A stretch of DNA of 64,000 nucleotides, taken from assembly GCA_964187785.1 (NCBI GenBank), contig OZ076409.1, positions 26,290,001 through 26,354,000 on the forward strand. Reading direction: 5' to 3'. A program made the translations under genes and the position numbers. The notes under the pieces were generated by a model. That model did no database searches, was not told where the DNA came from, and was given only the letters and a program-made list of their open reading frames with translations. Numbering within the stretch: the stretch's first letter is position 1; each line of letters begins with the position of its first letter. This document shows, one piece after another, positions 1-64,000 of this stretch. This DNA comes from Amphiscolops sp. MND2022 (taxonomy: Eukaryota).

Positions 1-294
1 TATGCAGTTCCCTTGTTGAGACTGCAGGAACGGTTTACATGGTGTAGGCCTATATGCAGGGTAAGTTTTTTTATAAAACCCAGAAAATTCAGGTTAGTGC
101 CCTAAATGCAGGAGCGAAGCGACGTGCTCTATGGCCATGCCTTGATTAAAGTCAAAATTTTTTCGCATGAATGTTTCCGTAAGAGTTTTAGTAAATTGTG
201 GTAATCATAGTAAAAATTGTGGCAACAGTAAAGTATATGCAAAAATTCAAGCAGTTTCAACATGGGTTGCCGATTTGTTTGTAGTAATTCTTAC

Positions 295-3200
295 CTGGTA
301 GTCGAGTTTGACTCTCTTCATGTCCTCGTTGAGAATGGCCAGTGACTCGTCTCGTTCGTTTTTGATTCTCTCGATGTCTTCCTTCAAGTTTTCTATTTCT
401 TCCTCTTTGTTCACTTTCAGTTTCTCCATTTCTGTCTGCAATAACACACTTTTTATACTAACAAGACGCCCGCTAAGCACCGGGATATTTTCAGCCTTCA
501 CCAACTGAGCCTTAGTAACTAAAATAGTCAAGTAACTGAAATAGTTAAGTAACTAAAATAGTCAAGTAACTAAAATAGTCAAGTAACTGAAATAGTCAAG
601 TAACTAAAATAGTCAAGTAACTGAAATAGTCAAGTAACTAAAATAGTCAAGTAACTAAAATAGTCAAGTAACTAAAATAGTCATGTGGAGATCGTGGAGA
701 TTTGGCAGAATTTGGAAAAAAAAACAACACAAAATATGATTTTCCTCCCCAATTATATGTGGGCGGTAAATAGCAACACAGAAACCGAGTCTGTTGAGAA
801 TTTTCGATCAAACTCTTGACTTTTTTTACCTTCTTCATGAAAAATCTCAATTGAGATTCCCAATTGAAATCAAATCACTCTCGTCTTATTGGATGTTTTT
901 CTCCATTTTATTGCGCCTGCAAAAATTAATATCGAAGCCCAATTGTTAAAATTCGTCAATCGACCATGGTAGTAGTTATACTTGGCCTCTGCACTTAAAA
1001 CTAGTTGTGCATGAAATTTTGAAAATTAGCTGAAGGGGCTTAGATTTCAAACTTTGGTATAAGAAGCGTTGTCTGGTGTTACCACTACTGACCTGTAACC
1101 TCTTCACATCATGATCTCGCTCTTCCTTGGCTTTGGCGACTTCTCGTTTAGCCTCGCCCAGCTCACCGTTCTTCTCATCCAGAGCAGTTTTCATTGTCTG
1201 CTTCAAATTCTCTATCTCCTCCTAAAACCACACTTCTTTCTCCCCACCAGTCGTCAATGTTGGCAAAAATTTCAAACGTCATTAAAATGAGTTTTGTCTG
1301 CTTTGAATATTCCCATATAATTGATATTTTTCAACACTCGTTTTCTCGTTATCGTCGAATTGTTTACGGATCTAATCGAAAGCAAAGCTTTTGAAAATTT
1401 CAAAAAATACACGCCATTCATCTGTAAAATTTGATTAAATTCAAAAAGATGTTTCCGAAATGAAGTTCCCAAAAACAGCAAACACCTCCTTGATAAAATT
1501 TAGCAATTATTATTTGATCCGTAGACGTAATTCGGGCATTATTGCCACTCAGCCGCATAGGGGCGAAAACGCATTTCTCAACACACATCCATTATGCATT
1601 TTCGTTAAGCCATTCTCAAGACTTAATATTTTCCTAGTTAAATCTCCAAACATTTTCGAACATTCGCCTACAAATGAAGACTTGGGATATCTTTTCACCC
1701 ACGTTATAGGCAAAACGGTTACAGAAGAGTACATTTAATTCATTGACAAATATTGCGAAACAACGCGAGTAGCACAAAAAACTGACCTTAAGCATCTCGA
1801 TTTCTTTGAGCAGCTGGTCGATGAACTTGTCCTTCTCCTGTTTGACCTGTCTCATCTCGTCCTTGACCTCTTTGATTTCGGCGTCCTTGTCCTTCTTGGC
1901 TTGTTCTATCTCTGCGTTCTTCTTCGCCTTGATCTCGATGATCGCTTCCTTCAGAGCAGATATCTCACTGTCTCTTTCCTCTTTGGACCTGTCAACAGTC
2001 TTGCCATTCAAAAACTATCAAATCGAAATTATTGCAGTCCTTATTGTATTTTTAGTCGGCGCTTTTCTAGTGAAAAGAGCCCGACTATTACAGTGGCTAG
2101 TTTTTTTTTCTTTTTTTTTCGTCAGACTTTTCACTCATCGCGTATGTACCACTTTTTGTGAAATGTTCACTTTTGCCAAAAGTACTCAGTACTTGATTTT
2201 GAACGCATCCAAAGGCCTCTACCTTGAAATGCAAAACCCAGAAGGGTCCCCCTTCCAATTTTTCGGCGCTATGAGACTTTCCCCGCCCCTTTTTCGGCTT
2301 TGTGAGACCTTTTTCGAAATTTTTTAAAGTCTTCAAAGGGTCCCCCTTCTATTTTTTTGGTGTTTTGTAACTGAATGGATGTTGAACAAACATAAAGGGC
2401 CCCTTTTACATTTTTCGGCACAATGAGACTGTTAAAAAATCTCATTTTTCGTTTTTTTTGAGAATTTCAATTTTTTTTCGAAATTTTTCAATGTCTCCGA
2501 AGGGTCGTTCCTTCATTTTTTTGATATTTTGCAACAAACTGGATTTTCAAAAAGCTCAAAGAGTCCCCCTTCTACAATTTTAAAAACTTTGCGCTTTTTG
2601 AGCCTTGGATATGGCGCCGACTTTAGACGTTCCCATCTTGTTCTCCATCAAAATACCCGGAAGGAACAATGCCTTCCATGAAAAGAAATGCTCTGGTAAA
2701 TCAATAAGAGGATCACCTAAAATTAGTTTCAATTTGTAGCTTTCTGTAGATATCTTATCTCTCTTGAATGTGTACTTTCAAAAAGGTTAAAGCTCATGGA
2801 TATTGAAACGAGTGAAAAAGTGGCAACCCTAGTTGAGACTGCTGGAACTTTTTACATGCTGCAGGCCTGCATGCAGGGTAATTTTTTATAAAACCTAGAA
2901 AATTCAGTAAGGTTCCGGTCGTAAATCTTGTAGAATTACACTGCATTTTCCATTACTGCAATTAAATTTTAAAATATTTCCCCCTTCTTTTACGGACACG
3001 ATCACGTTGTATTCACACATTGACTTCTCAAGTACTCATCTGATTTAATCACCGCGTCTCAAATAGGACGCTGAAGATGACGCTAGTTTGCTGTTTACAT
3101 TTTGAATGAAGTTAATTTGCAGTAAAATGGCGGCAAAATTGTTAAGGTCTCAACTGCATTTAAAATTAGAACTGATGCATATTGAAACTTGCAGAACTTC

Positions 3201-6200
3201 GCGGCTTGAAATTGCCGCCCAAACTTTGATGATTCTCTAAAGCAGCTTGATAAAAGTTGGTGACAACAGGGAAATATTAACGCATTAAAGTTTCCGTAAG
3301 ATATTTAGAAAATCATAACAAAAGTTGCTGGCAGCATTAAAGTACATGTAAAAAGTTCAAGCATGTTCAACAAGGGAAGTGCTAACTTGAGTGCTTCGTC
3401 CATCATTCTGTCCAACTCGGATCTGAGTTTCTCTACGTCAGCATCTCTGCCTTCCCACACCTGCAAACAAATCAGCAAAATTAGAGACTCCATTTGGATA
3501 TCATCATAGATGCACTATTTTCATCACAAAATAGTGTTATACTTTGAAAAAATTATACCCAGTCACATGAAATACGAAAAAATCGAAAAAGAAAATAAAA
3601 TGAAGGTAAGCTGGAGCAACAATGCACCAAATAATATCAAAAAATTTTTGTATTTTTGTAATCATAAGGCCAAAAAGAAACCTAATTACAAAATAAATGC
3701 ATGACTTTTTGCCAATAAAGTGACCAATATTCTTGAAAATAATGACAAGGTACATGTAGCTTGCAAAGCAGAAACGATTCAATGAAAGAAAGAAAGAGCA
3801 CCTTCTGTAGTTCTTCTTTTAGTCTCTTGATCTCTTTGTCTCTGTCCTCCTTGAGTCGCTCCAACTCGTCGGTGAGTCTCTCCTTCTGGTTCTCCAGTTC
3901 CCTGTTCAGATTATCGTTTTCGCTCTTGAGGTCACTTTCCGTCTTGGCCTTTTCTGCCTTCAGTCTCTGCAGCTGGGTCTCTAGGTCATCCCGGGTCCTG
4001 TCACACTCTTGACGCCATTTGTCAACTTCTTCGTCTTTCGAACGTTGCAACCTGCAATCAAAGGTTCAAATCCTTGGCTCGAAAACAATAAAAACAAGTC
4101 GTCCCTAGTCGAAGTTGCCGAGAAGTTTTACAGGCACCTTCAAAAAATGTCGGCTAATTTTTTATAAATCATGGAAAATTCAGGGACCACGCCTGGAAAA
4201 ATTTTGTAAAATTAACAGGCAACTTAGAAAATGCTGGCAGCGTTTCGAGGTGCTTCTAAAAATGTCCCTGCAACCTATAAAACATTCACGTGAATAGGAT
4301 ACCACGGCGCCACAATGAACACCCAAAATGCGTTTGCTATTTTTGTAGTTCTTTCGTTATACTTTGACCTGATTTTAAAAAACGTAAAAATTGCCACTAT
4401 AATAATAGCGTTTTATTTTTCATAAAGCGCCGACTAAAAATAATTCAGTTGAATTATCTATTTTTGGTTTTTTGTTTGACTTCCGTAAGAAAATTTTTGC
4501 TTTCATCCATAACTGTGAGCTTTGAAAGCTAATGCTAATAAACTGGTTCTTTCGTAGATGAACAGTAGTAACAAATATTCATCAGTTGTCTGAAAAATGC
4601 TGGTTTGAAACGAATTGAAAGGAGCTAATTATATGAATCATTCGAATGGCGGTATTTGTTGATAAGGAATGTTTACCTGCAAAGCTTTCTTACATCAAGC
4701 CAAAAATCAAAAAGATTTTTTGAACCAAAGTTGGGAATTTTCCGAAATTTTGCAATTGAAATAAAAAGTCGATTCTTTTGGTGTTTGCAGAGTTTTGGTT
4801 GTTTGTTTTTAATTAAGGTCCCTCGAATTTATCAGAGACGATTCAAGCGCGCAAAGACAAAATCCTTGTTTTTAAGCGACTATTTTTTGAGGCGCTGATA
4901 CCCGACGAACGACCTAAAATTTACATGGTTTGTCTTGGCCTGCCCTGGCTCTCTAACCGGTTGATCTCATTGGTCAGTCTGTCCATGTCCTTCTCAACCT
5001 GCTCCCTGGTCTTGTCTCTGTCACTCATGACGTCATTCAACTGCTTCCTCAGCACCTCCATCTCGCTGTCTCGCTCCTTCTTCAGCTGCTCTATGTCTCT
5101 GTTGCGCTCTTGCATCAGCCGGTCAAAGTTGCCCTTCATCTTCTCTTGCTCTGGAGAAGTAGACACAAACAGTCATGAAAAGATTATTCATTATCAGTTT
5201 TGGGAAACTTCAGGTAAAAAACTCGCGACAATAGAACTTCTATATGTGATTTAACATCCCAGGTTGACCCTCCATGTATATCTTAGGAATCTTGAAATAT
5301 TGATACATCTTAGTAAGATCTTGATAAGAATCTTGCCATGGGTTTCATGGCCGCCAAGATGAAGTAAAAACTTGGGAAGGTCTTATCATGGCAGTGAAGA
5401 TGCTAGTAAGAGGGTCAACGTGTGATTTGATTTACGAATCGAATAACTAGGTTTAGGTTCACTAGATATAGTTAATTAAATTTTCTAGATAAGCAAGTGC
5501 CGTCTTCTGACATGTAATCTAGGAAGTATTAGTCGCGTAAAGTTTTTTATAATTGAGCTTTCTATAGTCTCTTGATATAATGTGGTTTTCTCAACCATTA
5601 TTGTGCCTTCAAAGGGTATTCATGTTTGTTTTGGATTAGATAGAATAGGCATTTGGCTCCAAAGATCAAAATACAAACCAATTCAGAAATAAATTTAGAA
5701 CTTTTTTCTGGGAGGGAGAGGGTTGTGTTTGGATAAAGAAAACTAGTTGAAAAAACCATGTCACTAAAACCTATATACTTTTGCACTCATTCTGCAATGG
5801 CCTTAAATACTTTAATATTCTTACTAAATGTTTTCCAATTACGTCAACAAAAGCCGCGCACTACCTTTCATCCACTCTTCTTTTTCCCTGGCCTGTTCAG
5901 CACGTGACTTCTCCAGGTCGTGGTCCCTCTCCTTCAACTTCCTCTCGAAGTCTTGCTGGTCTTTCTTCCTGTTCTGCTCACCCTCCTCCCTCTGCTGGGC
6001 CATCATCCGTTGCAAGTCTGAGATCTGGCTGTTCAGCCCCTGCTTGTCCTTCTCTCCCTCTCTTCTCAACTCCTCTAACTTGTCCTTGTAAGCTGCCATT
6101 TGCCTGAAGTTGAAAAACTCTTTTTCATTCGGGCAATGCTGGCTTTAATTTAATTTTTTATCTGCTGCTTGGAATATTGGGTGCGATTAAAATGCTTGAG

Positions 6201-9200
6201 AAAGTAGAATGGTTAATTTGGTTGCTTTCTGCAAGAATTGCAGAAGAGAACTAGAAAATTTTCAGCTATGTTTTTACTAAGATTTGAAGATGCTCAAACG
6301 TTTATGGTTTCTTGAAAGGTTACTTGAACTCACTACTTGAAAGGATTGAACTCAGCCCTAATAGACGAAAACGACGACTGCTTTGAGAAGAATGTTTAAA
6401 TAAATACAAAACCGTGCCCGAAAATTGGAACTTCTGTCAAGTCAAAAATGACCGTGGCTGTAAAATTTTCTTGCAACAGCGTGAGCCAATCTTTTGCCAA
6501 TCGATTGCCTAGCTTAATTTTTGTGTTAATTAATTTTGGTAACAGCTTTTTGAGATTTTTCAGATCATCAAGTTTGCTGATTATTCAATTTTGCAAACAA
6601 AATCCCCAAAAGTTGTAACTGCAAGAATATATTGAAATGTGATTTTCATCTCAAAAAAATTAACAATTTTTCAGGTTTTAGCTTCTTAGGCAAAACCCAA
6701 AATCCAAAAAACGTTGATGAAAATGCGAGTTTTGATCACAACTAACTGGTCATGTTCGGCCTTTGCCCTCTGTATCTGTTCGTCCTTCTCGGCGACATTC
6801 TTGTTCAGTTTGTCCTTCAACTCGCTCATTTCCGCCATTTTGGATTGCAGACTTTCTTCTCCTTCGCTCTTGATCTTCTCCAGCAACTCCTTCATGCTCT
6901 TCATTTCGTACTCCTTGTCCTTCCTCATCTTCTCTAGTTGACGCTCCATGTCCTCTTTCTCCTTCTTGGCCTCGCCTGCAAACATTCACACAAGAGTCAG
7001 TTGAAATGCCGAATTACGAATACGCTGAAATTCTTCTATTAGGCCAAAAATGAATTTGAATAAGTTTTTCATACATCCATCTTCAACAACTTATAACCAC
7101 TAGCTAACAAAAATTAATTGCAAACTTTTCAGTATGTTTCAGTATGTTCTGCAAAAAACACTCAGATGAACCATTCAGACTCGTGAAAAAATTTGCTCAG
7201 CAAAGACATTTAAAAGCAATTAGGGAGAAAAGTTTTATGAGACAAAATTTCTTTCGCGAACTTTCAAAAATATGTGTAGTAAAACTGTGGACCGTTGTTT
7301 TCGTCCGGTTTTGTAGTTGATATAGTGCTGTGGAGTATTCGAAGCTTCAAAAAAAGGAACCGGCAAAAAAACCTTTTGAAAAAATTGAAAAAAAATAGAA
7401 ATTTTCAAATAATTCAAATTATTCATGAATTATTCGTACTTAAGCTAGAAAGTATGAATTTACTGTATTTGCGATTTTAACTCCCTCATTTGCACCTTAG
7501 CGCAAAAAGTATCTCAAAGTGAATTTTTTAGTCAAGTGATGTTTTTGGAGGTTTTCCACTGAATTGGTAGTTCAGAATTGGCTATTTACATCACTTTACA
7601 TTTCAGAATACTTATAAAAGTATACGCTTCAGAGTGAGCAGGAAAAAACTGTGAGCTTTCTGGCTAAAAGCTATTTTGTAGGAGAAAACAATACTGGCGG
7701 ACAAACGACTGTGAGTGAGTAAATTTTGGGAAGGGTTCGATTATTGTGAGTGACGTAACAAGCAACAGCTCACCTTTCATTTTCTCCATCTCCTTTTGTC
7801 TGCTCTCTTCCTTAGTCTTCAACTCCTGCTGTAGTCTCTCCATCTCGTTCTGCATGTTGGCCTTCTGTCTCTCGTTGTCCGAAACCAACTTATCGTAACT
7901 CGCTTTCTGATCTCTGCAACCGACAAGAACAAACAGTGTCGGAACATTGAATAAAATATTTTGTTTTTTTTTCTTTCACGGTATAGTAATCATAGAACCG
8001 CAATTAATTTTAGAAACTTCTTGTGCGCATACAAAATTTGATTTTTCACGTCACAAAAATTTGAAACTTTGACGTTGTGCAGAATATTGAATAATCACGT
8101 TTAAATCTTAAAACCCTACCATGTAATTGAATTATTGTGTGTATGTTGTTTATACGTAAGTATAATACTTATATAAACGACACATATATTGTGTGTGAAT
8201 GATGAAAGCTAAATGAAAAAGACAATTACCTCATGGAGTTGTCGAAATCTTTTCTGTTTCTCTCATTCTCCTCTCTCAATTTTCGAAGACGATCGTCATT
8301 CTCAGCTTGAAGTGCTTCCATTTTCTCTTTGCTCTTCTTGATATCATCTTCCAATGTTTCTCTCATTTTGTCTTTCTCCGCACGTAGTTTCTCTAAATCC
8401 GCCTGTTGTGAAAATGACAATCAGTTTCTGATGTGATCAAAATGTAACAAAAATGTTCATGTCATTGATGATAAGTTGAACCTGAAGAGATTGTTTGTCC
8501 TTGGTAGAGTCCGTTTTAGCCCTTTCTAGTTCATGCTTCAGTTTTTCCAGCTCGTTGTCTTTGGAAGCCTGAAATCAAACACATGCAGCATAAAAATTTT
8601 TTTTAAATCTAACATCTGAAAGATTACAAAGAAAGCCTTTTCAATTCTCGAGGCTTTCGAAATTTGAACTTAATTAAATTAGAAGCGAAATCAGTAGTAA
8701 AATGCATAGTTTTTAAGTTTCTGCATTTTCGAACATGATATTCTGTTCAAAAGTTTTTGGTCTTCTTTATCCGAGTCCAATTCTTTTTTTAAAAAAAATC
8801 AGGGGTTAATGTCATTTAATACTGTATGGTTTCATGAAAACTACAGCTCTTATACAGTAATGAAAATAAATCTGCTTATTATGACTAATAACAAGGCTAA
8901 TCTTAATAATGCTAATCAGAGTAAGGCTAGTTTTCCTGAAAATTAGAGAGTCAAAAAAGTGTGCTCAGAAGTTTCCCTAGAACTTGAAAACATGTCAGCA
9001 AAAGTCCAAGTGTTTTTATCATGTTGCTCATATCATTTTTCTGAAGTCTGATAACGGAAATCTACTTGTTGATGTAACGTCCGGCAGTCGGCGAACAGAA
9101 CGAACTTTGAAAATTTCGTTCAAGATGTCAAAATGTGCGATATCGAAGAATGCACAAGATGGCCGACCTGACAGGTACTAAAAATTAAAAAATTTTACAG

Positions 9201-12200
9201 AAATATCACCCGAAGTTATACGAAATGCTTCATCTACCTAGGTCTTGCTCTTTCAACCAGACTCAGCCCGCATCCCCAGATAGAGCGAAACATCAAAAAC
9301 GTCAGGAAGAATATTGGGGCTTTGAACAAGACAACACCGATAAGAAAATTTGACTTCGATTCAGCCTCTCGTCTGCTCAAATCCGTTTTTATCCCCACTG
9401 GACTTTATGGACTCGACTGCTTTAACCCTAACTGGACTATTGGCGAACTATCCGACCAGTCCTATAAAATTCGCGGTACTTTCTACAAATACTGGGCAAG
9501 CCTCCCTATTTATACGAGTAACCATCATCTGACGGACCTAATTGAGAATTCTGACCCACTGAGTATTAAAACTGCCCCAATCGGTACAAGAAAATTAATC
9601 GGCTTATTATACTCAGACGCTCTTCACAACAAATTATGCTGTACCACCAAATGTTTTCGTCAACCAAAACCCACAGAAAGAGTGCCAAACCCCCCTACCT
9701 GCATCTGCAAACTATGTGGTGACAACTTATCACTGTTACACCCCACCACATGTACAGCTTTTCCCCCGAATACCCCCCCAATGGAAAGAATTAAAACACT
9801 CTGGTTCAACTCGTACAGTTTAATCCCGATGATATAGTTATATGTACTCCTTTTGTCTCCCTTGATGTGATTATAGTTATGTCCTCTGGGTCTTGATGCT
9901 TTTATTTTATTTTATTTAGTTCATCTTTATCTCATTACATAAATTACTCACTGTTTTTTAATCTGTCATTATGACGTAATTTACTGTTTCTCTCTCTCTC
10001 TCAAAAATTAAAAAAGAGGACAAAAGAGAGCAAGAAGACCCCACCCCCCACCCAGGAACGAGAAAGTCCGAGATGTCATCACCCAGAAGGCGTGAGAATG
10101 AGGAATTCTGCCATCTGACAGCAAAAAGACAGGGTTTTGGCAGAAAAGTGCCACATCAGACCATTGTGCCCCGAAGATGAGGAATGATGCCAGAGGCAGG
10201 AAGCCGATGATCGCCACCGAAATGTAACTGTATACTTTATTGGGGCCTATCCCCACCTGTTTTGACTGTTTATAGCGTATTTGGATAATGTTTGACCTAT
10301 TAGGTCCTCATTTTAGTCATTATTCACTCAATATAATGTATTTCAGCTAGACACCTTTTTGGACCTCGGAAGTATGTAGGAGATAGCAGGAACGCATTAG
10401 GAACCTAGGATACGTTTTTACAGGCTTGTGGGGCGTGTCCGGACTTTGAGAGTGCCGGCACGTCGCTTCGGAGCTCTAACTAGAGAAGCCTCCTCAGACG
10501 TTAGAAAAGTCCCCCTTGGAGACCATTTTGGGATCAAAAACTAGTGTCTAGGTATGTAGTAAGACAACGGTCTCCTGTTTAAGCATCCTAGGCATTGTCC
10601 CTCTTCCTAGATGTGCGTCGCTAGCCGGTCGTTACATCTGGAATAGTTTTTATGGCGACCACAGAGGGATATTTTTCATATTGCGTACAGGTAGGAGCAA
10701 CTTCTGCTTTCCGGCCCCGAAGGGTCCAGATCTAGGAAAACATTTTGGAGAGTCCTAGATTATTTTTATTGCCTTAATCAAGCCTTTTAGGCTTTCTTCT
10801 AGCTGAATTCCTGCGTTTCCTGCATGTTTCCGAGGTCTGGAAAGAGAAATAACTGATTTACGGCAAAGTACCGTTTTGACACCGTTTCTGCTTACCGAGA
10901 TTAACCATCCGGCTTAACCGGATTCTGTTTTAAAGGGTTTTGTAGTCTCATTTCAGCTTAGTTGTAATGTATTGGGACTGCAGGGAAGTGATGTGAGCGC
11001 CTCCACTAGCTGTGACGATGGTGCGACGTCCTTCACGACAACACCCTCTTGACCCACTGGTGGACCACTACGAATCGGCTGGGTTACAATATCCTTTTTT
11101 GTTTTTGTGGCTTTAAAAGCCCCTTCCCAAGCGTACTCCCATTAGTAAGAACTGAGAAAAATACCCACTGGGTATTCCGATTGTTTTCTGAAAAAATATA
11201 GCGAGCTAGCCATAACACCCTATATAGCTCTAATTTCGATTTGGTTACTTTTAAAAGTCGAAATTTTTCAGAAGATAGTACGACCAATGGGAATACAATA
11301 AAAACGTTCCATTAGACATATCAGGTCAGGAACAGAAAAATTTGTTTAGCTAAATTGTGAAAAACACCGAAAACTTTAGCGATTTTTGTTTGAAAACGTC
11401 AACTTTGGACTTTGAGACGAAAAAATGGTGAGGGCGAAGCCCTGTTCATTTTTCTCAGAGCATTGCGAGCCACCAAAAATTCTTTTTCCCGAGCCAGATA
11501 TCAGAAAACGTTATCGTCAAGCAGTTTTTTGAGGCCCTCCAACGAAATATTGAATAAGTTACCAGCCAATTTTCATTTTAATACAATAGCCATTTATCGG
11601 TCATCATTAGTTACAAAAGCCAAAATTTTTCAGAAGAGGGTACGGCCAGTGGCAATCCAATAAAAAGGTTCCACTAGACCTATCAGGCTAGGAACAAAAC
11701 TTTTTACCCCGCTAATTTACTTGAAAACAAAAAAATTAGCGATTTTTGTTTGTGAAGACCCAAAATTGGCCTAACAGACCAAACGTGGTGAGGGCGAAGC
11801 CTTGAGCGTTTGTTCCAAAGCTTTCAGAGCTGCTCAAAAACATTGTTCCCGAGCTTGGTGGTACAAAACACTACTGCCAAAACATTTTTTACCCTTCCCC
11901 AATATAAACTGATAGTTTAACCCTTGACTTCCTATTGTTATACATTCTCTGAAAACTTTTTGGGTTCTTCCCTTAAAATTATTTCTAAAATAGACCGTGA
12001 ACGTGGTCAACATGGCGGTCTCTTGATTGCGCAATCGTGCAATACATCTCTGAGAATTATTGATTTTACCATTCCTAGATTTGATTTTGCTATATGTTGC
12101 GCTGTCCTATGTGATAAATTATCCTTCTTTGTGCTCATTTATAATCCGCCAGCTTCTTCGGATTATTCAGTGGACATCTCTTATCTACTGGACTGTGTTC

Positions 12201-15200
12201 AAGCCTACTATACGAAATTCAACTTGATATCGGACAATTTGAATTACGGACCTGATTACACTGTTTACTTTGTTGGCGATTTTAACTTTCCCACCATCGA
12301 TTGGACAAGCTACTACTCTTCTTCGTGCATTGAACGTCGCTTCCTAGAGATGGTAATCGAAAATGATCTTTTCCAGTTGGTCTGTGAACCTACTCATAAA
12401 GATAACAACATCCTTGATCTTGTTCTATCCAACGTTGACAATTTATCAGTTTCTGTGTCTAAACAGCTTTTCTCCGACCATTTTCCAGTTTATTTCTACT
12501 TCAGCTCCATTCCGGTCCCAATTTGTCCCCATATAATGTTTTCAAAGTCCTCTTTCAACGCTATTTTGTTCAATTGGAATTCTCAACAGCTCTTCAACTT
12601 TTTGTCACGAGATAGTTCTTTTAATTTTACCTATCCTGACGATTGGTACAGTCTTCTTGTTGATTCTTTTGTTAATTCAATTAAAATTAAACGTGCTATT
12701 CGAAAAAAACTGCCCCCGTTCTATTCATCACATACTGTTCATCTTACTAACCAAAAAGAGAGTACGTTAAGAAAATTTGAAAACGACGCGTCGTTTCTAT
12801 TGGCTATCAAACTTAGAGATCTCAACACATCTCTCTCCAATTCTATAGAAATGGATAAAGAAATTTTTGTTAATCAGTTTGACCTTTCTTCAACTCGACA
12901 TTGTTTCAAGCTGCTGAGATGTTTAGGATTCAGCTCTTCAGTTCCGTCCGTCATGATTCTTGGCAATGAATCCTTTCACACCGACTTTGATATAGCCTTG
13001 GCTTTCAACAGGTTCTTTGCTTCTGTCTTCAACGAAAATGTTGCCCACTCGGCTCCTCTACAATGTGAAGTGCCTACCATCAAATTAAGTGACCTCTCTT
13101 TATCATTGTCTGATGTCCGATATTTGTTGGAATGTAGTGATGATTCCAATGCAGTGGGTGCTGATGGTATTCCCTCTTTTCTGCTTCACCAGTGTTCAAA
13201 CATATTATGCACACCGGTCTTTGAGCTCTTTAATTGGATTTTGAAAAACCAACATTGGCCAGATATCTGGAAACAAGCTCACGTTACTCCTTTACACAAA
13301 TCTGGTGCACATAATGATATTGCAAACTACCGTCCCATCAGCATCTTGCCTAAACTTTCCTTAATACTAGAAAGGATATTGTTTAATAACATCTACCCTA
13401 AAATAAGGCAACTAATAAAGCTCGAGCAACATGGATTTATGAAATCGCGCAGTACAGTAAGCCAAATGATAATGTACTTGGATGCGGTTTATTCTTCTCG
13501 TGACACCAACTCTTCTGCCGTATCTGTTTATTTGGATATAAGGAAAGCATTCGATTAGGTACCTCACATCAAACTTTTGTCTAAGCTGGCCAATTTTGGA
13601 TTTGACTCGGAATTCCTTCACCTAATTCACTCCTATCTAACCAATCGTTCTCAATGTGTGAAAATAAATCAAACTCTATCTTCTCACCTACCTGTTACTT
13701 CAGGAGTGCCTCAGGGCAGCGTGCTTGGCCCTTTGCTTTTTCTACTGTTTGTTAACGATATTGCCGATAATGTGGAGAACTGTTCTTTTTACCTTTTCGC
13801 CGACGATCTCAAAATTTTCAGCTCTTCTCCCAATTCGCTTGTGCAAGATGACATCAACGCACTGCTTGACTGGAGTAACCTTAACGGTCTCCAATTCCAC
13901 CCAGAAAAATGTAAAGCTCTCAATTTTGGAGGCCATGATGAGTCTGCACAATTTCTGCTTGGGGCCGAATACTTGCCATTTGTCAATCAGATCGAAGGTT
14001 TGGGTTTTATTGTATCCAGCTCTTTATCATGGAAACCTCATGTTGAATCGAAACTTCTTAAATGCAACAGAATATTCGGCTTCCTCAAACGTAGTATTCC
14101 TTTCTCTGTTTCTAGTAGTAGAAAATTCCTTCTTTACAAATCCCTTATCCTGCCTATTTTACTTTACGGTGCCCCTGCATGGTCTCCTTCTTTAACTATG
14201 TTACATCAACTCGAATTGTTTCAGTATAAAGTTCTTCGCTGGATAACTAATTGCTATTCGTATGTTTCAGGCCTTCAATCTCTCAAGATGCTTCCAGTGT
14301 GTTACTGCCTGATCAGAGATGACATCGTTTTTCTTTGGAAACTCTGTAATGGAGCTATCGATGTGCATTGTAGCATCCCTTCTGTTTCCTTGCCAACACG
14401 ATCCTCTTCAATCGGGCTGTTTCAGATTCCTTCTTCGCGCAAAATTTCTACTGATGACAACTTTTTCATCCGATCAACACGTGCTGCTAACGAACTCATA
14501 CGGCTGAAAATCATTTCGTTTGACATGTCCTTGACAACGTTGAAACATTCCCTATCTAAATACCTCTTAGCCAGAACATATGATTTTTACAATTTGAATA
14601 ATTCGTGCTCACATTTTGTCAAATGTTTTTGTTCATTTTGTCGTGCATAAGTCATACATTTGCGTTCACTTTAATCCATTGCTGATGGAATTAAGCCTAT
14701 CTCTCTCTCTCTCTCTACATAGACCTGAGTAGAGGACCCCATAGACCTGAGAGTTATAACATCAAAACTAAAAATTGAAACAATCCCAGTCCCGTGAATA
14801 AAGTTATTACACCTTATTACGTTACGTTTAGAACTATCCCGAACATCTGGGAACCGAGAAATGAAAAGTTGCTAGGGAAAATACGTATTTTTCACATTGT
14901 TCCCAGAGTGTAAAAAGTGCAACTTGAAAAATTTTTGACAGACCCTATTTGGAACCTACCAGGTTTCGCTTGCTTATTTTCTGTTATTATAGAGTGTAAC
15001 GTTACAAACACAGAAAACCGCGAGTGATTCCAAACAGTGGTTGTTGAGAAATAGCTGAAAACGCGTTATTTTTGAGACATTTTGGGAACCGTGTAGTGAT
15101 GCTTCCAGCACAGGTCGAAATCTCTCCGAGTAGGAGCAGTCTCAAACGGATTGCACCATCGTGTAGACCATAAAAAGTTACGTTAGTGGTGTAATTTTCG

Positions 15201-18200
15201 TAGCGCTAGCTCTACTAGTGATTGAGAAATCTTAGCAGCAGTTTTGCTCAAAAATCGTGTGAAAATGTCGAAAAATTTGAATTTTAGTTGAGCATAGTGC
15301 AATACCTCGCAGGTATCCCAACACTAAAAATCTTGCATTTTCGTGCGCACGGCACTGGATCACGACGATTTGTGCAATTTGAGCAGCCGGCTACTAGCCA
15401 AAGCTGAGAAATTGACATTTTTGTGATTTTTGACCCGAAAAAGTGGTACCTCTGGTACATCAAGGTTTTGTCACTTCATATCGCCAGATGTTGATCAAGG
15501 CACCTCGCCGCTCTGTTTTTCTGTTACGTAGGCAAAAGTTACGCTCGCATGCAAACTTTCAGGTGGCTGGGACGCCTCGAAGGCGAGTTTGACCACTTTT
15601 TGTGAATTCCACGACATAGTCAATTTTTCAGTGAACATTGTTAAGTGGCCGTGACACCCACAGGGTCAATTTTGACGCAATAGGAGAATTATTCCCCACG
15701 ATTCAGCCAGTGTATTAGACGGTGTGAAATTTTCAGATCGCTAGCAGCGCTAGAAGTGATTTTCACCTTCCCCGGAGGTGCATGTTGACGAGAAAATTGT
15801 TGATTTTGGGCATTTTTGCAAAAAATCACATAGTTTTTGTCAGTGTACGTGCCAGTAACGGCCAAGGCGACCCCATTAGCATACCAGGCCCCCTCAGGAC
15901 GCCTTGTTGAATCACTTTGATTAGTGCTAAGCTGACCCTAAGATCTCGGGTCTCTGAGAAAATCGGTCTACGAGACATAAAGGTGAAAAACCGAAAATGG
16001 AAATTCGCCTCCTGACTGCAAAGTCACCCAAGTGCAATCTATCCATTGCGAACATGCATGCGCGACGCTTTTTGAACCCCGTGGGTGCAAGAGCACGTTT
16101 ATAGGCACTTTTAGAGGTTCAGACTTTGAACGCAGTGCGTCTCAAAACAGAACAACAAGTACACTGGTGACTGCCATAGTGGAAAAAGAACGCTTTTTCT
16201 GACCGTACTACGATCGTAAGGTAAGAAACTACTTCAAACTCAGTGTCTCTCCTCCTACTCACCCCAAGGTCTACCCGTAGTCCCTATTTACATTTTGGCC
16301 ATCACTTGTGCTCTCCAGAAACATGGCAACATGAGTGACAAGCGGACATTTCAGACAATCTAACATCTGTAGCCAAGCAGGCTTCTCAAAAAATCAGTGT
16401 TCGCTGCTCAATTCCTGCCTAAGGTGTACCTTGGTGCTCGGTACCACAGTTGCGTGAACCATGTCGATGTGAAAACACCGGACAAGAGATTGGCCCGGGG
16501 AGTACCCATACTCTCCCGAGAGAAGTCAACAAAAAGCATGATGAAACACCTAGAGCTTCAAAGCTCTGAGAACTGCTTGGCCAGCGGCCGTGCTTTTAGA
16601 ACCCGAATGATTGCTCTGGAACTTGTTTTTAATGCCGAAGACTGTTTTCATGATCTATCATGCCTGATTTTTGACTTTTATTGGTTCTGCTCTATCATCG
16701 TTAGTGAAATTGTCCCCTCTTGAGAAGTAGTTTGTTTCCATCTCTTGCTTATACGCTGGTGCTTGTACTACCTAGACAATAACTTTAACTGAGCGTACAC
16801 TGCTGACACAATAGATTGAATATTTCTTCATTTCTAGTGATATTTTTGATTTTTTGAGGCCTGTTTCACCATTAGTGCTAGTTATTGTGCAGTTTCTGTT
16901 GGCCATGAACTACGACACTTTTGCAAGACCACAGCTGTTACTTTCATTTTTCGCTTTTCAAGTGCTATCGTGCATTTTGTAAAACCTAACCTATCAGGTG
17001 GGCCCCTGGTCAGTGCCAAACCTGTTGTGATGAGTGCTTTTTATGCAGATGCAATAAGGTGCTAAGAATTCTGAAATTTTGGTGCGAAATTAAAAGTTTG
17101 AATTTGTTTTTAATATATAGCTAAGTGTCTGAAGTTGCTAATATTTTTCCAGTGCAAGAACCCGTTGTTGGCGTGGAATCCAAGGAAGCCTGCCAAGCTT
17201 GCAAAAACTCATGTTTTTGGACAATAACGTGTTTTTGGGCAACGACTTCCATTTAGATTCCTGAAGTACCATGTTGCAACAGTATCACTGGATCACTGGA
17301 TGGTAGCAACCAAGATGTGAACGTCCTCTCTCGTTTGTCGAGGACGACAAACTACGGCCCGGGGAGGATGTAACGTCCGGCAGTCGGCGAACAGAACGAA
17401 CTTTGAAAATTTCGTTCAAGATGTCAAAATGTGCGATATCGAAGAATGCACAAGATGGCCGACCTGACAGGTACTAAAAATTAAAAAAGAGGACAAAAGA
17501 GAGCAAGAAGACCCCACCCCCACCCAGGAACGAGACTGTCCGAGATGTCATCACCCAGAAGGCGTGAGAATCAGGAATTCTGCCATCTGACAGCAAAAAG
17601 ACAGGGTTTTGGCAGAAAAGTGCCAAATGAGACCATTGTGCCCCGAAGATGAGGAATGATGCCAGAGGCAGGAAGCCGATGATCGCCACCGAAATGTAAC
17701 TGTATACTTTATTGAGGCCTATCCCCACCTGTTTTGACTGTTTATAGCGTATTTGGATAATGTTTGACCTATTAGGTCCTCATTTTAGTCATTATTCACT
17801 CAATATAATGTATTTCAGCTAGACACCTTTTTGGACCTCGGAAGTATGTAGGAGATAGCAGGAACGCATTAGGAACCTAGGATACGTTTTTACAGGCTTG
17901 TGGGGCGTGTCCGGACTTTGAGAGTGCCGGCACGTCGCTTCGGAGCTCTAACTAGAGAAGCCTCCTTAGACGTTAGAAAAGTCTCCCTTGGAGACCATTT
18001 TGGGATCAAAAACTAGTGTCTAGGTATGTAGTAAGACAACGGTCTCCTGTTTAAGCATCCTAGGCATTGTCCCTCTTCCTAGATGTGCGTCGCTAGCCGG
18101 TCGTTACATCAATCTGACATAAACATTGAAAATGATCATCTGTGAGACTGAAACAGCTTCCTTTTATTGCAATTCATTAACTTAAACGTGGAATATTTTT

Positions 18201-21200
18201 ATTTTGCTTGACTAAGGTGTTAAAAATTAACATGTGTATACATATCATGTTATAGATGAGTTTCTCGCCTGTAGTTTTTGGTGATCCGCCCTCAAAGCAG
18301 CCAAATCGTCTTCCATCTGCTTCTGTTTCTCCTTCGCCTTCTTCTCCTCTGCTTCCCTCTCCTTCTGTAGCTTATTGAACTCTTCCTGTTTCTCCTTCAA
18401 CTTCTTGGCCGAGTCTCCTTCCGACATTTTCGCCTGCTCCTTCAGCCTGAAATCATCATAAATTCAAGGCTATTCAAAGAGGAAAACAAGCAAAAAGAAC
18501 CATGTTAATTTAGAAAAAAAACAGCCAATTATGATGATTGACAAGCGTATTGACATCATAAAATCAAGCCTAAAATGCTTTTGAACATGTCAAACTCTCC
18601 TAAGTTAACCCCTTTTATGTTAGAGTCTCTTAGGGCAAAATCTTATTGGTTTTGGAGACCGAAATAAGACGCAAAAGGAAGACCCAGTCATAAAGCAATT
18701 ATTTTGAAATCATATTTTAAATTGATTCAGGAGACCAAACTTTCCCCGAAAGATACCTGATTCCCATCGAAACTGTTGCAAACGTCATTCCAAACGCAGA
18801 GAGTTCTTACAAACGCCAAGTGAATTACATGAGCAATCTTCTGTCTGTTAGAAACTGCTGTGTCCTAAAGTAAAACCATAAAACGGAAGAAGGAATTCCG
18901 AATCTCACAACAAATTTTTAATCGGTTTTTTCCAGATTAATTCTGTAGCAGACTTTATTGGACTTTAATTTCATTTAATAGTCTTGGACCTTATTTTCAA
19001 CTTGCTTTGGTCGTTATATGGTGGGACGTCATTTTCTCCAATCGGAAATCCATGTTTCTCCAGGGTACAATGATTATTGTGTAGAAAAGATTTTGTGTGG
19101 CGTGCACGCGACAGAGTGAACTTTTTTCTTGCAAATTGTTTGTTCGACGAAAGAATGGATGATTAGGAAGAAGGCACGTCGATTTTGAGCAGCCTTAATG
19201 CTAAAGAAAATCAGTGCGAACTTCCAAAAAAGTACACTTTCGCTAAACAAACTAAGATAGTTCACATGCTATTTTTGATGTTTTGCGACCTAACTAAACA
19301 CACAAAACTAAAAGGCGCATATTTAGTTCCCTATAAGAATTATACAAGCCTGAGGTTTTTCTTGAGGCATTATTTGACGGCATCGAGTGAAAAAACTGTG
19401 GCAAAAAATAAATAAGAGAGTCAAAAAGTAACAATTTGTGCTAGTTACAATGAATTATTTCTCTACAAAACTCAAAATATGGCTCAAGTCAAATGAAAGG
19501 GAAGCTTGTTTTGTTCTGACTGCGACTACTGTTCAAGAGAAAATTTTCAATGCGGGCAAGAAACAAAGAACATTCTACAATAGAAATCTAAAGTTGACCA
19601 AAGTGTTTAAAGAGTCTAGGTGACATCTTTTTTCTCTCCGGAAAACACTTTTCTTCGATTGTCAAAATGATTTGGACATTTGGTTTCAGTTGACGCATTT
19701 AGTAAGTCTTCAAAAAATGGAACTAATTGAAAGAAAATAATTTCTCGATAACTAAACGTGACAGTGCTGTAATAGCGTAAGGGAGGTCTCAGCCTCTGCG
19801 AACTTTTTGGAGTAAGACTTGTAAAAAAACGAAGCAGCCACAGGATTACAAGGCAGCATCTACTGTTTCAACTAAAACTGGAAGTGTTTTTACTTCTTCA
19901 ATGTCTCAGTCACTTTGTTTTCGCACAGTTTCTCAATTACACAACTGTATGTAATCACCGGTAGTCAAATTGCAAACTGGACATGACGCGATTGTGAATA
20001 TTGCAAAGTGGCAGTAGGTAATTTTCTTTTCAATGGCCGTAGTAACCAAGTGTCAGCTGCGTTTTACAGTAAAACGTTTGGATTGTAAAAGTAGCAAAAC
20101 ACAAAAATAGCCCCATTTTGTCGCAAAATTTATTTTGCTTCTTTCAGGCAGCTTGATAAAAGTCAAATGAAAATAATGCTTGGCAACCTACAAAAACTTG
20201 TACAAAGGTCAAGCTGTTTCAACTAAGGTTACGGAGAGTGAAATTAAAAGGGATGATTTTGATGGTCGGTTAATTTTTGTACAGTAGAATCCGGATAATT
20301 TCACGCCGCTTAATTTAAAACTTCGGATATTTTCACACAAATTGAAAGTCCCACGCAACTGTAGGACTAATTAGGTCCGGTTAACTTCTTCACACCTAAT
20401 TTCACATTCCGGATAATTTCGTTGAATACTAAGCTCCTATTGGTCAATTTGCACTTAATAATTTCACTCATTCAATCTCACTCGTGTAGGTAGCTGCAAC
20501 CTGGTTACATTTCTGATACATGTACCTACATGGACTCGTCTAAACGCAGAGCACACGTATCCCTGACTTCTGAGAAAAAACTCCAGCTGCTGGACGAATT
20601 GAAAAACGGTTGCAGTCAATCTGATATTGCAAAAAAATATGGAATTGATCGAACAACAATTTCGAAATCAAGGGTCAGGAAGAAAAACTTCGGGCAGACA
20701 ATTCAAACAACAAACAACCCGACAGAAAGCGTGCTAGGCAGAGCAGCGCCGGCGACGTGGAGCGAGCTTTGCTCACGTGGTGTCATCAGGCAAGGAGCGA
20801 GATATTCTGCTGAATGGACCAATTTTACTTGAAAAGGCCCAGTCATTAGCAATTCAAATGAATAGCGACTTTGTACTTTAGTATACTCCTAGAGTAAAAA
20901 ATCGATAAATTTAGCCTACTTCGTTTTATTTCACGCTTCGGATAATTTCACATGTTTGCCGGTGCCCCAGGGGGGATGAAATTATCCGGACTCGACTGTA
21001 ATGGAAAATGCGCTGTCCAAGAAGCAATTGTTATATAGGACATACAGGACAAAAAAAAAGAAACTAGAAAGTCATAGAAGTACCATGAAAACTTGAGATC
21101 TTTGATTATTTTGAGAACATAATCTGACTTAGCATAGAAAAATATTCGGGCTTCTCTGGGTGTGTTTTTGGAAAAATCAAGAGATATTCCATTCACTGGA

Positions 21201-24200
21201 TTCGGTGTTCGCCGATGTTTCCAAAAAAGACGGAAACATGATTAAGGCGTCTCGCTGAAGTATCAAGAAGCGTAAGTTTTTGAAAACGTGAAGGAACTAT
21301 TTCATTTTCACAGTGTCAAATAACCAAAGCAATTTCAAAAGCACTTTTTTTGAACTAAAAAAAAAAGAGAACAAACCAAAGGGGGAAATTTTATTCAAAA
21401 ATTGGCACAGCGCCGAAAATAAACATGCTTTTTAATCCGGATAAATATGTTAAAAATGAAAGTGAGGCTCCTTTGAATCATTTTGGCATTTTGTAAAAAC
21501 TTTTGATGTCCAATTTGACCGGATTGAAAAAAAATCTCAAAAAAGGCCAGCGAGTGACCATTAAATAGGATGGCTCATCTAGAAAATCCGAAAAATGGTA
21601 TTAATTTTTAACCTTTCCATTTCTTCTTTCAGTTTCTGCTGTTCCTTGAGAGCATCCTGGCGCTGTCTTTCCGCCTCTGCTTCCAACTCCTTCATCTTCC
21701 TAGCCTTCGCCTCTGCCTCCCTCTCCAACTCTTTCTGCAACTTGTCCGAACTCTGTTTCATTTTGGTCAACTCATCTGCAATACAACCAACCACCACACT
21801 TTCAATTCAAACACCTTTCGGTTGCGTTTCTTTCCTTCTCATGTCAATAATTCTTTTCGTTCATGTCATATCAGTTTCAAGAATACTTTCATGTGTTCCA
21901 TTTCCATGTTCGAATTATTCATTCAGGCGTGAAATTCACAGATTAAATTGTTCGATGAGGTTCCTGGTGAGCAATGGTAGATAACCTAAGCTCCAAAATT
22001 TACAGCATTTGTTAAAAAATTTCAGAGCTTTTTCCCGGTCGACCTTCATACATTGAACATGCATATAAAACAAAGCCGTAAAATGACCTCAAAAATTATG
22101 ATTGTATGGGAACCATACATTTTATGAAAAATATCTTTTCCATACTGCGGTTATAACAGATGTCTTCCATACATGGCATATAAAGGATGCATATATGATT
22201 AAAACATGGAAGCTATCCTATGGTGATAAACCGAAAACATGGCATACCTCTGAAAACTCGGATTATGTTCCTCATTTTGCCCCCCCCCCCCAAGCGGGCG
22301 CGGGGGAAATAAGAAACGAGGTTCAAATACCATTATGTTTTATGCGCTGATTATTCGGTCTAATGAAATAATCGATGTCGGCATAATGCTATCTTTCACA
22401 TTGATTCACAGTTAAAAGTAGCTCATTTTAATTTTTGACGGGAAAACTTGCGTTGAAATAAGACCTGTATTATTTTATTTTATTTTAGCTTCTTCCAGGG
22501 GTGAATTTTTGCTTTTTTGTAAAAAAAAAATTATCAAGTATTCCGGATTTTTGCTACAAGTGTCAAAACACTCTATGGACAATTCTCTAAGTATTTATAG
22601 TCATTTTTGTGTTGGGGGATAAGAAACAAGGTGTACTTGAGGGGATAAACATGGTCCAAAACCTTTTTCATAGCAACTAATTTCCATAAAAAATAAACAT
22701 TGCATGAAGTACACGTCATGTCAACCTGGGTCGTACAACAATGATTTTTTTTAAATTTCTTAGTTTGGCTGTTTGTTTAAATTGACTGAGTGTGGGTATC
22801 TAAAAGTAAAAACTTACCGGATAGCTGGTCGTACTTTTCCTTGGCAGCCTTCGCTTCTTTTGCTTGATCATCCAGTTGAGATTTGAGTTTGTTCATGTCG
22901 CTCTTCATACCTTCTTTCTCGCTCTCTAGATCTTTGCGCATTTGCTCTGCTTTCGCCAATTCCTCTTCGGTTCTCTGGAGAACAATGATCTCAATTTAAG
23001 TTAGATCTGGGAACATGGAATTTGAATGACGTTTTTACACCAACTTTTTAAACTTAATGCCTTCCAAAATACAGTGAATTCTCCTGATTTGAATCGCTAG
23101 GGATCGAATAAAATAGTACGAATAATGAGAAAGACGAATAAACCGGATGATATTACTTTGGTCGTTGCGAAATGGATTTCTCAAATACAAACGAATTAAA
23201 CGAAGAACCGAATTATTCCGATAAGGATTAACCGGAGTTGGCTATAACGTTTTTCAGCCAATTCTGGAATTTCTAATGTACTTTAGTTGCTGTCTTTAAT
23301 GATTAATACTTTGAGAAAAGCAGCATTTACCCAAATATATGCAAACTATTTAACTTTAAAGGTAACCTTGAAGGTAATTTAACCTTGAAAACAGAAGACT
23401 TGTATCAAGATTTCCCGAAAAAATAACACATTTGGTTGCAAAAAATTGTATACAAATTTCACTATACAATGTCAAACAGTACGGATATAATACACTGTTT
23501 CCAAGGAAAATAATTTTCAGTTTATGAAACCTGTAGTTTACAAAATACTGTACCTTAACTAATACCATAAATATTTACCTAAATTTACCATAAATAAACT
23601 ATTAATAAAGAAAATTCTATCAATCGAGAGTCAAAATTGCAAACTTCCAAAAAATTGCTTGATACTGCTTCATTTGACTCCTCATACATGTAATGCCAGA
23701 ATGATATGAAAGTTTCATAGTCAAACAAAATAACCCAGAAAGTCAGTTGATTAACTGTGCATCAAAGCCAAAATTTGAAACTATCAGTTTTTCGTTTTAC
23801 TGTATAACCTCATGAAGTTTTTATGACTGACCTCTTCACAACTTCACCTTACATCAGTTCTAGTTAACCTATTGTGTCTGCGATACGAAAAAATGTTCTC
23901 CAATTTCCAGGTTGTTTAAAAAATATTGTAGAAAATTACTCCAAACCAGTCGATATTTCGATGACATAAGAATGACACGACCACACAGCCTGTTCTGGGT
24001 ATAATAAACTTTCCATGCATTCATCTCTTTAATTTCTCGAATTAGGAAAAAACTTTTGAGTTCTACTGTTTGTCAACTAAGTCTACTACTGATTAATACC
24101 ACATCGCTTTTGGGTCAAAGTTGAGTTACTTGAGGTCACAACTGACCTTGCGTTCTTCCTCCTTCTCGTTGAGTTTGAACATGGTGTCGTCCAGTTCGCT

Positions 24201-24937
24201 CTGCAACTCGTCTGCCTTGTTAGGGGCTGCCACTATCTCTTCCTCCACATGGGGCATCATACTGCCCCTCTTCTTCTTCTCCTTCGGGTCCAGGATAGCC
24301 CGCAGCACGTGCGCTGCAATGCACCAGGTTATAGTCTACACTTTTACATGGTGTATTTACTGTTTACTGTTCAAAGTAAATGGTGATCCTTCTTAGAGCC
24401 ATCTTGCTATATCATTTTTTGACTTGTTATAATGTTACATCACTTTTTGACTTTAAATACTACAAAACCGCTAGGCGCAAATACTGTTATTATAAACTCA
24501 AAATGTGCACTATAAAAAATCTATCTGTTTTTTCAAGCTAAACTATGTATAAGCAAGCATGTTGATGAGCAGCACATATACGCGCATATATTGAACGGAT
24601 GGTAATAGCGTAAAATTATAACTGGAGCGGATTGGATCCAATGCAGATTTTTTTTTGATTTCAGGATGAAGGTGCTGATGAGTGTTTCGTTTGATTCGAT
24701 TGGCTTGCGCAGAGTATCAATTGAAAGATGTGCTCCACAAGATAAAATTAACGAATCAAAAATGGAATCAGCACAGGTGTGTCTCCAAATTAAAGAATTC
24801 TGTAGTCAGGATATGGGGCTTTTGCTCTCACCAACCTCTCATGGCTATGTCCTTGTACTTGTCGCCGGCAGTAGAGGCCGCCTTAGGGGGTGTAGCTTCT
24901 CCCGTGGTCTGGGACCCAGGGCTCACGGTCCCCTCCG
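295..24937 (-). CDS. Long coiled-coil protein (E/K/R/Q-rich; rootletin/golgin/trichohyalin-like composition), partial multi-exon gene
   Basis: 16 phase-compatible exons read by eye: 24937-24836, 24313-24147, 22974-22818, 21775-21613, 18446-18269, 8568-8482, 8402-8230, 7913-7774, 6975-6747, 6103-5865, 5150-4958, 4051-3802, 3460-3387, 1988-1787, 1221-1093, 435-295. All have AG acceptors and GT donors (one GC). Translation is heptad-like, e.g. EKLRAEKDKMRETLEDDIKKSKEKMEAL. The gene continues left of the window and its 5' exons were not found. Confidence 0.85.
460..800 (-). mobile_element. Interspersed repeat (Helentron/HINE-like, family B) containing a 17-bp minisatellite
   Basis: AACAAGACGCCCGCTAAGCACCGGGATATTT and the GGAGATTTGGCA..TTTGGAAAAAA..GATTTTCCTCCC blocks recur at 27319-27760. 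The terminus CGTCTTGTT is shared with family A. Right boundary approximate. Confidence 0.55.
513..682. repeat. 17-bp minisatellite (TAGTCAAGTAACT[A/G]AAA), about 10 copies
   Basis: Directly visible tandem array. Confidence 0.9.
2049..2642 (+). mobile_element. Non-autonomous Helentron-type (HINE/DINE-1-like) element, family A
   Basis: T-run plus AGTCGGCGC at the 5' end (part of a hairpin ending CCGACT), subterminal inverted GCGCCGACT at the 3' end followed by a short hairpin and TT, and internal AAGGGTCCCCC repeats. Further copies at 35168, 37172 and 56199. Confidence 0.6.
9073..10636 (+). repeat. 5' LTR (interrupted by a LINE fragment)
   Basis: Matches 17369-18108 once 9193-10015 is removed. 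Confidence 0.9.
9193..10002 (+). mobile_element. 5'-truncated LINE 3' end
   Basis: 13-bp TSD AAAAATTAAAAAA (9180-9192 / 10003-10015) and a (TC)n tail. Absent from the 3' LTR. ORF 9322-9837 has a Cys-rich C-terminus (CICKLCG...H...C) like LINE ORF2 ends. Confidence 0.8.
11946..14650 (+). pseudogene. LINE ORF2 (endonuclease-reverse transcriptase), one in-frame stop
   Basis: ORFs 11924-13558 and 13577-14650 are in the same frame, separated only by TAG at 13556-13558 (KAFD*VPH). Confidence 0.9.
11946..14715 (+). mobile_element. 5'-truncated CR1/L2-like non-LTR retrotransposon
   Basis: APE endonuclease motifs (IYNPP, GDFNFP, LDLVL, SDH) and RT motifs (NYRPISIL, QHGF, GVPQGSVLGP, FADD). (CT)n tail. 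Candidate TSD TACAT (11941-11945 / 14716-14720). Confidence 0.9.
17369..18108 (+). repeat. 3' LTR
   Basis: TG...CA termini with inverted TGTAACG/CGTTACA, preceded by a PPT. Confidence 0.9.
20282..20998 (+). mobile_element. Tigger/pogo DNA transposon, internally deleted
   Basis: TIRs CAGTAGAATCCGGATAATTTCA / TGAAATTATCCGGACTCGACTG and TA TSD. ORF 20530-20832 begins with a CENP-B/psq-type HTH (LTSEKKLQLLDEL...IAKKYGIDRTTIS) and then frameshifts. No DDE domain. Confidence 0.85.
23072..23243. mobile_element. Tigger-like MITE
   Basis: TA-CAGT start and degenerate inverted end. A related copy at 61164-61315 shares AATAGTACGAAT, GGATGATATTACTTT and TACAAACGAATTAAACGAAGA. Confidence 0.55.
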
Positions 24938-27318
24938 CTAGAAAAAAAATGATTATTTTGTACAAAATTCATAATAAATATTGTTTCATTTATATATATG
25001 CAAAATTTATTAAAGAAATTCGAACTGCATATTTTTCAACTGATTTCGAGTTTGAGCGGTCATTTTTTGGTGAACAGAAATCAAGGAAACGTTACCAAGA
25101 TGATGAAAATCGATGCCTCTTTTCATAAAAGTTGAGCATTCACAGTTAAATTTTTGAATCCTGAAATATTTGAATAATTGTATTTACCACCTTTTTGTGT
25201 ATAACCACATTTACTACCTGCTTAATTCCATTCGTAAAGATAGGATTCATGAAAGCAAAGAGGAACAATTATGTGCCGATCAAATATCCCAGTTCCGACT
25301 CCTTTTTCCATACCTGGAAGCAATTTCCTGAATTTTGATCATATACAATACCTTTAACCGCTTTTCTTTTATCGAATTCTGAAAACAGTCTTAGTTTTTT
25401 AAGAAAGGTTATTTAAAGCTGTGTCAGGTTTTTTTTAGTTGTTGACTTTAGTCGTCTTCAGATATCGAAGTCCAATGGCCTTCCAGGAAAAGTATCGCTC
25501 CAAACTCTTCATCGCTTTAATATTTTCCGTCCATACTTCATTTGGAAATGAAAATATTTAAATTAGGCTCGTTTTTTCCAAAATTTGCCATGCTCCAAGT
25601 TTATAAACATATTGAAGAGCTTAACCCATAGAATTCAACTGACGTAAATTTAGTTTCATTCGATATGCAGAGACTTCTTTTGTTTCACCCCAAAGACCCC
25701 AGAATGACACAAAAATGACCACAAAGTATACAAAAACTCCGATTTTTATGAAACTTCGGACGATAGAACATTCGTGGATTACAACTTTGAAACCGTTCAA
25801 CATCAGTTGATTTATTTGTCCAGTAAGCTTTTTGAAAAGAAAAAAGTTTTTAATCCTCAACTTGACCTCAAAAGAGTCAAAAAATCCAAAAAAAAATCAA
25901 ATTCATGACGTTTTCCAAGCAATTTGTGTACATTTTGGAACGTTTTTGTGGCTAAGAAGGCTCAAAAGATTCAAAGACGAACAAATGACCCCAATGAGTC
26001 GGAAATTAAAATTGTTTTTCGAACGTCTTAATTTAAAGCTTGTGAAGTTTTTGAGTGTCTAAAGTTCCAAAGCAAACAAACGCGTTATCCAGTATTTGAG
26101 AGTCAATTGCAAATTCAAGTTAGAAAAAAGGCCCAAAACGAACTGAAAATATATGAAAAACTAAAATTTTTCCTAATTTCATTTGCAAACTTTAGGACAT
26201 GTTTTCACACGTTTCGTCAGTTAGATTGTTTAAATTGTTGAAATAAAGTTATGGAGTTTGTTTTTCTTTGATGCGAATGGTTTTTGATGCGAATAAAAAA
26301 CCAGAACGAATCAAAATAGTCAAACGTCGGAAAATTGCATAGTTTTGATTTTTTTCCCAAGGAAATTTCTGAGAAACTTTACTTGATTAGAGTCTTGAAA
26401 AACTCAAAGTCGAATGGTGTAGTTCTTTAATTCGCTTCTTTGTGGAGATAACTGCAATTTTCGTTGTAATTTGGCCTCGATAAGACCCCAAAGTAGTCAA
26501 AAAACTTCCGGACAAAATAATTAGTCATGCTGTAAGCCATGGTAGACTTTTTTGAAGAAATATTTGAAATTTTCCGTTCAAAACGTTCCTCACCATGACC
26601 CCAAGGTTGTTGAAAATTGCAAATTTTTCCATATATCTAGACTTTTTGTGCAAATTTTTAATAATTTGGCTGGTTAGATACTCGTATCCACACATTTTCA
26701 CAATAAAATCATAAGTTAAGTAAGTTCTTGATGTAGGTGTTTCTTTTTCAAACGGGATAACAAAAGTCAAAAAGTGTCAAAACTTTTTTTCAAACATCTA
26801 TTCATTTTGATAGTGTGAACGGAAAAGATCCTGTTGGTCAGCGGGCGCGTCTTGTTTATCATATTAAGTCGGATAAAATGTACACATTTCGAAAACACCG
26901 TTCAATTTTTTGTCGTTTTAACTAGACGAAAGGAATTGTTTTTTCACCAACTCCAGATCTTAGTAATTTCGAAAAAGGCTCTTCTAGCTGGCACAAGGTA
27001 AGTAACTTTGATGTGTGGAAAACATGTCTAAATTAAAGTGTGGACATCTGGTCGAAAATTTAACTCGTCGATTATTAATTGGGATCAAATTGGTCGAATA
27101 ATTTCATATTGTCAATTGGCTGTTGCAAACCCACCAGAAAATGGCCGTCAAAATGAATAAAAACGATAAATTCAAAATGATAAAAAACTGCAACAAAAAA
27201 CTTTTATCTAAAAGGCTCTGTAGATTGACAAACTATACTGTTCATAATCAAAAGGTGTCCAATAAAGCTTAACCAACTAATTTGCTTGAATTGATTAGTG
27301 AATTCACACTGAATGACA

Positions 27319-27770
27319 AACAAGACGCCCGCTAAGCACCGGGATATTTTCCGCCCTGTTCGCCTTCACCAACTGAGCCATAGCTATTTTGGAAGGGGGA
27401 ATAGGATCTAAAGAATAAGATCTAAAATTTAGTGATTTTAGATCTTATTCCTTTTAGATCTTATTCCCGCCCTGAAATTTATTCCCTTTTTTGACTTTAA
27501 ATATTATTCCCGCTGTAGAAGAAGAAGAAGAAACGCTATATTCAAAACTATCAGAAATAGTTATAAAAACCCAGGATAGTAATGAAGTGTACAACGTTTT
27601 TATTAAGTTGTATGCTATTTTAGTTACTTGACTATTTTAGTTACTAATAGCTATATAAAATAGTCAAGTAATCAAAAGGTGGAGATTGTGGAGATTTGGC
27701 AAAATTTGGAAAAAACGCGTCACAGATCATGATTTTCCTCCCCCATTTATAAAATGTGAGGTCGGAAAAT
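27319..27770 (-). mobile_element. Interspersed repeat family B (Helentron/HINE-like)
   Basis: Shares terminal and internal blocks with 460-800, and has only one or two copies of the TAGTCAAGTAA unit, in inverted arrangement. Confidence 0.5.
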
Positions 27771-30305
27771 AAAAAGTCTGTTTTGTTCGTTTTGATGCAT
27801 ACAGTGTATTATTTAATCTTTTATCAGTTCTGTTTCGATGGCCCATGAGAGCCATAACTAATTGAGTTCTTTTCAACTCAATTCAGAAGTTCATCTGTTC
27901 ATCTGAATTTCACCTGTTCAGAAGATGCTAAATCTATCGAATTTGAGTTTTTCTGATGATGCAGGAACAGAAAACAAATCTCTTTCGATTGAATTGTCAA
28001 GTTATGAAAAAGTTTTGGCCTAAATTTCACAACGCTTTAGAGAACAACTCGGGCTATTACGATCTTATAACAGTCATATTGTGCAAAAAATTCGAGTGCT
28101 ATGACATTGAAAGTCTACTTGGAACCGTTTTCTCAATTTTACGCGGTTTTTTTTAAGAAGAAGCCTGCGAACTTTGGCGATTGTAAGACACCTGTTCAGG
28201 CGCATCTTGATGTTTTAAGTCAACAGAATTTTTTTCTCAACTTCTCTCTGGAAGCTGTTTTGTTTCAAAGACTGTCGAATTAGTGCTACCCCTAACCTGT
28301 TATGATATCGCCAAAAGTATACAAAAAGTTTGTAGCCAAAAAATTCGTTCCAAAAACGCATTAAACAGAGGCTATTTTTAAATTTGGCAAAAAAATATTT
28401 TGAGAATTTAACGAATTCTCACACGCTAACCTTTTCGGAAGGCAGCGCAATTGGTGTTATAAGAAAATAAGGAAATGAAGAATGAAGTGCTAACTTGCAG
28501 ATATTTTTGCATTCTCGTTTATTCAAACAAGTAAAAAACTACTAACGTTCTGTCTTGACGCTGAGTGCGGGGGCACTCTTTTTGGCGGCTAAAAGTTTAT
28601 CCAAATTAGACATTTTGGGTTGTCACGCTTCTTGCACAATAAATTCCAGTCCAAACTCAGATGATGGCTGAAATATGGCTAGCTCTGATACAAACGCTTC
28701 TATCGAGTGAGCCGTGTTGTTGGTATTTTGTTACTCAAAGTGCAATTGTAGAACTCTTGGCTGTAAATTTTTACTCTGTTCATCAAACGAGTTTCATTGT
28801 GAAGAGACGCGATCTAATTTTTACGAAGGCGCAAAACGAAAAATGCTTCAAACGTTTATAGAAGGTACAAAATGATTGCTGTATGTGGTCGATGTTGGAC
28901 TCGACAAAGAAGAGAAGCAATTGTTTCGATTACAGCATCCAACTTTGATGACTACATTTAGTAAAATTGTCTGAAAAATTGTAGGTGAAATTAAGCGAGA
29001 ATAAGAAATTAATGAGTAGATATTTTCACGGCTCGCCAAGCTAATGACCCCGTTTACCTGTTCTGATACGGATACTGAAAGTAAAGTATGAAAAATATAC
29101 ATTGAATATATTTTATAAAATATCAGCGCTTCTCATCTAAACTCAGTCATTCAAACTGTTTTATCGCACAGCGATGATCAAAGATTTAATGCTTCATTGA
29201 GCTAAAAGTTCTTCATATCTTATATGTTTTTGAAACGAAGAGTCCAAATTTAATTGTAATTTTTATGCTTAAAATTTGAAAATTACTGCGCGAATCGTAC
29301 CGCCTTTTTGACTTCAGTGAAGCAAAAAAAATGATAGGCGCTGTACGTAAGTCCAGAGACATGCTTGCTTGGTCCAGAAATCATTATTTGCTTGAAGGAT
29401 TTTCTTCTGGAAGGAAACTGGAAATAACGGATAAATTTGTTTCATTATAAACAAAATAATCCACACCAAGAAGCTCAATGTGAAAGCTGGGATAGACAAT
29501 GGGATAGATAATTCAAGACAGATTCGGCCGTTAGAGGGCGCAAACGGAAAACCGCACTATCGAGTTTTAGGGATATTAACAGTTAAGAAAAAGTCTTTTC
29601 TTAACCCTCAAAAGTCCCCCTTGGATTTTTTATTACTAGTTACAGTTAACGAAAAATATCACAGTGCCACTGTGCTTCTTGTTATCTGATTTTGAATTAG
29701 GCGCATTGATGTTTTTTACCGAGATTCGTTTTTAAATTGGTTTTAATTTTGCCACCACAACAAATCAACTCACCATGAGAAAAAGTCTCCAAGTTAGAGC
29801 ATGTAAGATTTTTAGTTTTCCAGTAGCTTTAACTATTTGTTGAGAATAGCTCCACTACAACTCAATTAAACCCGTAGGTACCATGCACGAGACAAGGACT
29901 GGCTGAGTATCTACATAAATTTTTATTAACTCCGAAGAAGAGACGAATCAACTTAATCGAAGGCGGTGGGGGTAAGTGTGACAAGGAAATCACGATCTTT
30001 ACAACTTTGCTATTTTTCCCTCTTCCAGGGGTTTGTCTCGCTACTCTTAGGCTGTTAAAAATTATCTTTTCGCTGATGAAAAGAAGCAGGTTGAACTTTA
30101 ATTACTATACATCAAATAAATAAGTCGAGTAATAGACACAAATACAATTTCACGTCCACGAATAATAGAATGAATAATATGATAACATCGATAATAGCGG
30201 AGAATATTACTGAGTATATTAGCAGGCATATTAAGAGGCATATAACACAAGAGAACAGTAAACAAGATTTTCAGCAAGGTTAAGTTTTTTGTATCCGTAA
30301 GGATG

Positions 30306-33036
30306 GGGGTGATATCGAAGATATCGGAAGAATCAACTCGCCGCAAAATCTCTATCGGTCTTGGAGTGAAAACAACAATCCGTGTATTATCAGCCCACTT
30401 AGGCTTAAACCGTGTATTATCAGCCCACTTAGGCTTAAACCGTGTATTATCAGCCCACTTAGGCTTAACCGTGTATTATCAGCCCACTTAGGCTCAACCG
30501 TGTATTATCAGCCCACTTAGGCTCAACCGTGTATTATCAGCCCACTTAGGCTTAACCGTGTATTATCAGCCCACTTAGGCTCAACCGTGTATTATCAGCC
30601 CACTTAGGCTCAACCGTGTATTATCAGCCCACTTAGGCTCAACCGTGTATTATCAGCCCACTTAGGCTCAACCGTGTATTATCAGCCCACTTAGGCTCTT
30701 TTACATGTAATACGATAGACCAGCAGTCCACCCTACTCCCGGGTCGAAATCCGTACTAGCGAAAAGCGGGGTAGCAACAAATCAGGCAACTTCAGGTTGT
30801 TAGGCTGAAGGCACGTGCTAACCGGCCAGACGAAGTAAATCTGCAATTTCGATAGTCCGGCGTCTGATGCGGGATGCTATCGGACGCAAAGCAGCAAACC
30901 GTTCTCTAGATTTCAACTCACTTTGTGTGTCGCTAAAATGGCGCACACTTCGGCCTAAGTTACTTTTTCGGCAGTTTAGTCATATCATTATTCATAGTTT
31001 ATCATCTTTCCTTTTTCGGGTTCTGACTAAGTGTTGAGCAATACAGTTTTTTTCCTACTTCGGTACTGAAAGTTCATTAGAAGTACATTTTCTCAGCACG
31101 AGTCGGTCCTAGTTCCACCTCCTTGTCAATCATGACTGATGGTTTTACTTCGTTTTCAATAGAATTTAAGGGGTGGTGCTACTGACTCAGTGTTTCCCAC
31201 TTTTGTAAGCACGACTTGAACTTCGACTTACTGATTGACATTTGCACTTTTTGCCAGGTCTCTTTTTCTCACGCGGTTCCTGACAACTCTCTTCAGCTAA
31301 AAATGGCTGAAGGAAACAATTTTCTACAATTTACAATGACCTAAAAGGCGATTTCAATTCATATCTAAAAAAAGTCGATTTTCGTGTTACAATTTCTAAG
31401 GGCGAAAACAAGGTGTTCCGATCACGGGGGGCAAAAACCAAGTACACCATTTGAAAGTACAATTCAAGTGCTACAAAAGCTTACTCCATGGTTTTCTTTC
31501 TATTTCAACTCCTTCACTATGAAAAACGCCTCTAAAGTTGGGTAGTCAAAAATCACCCATCGGTTTTCACGCAAATCTCAACTTTGGAGTGCTAGTACTC
31601 AGTCAATTTGAAAGATACAGGCTGGGGGCTTATATACATCGTTAGCCCAAGCCATTAGTAGTATTTTGCACTTTAGATGAGGTCTCTATCTTTTCTCAAC
31701 AAATTTTGATAGTACTTTTTCTGAAAGTAGTCATTTTCCCGATTTTTATGTCTGGACTTTCAACTTTGGAGGCCAATATCTCGAAACCAGGGCATTTTTC
31801 GGAAAAACGCTTCTGCTAAACGCTGTGCGCCTGGGTCTTGTGCGTCTACCCTGAAAGTTTCAGCTCGATATCGCCCAAAACGTGCGGGGGGGGGTTCGCA
31901 TTTTGGTAGGTCGACATCCCTATCGGCTGAAAGAAATCACAACTTTAAATTCTTGGGGGTTCTTCGCTAGCGCACCGCAGCACTCTATTTATTATTCTAT
32001 TCACTCCTCCACTTCAATTCTCAAGTACGCTGTGAAGGGGGCGGCTATTGTGCGCTTACACGTTGAGTACTACGCGATAACATGCGAAAAACGGCTTTTT
32101 AGGCCATTTTAGGGCTGTTTTTAACGTTTGCTGGCTCAGTTCTCAAAAACTACTGAATATTATTTATTTTCCAATTAACACAAGTTAGGGCATCCATTTA
32201 TCTTTAATTTAAGCCATATCCGAACATTTTCTGACAACTGTAGCGATCGCACGAAATTTTTAAACGAAACTCAATTTTGGAAAATCGTCAAAATTTTATA
32301 TGCACTTATTTTTAAAGCGTCTCCCCGATATGTTCCCGGGGTCGCACAACGCTCATATTCTCAACTTAAGCTCTCCTTTGGATGGGCTTTTGAATGCTGA
32401 AAACCGTTTGTTGCTATCTTTTTTCATCTTCGAGAAATCGGGTTTTGATTTTTAATTTCTATTAAGAGGGGGGATTAATTCAAAGTGTGCGGCGGCCGTT
32501 TTCTTATTAGCTACGCGTACAGCCACTCACAGCGCGTTCTAATTTTCATTCCTTTCGCTTTCTGACACGCTTAGGTGAGTTGCATTCAATGCTTATACCG
32601 CGTACTGTGAAGTTTCACTCTCGCATACCCTCAAATACATGTATTAACATAGTAATTTGACTAAATTTCTTTTCACAGTATTTTATGACTTCTAATGCTT
32701 TTTCTGTGGAAATTCATTACTGAAAAGTTCTTAAAGGTTTACTCAACACGTAGTCAGGTCAAAAAGGAACATTTTGGTGGTTTAATTTTTCTTATATTCG
32801 CAATAGGTATTGAGAAATTCAATGTTAAAGTTTCGTTCCGAATAGAATTTTCTTACATAGGTTTAGGTGGTGGCGGCCGTCTCACTGCATTAATACGTTG
32901 CGCGGTCACTTCATAGCAGCTAAGGATGGTTCTTTTAGTAGTCCGCGAGACTAAAGACAATATTATTGACATTAAACAATAGTGTGAGGTACTTGAGGTA
33001 CTTATTGTAATCTTTACTTTTATACGATATCACCCC
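30306..33036. mobile_element. Putative non-coding element bounded by a 12-bp inverted repeat
   Basis: GGGGTGATATCG (30306-30317) / CGATATCACCCC (33025-33036). No ORF and no clean TSD; class unresolved (long solo LTR TG..CA or TIR element). Confidence 0.4.
30380..30698. repeat. 29/30-bp minisatellite (CCGTGTATTATCAGCCCACTTAGGCT[C/T]AA), 11 copies
   Basis: Near-perfect head-to-tail array without spacers. Confidence 0.95.
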
Positions 33037-34149
33037 GTAAAATCTACCTTGCTGATGAACTAAAATTTAATAAACACCAAATCATGAGCGAAAAGTCAAA
33101 AATCCTACAGAGCATTAAACTGGCGTCCCAAAACTAAGTGAACCAAAGAAGGATGCATAAGATTTTTCAAACATTCAAATTTCAAAATAATTTGTCAACA
33201 AGACGCACACTGGGCTCCAAGATGTTTAAACGACAACATACAAAAACATATAAAAACAACATTAAAAAATTTAAAATTTGTTAACAAGATGTCAAAAAAA
33301 TTCCAAAAATTAATCAACAATTGCCAATGATTCAGAACAACATCAATTCCGAGGAAAAATTAGACAATTTTGGCTGGTATTTCGAACTAGAATCAACAAA
33401 TCTCTCTTTTCGACCACAGAGTTATTGGTAACCAACTTTTTTCGAGAGAGGATGCGCCATTACTGAAATTTGTGTACCGTTTTTTGCGGGTCACCTAGCA
33501 ACCAAGGAAATAGAGAACTTGCAGAAAAAGTGGATAGAAAAAATACTTTGATACCTTTTGGCTCGTTATAGGTTTCTGTGAAAAAGTTATGTCGAATAGT
33601 TATTCGTTTTGTCATAGACTTCTGTGAACGTTTATACCTCAAATAACATTCAAAACTGAACCAAAGTTGAAAAATATATCAATTTAAAATGGGAATTGAA
33701 ACGTGACTTATATCCATAGAAAAACCATGGTAACTAGTAAGCTCCAGCGAACCGAAAATATCCAGAAACCTTACATAAAAAAACTTGTAACACAAGAGAT
33801 CCAATTGAAAGTTTCAATGGAAGAAATGTTATCTTGTGAGTATCAAATTGAAACATGGCGAAATAAACAGAAACAATCAGAGAATAAATCTTTACCACAG
33901 TGCAATATGGGCCGAAACAACACATTCCTAACGAACTTTCAGCACTGCAATTTAGCGCGTTATTCAGTCAACAACCAAATCGACTGTTTTTCACTGAAGC
34001 AAATGTACTTACACAAAAAAATGTGGACATTTACAAACTTCGACTGTTTCAAAATGAATAATGGCAAATAAAACGCCTCCAATGAACTGAAAATTTTATG
34101 CATATATGCAAATAGGGTTGTTCTATTTTGGGTTGATTTCGGCATGTTC

Positions 34150-34857
34150 TATGAGAATGTTTATTACGTATTGTTCTTTTCCTTGGTTAGATATCAATGC
34201 TTCCGGGATTGTGTTTTTACTGTTCTTCCTCTCGTAAATATTCTGTTTTATCATTTCGATGGTTTTCTTCGTTCCGGCGGATTTCTATTTCATTAATTTG
34301 TCCCGGATCTTTTTGTCTGTGATTGCGGTCTTGAAATTCGAGATTAGTAGTTCTTCGGATGTTATGCTCTCAAAGTTTAAATCCTTCTCGATCTCTATCA
34401 GTCTCCGCTAGAACTCTTCTAGTGTTTGGTCACAGTTTGTTTTGCCCAAAAGAATTCAGCCCGGTCGTGATATACATTTCTTTTCGGTAGGAATTATTCG
34501 TTGAATAACCGTATTAAATCTTTAATTGCTATTTTGTCTAGTTCCGTTTTATATTCTGCACGTGTGATTCGATGAAGTGCTTCTGGGACAATGCCCCATA
34601 TGAAGTCCATTTGTACTTCAGTTTTTTTCCCGGGCCAACCAGTTGGCATCATTTCGGCGTCCCGTATTAATTTCGTTATGTTCAATTGAGTTTTCTCTTC
34701 GTCTATTGTTGAAATCTTTCGAGCCATTGCTTCGGTGTTTATATCAGCTTTTCGTCGGTGGTGTCCTCGAAATATGATACTTCATTTTTTTCTTGCGTCA
34801 TCTTCTTGGTTTCGATAAAATAACGTCACTAGATAAATTGACCTGCTGATTGCGCCA
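34150..34857 (-). pseudogene. Decayed Ty3/Gypsy gag fragment with PBS
   Basis: On the minus strand, ACA is followed by TGGCGCAATCAGCAGG (tRNA-Ser-like PBS, 34857-34842), then gag-like ...LIRLFNE*FLPKRNVYHDRAEFFWAKQ with stops. Confidence 0.6.
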
Positions 34858-35167
34858 TGTTCTATTTTCGTTTGATAAAAAAGGTAGCGTTTTTCTAAAG
34901 TCCTCAATTCATCAAATGATCGTTATAGCAAACATTATCTCAATAAATCTTTATAAATCTAATTTAACATACATATTGTTTGTAAATTTGTAAAAATGTA
35001 TAAACATAAACTCTAATCATTATTGCTCAATTTGGGATCAGTTTGATTGACAGCTTGTGAACCGAATAATTCGGAATCGGTATTACAAAGAAAAACAAAG
35101 GTCCTAAAAAACTCCAAAAATAGGTTTTTCCATCGATTCTCTTTTGGCAAGACATTCTGCAAAAAAA

Positions 35168-35551
35168 AACAAGACGGGAACGTCTAAAGTCGGCGCTATA
35201 TCTAAGGCTCAAAAAGCGCAAAAGACTTTTTTTTGAAGGGGGACTCTTTTGAGACATTAAAAATTTTTCGAAAAAAAGTCGCACAATGCCGAAAAAATAT
35301 CGGAAGGGGGGACCCTTCAGTCTCGTCCGGTTTTGTAGGTTACGTTAAAATAGTAAAAAACGAGAGGGGGGACCCTGTTGCACTAATTTCCGCTGACCGG
35401 ACTTGGCCTTTTGGTAGTAGTTTTAGTAGTTTCGATTGTAAGAAAAGTGGCCCAATCAGAGTGAGATTGTAGTCTGACGAAAAAATAAAGAAATAAAAAA
35501 ACTAGCCACTGTAATAGTCGGGCACTTTTCATTAGGAAAGCGCCGACTAAT
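35168..35551 (-). mobile_element. HINE-like family A copy
   Basis: Reverse-complement match to 56259-56767 and to the termini of 2049-2642. Confidence 0.65.
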
Positions 35552-36757
35552 AATTGAATACACTGCATTTTCATCATTATATACGTTATGACTTAAACAG
35601 TTTTAATATTTTTCGATTTAGAAAGGCAAAAAATTGGGAACGGTTAACACCGTCCTTCAATTGGTTAGGCTGCATTTTCGATTGTTATATACGCTTCCCA
35701 GATGGAGCATTGTCATGGTTCAACTTGAAAAGATACAAAAGTTCGAAAATGATTAGATGCAAGCATCAGTCTTCCTGCTGAGTTCTTATAAAAATCTGAT
35801 AGAACGTCAAAACATCGGAATAAGCGCACTCTGCATCGAAAGACACTTTTTTGAATACGGTATTATCTTAAATCAATTAGAAAAGTTTCTGAAGTTCTAC
35901 ACAACATTTTCGAAAAATTTAGTGAAGGAAGAAATTTTTCAATGAGGTGTGGGGATGCTTTTTCCGACTAACCAATGCTACTTGACGTGAAAACATTTTA
36001 AAAAACTTTCGTGAAAACTCGTTGCGAAAAGTTTTCGCCTAGTGCTATAATACAACAAAAAGATCAGCTTTAGGCTGGAAAATTGAGTTGTCTGACTGGA
36101 AACATCACAAAACAAAAGTTTGCTCAAGCTAAACCAGTTGTGCTGTTGACATCCCAGTCCCACGCGTACCTTTTAGGTCTCAGCAGTCTTTGATTGAAGT
36201 TGTAGGCTAATGGCTCTCGCAAACTTCCTCGGCGTTTCAGGATAAGATGAATTACCGGTGTCTCATCAACAATCCTTCTCGTTTGTCGAAATTTACTGTT
36301 TTTTTGAGGCACCCGTTATTCTGGGATCTGGAAGTGTTGGATTTGTTTTCTTTCAAATTTTCGTTCATGCCGATAAGAGCAAGTGTTTGTTATGCGCGAA
36401 CCGAACACCAATCAGCGACTGTTTTGTGCACCGGTCGAACAGCGTCATTTTGTTGTTTGGTTTTAGGGTCGCTCATGCCGTTTTGATTACCAATTTCTCT
36501 TTATACACTTCGTCGGCGTTGACAGGTGCGATTGAATTACTACAAAGATATTTTTTCAGTGGCAAAATCTCGCCTGCAACAATATTGTTCACAACCTATT
36601 TTTGTTGATTAAGCGTTTATTTATCGACGATATAAATGTCCGTTGCAATATGTCAACTAAATAATTGTTAAAAGGGGCGAAATAAGAGCTTTTCAGCCCG
36701 ACACAGAAAATTTCGAACTGAGAACCAGCGTTACTACCTAAAGAAATTTATTTTTAT

Positions 36758-38470
36758 TCATTGGTAAAGTAACGAGTCACATAGAAAATCCGAAAGAAAA
36801 AAGTGAGTACTTAAAACTTCAGAATTGTTTGAGATAAAATTGCTAGCAATGTTTGTTGTGAAACTTTTAACTGGCGATTCTGATGAAGTTTTCAGGTTAG
36901 TGGGTTTTAGGTCAAGAGTAAGTAACCAATTGTATGATCTGACGATGGTGTTCTTTAAGGAACGCGCTTGGAGGATAGTTCGAGAGTAGGGTGTTACTAA
37001 AAGACCTTTTGCTTTTCCCCGAAAGTTCCGATCGGACGGAATGTAATTACAGGATACAAAATTGAAAGGTGACTTGTCTCTATGCTGCTTGAACAACTCC
37101 CGTACAAGCACAAAAATATGTCTTTTGGAATAGAATGTTGTATCAATTTGGTCACCAAGGCATTTGCAGTGTTTTTTAGTTGGCGCATTTTAGAAGAAAA
37201 TGAGCCCGACTATTACAGTGGCTAGTTTTTTTTTCGTCAGATAACAGAAGGTATGCGTAGTGGACACTTTTTACAGAACAGAACTACTAAACTAAAGTAC
37301 TGGATCGGCAAACGGGGAGCGTATTTAAGATAGTGCAAAGGGTCCCCCCTTTCAGTTACTCCATTTTTATCGTAAGATACAAAACCTGACGAGACAATAG
37401 GGTCCCCCTTTGAGTTTTTTTCGGCACTGTGCGACTTTTTTTCGAAATTTTTTTTTGTCTCCAAAGGGTCCCCCCTTCAATTTTTTGCTGTTTTGCGACA
37501 AAATGGATGTTGGAAAATTCCAAAGGCCCCCCCCCTTTCAGTTTTTTTCGGCACTGTGAGATTTTTTTTTAAAACAAAAACTTTTCATCCCTTCAATTTT
37601 TTGATGTTTTGCGACTGAATGGATGGTGAAAAACCCCAAAAGGTCCCTCCTTTCAGTTTTTTTCGGCACTGTGAGATTTTTTTCCGAAAATTATTTTCTC
37701 TCCAAAGGGTCCCCCTTCAATTTCTTTGATATTTTACAACACATTGGGTGTTTAAAAATCCCAAAGGGTCCCCCCTTTCAGTTTTTCGGCATTGTGAGAT
37801 TTTTTCGAAAATTTGTTTTTTCTCCAAAGGGTTCCTCCTTCAACTGCAACAAAAATGTTGACAATTGCGGAAGTGTCCCTCTTTTAGCGCGCCGGGGGCT
37901 CGCGCTAGCGGGGCCCGGCGCGCCACTCAGTCCATTTTTTTGGTTTTTCGAAAAAAAATTCGATAAAATTTCGAAAAAAAAATTTAAAGTTTTTTTTCAA
38001 AAAAAGTCATTTGCGCTTTTTGAGCCTTAGATATGGCGCCGACTTTAGACGTTCTTGTCTTGTTCAATAGTAAATCCGTGTCGAGGGCAGGATTTTGGAA
38101 AGGTTGTACACTGCAAAAGCGACAGTTTCGCAATTTTCTACACAAACGATTAGTTTGTTTGTGACAAGTCACTCTCTAACGCGTTCAATTTTGCTAGTAG
38201 TTTCATGTGATTTATTTCGACCACGGATATATACAATTGTATCATCTGCGAATAATGTTATTTTACAGCGAACACAATTCTTGGCGTCAATATTGTAGAT
38301 GAGAAAGAAAAACGGGCCCAGGACAGAGCCCTTTGGAACTCCACGAGTTTTTGAGTGCATTTGAGCGCTTGTATTGTTCGATTTTTCATCAAAGAAATGT
38401 TGTCTATCTTTTGAATGATTTCTAATGAAATTGAGTGCTGGTCCTCTAAACCCATATCTGTAACTCTTCT
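36758..38470 (-). pseudogene. Decayed LINE reverse transcriptase fragment split by a HINE-like insertion
   Basis: GVPKGSVLGPFFFLIY and LFADDT motifs in ORF 38169-38360, and an ORF2 C-terminal-like remnant at 36758-37188. Confidence 0.65.
37172..38063 (+). mobile_element. HINE-like family A copy
   Basis: Same 5' hairpin, 3' GCGCCGACTTTAGACGTTCTTGTCTTGTT end, and expanded internal AAGGGTCCCCC repeats. Confidence 0.65.
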
Positions 38471-38775
38471 CTACAAAAATTGAAGGATCGCTAACAGTAA
38501 ATTTTGCGACGTGCGGCAGTCCGTAGCTGTTGAAAATGGCCGTGTTATCAGTATGTTGGAATAATATTTTCCTCTAGTAAGCCGCTTGATTTTCTCCCTA
38601 TGAATGTGTTTGTCTTTGGTCACAGTCTATTCTATTGTTATTAGGTTAAAATCGTTTTAATTCCAACAGTACTTAGCTGAAATTAGACAACCATGTCCTC
38701 TCCCAAACTGTACTCTTCGGCAAGAACATGTCGGTCCTGGAACGGACTGTGACAACATGCTCTATAAAAATTACG

Positions 38776-40692
38776 TGTCGCAGGCTGCCGCCTGTGACGG
38801 TACAAAGATCACAACGACGGTGGAAGGACAAGAAATAGCTGTCGGCACTCTACCCACCTACTAGAGAAAAGTAATTGAAACTTTTACATTCCAGTATTTT
38901 ATACGTTGTGCTTATTGGAATTGTTCGTTTTGTTTTGTACGTATAAGTATTAGTATTAGTCTGTTAAAGTTAACAATTGGAAAGTTAAGATGAGATGTCT
39001 GCAAAATGCAATTGGCAATGTAAACAATTGGAGTAATCAATACAGCTAGGCAGCATAAAGGAAACGAGTTCAAGTGAACGTAACTTCAATGCCAGAAGCG
39101 TCACTTGATCTCGTTATGCTAGCTAATCAAATTCATCCATTTGGCGGTGCTACCATTGTATTCATCCATTGGCCAAATTAGGCCTAGTGACGTAATTTCA
39201 CTTTCATTGTTAAGTACATTAGTCTAATGGCCGGTTTCGGCCGTCTAGTGCCTGTAAATGATAAGTTGCCTAATATGCTTCTACTCAATTGGTAACTGAG
39301 CGATTGTGCTTTCATGTTAACCAGATGCCTCATTTGTGCAGTTTTATGCTTTATTCCAGTAAGTGGCCACTTGCCAAAATATTGTTTTCTGTTGATAAAG
39401 CCAATTGGATAAAGGCCGATTTCGGCTCTTTTGAAATCAGCCATCCAAATGTCAAATTAGAGTGATATACATATATGCTCATGCTTTAATGTCAAGTGTG
39501 GCTGTATTTACACTAGAAATTATTAGTGATCTCTCTTTAAAGTGATCAGTGCAATTGATAATAGTTTGCGGTGTAATATTGAGTGGTAGTCTCGTAGACT
39601 AATTTGGCTAACCTACCCAATTGATATGTACCAATCATGACCGTATTGGGCATGATAAACATGTGCAGGAGTACACGGCTATAGTAGTTAGCCACCAAGA
39701 TAGTCCAACCGTGCAGACACGTGCCGACTCGGGACAGTTGAAATTCTTCAAATATTTGTTATGTAACACCCTGTTTGATGTATCTCATACCTTTCAAATG
39801 TTTAGTTGTGTAAAGAATGAAGGAATTTGAAAGGCCACATGACCTCCCCAACCACATTTCGGCGGCACTTAGATGTTCGTACGAAAATACTTATCAGGTG
39901 CTTTCGGAATGTTGTTGTCACATTTTTCGAATAATTATGTCTTGAATACCCGCCTGAGGGAGTATATATAGGAGCTACTCTTTTAGACGGACACAATTTT
40001 TTGTTTCGCTCCTTACATTCAGTTAATACCACAACTTTGTTGTAAACCTTCTCCAAACACTGTTTCTTGGTGTTAAATAGTTTATTATTTGACCAGGTTC
40101 GTTTCAATGCCTACAACTAGAAAGCAGAAAAAGGCAAGGAAGTCGAGAGGACTTGAAATGTTATCAGATATTGAGAACTTAGATATCATGCTGGGTGAAA
40201 ACCATTTTAACACGAGGGAAAGGGAAGGCAGCCCAAACAGTAATATGCTTAGGAGATCTAGGAGCTTTGTGAGCAATGAGTCCATAAATGAAGAAGAGGA
40301 CTTAGAAAGAAATCAGAGAAATGTTAACTCTGGAACAAAAGCCGAATGCGACCAAAATTCAGTTACAGGCAATTCTAGTGCCGAGATAAACAAGTTGTCA
40401 AGTGAACTAAATTCTCGTATTTCACGGGAAATGGACGAGATGATGAATTCTGTGAGTGTTCAGATACAAAGAGCCATAAGTAATGCAAAAAGCACTCAAG
40501 TACATCCCCAGATTCAAAACGCTATTATGGCCGGATCAGTACACGGGACCAGAAAGGGATGGGACGCCCCGTCCGAGAGACTGGAACTAATTCCCGAAGT
40601 TCAGCGAAACTTAAACGCAAAGAGCAGCCTGAGAAATGAACAAGATGAAAATCAGCTGAACAATGATTAACCTGATCTAAATGTTCATGACA
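38776..40692 (+). repeat. 5' LTR (1917 bp)
   Basis: TGTCGC...ATGACA, highly similar to 53204-55134. TATA-like TATATATAGG at ~39963. Confidence 0.95.
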
Positions 40693-41819
40693 TGGTGACA
40701 GGAGACAACGAATCTCCAAATCCAGTTCCTGAGTTTCTCACAGGACGTATCCCATCAAGAACTCATCTCAATCAGTCCTACGAGGACATCAACTTTGACA
40801 CGACGATCCCAGCGCACGAGAGAATTGCTACAGCTGCCGATCCTGATCCCATTACTAGATTGGCCGACCTCTTGACTACGATGCAGAATAGACCAACAGC
40901 ACAACAACTCACAATACGCCCAGTCAACTCCAACACTATGACTTTTGACGGCAAGAGTGAGAAATTTGAGCTGTTCGAAAATCTCTTCCACACTATGATC
41001 AAGATGCAGCCAGAAATGACCGAGCAAATGAAAATTAATCATTTTCATTCATTGTTGAGGAAAAATGCTCTCCAGACGTTCAGAAATATCAATTCGACAA
41101 ACCGACAAACCCTCGAAGACGTACTGGTCATTTTCAGACGAAAATATATCAAACCCGAATCACAGGCGACTGCCAAACATAAATGGCACCGTCTGGTCTT
41201 TGACCCTAACACGATGAAACTGCCTGATTTCCTTGAAGAATTGAATCAAGGGGCAGAGAAAGCGTTTGGAGACCATGCGCAGAAAATGATTGACAGCTTG
41301 CTTTACGCAAAACTACCACCAAAACTGAAGCGGTCCGTCAATATGGCCAGATTAGAAAATGGCTCATACGATGAGATAGTTGCTCATTTGGAGAGAGAAT
41401 TGGAGCTTAACGCTCTCGAGGAGTCAGACGACCTACCAATGGCAACAATGACTTCCTCATCTGCCAAGCCCAAAACTCCTCTGTCCACTGGGCAAATGTC
41501 AGACATCACTTGCAATTACTGCAAGGAAAAGGGCCACATGGTCAAGGACTGTGAGAAACTAAAAAAGAAAAAAGAGAAAGATGCCCAACAAGGCAAGTCG
41601 ACTCACAAGAAAACATATCCGGAGTGTGGCACTTGTGGCAAAAAGAACCACCCAGAAGAAAGATGTTGGCAAGGTGCCGGTGCACATCTTAAACCCAAAC
41701 GCACTAGACCCGAGGACTCAAATGATAATAAGCCTAATTCAAAGGCTCAGAAACCTCAGACCAAGCCGACATCATCAAGTTCCCAATCCTCATCTTCTAA
41801 TGATGAGTCAAAAAATTAA
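40107..41819 (+). CDS. gag: Gag (about 570 aa; one premature stop in this copy)
   Basis: ORFs 40089-40670 and 40692-41819 are in frame. TAA at 40668 is TAC at 55110 in the other LTR. Capsid-like FDGKSEKFELFE region and two CCHC knuckles (CNYCKEKGHMVKDC, CGTCGKKNHPEERC). Confidence 0.85.
40693..40704 (+). promoter_or_regulatory. Putative primer-binding site
   Basis: TGGTGACAGGAG directly after the LTR CA. It resembles the complement of a tRNA-Leu 3' end (TGGTGTCAGGAG); tRNA identity is uncertain. Confidence 0.55.
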
Positions 41820-44800
41820 CTTCGCCACGACTCCAATATAACGAACTAGTATCTGTCCGCCAATACATCAGGTCGGACCCTCCAACGAAAGCCTTTCTCC
41901 AATACAATCAGCAGTTGATGGGTTATCCCTCTGTTGTCTGGCAGCAACAGATGGACAAAGCTATCATCATTACTTACAACAATACCCATTTATTCCAAAA
42001 ACCAATTCCTGCTTGGGACCCTGACTATACAACCACCTTCAATACCCGGTTCAGGCCCATTCCCCTGATCGATGATTACAATCCAACATACATCGATCCA
42101 GACTATGGCAGAGATCCCTATTGGGACAACGAGCTTTACAACCAAGATTTACTGCAATTTCAATATGTCCTAGACGATATTGACCATTATAACAGAACAG
42201 TCCACGAGAACCCTCCAATTACCCATAACAAGAAAACACGAGCACTAATCGAAAACTGGCAAATGAATGATGGTACAAACCATCCAGTGTTCCCAAACCC
42301 ATTGGGGACCGAGAATCCTGAAAACAGTGGTGAATCCACCCCACAATCATTATTAGACGAAAAACAGTTCCAAAATGTACTCATCACCAGAGATGGTGAA
42401 CCAGACTGTATACCCCTGTCAACCAAAATCAACCTCAAATGCAAGAAACGCATGCTTTATTTCCCAATGGACTTTGGGGAATTGACCATTGATGGATTAA
42501 TAGACACTGGGGCACTGTCCAGTGCAATCCCTGAAATGGACCTCCGGAAAATCCGCCTCCTATCTCCACAATCGGTTATCCGAGAAGGTCCGCCTCCGAA
42601 CTTCCAAATCATGGTCGCTAATGGGCAACTGGAAACTCCTAAGAGTACCATAGAGCTCAAATTCGAAGTTGGTGACATTGAGTTCCATGAAATCTTCTTA
42701 GTAATGGAACATTTGACATGACCGATCATTGGACTGATGTTCCTTCAAAGAAATCACACAGTTTTGGACATGAGACAAGGAATCTTGAATTTCCCGTTCT
42801 TTTCAATGCAGCTAAAAACAGCGGATGATAAATATTCAAATGTACAAGAACCAATTCTCAACCCCACCGAAATAACCATTCCGCCAAACGATAGAGTCCT
42901 AATTAGGACCAATTCCCTACTTAACCCCGAGAATGCTGTCACCGGGATACTACAACCGAGCGACCATCTCCATGAAGAAGGCGACATCACATTTTGCCCA
43001 GCTCTAGTCACTCTGAATGACGGCAATATAATGATACCAGTGAACAACTTCACAGACCACCCTTACAAACTTAAAAAGGGACTTCACATTGCCAATTTCT
43101 CCATCATGACGCCAGAACAGATGAAGTATGTCAAACCGGTAGACCCGGCATCGACCTGGCATCTTTTGCAAAACAACCAAGAGCAGGCAGCCCACTATGT
43201 CAGCAATCTTATCAAGACGAATAAAAATTTTCAAAATTCTGAAAATTACTGGTTCCCAACCCAAGAAAACCCTGGAAACCCTGAGGAACACACACCTATC
43301 CAGAAACGAATCCTCCGTGAGTTACAGGCCTTACAGGACCTGGAGACACTTGACCCCACCAAAGATAACGAATCTCGTGCGAAATTTCTAGAAAACTTCG
43401 ACTGGAAAGATTCCACCCTTACTCCTGAAGAAAAGGAGAAATTTGAAGAATTACTAGTGGAATTCCATGATATATTTGCACGACATCGATTCGATATAGG
43501 CATGAACGAGGAATTCAAGGTGAAATTGACACCTACGGACGATTCCCCAGCCTATAGCCAGAGCCTCCCAGCCCCTATCAACCTGAAGGAGGACATCTTA
43601 GTCGAATTGGCCATGTTACACAAATATGGCATAATCACCACCCTACCATTTTCGAAATATGCGAGTCCAATATTTGCACAAAAGAAACCTAACGGAAAAC
43701 TCAGACTCTTGGTTGACTTGAAAAAAATCAACAACCTCATCTCGGATGATTATATCAATAATAATCACCCCGTTAGTACACTAGTCGATGCCGCCCAACA
43801 CTTGGCAGGCAAAAAACTGTTCTGTAAATTAGACTGTTCGCAGCATACCACTGCCTGCCGATGGCTGACCAGCGTTCGATCGAAATGTTGGCTTTCAATT
43901 TTGCCAGTCGCACATTTGCATACAGACGTTTGGCACAAGGCCTTAGCCGGGCACTGTCCGCATTCTCGAGTTTCATGAAGGAATACCTCGACACAGTCAT
44001 TAAAGCGGATCAGTGTGCCCAGTATTTGGTTGATATCGGCATCGCGGCCAATGATGCTGACCACCTCATAGCGAACCTGAGAGCTACGTTCAAATGCATT
44101 CAGGAAGCAGGCCTTAAGTTAACAATGCACAAATTTCACTTCGGTGCAAAAGAAATTGATTTTCTCGGACGAACTATTACCCCACAAGGCATCAAACCCC
44201 AGAAACAGAATGTGCAAAATTTTCTGGAAAAGACCAAATTCCCGAAGTCGAAAAAGGCTTTACAACGCTATTTGGGATTCCTAAAATACTCCAGGAATTA
44301 TGTCCCAAGACTCTCCGAACGCCTTGCTCCATTCTACAAGATGCTCAAAAGTGACGGAAAGGTCCTAGTATCGAAAGAATTAGTCCAGCAATTCGAAAAA
44401 ATCAATAGAGCACTAGACAAATGTTGCGACTTGGCCCTACAGCAACCCATTCCGAACAAGCAAATTGCACTAATGACTGATGCAAGTTTTGGTGCAGCCG
44501 GGTACGCGGTCCTAATTGAAGACGACCCAAGCCAGAAATTTACATCACTCAGGAGATCGTATGCACCGGTCGCATATGGATCAAAAGCTTTCACCCCAGC
44601 ACAGATCAAGATGTCAATTTATGCCAAGGAATTCCTTGCAATTTATTTTGCATTCAAAGAATTTGGCCATATCTTCTGGGGTTCGCCCAAACCAGTCATT
44701 ATCTTAACTGACAACAAAGATGTAACACGATTTTTCCAAACGAAAATAATACCCCCAGCACTGTGGAACGCATGTGATTATGCTATTCAGTTCAATTTTG

Positions 44801-46960
44801 TCATAGAGCACATCCCGGGGGCACAAAATACAGCTGCTGACTATTTGTCCCGATTGGAAGCAGATCCGAAGGACAAATTAGTGATGAAAATTCGCGAAGA
44901 TGTACAAACACTACCGATCGAAATCAATGTCCAATCCGCAGGGGTGTCACAAGAAGAACAAATCTTCTACACCAATGACGACAATGAGACAGAAGAACAG
45001 TATTGGGCAAGAAAAGAAGCAATCAGGAAAAATCCAGCAACTGATGAGCCCACTGTTACAATACAAACTCTGTCAACAAATCTGGTCAAGCAACACCCCG
45101 ATATACAAGTCCGATTGAGGAAGACGAACCAGATCATTATCGAGCAATCCAAAGATGCGGTACTACAGCAATTGAAAGCGAAACTGCTTCATGAAGAGTA
45201 TTCAGAAAATCTACTGCATCAGGATGCCCGATACAGGCACTATGCAAACAATCTGGAACGAATTGTACTAAAGGACGAAATCCTGACAAGGCAATACTTT
45301 GACGAAACAGGGAATGTTAAATACCATCAAATTCTGCTCCCGCAACACTTACTCCAGGAACTGCTTCAGTCTCTTCACGGGACAGCGCATAGACATCCTG
45401 GCATTTCAAAAGTGTTGCAGGAAATTCGACAAAGGTATTACTACCCTAGCATGGCTAAACACGTCAAAAATGGGTAGAGGGGTGTGAGGAATGCGCAAGA
45501 GACAAGCGAGTCCCCAACGCAACAATTACGCCTGAATTACTCAACTTGCCCGAATAAACCTTGGACCTGAAGACGCCATGCAAATCGACCTATTGCCGAA
45601 TCTTCCCCCAAGTGGAGGGTTTGAAAATGTCCTAACAACAATTGACGTATTTCCCAGATATTTGTTCGCCTTTCCTCTTACGGACGCATCAGCGATCAAC
45701 GTAGCAAAAGCGCTCATTGACATTATGACCAAGCATGCATACTTACCGTCAACACTTATCACTGACAAGGGTACTGCATTTACTTCCACGATCATTGCGG
45801 AAATTTAGCAAATTTTGGGCATAACACTCAAATGTGCAACAACAAAACACCCACAAACAATTGGGAAATTGGAGCGGACCCATGCCTCACTGAAAACAAA
45901 CCTCAAAACGGCATGTGGAGAATACCGCCGACAATGGCACAAATACTTGCCACTAGCAGTACTAAATCACAATACCAGTTACCATGCCAGCATCGGTTGT
46001 GAGCCGACGAGAGTATTTCATGGAAGAATTCCATATAATATCTTGGATCACAAGCTTGGAAATAATCCAAACGAGCAAGTCAACCCAACAACCGAATTCG
46101 CTGAAGAAATCCAAAAACGGACAAACATCTTGATCGACAAGACGAAGCACAATATCATGCAGTCGTACATCAAGTACAAAGAATACTATGACCGTAAGGC
46201 AAAAGCCGCCCCATTAATAGAGAATGAATACTGTTTTGTCTTACAACCGAAAGCAGATCATCAAGGATCAAAAATTCCATTCCGAGATTATCGTTGGGTT
46301 GGACCATTTATAGTCCAACAGGCTTTACCTAACGAAAATTACATTGTTAGACGAATAAAAACAAACAAGACTCAAATCTTGCATCGGATTCGCCTTAAAA
46401 AGTTTGTCCCCAATCAACCGCTTGAGGACAATTTCCGGGAACAGCGGTTACAGCCAGACGAGGAAATTATCATTCCGCAAGATGATTTATACGTCATAAC
46501 GTGGGAAACCGACTTTGGAGGGCAGCTAGTTACACGAGGCAACGAACCTATTCCGACTAGCATGCCGAACGGCGAACGGCCGAATGCGGCAGAACCGATT
46601 CAAAATGACGTAGACGAGAAAGAAGCGGGTCAAATAATCACGCGAGAAGAATTAAACAACGACAATGCGGCGCACAGCCAGAACGACTGCTTAAGTGATG
46701 ACGTCACTAAAAGAAATGAAGCTACCGAAGTGACAGGAAATGAAGAATCTGACTGGCCGAATCCGGCCGTTCCCCCAAGAAACCAAGAAAAATCTTCGCC
46801 GAATACGGCAGATAGACCGGAAAACGATGAAATTTTTTCAGAAAGAAATTCGATGAATGAAAACGATACACAAAATTCTCCAAACAGGTGGGATGATATA
46901 ATCTCAGGCCTAACCCCAACCCAAACTACTCAGAAGACTTCAGATATTAGAAAAGACTAA
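41810..46960 (+). pseudogene. pol: Pol polyprotein (protease, RT, RNase H, integrase), disrupted
   Basis: LIDTGA protease; RT (ASPIF, LRLLVD, KLD; catalytic motif reads YLVD); RNase H (TDAS, KEFLAI, TDNK); integrase (H..HPG..C..C, QIDL, TDKG, ERTH). Stops at 42719, 45555 and 45806; frameshifts near 43850 and 45470. Confidence 0.92.
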
Positions 46961-47186
46961 ATTCGGCCCAGAAGACGAGCTTGAATTTTACTCTTTCTTT
47001 TCTTTTAGTTTTTCTTTTTCTCAAAGTCCCATGAGGATACTTTCGAATAAATAATGGGACACAAAGCAAACCCCTTTTCAAGTGGATAATATAGGGGCAC
47101 AGATATGAAATCATAACAAACAAATACAGAATCAGAAAATCAAGAAAGAATACAGTTTCGACTTGTACATAAATACACATGTACAA

Positions 47187-50100
47187 TTAAACATTAGACG
47201 ATCCGGACACAGACTCGCTGAGGACGGATGAGGAACGGGAACGAGCAGCTCTCTTCTCTGTACGTTTGCGCTTACTGCTACTAGGCACCTTCAATGCCGC
47301 ATCATCCAGGACTGAGGACGTATCGTTGACTTCCAATTGAGCAGACCCATCTGAAGACTCCGAAACTGCGGAACGATAGGAAGACAGAAGCGACTTGTAT
47401 ATTTTTGTCCGCCCAAAGACATCAACTGTCTCCCAAGGGTAATAATTGGGCGAAAAAGCAGACGACCCAAAAGAGGCAGAAAGAAGGGAGAAACTAGTGA
47501 GATTAGATTCGCTGGTACACCTCGCTACAGAATCAGGAACACCGATCAAATAACTCTGGATGGGGAGAACGACGTCAATGAAGCGACCCCGCTGTCCAGA
47601 AGTATCAACCCTCCCCACTTTCACAACTGGAAATTCAGGACTCACAGTGGTAACGCACAGGCAACACAACTTGAATAAATGGAGGAGATGCTCTCGTGTC
47701 TGCAGGAAATCAAGGTTTATCAAAAAGTCTATGAGGTCTTTAGCCTCTTCTGTAACTTCGAGTCCGCCAGAGTATTTAGCGCGAAGGTAGTCAATCAGTT
47801 CGACATATTGGTCTCTGCATGCCGCTTCGACTGAGGCACTGATCCAAGAGCGGCGCTGGAACGAACTGAAGAGGATGTCAAAATGTCGGAGTGCTACCTC
47901 GGTAGGACGTTTGACCATGATATGCGGGTCAAAAGCAGCCAGCCCCTTGATGATGTTAGAACTGAGCCCAGCCTGTCGTTGTACTTCACTAAGCAAATGC
48001 TTAAGATAGGACATGGCATCCTGGACGAACTCGGCCTTAATAGTCTCAGCAGTCTTTTGGACTAGGGCCCGATCCGACCGTTTTCCAGAATGGACTCCTT
48101 CAGCCTTTCGCTTGCAAGCGGAGGTAACTTTGTTGGTCATGTTGAGCCGGACGAGAAATTCCCCAGCCGCCATGAGGGTTCCGTCACCTACTTGGAATCC
48201 CAGGAGGAGGAACCAGGCACTTGGTAATTGGACTGAATCGCTAGTGAAACATCTGAAGCACAGCTGGTAGATGAATTTGGAAGCCTCCCCACAGAGCAAA
48301 AATGATGCATCACGCCAGTGTTGAGCGTTGATAGTGAAGCTAGTGTTATCTAGGAAAAAGAAATTGGTACAACTTAAAGCGGAGGACTCGACCAAAGTTG
48401 ATCGAAGCAAACTAACACTCACTAACGATCCGGCAAAAGAGTTCCAGCTTGACGAGAATGAAGTCGTCACAAATCAGTCCCCACTCAAAACTTTGCACCT
48501 GTAATAAGACTTGGTATTATTACAATAAAGCTGAAAAGGGGCGGGGGATTATCCCCGTCTATATACCTCAAGCAACTCCTAATCAACATATATTTGAAGG
48601 AAATAAAGATTTGGTCACCCACCCGAATACGAACTCCTTGACCTTGTTGCTGTGGCACGTGCGTCGTCAAGTAACTCGTCACTGGTTTCCATTCCTCAAT
48701 CAGCTCCTGACAAAGGGTCGGTAAAGTGGAAAGCTCCAATTTGCAGCTGGAAATCGCCTGGGAAAGAAGATCACAACTTAGAATCGGGCGACTAAGAAGA
48801 TTCTCCCTACTTAGTCAACATCTCACTAACTATGTCTGTAACCCTAGAAAGATAAACGTTGTTTACCTGGGCTAGCTCAGGGCTTCGCGGATACCAATCT
48901 TCGGAGTGTGACCCGCCAAGGGAGATGACTAGACCGCGCAAGACCGAGAAAAAGTCTATGTGACCAAAGACGCTGTAACTGGTTTTATGCATCATCTTGG
49001 ACAGGTTCAGTTGGTCGAAGCGGAAGCAACTTTGCACAGCCCGGGAAAAGAGGGAGGAATAATCAACTGTGCGAAGAAGGTCAACGGAGCTTCCAGAACA
49101 TGCCACTATGTCGGCGTTGGTGGAGACAACTGACAAGAGTCGGGACAATGACCCCAACTCACCGGTCAGATCTGTAGCAGGCAGCTGACTCCTGCAGATG
49201 AGGACTCTGTGAAGATTTTGGACTTCCCAATAGCGTACTGTCATGTACCGATTAGGGCCCCTGTCCTCAAACTCGATAGCGAAGCACTGCTCAGCTGTAA
49301 TTTGCTCTGCCAAGTGACTCATAGTGCATTTGAAGATGTGTTGGAAAATAGCCTGAAACGGACAAGTAAATTTAGCAACCGGGTTAATTATATGGACGTA
49401 CTTGGTTGACCTATAAAAAGGAGTTTACCGTGATGCGTTCTTCCGACCAATCGAAATCGCACAAGCTGGCTTGGTAGTCAGTGTGGGAACTGACTCTCGA
49501 CCACAGATTCTTCAACAATGAGAAGTCTCCTTGGGATTGCAGGAAGTCTCCTACGATGGACAGCTGTAACTTCGCTCGCGAATCAGGAGTGACTATGGCA
49601 GTAGGCCGCCCCTGCATGAAGTCATCATAGAAGGGAAACCTCTCTCCTACGTCCACAAGATCAGTATGAATGAACTTCGGCAATTCCTTGGCAAGTTCGA
49701 TTGCGGTCAACACCTTCCCATTTTGGCCTCGAACCCGGTGCCGTACCTTCCCGCTGACAGGGTCCACACTCTTGAGGTGTTCGTACCTCCATCGCTGGTC
49801 ACGCCGCAAGTGCCTCTCTGAACGGTGGTGGCGCAAGATTTCAAAAGCACTCTTTGACCGAATCGAGAAGTTCTTCTTGCACATATGGCACCAAACCATA
49901 TGCGGGTTATGGACAGGATCAGCGGGCCCAGAGATAAAGGATCGGGTCCACCCGATCTTGGCGAAGAACTCTTCTCGCATTGGGACCCCTCGACTGGCAA
50001 GTCTTCTCGATCTGTTCGGGAGTTTGTGTCTAGCGGGACTTTTCGCCTTGGTCCCTCGTGCTTGCTCTTGGAGTTCCAAAAGAGTAGTATCCTGACTGCT

Positions 50101-51659
50101 GGGGTCAGTGGTCTCGCCTATGACCGTAGTACATGAATGAGCAACTCTGTCCTTTCCTTGGGACGATGGGGCAAGTTGGGAGTCACCACCTAAGGTCGCT
50201 GAAATTAAGGCCATTTCAGTAGCGCTGTCTGATTCCCCTTCAAAAGAAGAACCCCCTGTGTCACCTGCACTGGTAGGAGTTAGGGCTCTAGAGTCTGCAC
50301 TTGAATCGTATTCAGCCTCCGAAGAACTCTGGTCACCTTGGTCCCACCGACCTGGAGTCTCTGCCCTGTTCTTGATGAGGAAGTGAGATATCTTGGACGG
50401 CGCGACGGTGGGTTTACCCTTAACGGCATCAACGACCATTTTCTCCATTGTAGAGTAGGACAATCGAAGGGTTTCATCACTTAAGACTCGCAACAAGTGG
50501 TACATCTGTGCCTCTGGAAACGCCACAGTGGGGTGACCTAATGGAAGGGTGAATGGTTTGGCGTCAGCAAAGTACGTCTTTAAGATGACTCGGCTTCGAC
50601 CAGTCAATTGTGGGAGTTGGTCGTCAGGCCCTCGGGAACTGGAAGGCTTGCCAGGATCCATGTTGTCGTGACCTGGTCCTGACTCGTCGCCGGCTTCAGT
50701 CCCGGATTCAGATCCAAAGGGGACAGAGCTATAAAGTGCTGGCCCATCTTCATGACCCGTGTCGTCACTGGCCTTCTCACTCTCAGTCGGGTCATCTGTC
50801 AAGAAGTGGACTTTCGGGTTGTCTTTCGGCAGCCCTGGGAAATCGCAAGTGGAGGACGTGTTATCTCCTTCATTCCGTTCTTGTAATCCTGTAATGCCCC
50901 CTGACTCTAGTAAGGGAACTGGGACGAGAACTGGCAGGTCAGACTGTGATCCGATAACGACGTCAAGGGCAGTCTCAAGGTGTGACAGGTTGGTTGACGG
51001 CTCAACTGTCTCGGCATTGAGTGTCGGAGTACTTGACCTCGGGAAGGGCAAATTTAAGTTGTTTTCTGGAGCTCGCTGAACAGAGGCAGTGTCGAGGGCC
51101 GTGCCAACTGTGCTACTTGTCTCAACAACGAGACTAGCCTGTGCCTTTTCCAGTCGCTGGACTATCTCATCAGCATAAGAAGTAACTTCTGTGTTATTAT
51201 CCGGGCTATAAAGGAGAGCCACGTCCTCGGCCTGAACGCGAGAAAATGAAGAAACCAGTGGAAGAAAAGGTGGAGGAGACGGAACAGAGGGTTGGACTGG
51301 GTCAGAACTAGAGGAGTGACTGGCTACTTGAGTTAGTACAGCAGAGAGATTCGAGACAGCGTTGGCTGAGGCTTGTAACTCATCTTCACTCTGGTTTGCT
51401 AAACAGAAAGAAATGAAATTCGGCGGTGTGCTTCCTTGGAAAAAATCCATCGCTTTAGAAATCTTCCGGAAGTGTTTGAAAATTTGAATAGACATGTTAT
51501 CACGTGTCCTCTGATGGAAACAGGAAGCAGTTTACGAACAAAGTTAACCTTGATCACGTTAATTAGTTCAAAATACGATTACTCAAACCAACCTGTGTTG
51601 ACAATCTCTCGGTTTTGAAGTCCTTGCTCCTCTGGAAAGAGTCCCTGTTGGTCCGACAT
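47187..51659 (-). CDS. Spliced antisense cargo gene, ~1298 aa, BED-like zinc finger / hAT-transposase-like protein
   Basis: Exons 51659-51593, 51398-49429, 49352-48867, 48757-48623, 48498-48423 and 48349-47187 join through GT-AG introns into 3897 nt with no stop. WCHMCKKNFSI...EILRHHRSERH zinc finger. Exon 1 and the exact exon-5 donor are less certain. Confidence 0.78.
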
Positions 51660-52505
51660 GATCAGGTTTAGTGGCTGGATTCGGGCAAAAGAGGAAGAAG
51701 AAATGGAGGTCTTGCGTAGAGGCAATGCCGGCAACAGAACTACGGATGAATCCCAGTACCTGCAGAGATGGGAACGTAAACTGAGGAAAATGATGAAGAG
51801 AGTAAAGAACAAATAGTAGATGAATTGAATAGCGTAACAATTAAAAGGGTGAAAGTTGGAGTTCGTGGCTGAAGGAAATTATCAGACTAATATTATATGG
51901 CTATTTACATATTTAAGTTGTACATGGAGTCTGCCAGCGAAATGTACAGAGATCTTTTCATTATTTACAGCTTGTTTGATCAGTGGCCATTTACGGCCGT
52001 TTGCCCTATTCCGTTTTGCCGTTCTGTTCAGTTACCTTAGTTACCTTAGTTAGAATTTCCGCCTTTTTGGAATTATTTAGGTTTATTATTTTTGCCATTT
52101 TATTACTCATTTTCCAATTTATCAAGGCTCGATTCTGATTGGCCAAGACCATTTTGAAAACTTTGTGACGCAAGTCGTAATTGCTCTCAGGCGAGCCGTT
52201 AATTACCCACTTGAGAGGAAAATATTTGATATCAACAACTCGAGTGTTGTTCACACCCTCTTTGATGATGACTTAGATGAGGGGTATACATCAAATAACC
52301 AGAGGTCGCCAACTTGTTGAGGAATTCCATTCAGAATAGTTTACGACAAATCAGGATAATCTACCTAGGATTTAACCGCCAAATCGGAAACTTCGGGAAA
52401 AAACCCGAATTGGTCAGTTTCTTGAGTTGGTGAATTCATTCCACTTTGAAATCTTGATCAAGCTAGTCAGTCTTCCTACTCAACAAAATTGCGAAAAAGA
52501 TAATT

Positions 52506-53292
52506 ATGCAGAGATTTTATCTGACGAAAAAACTCTTCACTTTTGAAGAACAGAGCTCTGAAGAATCAACGGACTCAGTAATTTATATCTCCAGTGATAG
52601 TGAAGATGAAGTATCAAGCACTTGGGATTCAGATTGGTCCATGGACACCGAAGCCATTATTGATAGAATAGAGCGAGAAGTTAGGGCGACCCCAATTCCC
52701 ATTACTGGCCGTGCATGACAGTAGAAGATTTGGACGACGAGCCAGAAGCAGGACCTAGTGGCGCTCAACCAATCCCACCTCGCACCCCCAATTTGGGATT
52801 TGAGTATTTCAACAAGGAAATGTGCCTAGCCCCATCCAAGAAACAGAGGAATCCAAGGGTCGAGCTTTGCACTACTGTCCTACCAGTTCTAGAATCTCCG
52901 CTGTCCCCTCCTGCTCATGAAAGAGGGCCAAGTCTGGACACCCCCCTCGTTCAATCAACTGCAGGGGGCTTTTATGCTTCATATCACTTGCAGAACACGA
53001 GACCGTACCAAAATGAAAGTGAGAATTTGCATACTGGGTGTATGGTTTGCGGCAAATCAACGGACCAAATAATGCAGGAAAAATCAATTGGTACATGCAG
53101 AGATCGACGCCGGATAGTGAACCCGCCTATATCACTGCTCTTTGCCGTGAAGCCTACTCAAATGGTCTTAACGCCGGCAATTTGCTCTTCTTAACACCTG
53201 CTGTGTCGCAGGCTCCCGCCTGTGACGGTACAAAGATCACAACGACGGCGGAAGGACAAGAAATAGCTGTCGGCACTCTATCCACCTACTAG
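52506..53292 (+). pseudogene. Sense-strand accessory ORF of the Gypsy element (acidic, SIM-like motif, CxxC), two frameshifts
   Basis: Overlapping ORFs 52506-52718, 52715-53194 and 53038-53292 chain into one plausible ~260-aa protein. The last 29 codons lie in the 3' LTR. Confidence 0.55.
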
Positions 53293-55134
53293 AGAAAAGT
53301 AATTGAAACTTAAAAACTTTTACATTCCAGTATTTTATACGTTGTGCTTATTGGAATTGTTCGTTTTGTTTTGTACGTATAAGTATTAGTATTAGTCTGT
53401 TAAAGTTAACAATTAGAAAGTTAAGATGAGATGCCTGCAATATGCAATTGGCAATGTAAACAATTGGAGTAATCAATACAGCTAGGCAGCATAAAGGAAA
53501 CGAGTTCAAGTGAACGTAACTTCAATGCCGGAAGCGTCACTTGAGCTCGTTATGCTAGCCAATCAAAAACATCCATTTGGCGGTGCTACCATTGTATTCA
53601 TCAATTGGCCAAATTAGGCCTAGTGACGTAATTTCACTTTCATTGTTAAGTACATTAGTCTAATGGCCGGTTTCGGCCGTCTAGTGCCTGTAAATGATAA
53701 GTTGCCTAATATGCTTCTACTCAATTGGTAATTGAGCGATTGTTCTTTCATGTTAACCAGATGCCTCATTTGTGCAGTTTTATGCTTTATTCCAGTAAGT
53801 GGCCGAATAAGGCCACTTGCCAAAATATTGTTTTCTGTTGATAAAGCCAATTGGATAAAGGCCGATTTCGGCTCTTTTGAACTCAGCCATCCAAATGTCA
53901 AATTAGAGTGATATACATATATGCTCATGCTTTAATGTCAAGTGTCGCTGTATTTACACTAGAAATTATTAGTGATCTCTCTCTAAAGTGATCAGTGCAA
54001 TTGATAATAGTTTGCGGTGTAATATTGAGTGGTAGTCTCGTAGACTAATTTGGCTAACCAACCCAATTGATATGTACCAATCATGACCGTATTGGGCATG
54101 ATAAACATGTGCAGGAGTACACGGCTATAGTAGTTAGCCACCAAGATAGTCCATCCGTGCAGACACGTGCCGACTCGGGACAGTTGAAATTCTTCAAAGA
54201 TTTGTTATGTAACACCCTGTTTGATGTATCTCATACCTTTCAAATGTTTACTTGTGTAGTGAATGAAGGAATTTGAAAGGCCACATGACCTCCCCAACCG
54301 CATTTCGGCGGCACTTAGATGTTCGTACGAAAATACTTATCAGGTGCTTTTGGAATGTTGTTGTCACATTTTTCGAATAATTATGTCTTGAATACCCGCC
54401 TGAGGGAGAATATATAGGAGCTACTCTTTTAGACGGACACAATTTTTTGTTGCGCTCCTTACATTCAGTTAATACCACAACTTTGTTGTAAACCTTCTCC
54501 AAACACTATTTCTTGGTGTAAAATAATAATTTATTATTTGACCAGGTTCGTTTCAATGCCTACAACTAGAAAGCAGAAAAAGGCAAGGAAGTCGAGAGGA
54601 CTTGAAATGTTATCAGATATTGAGAACTTAGATATCATGCTTGGTGAAAACCATTTTAACACAAGGGAAAGGGAAGGCAGCCTAAACAGTAATATGCTTA
54701 GGAGATCTAGGAGCTTTGTCAGCAATGAGTCCATAAATGAAGAAGAGGACTTAGAAAGAAATCAGAGAAATGTTAACTCTGGAACAAATGCGACCAAAAT
54801 TCAGTTACAGACAATTCTATTGCCGAGATAAACAAGTTGTCAAGTGAACTAAATTCTCGTACTTCACGGGAAATGGACGAGATGATGAATTCTGTGAGTG
54901 TTCAGATACAAAGAGCCATAAGTAATGCAATAAGCACTCAAGTACTTCCCCAGATTCAAAACGCTATTATGGCCGGATCAGGACACGGGACCAGAAAGGG
55001 ATGGGACGCCCCGTCCGAGAGACCGGAACTAATTCCCGAAGTTCAGCGAAACTTAAACGCAAAGAACAGCCTGAGAAATGAACAAGATGAAAATCAGCTG
55101 AACAATGATTACCCTGATCTAAATGTTCATGACA
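53204..55134 (+). repeat. 3' LTR (1931 bp)
   Basis: Copy of 38776-40692, followed by the TSD TTACG. Confidence 0.95.
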
Positions 55135-56198
55135 TTACGTAATATTGCTCGCTATTATACAGAGAATCACAACCGACCGCTCATCAATGCATTTGATTTG
55201 CGCTTAAGTTGAACGTATTTTAATGATTTTCTGTATACAAAACTCAAAGAATTGTTTTAGGTTTTTTCCATACAACTAATTTAGCACGTTCATGGCATGT
55301 TTTACGAAACTGATGAAAATCTGCTTGAACGGCTGTCCTTCTTGTCAGTTTTTTCTTCTCTTTTGTTAATTCTTTGCAGCTTTATTTTATCCAAGTTCTT
55401 TACCTAGCAACAGCTGTGAAAGTATGATCATCGTTTGTGGTCCTTTCTCGACTCAGTTGGGCATCATCCTTCTATTGGCTGCCTACTGTAAGATTCTCGA
55501 TAAAACGTTTTTTTTTGTTTTCTGATGAGCGAACCCAAGCACGTTTTTCTTACAATTTCTGCAATTAGCTACTGAATGAATGTGGAAAGCTGGAAATTAC
55601 TTCCTACTAGGCCTAGACGTTAACCAGAATTCCTCAACGTGGTGAGTAAGTTTAAATTGTTCTTGAAACCTGTTCAGATTTAAATTTTTGAAATTTTCCG
55701 TTGAGGAGAACCATTTTCGAGTCTATAGATGACATCTTTGGTTATTTGTTATGGTAATGAGGAGCTGAAGAGAGTTTTTCAATAACTGGACTCAAGCTAT
55801 AAGAAAAATTTCGGTATTTTCAGCCCGTTAAGACTTTTCACGAATTCATTTTTTTTCAACACGGGATCTCTCTGATAGGTTTTTCTGCACTTTGCGACTT
55901 CATGTGAATTTTGATTGTTTTAAAAATTGTATAAAATGTTTATTTTAGGTTTCAAGTTAGGGGATCATCAATTTTTTGGCCTCCGATTCAAACTGCACCG
56001 AAGTGTGTCGAAAGGCCTTCACCAGTTCTGTTAATTTCTGCTAGAAATTAACAGAACTGGTGTAGTACACTTTACATTTCACTAGCTTGTCGGTTTTGAC
56101 TTTTGCTTGTTTTCAGTTAGAATATCCCCTTTTTGATGTCTAAAGCGTCCTATTGCTTTTTTAAGCAACTGGTCGAGCATTGACCGAAAAAACAATCA

Positions 56199-57657
56199 TT
56201 TTTAGTCGGCGCTTTTCTTTAGAAAAGAGTCGACTATAGTCATGGCTTTTCGTCAGTGTTTTTTAGTCGGCGCTTTTCTAGGGAAAAGTGCCCGACACTT
56301 ACAGTGGCTAGTTTTTTTTTCTTTTTTTTCGTCAGACTACAATCTCACTCTGATTGGGCCACTTTTCTTACAATCGAAACTACTAAAACTACTACCATAA
56401 GGCCAAGTCCGGTCAGCGGAAATTAGTGCAAAAGGGTCCCCCTTTCATTTTTTACTATTTTAACGTAACCTACAAAACCGGACGAGACTAAAGGGTCCCC
56501 CCTTTCGATTTTTTTCGGCATTGTGCGACTTTTTTTCGAATATTTTTTAATGTCTCAAAAGAGTCCCCCTTTCGAGTTTTTTTGATTTTTTGCAACAGAA
56601 TATATGTTAATAAAGCCCAAAGGGTCCCCCCTTTTACATTTTTCGGCACTATGCGACATTTTCTGAAAGAAAAAAAATCAAAAATTTCAAGTTTTTTTTT
56701 CAAAAAATGTCTTTTGCGCTTTTTGAGCCTTAGATATAGCGCCGACTTTAGACGTTCCCGTCTTGTTTTAAGACCACCTGAACTGACCAAAATAGTTCTA
56801 CCAAAAGTTTCACAAAATTTTCAGAAGACGCCAAAATGTACCTGTTGGCCCAAGGAACTGAACTAAAAAGGTTTCCCGCGTAACATACAATACCATACGA
56901 GACCAAAGTGTCCATTTTTTCGGCACTGTGCGACGTTTTTCAAAAAAACTTTTTTCACCACGAAAAGCCCCTCCTTCAATTTTTTTGGAGTTTTGCAACA
57001 GAATGGATGTTGAAAAATCCCAAAGGGTCCTCCCTTTCAGTTTTTTCGGCATTGTGAGACTTTTATTCAATTTTTTTTCATAAAAGTAGTCCCAATTCAC
57101 CAATACTTGGAAATTTTGAAGTCCTTTTGCTATTTTTGAGCCTTGGATATGGCGCCGACTTGGGCCGTTCCCGGCTTGTTTTCAATAGTTATTTCCTATG
57201 AGTCTGATCTAATTTTTAAGTTCTAAGGTTTGAATTCAAGGTATACATTTTGAGGCTTCGCGATGTATTTACGCACATTCGAAGTAAATTGAGTTTTACT
57301 ACGGAGGAGGTGGAGGTTCAAAAATTTTGCGCTAAATCCGAATTTTAGACGTTACGTCCGAAATAAATTGCGTTTTACGACGGAGGTTTAAATCTCATCA
57401 GTTTCGATGTTTCGTTCCAAAATCGAAAGAAAAGCACACACACTATATCTGAATTTTTGACCGTATATCCGAAGTAATTGATTTTTCTGGTGAGAATAAA
57501 AGTAAAACATTCCTTTCAGGCCCCAAAGGGTCTTACTTTTGTTTTTGGTACTGTGAAATTGAGAATTCATTCAAAAGAGAACCTTTGACGCTTTGAAGTA
57601 CTTTTGTTCTTTTTGAGCCTCAAAAAGGCGCCGACTTATACAGTTTCCGGCTCGTTC
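56199..57657 (+). mobile_element. Cluster of nested/tandem HINE-like family A copies
   Basis: 5' hairpin ends at ~56199 and ~56259; 3' GGCGCCGACTT-hairpin-TT ends at ~56767, ~57180 and ~57657. Confidence 0.65.
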
Positions 57658-57752
57658 TTTTTCTGCAGCGTGTTGCAGATTTCTTAATCATGTAACGACG
57701 GGTTTTCTCTTGGGCATACCGCTCCCCTCTCAATTGCTTTGTTAGACTCTAA

Positions 57753-58197
57753 CAGAGGTGTGATAGCGTTAGCGCCACTATTAGATGAATTTGATTGCCC
57801 AACGATAGCGATCGCTATTAGCTCATTGAAATTTCAATAGCGGGAGATAGCGTTAGTATAATTCAAAGCAGCCATTTTGGTCTCATTTAGTGACCCTTGT
57901 TCATTTCACGGTCACTAACGTGACTTTGGAGCATCACTGGGGAAGCCAAGAAACGAATACGTTCACGGACCTCATTCAAACGGTTTTGGCCTGTGTACCA
58001 ACAAGTGCTGCAGTGGAATGCTTTTTCTGTCGCTAAGTCCTAAAACTTTGTAGGATATAATGATGATTGAGTATAATCAAACTTAAAATGCGTTTTCATT
58101 GTTCTCATTTTTCAGCGATCGGAAAAATCAACGGTAGCGATAATCAAATTAGCGGCAACAACGAATAGCGATTTTTAGATAGCGAGTCACACCTCTG
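57753..58197. mobile_element. hAT-like MITE
   Basis: 11-bp TIR CAGAGGTGTGA / TCACACCTCTG with repeated subterminal ATAGCG motifs. TSD imperfect. Confidence 0.6.
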
Positions 58198-58394
58198 CTC
58201 TGTAATTTTCTCAAAAAAGGTCTTTAAAGAGTTTGCACTATTTAGGCATCCAACGGAGCACCAAATTGGGCCGGTCATCATTTCAAATACTCAATTTTAC
58301 AATATTTTAATTCATCAACCAGAAATATACTACAAGTATTAAAGATATGTACGAACTGAAGTTTGAGAAAATGTGGTCGGAGGAGAATCATCTA

Positions 58395-60957
58395 TTAGGA
58401 TAGCATCAATTTGACTTCTTCATTCGAGGGCGAGCCCGTAATTTGTCGATCTTCGTCAGTGTAATATTTAGTAAGCATATCGTTCAATTCTGTGAACACC
58501 TTCAGAACCTTCACCATAACGGGTCGGAACAAAATCACCTCTGTGTCTCTATTGGCCAGATACAAACGCATGTCGTCCTTCAACTTGGGCAGCTTTGTTT
58601 TGATCTGCTTGTTGGTGGTACCGACGATGTCTTGAATCTTTTTCGCATTGGCGAAAGGCTGTTGCCGTAGATTCAGTTTCGATTGACCTTCTCGTTTGAC
58701 GTCGATGATGACTTTGGCCTTTTCCAGGAACTGCATCAGAGGTTCGCATAGTAACTTGGCACAGTTGTCTACGAACAGTTCGCAGCATCTCTTCAGTTGC
58801 ATGTCCACGTCTTTCTTCGAGTCCACGGTCATTTCAGTTACCTGCAGTGGCAGTGAATCAACACTTTATTCAGTGGTAAAACATTGATGGTAGCAGTCCT
58901 TAGTTTTTTAGACAGTGCCAAATTTCTTTTTAGTTAGTATCCTTACTTTTCCAGAAGTTTTGCCCTCAAAAACATCCCTTATTTAATTAATTTAAAGAAC
59001 GCCGTTGATAATTGTGTAATTATTTGAAACGTATGAACGACTCAGTTGGTTGTTCAGCTGAAGCCTTAAATAGAGCTCATAGTATAAACTGTATAGAATA
59101 TTTGTGCAGACTTTTAAAATAAGAATTGAGGCTGTGGAAAGTTATTGATTAAAAATTATAAGCAATTTTTCAACTACGTCTTCTAACCACGATTAGTTTC
59201 CGTGCAATTCCAAAACTAAGGCCCTGAAATAGGGACCCAAACCCGGGACCTGAAATAGTGGAGTTGCATGTATTTATTTTATTGTCACGTATCAATCAAC
59301 AAATTGTGCAAGAGACTACAAACTTTTTGAACCTTGAGAACTACTGTTAAGTGAACATAATTGGCGACGAACTCAATTATCTTTTTTCATCAGAACTGAA
59401 ACGACTGTGAAATGTTGATTCACTGACCTGAGGACTTCCGTCAATCAAAAACTGCAGGAGCGCGTTGCTTTTACTGAGTGTGAAGAGCCGCTCCCGTTTG
59501 CTGAATAAACCAAGAGCCGCAATCCTGGTTTTGGAAAAGTCAAGCACTGTCTCAGTGACGTAGAACTCCGAGTGGAAAGGCTGGATTTGATCACGCAGAA
59601 TGAGCAGGTGTTTTATGAAGAAGAGCTGAGAGTCAGTCAGTGTTTTCTTCTTCCTGATCTCGCCCGCAGCATATTGCAAAGAGAGAATACAACACCCCAA
59701 CGTTTCCTGGAAAGAATTGAATTCAGGAAAAGAAAATGATTCAAAAGAAAAGAACTGCTTTCAAGGGCGGTAGATGTAAGGGCCACACAAACGGCCTGCA
59801 ATTTTCTTTATCGTCAAAAATCGTTTGGAAAATTCCTGGAAAATCAAGTAGATACCACCAAATGTTTTATACACCATAAACCACAGTGTATTTGTTTACA
59901 CACCACAGAACATTGATTTGCTTATTATATAAAGGACGTCCATTTATCATTTTATTTCTCATAATGCTAAGCTCCAGAGATGCATTTTCAAGCCATACAG
60001 AAGTAGACGTAAGAGGAAAAAGCATCCACAGCTTTTTTCCTAGACAAGATGCGACCGAGATTTTTTTCAACACGATTTTGTCTATAAACATGGGTTGCCT
60101 TGTACGATACAATAATTTCCCTGAAACATTAAATAACACATGCAACTTTTTAAAGTCATTCGTGAACCGTAAGTGCTACAGAACCAATAGCACTGTTGAT
60201 GAACTTCCCGGAGTGTATGTCATCTTGCGAGTTGCAGATTAGTTTTGTCAAACAATGTGAAACCCCACATAGATTCGTTTGCATGTTAACCTGGGCTAGT
60301 CCTCTGAATATTTCGATATCCAGACACCTATACAGTTTGGAGAGACACACAAGGGTCCTTCTGAGAGTGGGGTACCACATGCCATGCATGTCTGCAGGAG
60401 ATAGATCGGAGCTGCTGTGTTCCCCTGACGAGCAGGTGCTGGTGCTTGTCTTGCGAGAAGACTCCATCTTAGCAATCCCACTCTCTTCACTCGAGTCCAC
60501 ATTCGCCACATTGTCATCCGATCCCAACTGAGGACCTGTAAACACACATCAATCAAGCGATTATTATTCTGTTTCTTGACTATTCTGAAGGAAACCGACA
60601 AAAATGTTACAAAAACTTGATCAACTAAGGTAGTTTCGTTTTTCAAGGATTATAGGTACTGGGCCTCCTTGCTCGCAAGAAACTACGTGGATGGGCTTAA
60701 GGAAAAAAGTTTTTAACATGGAACAAAAAGTCATCCACAAACTTTCAAGACCAACACTTACTTTTAGGCCCAGGTGCTGAAAGAGATTCCGCAATCTGCC
60801 GCATCATGATGAGTTTCTCGGGATAGGCCAAGTCACCAGAGACTGGTTTGTATCCAATAATGTCACTTTTAATGTACATTTGGGTACGGTACACTAGCCT
60901 CTCTTGGATATCTTCTAACATCTGTTTACACGTCACTTCGAACACTTCCACTCGGAT
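58395..60957 (-). CDS. COG3: Conserved oligomeric Golgi complex subunit 3, 3' exons
   Basis: Exons 60957-60762, 60535-60291, 59706-59428 and 58841-58395, phase-compatible GT-AG. Recognisable motifs KQMLEDIQERLVYRT, GDLAYPEKL, SPADMHGMWYPTLRRTLVCLSKLYRC, QLFFIKHLLILRDQIQPF and VDSKKDVD. Upstream exons lie further right. Confidence 0.95.
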
Positions 60958-61163
60958 CTTCAGGGAAAAGATCTTGTCACCCAGGATTTCTATAAAAGAT
61001 TCTTGATGGCCAGGGCGATGAAGCATTAAAATACAAAAACTTACAAAACATTGGCTTTGTACAACGAATGTTCATCACTTCGCACGGAATAAAACACCTT
61101 GTGTCACCTGAGGCAGTGCAGCAAAATATACCAGGTGGGGGTGTTGTTTTAGGGGAGGAAATA

Positions 61164-61315
61164 CAGTTCAATCCGCCTAATTCGTATCGCTTAAGACCGA
61201 ATGAAATAGTACGAATGGGAAATACGATTTAACAGGATGATATTACTTTATCGCGAGATGGGGGTCTCAGGTACAAACGAATTAAACGAAGATATGAATT
61301 ATCAGAAGTTGACTG
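61164..61315. mobile_element. Tigger-like MITE
   Basis: TA-CAGT...GACTG ends; homologous to 23072-23243. Confidence 0.55.
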
Positions 61316-61784
61316 TCTTACGAGGCTGTAGATATCTGTTCAATTGATAAATAAAACGAGAGATCCGCTAAGCAACATGAAATGTTCAACTGAGTACTTT
61401 CTTGACACTTTTGAAAAGTGTGGTCACTAAAATTTAATCTGAAAGTAAACAAACCAGGGACAGCAAAAGTAGGTGCCCTGATTAAGGCTTTAAAAAGCGG
61501 AAAGTATTTCAAACCGGTAAAGAAACTGTTTTTCGGAAAACTCAAAAAGTCACTTCTAAAAATACTCGAAAAGAGGACCCTATGTGCTTCTAAAAAAAGC
61601 TTTTGAAACTGAAAACATCAAGGTAACAAGGGATGCACGATTTTTTTGTGAAAAGGAAAAATGGGAACAAAATTGCACAGTACCAAAAAACCCTAGTAGT
61701 TGGATTTATTACCGGACCGTGCTAAACACGGGGGGGTTTGAAATTTTGCAAAATTTTGCCAAGCTTGTAAATTTGTATATGTAC

Positions 61785-62110
61785 ACTTTTCTTCGCGTGA
61801 CAAACGTCAAAAAATGATAACTTTCAGCTGCGTGTACAATCGTCTAAAATATTTACCTTCGCATTTCTGCGTGACCATTGTCAAAAATAATCTACTTTCC
61901 ATTTCCGCGTGATAAAATGTCTAAAAATGAATAACTTTCTATTTCCGCGTGAATATCCTCAAATATGATCTACTTTCTATTTCCACGTGAATATCCTCAA
62001 AAATGATCTACTTTCTATTTCCGCGTGATAAGATGTTTTAAATTAATAACTTTCTATTTCCGCGTGACTATCCTCAAAAATGATCTACTTTTCATTTCCG
62101 CGCGACTAAC
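61785..62110. repeat. Degenerate ~37-40-bp minisatellite (CTACTTTCTATTTCCGCGTGA...CAAAAATGAT)
   Basis: About 8-9 visible units. Confidence 0.8.
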
Positions 62111-62733
62111 GTAAAAAAAATAACCAACCTACAAGCTAAATCGTTACCAAAAGTCGAAATTTGTTAACTTTCGACTTAGTATCTTTCAACAATCAGTTCT
62201 AGAATATTCCACAGACTCATCCAGGCTTTCTAAAGGCGGGGAACTTGAGAAGGCCGTCGCTTTGGTTTGTCTGGAACTTTTGTTGATTTTAACACTTGTC
62301 TTGACTTGTCTTAATTAGTCACACTGAAAGATTGCTACAGCTAGCTTAAATCAACGAATGCCTACTTTTGTTCAAAACTTTTATAAATCACTGATTATAC
62401 GCTAAGTTTTACAGTTTTCTTTGCAGATATTGTTGTTCAAATAAAAGCAGAGATGAATTTTCTCGGGTTTTATTGTTTGGTCAATCTTTTGTCTAATTTC
62501 CTGGTGCTTTTTGTTTAGGTAATCATTCACAAACTTCTTGAGAGCACCTGTTTAGGCAAATCAGTTGCAAATATCTTTTCAACCTGACTATAGCACCAGA
62601 AAACTGAAAGAAAAATGTGAAAAGACATCTTTGAATCTTGCAAATTTCAACTGCCAAAACCCGAATTTTACCTCAAACTTTCTCAATACCTAATAATCTT
62701 CCTTTCATAGTAAACAAGTCGATTTTCCTCAAA

Positions 62734-63255
62734 ATGGATTACCTAAGAAGTGTTTGGGGTTTAGATCAAACTCGGGTCGGTTTTCTCGAATATGGACAAT
62801 CTGCAACTTTCGAGCCCCCGGTGAAAAAATCTAAACTAGAGCCTGAAATAAAAGTGGAAGTTCTCAAAGCTATTTCACTTAATAATGAGAATGGTAGATC
62901 GGGAAAGCAACGTTCTCGTTATAGAGTTTTTGTTGTCGCGTCTGATGGAAAGGGGCTAGTCGGCCTAGGCATCAAAGTTCATCGCAACAAAGAAACTGCT
63001 ACTAAATGTGCCGGTGATCAAGCCAAAGCAGAAATGTTCCAAATATCTTTGAGCTCCTTTGATCCCGAATGTCCAGAAAAACATACAATACCACAACAAC
63101 TTTTCGGTGAATATGGAGACCTGAAAGTTACTCTAAATCCTGCCGCTCGAGACACTGGTATTGAATCCTCGCCTCTCGCAAGATTTCTTCTGCACCTCAT
63201 TGGAATCAAAGACTGTGTCGTTATGCCTGAATCTAGTAAGATGCCTGCCTACTAA
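62734..63255 (+). CDS. Divergent 40S ribosomal protein S2 (uS5)-like protein, intronless
   Basis: EVLK...RYRVFVVASDGKGLVGLGIK, HTIP...G.YG.LKVTLNPAARDTGI...L.LIGIKDC follow the rpS2 S5 N- and C-domain pattern. AATAAA at ~63289. Confidence 0.75.
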   Translation: MDYLRSVWGLDQTRVGFLEYGQSATFEPPVKKSKLEPEIKVEVLKAISLNNENGRSGKQRSRYRVFVVASDGKGLVGLGIKVHRNKETATKCAGDQAKAEMFQISLSSFDPECPEKHTIPQQLFGEYGDLKVTLNPAARDTGIESSPLARFLLHLIGIKDCVVMPESSKMPAY

Positions 63256-63339
63256 ATTGTGAATGAAGACTTTTTTCTCATGGTCTTGAATAAATTCTTT
63301 TTATAGCACAAAACGACAATTCAGCATCTTTCGCTTTGG

Positions 63340-63810
63340 CTATTTTCAATGCCCTTGGTAAAGACTTGCAGACGAAATAATGGTGAGCAGAATTTATTTT
63401 GTTTCGAGGCCTAACTTTTTTCGACGTTGTTTTTTCTCATTCCCCTTTTTTAATCAACAGCAAATAAAAGCCATGATGTTTGTTGCGGTGTAGTCAACGC
63501 TTCGAACTCCTGGATTTTTTGTTTGCTGTCGATCACCCACCCTTTGTGTCAATACATACTCAACAATTTTTAGGAAACGTAATTAACGGCACTTTCTTTC
63601 GTTTTGGTTTTTTCCCAATGCCATTGGTAGAAACTTGCAGACAAAATAATGATGAGCAGACTTTGTCCTGTTTCGAGACCTAACTTTTTCGCGGCTGTTT
63701 TTCTCGTTCCCTCATGTTAATCAACAGCAAACAAAAGCCTTGATGCTTGTTGCGGTGTAGTCAACGCTTCGAACTCCTGGATTTTTTGTTTGCTGTCGAT
63801 CACCCACCCA
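63340..63810. repeat. Imperfect ~270-bp tandem duplication
   Basis: ACTTGCAGAC..AATAATG.TGAGCAGA and TTGCGGTGTAGTCAACGCTTCGAACTCCTGGATTTTTTGTTTGCTGTCGATCACCCACC each occur twice. Confidence 0.8.
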
Positions 63811-64000
63811 CCATTTCTGTCGGAAAATGCACAACATTTTTTTAGATTATTATTTTTCTAATCCTCACTTTCAACCTTACTAATGCCACTCTACGGTTAT
63901 GTAACGTCAAACCTGTGACAACAATCAACACTACCAAATCCCTAGACCATATGATTTCCAATTTACTGCGAGAGACCCAATTGAGCCTGTGGGCACGGCA

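Follow-up and report, generated by a model that had tools for sequence, protein, structure and literature searches.

The window analyzed here, a 64,000-nucleotide stretch of the genome of Amphiscolops sp. MND2022, contains a 16.4-kb LTR retrotransposon that carries an additional gene, oriented antisense to gag and pol, between the end of pol and the 3' LTR (Table 1). Judged from its paired LTRs, the order of its pol domains and its Pfam matches, the element is an LTR retrotransposon of the Ty3/Gypsy order residing in an animal genome. By BLASTN, the LTRs are 96.34% identical over 1940 columns, and a likely target-site duplication (TACG or TTACG, one base being ambiguous) is present at both element flanks. 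In the sister copy L006/L063, gag is a 573-amino-acid ORF that is continuous across the LTR end and the primer-binding region; in the window copy it has a stop at 40668-40670. The Pfam matches of gag are weak and below threshold, to zf-CCHC and to DUF1759, a family known from BEL/Pao-type Gag. The heptamer at the gag end, which is A AAA AAC at the same place in three sister copies, we take to be a slippery site because of its likeness to retroviral -1 frameshift sites. Pol of the window copy matches RVT_1, RT_RNaseH, Integrase_H2C2 and Asp_protease and is broken: there is a TGA at 42719-42721 where three sister copies have GGA, the frame changes near 43844, and the stretch at 45478-45808 is disrupted. 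Sister copy L063 has an intact 1380-amino-acid pol ORF that adds a match to rve, with the order Asp protease (221-315), RVT_1 (626-791), RT_RNaseH (883-981), Integrase_H2C2 (1179-1234) and rve (1255-1350). The matches to RT_RNaseH and Integrase_H2C2 fit Gypsy.

The antisense gene (47187-51659, minus strand) is intact in the window copy although gag-pol is broken. Its six exons of 67, 1970, 486, 135, 76 and 1163 nt add up to 3897 nt and translate, when spliced, into 1298 codons from ATG to TAA with zero internal stops. All five introns are GT-AG, each acceptor lying behind a pyrimidine-rich tract. Unspliced, the region reads as separate minus-strand, stop-to-stop ORFs at 47187-48473, 48485-48814, 48807-49424, 49411-51531 and 51579-51878; the initial annotation had joined four such ORFs into a single frame, and spliced translation shows its exon and intron coordinates to be correct to the base. 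In diverged lineages the ATG of exon 1 lies 16 nt before the donor. The donor of intron 5 is GC in six type-B copies, and a second in-frame GT is found 6 nt downstream in all lineages. Intron 2 of copy L041 is retained rather than lost, and read-through meets stops. The spacer block between pol and the antisense gene is kept in five lineages and occurs once in the window.

Table 1. Features of the element and of its antisense gene (positions in the window)
Feature	Position	Strand	Remarks
5' LTR	38775..40693	+	1.9 kb; BLASTN vs 3' LTR
gag	40107..41819	+	ORF begins within LTR (MPTTRKQKK...)
A AAA AAT heptamer	41810..41819	+	directly 5' of gag stop TAA; PR next in -1 frame
pol (PR, RT, RNase H, integrase)	41807..46960	+	Pfam; broken in window copy
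Spacer block, pol/antisense gene	47045..47058	+	GAATAAATAATGGG (contains AATAAA); five-lineage alignment
Exon 6	47187..48349	-	387 codons plus stop
KRKR basic C-terminal tail	47262-47273	-	exon 6 composition
Intron 5	48350..48422	-	73 nt, GT-AG; position common to all lineages
Exon 5	48423..48498	-	76 nt; same length in every copy examined
Intron 4	48499..48622	-	124 nt
Exon 4	48623..48757	-	135 nt
Intron 3	48758..48866	-	109 nt
Exon 3	48867..49352	-	162 codons
Intron 2	49353..49428	-	76 nt, phase 0
Exon 2	49429..51398	-	1970 nt; spliced translation
Zinc-finger-like motif CHMC-x16-HH-x4-H	49810-49890	-	exon 2; CX2CX16HHX4H
Intron 1	51399..51592	-	194 nt; most conserved stretch of whole 3' module
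Exon 1, coding part	51593..51659	-	ATG at 51659-51657; donor kept in all lineages
Candidate promoter block	51840..52005	-	~180-350 nt upstream of ATG; five-lineage alignment
3' LTR	53203..55135	+	BLASTN vs 5' LTR

The same arrangement recurs in the other copies examined. The antisense gene adjoins integrase, tail to tail, in all 28 other copies examined; integrase lies antisense, 227-645 nt behind exon 6, in 20 of 20 sampled copies (10 per identity tier), and the two genes are arranged in the same way in four of four further loci (L039-L042) and in four of four long copies. Scoring 33 of 3182 candidates gave at least 27 other full-length DNA matches, with identities of 82-94%, and scoring 107 of 8071 candidates gave at least 108 matches to exon 6, of which 94 have no internal stop. 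Of 19 distinct copies whose spliced frame was evaluated, 7 have it intact: the window copy, L006-L009, C3a and L039 (the last over exons 2-6). A broken gag-pol beside an intact antisense gene could suggest that the latter is independent, a host gene or another transposon inserted or transduced once into this single copy. We reject such a one-off event, whose probability we regard as negligible, because the gene is identically placed and oriented beside integrase in 28 of 28 other copies examined and because further full-length matches carry it; moreover, at least four lesions in ~6.9 kb of gag-pol against none in 3.9 kb is unremarkable (P roughly 0.1 by our own estimate). The presence of the gene at the same position in other copies, which the initial annotation had put forward as a check, is thus borne out.

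The introns of the antisense gene are conserved along with its frame. Splice dinucleotides are kept at 107 of 110 projected sites in 11 other copies, of which four, at ~85% DNA identity, have exons of the same lengths and a spliced frame that is open over all 1298 codons. Each of the five intron positions is kept in five lineages, including three further ones that are only ~65% identical in DNA, and also in L039-L042; they persist in lineages whose synonymous sites are saturated. C3a has an intact spliced frame of 1256 codons in which exons 3-6 measure exactly 486, 135, 76 and 1163 nt, lengths that have stayed the same at a protein identity of 58%. Alignment of the window copy with L006 shows zero gaps in 3897 nt of exon, while introns 1, 3, 4 and 5 have gaps of 6, 5, 2+1 and 1 nt, respectively. 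Introns 2-5 are 39-49% identical, compared with 61-71% for exons 3-6. Between the window copy and L006, dN/dS is 0.116 for the whole antisense gene (dS 0.57) and 0.075 for exons 3-6, and in 100-codon windows it is 0.28-0.41 over the first 200 codons and 0.03-0.16 thereafter; between C3a and L039 it is 0.058. For comparison, the RT region of pol gives 0.046-0.051. The antisense gene is therefore under purifying selection of a strength close to that on the element's RT, and it is a constant, selected component of the element family. Conservation of the introns and dN/dS among copies were both checks that the initial annotation had suggested.

These data also bear on whether the antisense strand could matter only as RNA, for example as regulatory double-stranded RNA, with the frame and the apparent introns being incidental. 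Noncoding antisense transcripts are known for micropia, TART and IAP, according to the available text of PMC7264820, and intron 1 and the upstream block are kept as noncoding sequence in this element. However, dN/dS of 0.06-0.12 at dS of 0.4-1.5, indels that fall in introns and not in exons, the greater conservation of exons relative to introns 2-5 and the constancy of exon lengths in a protein that has diverged so far make an RNA-only role very unlikely.

Two noncoding blocks stand out for their conservation. Intron 1 is 96% identical between the window copy and L006 and 80-83% identical to the diverged lineages, compared with 43-81% for its flanking exons. It contains the palindrome CTTCCGGAAG at 51463-51474 and CACGTG within a small hairpin-forming inverted repeat; it has no Rfam match, and covariation is only weak. 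The second block lies upstream of the ATG and comprises the A/T-rich, TATA-like words TTAAATATGTAAATA and ATAATATTAG followed by CTTCAGCCACGAACTCCAAC. This block gives tblastx matches in all frames, as a noncoding stretch would, and is a candidate promoter of the antisense gene. Transcription of the gene, its start site, splicing and polyadenylation are all predictions from the DNA; no canonical AATAAA or ATTAAA is visible on its sense strand between the stop and pol. The initial annotation had further described a retrotransposon with three transcription units, of which the third was not found.

The predicted protein combines a divergent N-terminal part with conserved segments. The part encoded by exon 2 is acidic, Ser/Pro rich and fast evolving, with a disordered N-terminal half, and its conserved blocks begin at about residue 281. 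The zinc-finger-like motif is kept in the diverged lineages L041 and C3a, and Pfam zf-BED gives no match to it. Exon 3, for which 199 ORF fragments are homologous, probably encodes an RNase H-like core: the predicted order is beta-beta-beta-alpha-beta-alpha, the first strand bears the invariant residues E27 and E29, and the core has a pLDDT of 62-85 inside an AF2 model of mean 49, with only weak fold matches. A DDE triad is not recognizable in this predicted core, since the near-invariant residues after the predicted fourth strand are S-G and not an acid. Exon 6, which has homologs in 457 library clusters at E<=0.001, is modeled as an all-helical domain (mean pLDDT 74.7, with 180 residues at >=90; AF2, 36 sequences) and ends in a basic tail. 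No 19-residue window exceeds 1.5 on the Kyte-Doolittle scale, so the protein is not Env-like. Its motifs suggest that it may be a DNA-binding regulator.

Searches for relatives gave little. Pfam identified no family on the large exons at E<=0.01 and, at E<=10, only a zinc ribbon (E 0.011); the PDB had no sequence match, and Foldseek returned nothing at E<=0.001 for either the exon 3 or the exon 6 model. No annotated full-length homolog was found, the homologs being unnamed ORF fragments that may be from the same or other species. The finding that Pfam recognizes neither TRP28 nor any other family, so that no similar gene is known from other retroelements, is compatible with a host gene family linked to the element or an old transduced passenger, with selection acting on the host and not on the element, and an origin by capture is possible. 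We nevertheless think selection on the host unlikely. No stand-alone copy exists among the 28 examined, candidates number in the thousands (8071), and host-level selection could not act on each of them; purifying selection between element lineages is also the expected pattern if an element needs a working gene to leave descendants.

The antisense gene appears to have a history partly distinct from that of the pol to which it is joined. Pol dS is 0.68 between the window copy and L006 and 0.63 between the window copy and C3a; for the same pairs, dS of the antisense gene is 0.43 in the first and saturated (pS 0.80) in the second. Likewise, DNA identities of 82, 85 and 89% in gag-pol stand against 81, 64-67 and 65% in the 3' module, and integrase identity does not track the exon 6 tiers. 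At least two deeply diverged versions of the antisense gene thus occur on near-identical pol backbones, a pattern in the alignments that indicates recombination between the 3' module and gag-pol.

Several leads, each of them weak, hint that the gene may have originated from a hAT-like transposase. Its language-model neighbors carry zf-C2H2_12, FAM200-ZBED5_RNase-like, Dimer_Tnp_hAT and FAM200-GTF2IRD2-like, with scores of 0.79-0.90, and the lead for a C-terminal hAT dimerization domain scores 0.90. Three Hermes entries are among the top 15 in Foldseek (E 0.02-0.07), and the weak structural similarity to Hermes, which covers its residues 142-263 and 368-572, is collinear. The protein would resemble Hermes and the hAT-derived ZBED, FAM200, GTF2IRD2 and ZMYM1-like families in having, in collinear order, a C2H2/BED-like finger toward the N terminus, a core of RNase H-like type and an extended helical region. 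Such an origin finds no support in profile comparisons. The hAT dimerization domain PF05699 gave no Pfam match on exon 6 at E<=10; when a 36-sequence family alignment was compared by hhalign with five PF05699-carrying hAT transposases from this genome, the probability was 0.1%, and further profile-profile comparisons with five same-genome hAT transposases gave 2% and 0.07%. Convincing terminal inverted repeats flanking the gene were not found, the sole inverted pair being 14 nt long, 86% complementary and built around the palindrome TGTACA. Unlike hAT transposases and the proteins derived from them, the antisense gene lacks a significant sequence or profile match, a recognizable DDE triad, the C-terminal domain and inverted repeats, and it resides within a retrotransposon.

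The collinear similarity to Hermes, the language-model leads and the exchange of the module between pol backbones might be read to mean that the protein is a still-active hAT-like DNA transposase, so that the element or its 3' module could also move by cut-and-paste, as a second route. We consider this extremely unlikely: no DDE triad is recognizable (the near-invariant residues after the predicted fourth strand are S-G), the Pfam dimerization match is absent with profile comparison at 0.1-2%, and the module, for which no terminal inverted repeats were found, always lies within LTR elements in the copies examined. Template switching between co-packaged RNAs is established for retroelements and explains the module exchange more simply.

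Antisense genes between pol and the 3' LTR have precedents. As far as the available text of PMC7264820 and PMC11963269 goes, they are known from the plant elements Grande, RIRE2 and Retand and, once, from fungi, in brtn of Boty (PMC7264820), with no function yet assigned to them (PMC7264820). The Grande gene is described as having a promoter of its own upstream and a nuclear product, and a DNA-binding regulatory role has been proposed for genes of this type (PMC7264820, PMC11963269). Gene23 of maize Grande and the genes of rice RIRE2, Silene Retand and bean PvRetro13 share the position and orientation of the gene described here, its presence in all or most copies and a long region from pol to the 3' LTR, on the same partial text (PMC7264820, PMC11963269). 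In contrast to these, the host here is an animal, with Wnt genes in its genome, the protein is far larger (1298 amino acids), the region has no tandem-repeat array apart from one 33-bp repeat, and there are five conserved introns, the word "intron" being absent from the text of the two sources as available. The Transposase_28 domain (PF04195, TRP28) of Retand/Grande-type proteins was not found by Pfam on any of the large exons. The transcript of HBZ is spliced. HTLV-1 HBZ and HTLV-2 APH-2 are likewise minus-strand genes, located in the 3' part of the provirus, and their products are nuclear regulators (PMC11963269, PMC7264820). The antisense promoter of HTLV lies in the 3' LTR (PMC7264820, in part), whereas the candidate promoter here is internal; the element is a retrotransposon without env, and similarity in sequence or domains is not expected. 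Outside plants, brtn of Boty-like Ty3/Gypsy elements in Botrytis and Sclerotinia (Zhao et al. 2011, as cited in PMC7264820) shares the layout, lying antisense in the interval from pol to the 3' LTR; going by its description, it differs in kingdom, and the protein described here exceeds it in size many times over, has another type of finger and probably contains an RNase H-like core. The suggestion of an undescribed lineage made in the initial annotation consequently does not hold for the kind of element, which Grande, RIRE2, Retand and Boty precede. Novelty may instead lie in the protein and its size, in the presence of five introns and in the host being an animal.

Taken as a whole, including its predicted steps, the explanation that we favor, and hold with moderate confidence, is that a high-copy family of the Ty3/Gypsy order carries this accessory gene as a genuine part of the element. 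The introns of the gene are antisense to the genomic RNA, so the sense transcript never presents them as introns and they are copied in each retrotransposition. The gene is most likely driven by its own promoter in the conserved upstream block, possibly helped by the hyperconserved intron 1, and its transcript would be spliced. The product would enter the nucleus and bind DNA, regulating the element or acting as its cofactor; it might, for instance, control transcription, target integration or counteract silencing. The most likely source of the gene is an ancient capture, either of a transposase-like (hAT-like) gene or of a zinc-finger gene of the host, and two or more deeply diverged versions would recombine onto a shared gag-pol backbone. 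A more specific proposal is doubtful when all of its parts are taken jointly. It holds that the element is a stable class I/class II chimera that permanently took in a hAT-like, catalytically altered zinc-finger gene, now a third gene that is separately transcribed and spliced and selected as strongly as RT; that at least two ancient "alleles" are shuffled by recombination onto a common gag-pol; that intron 1 and the upstream block act as a dedicated promoter or enhancer; and that the transposase relic guides integration or defeats silencing.

The known layout of an antisense gene behind pol is now found in an animal genome, with features that make the question of its function tractable. The product is very large and has recognizable parts, a finger, a probable RNase H-like core, a helical domain and a basic tail. 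Its five conserved introns, if confirmed by RNA data, would prove that the gene is expressed off the opposite strand as a normal spliced mRNA. Selection is as strong as on RT, candidate copies number in the thousands across several lineages, and the pairing of one pol backbone with either of two old gene versions amounts to natural "swap experiments." If the hAT-like origin is true, the element would clearly exemplify the domestication of a transposase by a retrotransposon and would give a way into the self-regulation or target choice of such elements.

The antisense gene that the retrotransposon of the window carries behind pol reads as one open frame interrupted by five introns. The minus strand of the region holds five stop-to-stop ORFs, and re-joining the six exons matched the coordinates of the initial annotation exactly, giving 3897 nt and 1298 codons from ATG to TAA without an internal stop; every intron runs from GT to AG with a pyrimidine-rich tract ahead of the acceptor. 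The claim that these antisense introns are conserved is borne out both among close copies and in diverged lineages. Projection onto 11 other genomic copies with 84-94% DNA identity finds 107 of the 110 splice dinucleotides retained; four of the 11 (L006-L009) keep the 1298-codon spliced frame intact with identical exon lengths, and the remaining seven have frameshifts or stops in it. Between the copy in the window and L006, the exons (79-95% identity) align without gaps, and gaps of 6, 5, 2+1 and 1 nt fall in introns 1, 3, 4 and 5; introns 2-5 are 76-81% identical. In C3a, C3b and C12, copies of diverged lineages with ~65% DNA identity, all five intron positions are retained with their GT/AG; identity has dropped to 37-49% in introns 2-5, against a gap-free 61-76% in exons 3-6. 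The spliced frame is intact in C3a (1256 codons) and, across exons 2-6, in the further copy L039, and exons 3-6 measure 486, 135, 76 and 1163 nt in both. Intact frames were present in 7 of the 19 distinct copies evaluated. No intron-loss copy was found; apparent exon fusions in L039-L042, which would have made these processed copies, proved to be tblastn matches reading across retained introns. The donor of intron 5 is GC in six copies with a diverged 3' module, the part of the element behind pol that holds the gene (C3b, C12 and L039-L042), and a second in-frame GT sits six bases downstream of this donor in all lineages, so that intron 5 may use alternative donors.

The 1.07-Gb genome contains other copies with the same gene at the same place. 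For the 4.5-kb region, at least 27 more full-length matches came up, with identities of 82-94% (33 of the 3182 initial candidates were scored), and for exon 6 at least 108 (107 of 8071 candidates scored), which form two tiers of 89-100% and 55-62% protein identity; 94 of these 108 lack an internal stop. We sampled 20 exon-6 matches, ten per tier, picked down the list irrespective of content, and each of the 20 has an antisense integrase at a distance of 227-645 nt from the exon 6 end. The integrase is likewise antisense behind exon 6 at the four loci L039-L042, and four of four long copies show the same linkage, C12 with the integrase end only. A one-off insertion into the copy in the window is excluded, because the integrase adjoins the gene in all copies examined and no stand-alone copy of the gene was seen among them (20 sampled copies, four loci and four long copies). 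Copy, splice-site and selection evidence thus support the view that this accessory gene is dedicated to the element.

The selection evidence comes from dN/dS among copies, calculated by the Nei-Gojobori method, which ranges from 0.058 to 0.116 and indicates purifying selection. For the whole gene, the copy in the window and L006 differ by a dN of 0.066 and a dS of 0.57 (dN/dS 0.116); in 100-codon windows of the same pair the ratio is 0.28-0.41 in the first 200 codons and 0.03-0.16 after. Constraint on the antisense gene is about as strong as on reverse transcriptase, since dN/dS of exons 3-6 is 0.075 in this pair and 0.058 between C3a and L039 (dS 1.47), and that of the RT region of pol is 0.046-0.051 in comparable pairs.

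Features of the retrotransposon and its surroundings in the window
Feature	Position	Strand	Content
Direct repeats	37436-37778		three copies of ~102 nt (68-76% identity) at spacings of 116-125 nt, shortly before the 5' LTR
LTRs	38775-40693 and 53203-55135		96.34% identity over 1940 columns (BLASTN); TACG / TTACG on both outer flanks
Start of Gag frame	LTR positions 40077-40693 and 54525-55135		~590 nt within the LTR (MPTTRKQKK...)
gag	between LTRs	+	zf-CCHC and DUF1759, both under the Pfam cut-off
Aspartic protease, RVT_1, RT_RNaseH, Integrase_H2C2	between LTRs	+	Pfam
Lesions of gag-pol	40668-40670; 42719-42721; near 43844; 45478-45808		stop; TGA; frame change; disrupted stretch
Gag-end site	41810-41819		A AAA AAT immediately ahead of the gag stop TAA
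3' module	46960-53202		identity change point at ~46886-46903, end of pol
GAATAAATAATGGG	47045-47058	+	85 nt past the pol stop; conserved in five lineages
Stop-to-stop ORFs	47187-51878	-	five
Antisense gene	47187-51659	-	exons of 67, 1970, 486, 135, 76 and 1163 nt; ATG at 51659, TAA at 47189-47187
Intron 5 donor	48417-48422	-	GC in the equivalent of six copies
Intron 1	51399-51592	-	best-conserved stretch of the 3' module
Conserved block	~51840-52005	 	~180-350 nt upstream of the ATG; A/T-rich TATA-like words, then CTTCAGCCACGAACTCCAAC; five lineages
Inverted pair	47178-47191 / 51913-51926		14 nt, 86% complementary, centred on TGTACA
LINE (non-LTR retrotransposon) remnant	11921-14650	+	two adjacent ORFs separated by a stop, with an endonuclease-RT domain and RVT_1
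Ribosomal protein S5 frame	62635-63255	+	206 codons, N- and C-terminal domains, no introns visible; possibly an exon of a ribosomal protein gene or a processed copy

The element that carries the gene is bounded by the one direct-repeat pair found and has the pol layout of Ty3/Gypsy retrotransposons: in a sister copy, an intact 1380-aa pol ORF runs from protease through RT, RNase H and a zinc-binding domain to rve. The gag-pol of the copy in the window is dead. Three sister copies read GGA at the position of its TGA, and programmed stop read-through between protease and RT was rejected because this TGA is specific to the copy in the window. The site at the gag end, for which three sister copies have A AAA AAC, resembles the programmed -1 frameshift sites of retroviruses, the protease following in the -1 frame. 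In an intact sister copy (L063:5557-7275, minus strand) the Gag frame is unbroken across the LTR end and the primer-binding region, and the start of this frame inside the LTR accounts for the finding that conservation of the LTR between lineages is confined to its last ~600 bp. In L063 (1424-1476) and C3a (11822-11942 of L017+L018) the integrase switches frame beyond the rve core in an otherwise long pol; the two copies shift differently and may thus carry independent lesions. Exons of the Wnt family, which is known only from metazoans, are present in the genome and show that the host is an animal.

Where synonymous depth differs within one element, its parts have different histories. In pol, the copy in the window is about equally distant from L006 (dS 0.68) and C3a (dS 0.63), and DNA identity over RT is 88%; for the antisense gene the two distances differ sharply, dS being 0.43 to L006 as against saturation (pS 0.80, dN 0.29) to C3a. 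The identity of the copy in the window with L006, C3a and C3b is 82%, 85% and 89% for gag-pol and 81%, 64-67% and 65% for the 3' module. The integrases of the 20 sampled copies are 76-88% (close tier) and 64-86% (distant tier) identical to that of the copy in the window. Near-equal gag-pol combined with a 3' module of very different depth indicates recombination between lineages at the border of the two, and implies that the 3' module exists in two or more old versions that are joined by recombination to a shared pool of gag-pol. The modules would have been swapped by template switching between co-packaged RNAs, the textbook route.

The protein has a net acidic N-terminal region (residues 1-280, 60-64% Ser/Thr/Pro/Gly/Asp/Glu/Gln/Asn), a finger-like motif, CHMC-x16-HH-x4-H, at residues 526-552 that is kept in distant lineages, and a single basic cluster, KRKR, at residue 1271. 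An Env-like protein was rejected because a hydrophobic segment is lacking: the Kyte-Doolittle value stays at or below 1.5 in every 19-residue window. Pfam has no family for any exon, PDB searches by sequence or profile returned chance-level rows only, and a metagenome (JGI) scan with a smaller exon-6 alignment gave 95 pattern matches and 0 relatives. No annotated full-length homologue was found for exon 2 or exon 6 in searches limited to longer proteins, a result that counts as weak evidence. At E<=0.001, exon 6 matches 457 library clusters, of which 99 reach 1e-30 or better; each is an ORF fragment without a name, none longer than ~420 residues. Exon 3 has 199 homologous fragments. The AlphaFold2 model of exon 6 (36 sequences) is an all-helical domain with a mean pLDDT of 74.7. 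For exon 3 we folded a natural fragment, P0256, that reads through intron 2 (29 sequences, exon-2 fragments left out of the alignment); the model is poor overall (mean pLDDT 49), and residues 110-160 (pLDDT 62-85) are predicted as strand-strand-strand-helix-strand-helix, an RNase H-like motif.

Several of these features recall the hAT transposases. The language-model neighbours of exon 2 carry zf-C2H2_12 and FAM200-ZBED5_RNase-like (scores 0.79-0.83) and those of exon 6 carry Dimer_Tnp_hAT and FAM200-GTF2IRD2-like (0.89-0.90), both sets rated as leads. Three Hermes entries are among the top 15 of the Foldseek search (E 0.02-0.07), in which neither predicted model has a PDB match at E<=0.001, and both models match Hermes collinearly behind an N-terminal finger, as in the hAT layout. 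Against this, all of these scores fall in a range in which unrelated chains often score as well. When profiles were compared with those of five hAT transposases from the same genome, the probabilities were 0.1%, 2% and 0.07%, Pfam finds no hAT dimerisation domain in the protein, and zf-C2H2_12 (PF18658) has no match anywhere in the genome. In the predicted fold, strand 1 bears an invariant Glu-x-Glu, but Ser-Gly stands after strand 4, so that no DDE triad is recognisable. No flanking terminal inverted repeats were found around the gene. A 14-nt inverted pair that brackets the predicted transcription unit, with both arms in lineage-conserved blocks, is too short to count as terminal repeats; its central TGTACA occurs three times in the upstream block. 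We give descent from a hAT-like or other RNase H-fold transposase roughly even odds, and an active transposase is very unlikely.

The initial annotation also proposed an element of three transcription units, and here the third unit was not found; judged from the sequence, separate transcription of the antisense gene is plausible. The conserved block upstream of its ATG is argued to be non-coding because tblastx matches occur in all frames, and conservation falls off after CTTCAGCCACGAACTCCAAC. Intron 1 is 96% identical to L006 and 80-83% identical to diverged lineages, against 79-81% and 43-47% in the neighbouring exons. It holds CACGTG inside a short inverted repeat and a palindrome, CTTCCGGAAG(TG), which resemble E-box and ETS words. 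Neither intron 1 nor the whole window matches Rfam, and RNAalifold (8 sequences) gave covariation terms of -0.6 and -0.4 kcal/mol and one small hairpin with two compensatory changes, too thin to call a structured RNA. A conserved TGTACATATGTATTTATGTAC follows the stop of the gene, and no canonical AATAAA or ATTAAA was seen in its sense between this stop and pol. On the opposite strand, GAATAAATAATGGG is a possible poly(A) signal of a short gag-pol mRNA. Together, the upstream block, the intron 1 words, TGTACATATGTATTTATGTAC and GAATAAATAATGGG would make up a putative regulatory anatomy.

The plant and fungal precedents show that this kind of element is already known, and the suggestion of an undescribed lineage is too strong if a new kind of element is meant. 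According to published accounts, the plant element Grande has a conserved antisense ORF, gene23, between pol and the 3' LTR, with a nuclear product and its own promoter, and conserved antisense ORFs occupy the same place in the plant elements RIRE2, Retand (TRP28 domain) and PvRetro13 (PMC7264820, PMC11963269, PMC8220671). The fungal element Boty is likewise described there as carrying an antisense gene, brtn, between pol and the 3' LTR (PMC7264820). The open-access literature searched yielded neither a counterpart in an animal nor an antisense gene derived from a transposase. The present element stands apart because it lives in an animal, encodes a protein of different size and make-up, has five conserved introns, the first of them hyperconserved, and shows documented module shuffling. 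Purifying selection within the transposon lineage means that elements bearing a working gene left more descendants, and the finding is of real interest to transposon biologists.

What the first reader, a model, noticed from the sequence alone, without database searches (positions are those of the whole stretch)
47600..49900. The cargo protein looks like a captured, catalytically degenerate hAT transposase
Seen, in order: a BED-like finger (WCHMC-x15-HHRSERH); CFAIEFEDRGPNRYMTVRYW, resembling the hAT FSIxxD...VRY first catalytic strand; a helical LIEEWKPVTSYL...FILVKLELFCRIV region; LAAFDP; and HLLHLFKLCCLCVTTVS, resembling the hAT dimerisation domain lead-in. The DGA, CxxH and ERxFS catalytic motifs are not recognisable, and no hAT TIRs or 8-bp TSD flank the gene. 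The N-terminal ~500 aa are S/P/E/D-rich and probably disordered. Inference: a class II transposase co-opted by a class I element as a DNA-binding regulator, for example an anti-silencing or targeting factor analogous to plant VANC proteins.
Basis: inference. Interest (0 to 1): 0.8.

Follow-up and report, generated by a model that had tools for sequence, protein, structure and literature searches.

The report
Spliced transposase-like gene inside a retrotransposon
A large family of Gypsy retrotransposons in this genome carries, on the opposite strand, a conserved gene with five predicted introns that is swapped between elements as a cassette, and its protein likely descends from a DNA-transposon enzyme that lost its cutting residues and would now act as a regulator for the element.

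Summary
The motifs are real. They belong to a six-exon, 1300-codon antisense gene model (51659-47187) between integrase and the 3' LTR of a complete 16.4-kb Gypsy element. It is no nested transposon: no hAT TIRs or 8-bp TSD were found. It sat in the same place in 40 of 40 cargo-picked and 20 of 20 RT-picked copies. GT-AG sites are conserved (94 of 95 each), one intron is precisely absent in one subfamily, and dN/dS is 0.03-0.08. Copies with identical RT/IN carry cargo alleles with saturated dS, so the gene is exchanged as a module.

The hAT origin is likely (about 0.6) but unproven. For it: motif order, language-model neighbours (27 of 30 hAT-dimerisation clusters) and a weak collinearity test. 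Against it: Pfam, HMM, profile alignment and fold searches on low-confidence fragment models gave nothing significant. On the motif alignment the DDE positions read E, S and variable; W319 is kept, R318 is not. Function is untested. My best reading is a nuclear DNA-binding accessory regulator. VANC-like LTR specificity is weakened by free cargo/LTR reassortment. No RNA evidence was available.

The parts
38771..38775 (+). 5-bp target-site duplication TTACG, left copy
38776..40692 (+). 5' LTR (TG...CA); holds the start of gag from about 40108
   Evidence: 43 mismatches in 1910 aligned bases to the 3' LTR
40693..40705 (+). Primer-binding-site-like TGGTGACAGGAGA directly behind the 5' LTR
   Evidence: same in 12 of 12 further copies printed; tRNA not identified
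40077..41819 (+). gag (DUF1759-like, CCHC knuckle); in-frame stop at 40668-40670 in this copy
41807..46960 (+). pol: protease, dUTPase-like, RT, RNase H, integrase; interrupted by stops and frameshifts in this copy
47187..48349 (-). Cargo exon 6 (386 aa + stop): helical region, LAAFDP, HLLHLFKLCCLC lead-in, no ERxFS, basic C-terminal tail (KRKRTEKR)
48417..48498 (-). Cargo exon 5 (82 nt)
48623..48757 (-). Cargo exon 4 (135 nt); intron 4 (48622-48499) is precisely absent in one subfamily
48867..49352 (-). Cargo exon 3 (486 nt): predicted RNase-H-like strand order; E29 at the D180 position, S86 at the D248 position, W153 at the W319 position (motif alignment)
49429..51398 (-). Cargo exon 2 (1970 nt): S/P/E/D-rich region with a conserved island, then a C-x2-C-x16-H-x5-H finger (49893-49810) and helical region
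51593..51659 (-). Cargo exon 1 (ATG, 67 nt); intron 1 is 51592-51399
51660..52500 (.). Non-coding stretch between two divergent accessory genes, with conserved blocks (CCAAT box, TAATATTAG, GTAATTAAC); inferred internal promoter
52467..53292 (+). Second accessory gene, sense, 251-321 codons stop-to-stop in ten other copies, with a SIM-like motif and a CxxC; runs into the 3' LTR; frameshifted in this copy
53204..55134 (+). 3' LTR (TG...CA); no purine tract is visible in front of it
55135..55139 (+). 5-bp target-site duplication TTACG, right copy

Best explanation
This Gypsy family carries a fixed antisense accessory gene with five predicted introns, whose protein is likely a catalytically dead hAT-transposase derivative and is predicted to work as a nuclear DNA-binding regulator that keeps the element transcribed. 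Shown: position, fixation in the sampled copies, conserved splice sites, purifying selection, cassette exchange, and no D-D-E at the motif-aligned positions. Inferred: (1) an internal promoter at 51.7-52.5 kb drives the cargo antisense and the small SIM-bearing gene sense; (2) the introns survive retrotransposition because they lie on the strand opposite the genomic RNA; (3) the protein enters the nucleus through its basic tail, binds DNA through the C2H2 finger on a hAT-type scaffold, cannot cut, and recruits or displaces chromatin factors through its long acidic S/P-rich arm; (4) alleles are exchanged by template switching between co-packaged RNAs, and old alleles persist because the partner or target varies.
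For: Fixed: 40 of 40 cargo-anchored loci and 20 of 20 RT-anchored loci. Splice sites: 94 of 95 GT and 94 of 95 AG in 19 copies; same exon 3 and 4 sizes in a lineage about 31% identical in exon 6; intron 4 precisely absent in 10 of 10 copies of one subfamily. dN/dS 0.03-0.08 in the finger and hAT-like exons, 0.14-0.19 in the N-terminal arm, against 0.04-0.17 for RT/RNase H. Swap: L025 and L045 are 87-100% identical up to about 3500 and 98-100% from 9000, but mostly 40-75% across the cargo; L025, L045 and L129 have zero RT and IN distance and three different cargo alleles. hAT leads: 27 of 30 Atlas neighbours of exon 6 are PF05699 clusters, score 0.91; four of seven segments align collinearly to a PRKRIR/ZMYM1-type hAT profile; 4 of 13 windows on the diagonal against 6 of 78 shuffled; exon 3 model has the order helix-b1-b2-b3-aA-b4-aB-b5. 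Residues: E at D180 in 58 of 61 copies, S at D248 in 52 of 52 scored, W kept in 57 of 61 with D/E/G instead of R before it, E572 region variable (E in 21 of 110 rows at the best column). Precedent: transposases are sequence-specific transcriptional activators, and derivatives recurrently lose DDE (bioRxiv 10.64898/2026.08.24.746577, abstract and passages).
Against: No Pfam hAT, BED or DUF4371 match in any piece or relative. Cargo HMM against ORFs of 40 loci picked by PF05699 hits: best E 0.2. HHalign of the whole cargo against the PRKRIR-type profile: E 0.4, same as controls; no segment beat its shuffles. My profile aligner gave z 1.1-2.1 and 0.2-1.8 against z 11-20 for two true hAT groups, and about 0 against Ac-type hATs. 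The Atlas hit shares only 144-145 features (under 170), and 4-10% of shuffled proteins reach 0.9. Both fragment models are low-confidence (pLDDT 54). Cargo and LTR types reassort (L045/L043: cargo 88-94%, LTR 55-76%), and no 8-mer arrays exceed shuffles in 8 of 9 elements, against VANC-like family-specific targeting. No binding or expression data.
Confidence: 0.4

Rival explanations
1. Same fixed accessory gene, but not hAT-derived: an orphan zinc-finger protein, a captured host gene or a derivative of another DDE family. The motif likeness is partly chance.
For: All significance-based tests failed. The 150 best of 658 representatives come without names, and the 38 of the set scanned have no hAT Pfam match. 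The Atlas puts exon 3 near DNA_pol_A_exo1 clusters at only 0.85.
Against: Finger, b1 acidic residue with VRY, SG at the DGA position, W, FDP and L..LF.L.. occur in hAT order and at hAT spacing; 27 of 30 Atlas neighbours are PF05699 clusters.
Confidence: 0.25
2. A dead transposase derivative used for integration: it tethers the pre-integration complex to chosen chromatin, carries it into the nucleus or shields cDNA ends, rather than regulating transcription.
For: Selection as strong as on pol; W319 equivalent kept; this role is proposed for plant antisense ORFs (PMC7264820); free reassortment with LTRs fits a host target.
Against: Identical integrases run with different cargo alleles, which argues against a tight integrase-cargo interface. 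The five TSDs read and the window's share no evident motif.
Confidence: 0.15
3. A host-directed effector in a conflict: the cargo and the small SIM protein act on host silencing machinery or host genes in trans (decoy, or poison-antidote pair) without binding the element's own DNA.
For: Old, diverse alleles swapped as a cassette; cargo diverges faster than pol (exon 6 mean 66% against RT 94% within the near group); SIM-like motif in 56 of 61 copies of the partner gene.
Against: No sign of positive selection in pairwise dN/dS. The swap in L025/L045 leaves the small gene behind, so the two are not a locked pair.
Confidence: 0.13
4. An active nuclease with a non-canonical site built from the invariant acidic residues (E27, E29, D97, D133 of exon 3).
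For: These residues are invariant in 24 of 24 aligned copies.
Against: The D248 position is S and the E572 region is variable; no TIRs to act on.
Confidence: 0.05
5. An ordinary hAT transposon nested by chance and decaying in one copy.
For: The genome holds many true hAT elements (150 scored PF05699 matches).
Against: Same place and orientation in 60 of 60 further copies; purifying selection; cargo intact while this copy's gag/pol is broken; no TIR or TSD.
Confidence: 0.02

Closest known systems
Antisense additional ORFs between pol and 3' LTR (maize Grande gene23, rice RIRE2, Silene Retand TRP28/PF04195, Botrytis Boty)
   Same: Same position and orientation, present in most copies, conserved like pol, own promoter and nuclear regulatory role proposed (PMC7264820, main text read; PMC11963269, passages).
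   Different: Those ORFs have unknown origin and no similarity to other transposons according to PMC7264820; 'intron' does not occur in PMC11963269. This gene has five predicted introns, 1300 codons, a hAT-like domain order and cassette exchange.
hAT transposases (Hermes, Ac; PRKRIR/ZMYM1-like group)
   Same: C2H2 finger, then likely RNase-H strands, W319 equivalent, long helical region and a dimerisation lead-in, in the same order and at similar spacing.
   Different: D180, D248, R318 and E572, named essential in PMC6027215 (passage), read E, S, D/E and variable; no TIRs or TSD; about 500-aa acidic arm; no significant profile match.
Transposon-encoded regulators: Spm TnpA, VANDAL VANC, AtMu1 transposase
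   Same: Accessory protein coded by the element, predicted DNA binder; TnpA arose from a transposase (bioRxiv 10.64898/2026.08.24.746577).
   Different: All serve DNA transposons ('retrotransposon' and 'LTR' occur 0 times in that preprint's main text). VANC is related to MAIN, not to a transposase (PMC13547354, passage), and its targets often form tandem repeats (PMC5735166, abstract), which were not seen here.
Host-domesticated transposases (FAR1/FHY3, MUSTANG; ZBED, ZMYM1, THAP12/PRKRIR names partly recalled)
   Same: Loss of DDE with a kept scaffold under purifying selection.
   Different: Here the owner is a retrotransposon with hundreds of copies, not a host locus.
Animal Gypsy elements with extra domains (planarian Burro, rotifer LTR elements)
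   Same: dUTPase-like domain between protease and RT, accessory ORFs (PMC6431247, passages).
   Different: The passages seen name MATH/TRAF, SUMO-like, BCL2, env and midasin-like domains, no transposase-like antisense gene.

Membership tests
hAT transposon | Terminal inverted repeats of 8 bp or more flanking the transposase | tested here: not met
   0 of 63 enclosing 11-bp inverted pairs start with the hAT consensus; none of the 25 longest repeats encloses the gene
hAT transposon | Target-site duplication (8 bp) around the element | tested here: not met
   0 of 63 pairs with a flank match of 6/8 or more
hAT transposase | Catalytic D180, D248, E572 | tested here: not met
   On the motif alignment: E in 58 of 61, S in 52 of 52 scored, no ERxF in 20 of 20 rows; E572 columns variable. 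Depends on an alignment that is not statistically significant.
hAT transposase | R318-W319 | tested here: inconclusive
   W in 57 of 61 copies, preceded by D (44), E (12) or G (1), never R; placement by motif only
hAT transposase | [quoted passage not shown] | tested here: inconclusive
   C-x2-C-x16-H-x5-H in 57 of 61; no zf-BED match, only sub-threshold zinc-finger hits
hAT transposase | C-terminal dimerisation region (PF05699) | tested here: inconclusive
   No HMM match; 27 of 30 Atlas neighbours carry it, score 0.91, 144-145 shared features
hAT transposase | RNase-H-like catalytic fold with a long helical insertion | tested here: inconclusive
   Strand/helix order fits, but pLDDT is 54 and fragment searches list no RNase-H catalytic domain or Hermes; the full spliced protein could not be folded
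Ty3/Gypsy LTR retrotransposon (carrier) | Two LTRs with TG...CA and a short TSD | tested here: met
   38776-40692 and 53204-55134, TSD TTACG
Ty3/Gypsy LTR retrotransposon (carrier) | gag, then PR-RT-RNase H-IN order | tested here: met
Ty3/Gypsy LTR retrotransposon (carrier) | PBS behind the 5' LTR and polypurine tract before the 3' LTR | tested here: inconclusive
   TGG-start PBS-like site in 12 of 12 printed copies; no purine tract directly before the 3' LTR
Antisense additional ORF (aORF-3R) | Between pol and 3' LTR, antisense, in most copies, conserved like pol | tested here: met
Antisense additional ORF (aORF-3R) | Transcribed from its own promoter | not testable with these tools
   No RNA run was listed; conserved non-coding blocks only
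VANC-like anti-silencing factor | Family-specific tandem target motifs in non-coding DNA | tested here: inconclusive
   Top 8-mer counts 3-5 against shuffle maxima 4-5 in 8 of 9 elements, 7 in one; dispersed or degenerate motifs would be missed
VANC-like anti-silencing factor | Sequence-specific binding and loss of silencing marks | not testable with these tools
   Needs ChIP, EMSA and chromatin data

The most novel reading that the evidence does not exclude
An LTR retrotransposon has domesticated a whole DNA-transposon transposase, introns included, as its own transcription or anti-silencing factor, pairs it with a SUMO-binding partner gene on a divergent promoter, and trades ancient alleles of it between subfamilies as an arms-race cassette: transposase domestication by another transposon class rather than by the host.
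Probability: 0.3. Interest if true: 0.85.

Novelty: new variant of a known kind. Interest (0 to 1): 0.66.

Why it matters
The origin of antisense accessory genes of LTR elements is stated as unknown (PMC7264820). This family gives a case with a plausible donor class, a full intron-exon anatomy and hundreds of young copies. If the hAT origin and regulatory role hold, transposase-to-regulator conversion also happens across transposon classes. Natural pairs with identical gag/pol and different cargo alleles make the effect of the cargo on copy number, chromatin and insertion sites testable from existing copies. The precise intron presence/absence inside a retroelement also bears on how introns are gained or lost.

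Full report
Setting. The window lies in a 1.07-Gb genome, G000; the host was not identified. The finding sits inside a complete LTR element: LTRs at 38776-40692 and 53204-55134, both TG...CA, 43 mismatches in 1910 aligned bases, with TTACG duplicated on both sides. The sense strand codes gag, protease, a dUTPase-like region, RT, RNase H and integrase in Gypsy order. In this copy gag and pol carry stops and frameshifts.

Gene model. Aligning copies showed conserved exons and divergent GT-AG introns. Six exons (51659-51593, 51398-49429, 49352-48867, 48757-48623, 48498-48417, 48349-47187) give 3903 nt with compatible phases and no internal stop. In 19 copies, 94 of 95 donors are GT and 94 of 95 acceptors AG; two of the 21 loci then held (L011, L023, internal duplications) were left out. 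In ten copies of a subfamily about 50% identical in exon 6, introns 2, 3 and 5 are kept (30 of 30 GT, 29 of 30 AG) and intron 4 is precisely absent. In a far lineage (exon 6 about 31% identical, RT 82%) exon 3 is still 486 nt between AG and GT in 7 of 9 copies and exon 4 is 135 nt. This is strong comparative support, but no RNA run was listed, so splicing itself is inferred.

Fixation and selection. Three own-genome searches each returned 117-120 scored matches out of about 7000 candidates; these are not copy numbers. All 40 hand-picked cargo-anchored loci have the gene antisense directly behind integrase (L035 keeps only the integrase end). All 20 loci hand-picked from the 150 RT hits carry the cargo and the small sense gene. 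Picks favoured open frames and the plus strand. Pairwise dN/dS is 0.03-0.08 for the finger region and exons 3, 4 and 6, 0.14-0.19 for the N-terminal arm, and 0.04-0.17 for RT/RNase H (nine copies with an open exon 2; printed pairs only; dS saturated between subfamilies).

Cassette exchange. L025 and L045 have dN 0 in gag, RT and IN but dN 0.13-0.27 and saturated dS in the cargo. Their identity falls at about 200 bases before the first donor and recovers about 250 bases after the stop. L045 and L043 show the reverse: cargo 88-94%, LTR 55-76%. Within the near group, RT and IN identities correlate (Spearman 0.78), exon 3 and exon 6 correlate (0.66), RT and exon 6 hardly (0.16); near and far lineages separate in all four trees. 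So cargo and carrier are long co-inherited but reassort among close subfamilies.

Is it a hAT transposase? For: the Atlas gave 27 of 30 neighbours with PF05699 for exon 6 (score 0.91, 144-145 shared features, a level that 4-10% of shuffles reach). Against a profile of 117 PRKRIR/ZMYM1-type hAT proteins, four of seven segments fell in collinear places: finger on 8-42, exon 3 core on 165-262 (EFE on ADE, VRYW on VRYV), exons 4-5 on 323-398, exon 6 on 484-606; the other three did not, and none beat its shuffles. With fixed windows, 4 of 13 lay in the diagonal band against 6 of 78 shuffled; windows overlap, so this is weak. The exon 3 model shows the RNase-H order of strands and helices. Against: no Pfam match, no HMM match either way, whole-profile HHalign E 0.4, my aligner z at most 2.1 while two true hAT groups score 11-20. 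Both models have pLDDT 54 and their fold searches are uninformative. I put hAT ancestry at about 0.6.

Catalytic positions. PMC6027215 (passage) names D180, D248, R318, W319 and E572 as essential. On the motif alignment these read E (58 of 61), S (52 of 52 scored, 9 not found), D/E/G, W (57 of 61) and variable. The far lineage has CSGA, closest to DGA. The C at the CxxH position is kept in the near lineage only, and H is replaced by F. It therefore fails membership as an active hAT transposase and as a hAT element (no TIR or TSD), which does not exclude a hAT-type scaffold.

Mechanism. Shown: a maintained protein-coding cassette with zinc ligands (57 of 61), an S/P/E/D-rich arm (36%) and a basic tail. 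Inferred: nuclear, DNA-binding, non-cutting regulator made from an internal divergent promoter with conserved blocks. The preprint 10.64898/2026.08.24.746577 (abstract and passages; supplements not seen) shows that a transposase activates cognate copies and that regulators arise by DDE loss, which makes this the most economical reading. The VANC model specifically is weakened by reassortment with LTRs and the lack of motif arrays. Short words shared across lineages exist (CTGCCGCCTG in 12 of 13 LTRs, though it also codes for the small gene; TAATATTAG and GTAATTAAC in 11 of 14 promoters) and are candidate sites.

Distribution. 237 database proteins matched at E 0.01 or better; the 120 listed are all ENA-only, unnamed and without Pfam. 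The full HMMER search found 658 representatives at E 0.001 or better, 150 listed; 36 database proteins aligned reach down to 25% identity and keep LF.L.CLC without ERxFS. Their genomic context could not be read.

Literature. Eight searches listed no report of a hAT-derived, intron-bearing accessory gene in an LTR retrotransposon; the library lacks most subscription papers and Repbase-type records, so this is not proof of novelty. Seen: PMC7264820 main text (parts 1-2 of 3); passages of PMC11963269, PMC6431247, PMC13547354, PMC6027215; abstract and section list of PMC5735166. No supplements were read. The SIM likeness, the RNase-H clan membership of DNA_pol_A_exo1 and the names ZBED and ZNF862 are recalled.

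Verdict. A real, previously undescribed (as far as searched) variant of the antisense accessory gene of LTR elements. Its anatomy, selection and exchange are shown; hAT origin is likely; function is inferred. Interest 0.66.

Noticed in passing
window 52467-53292 (+); L025:2023-2985:-: A second accessory gene in the family, with SVIYISS/SIIYISS plus acidic residues (48 of 61 copies) or DSDIEVI (8 of 61), resembling a SUMO-interacting motif (likeness recalled), a CxxC, and a C-terminus coded inside the 3' LTR. No Pfam match above threshold.
   Followed up: partly
window 40108-40692: gag begins about 580 bases inside the LTR and reads through the PBS, so both LTRs carry the gag N-terminus.
   Followed up: no
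window 53175-53203: No polypurine tract before the 3' LTR; a pyrimidine-rich coding stretch ending in GCAG is conserved instead, so plus-strand priming is unexplained.
   Followed up: partly
L091-L109, cargo exon 4/5: Intron 4 is precisely absent in 10 of 10 copies of one subfamily and present in both the near and the far lineage.
   Followed up: yes
window about 50670-50420 (-): Conserved island (RVILKTYF...HPTV...LLRVLSDE) inside the low-complexity arm, kept at 35-38% identity in the far lineage; possibly a small folded interaction domain.
   Followed up: no
window 42722-43978: dUTPase-like domain between protease and RT (PF00692, E 0.021, sub-threshold).
   Followed up: no
L017, L021, L031, L037: Tandem or internally duplicated elements, including arrays sharing an LTR and repeats of the cargo-pol block.
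   Followed up: no
window 10003-10638 and 17476-18110: A second direct-repeat pair (636 bp, 98.6%) around minus-skewed ORFs at 11921-14650, probably another LTR element.
   Followed up: no
window 2040-2640, 35166-35560, 37170-38060, 56250-57180: Dispersed repeat family with about 120-bp subunits in both orientations; also tandem arrays at 480-734 (17 bp) and 30380-30756 (29 bp).
   Followed up: no
P0199, P0138: Cargo relatives with no close match in G000 (best 27-31% identity for P0199; none at E 1e-80 for P0138), suggesting further lineages in other genomes.
   Followed up: partly
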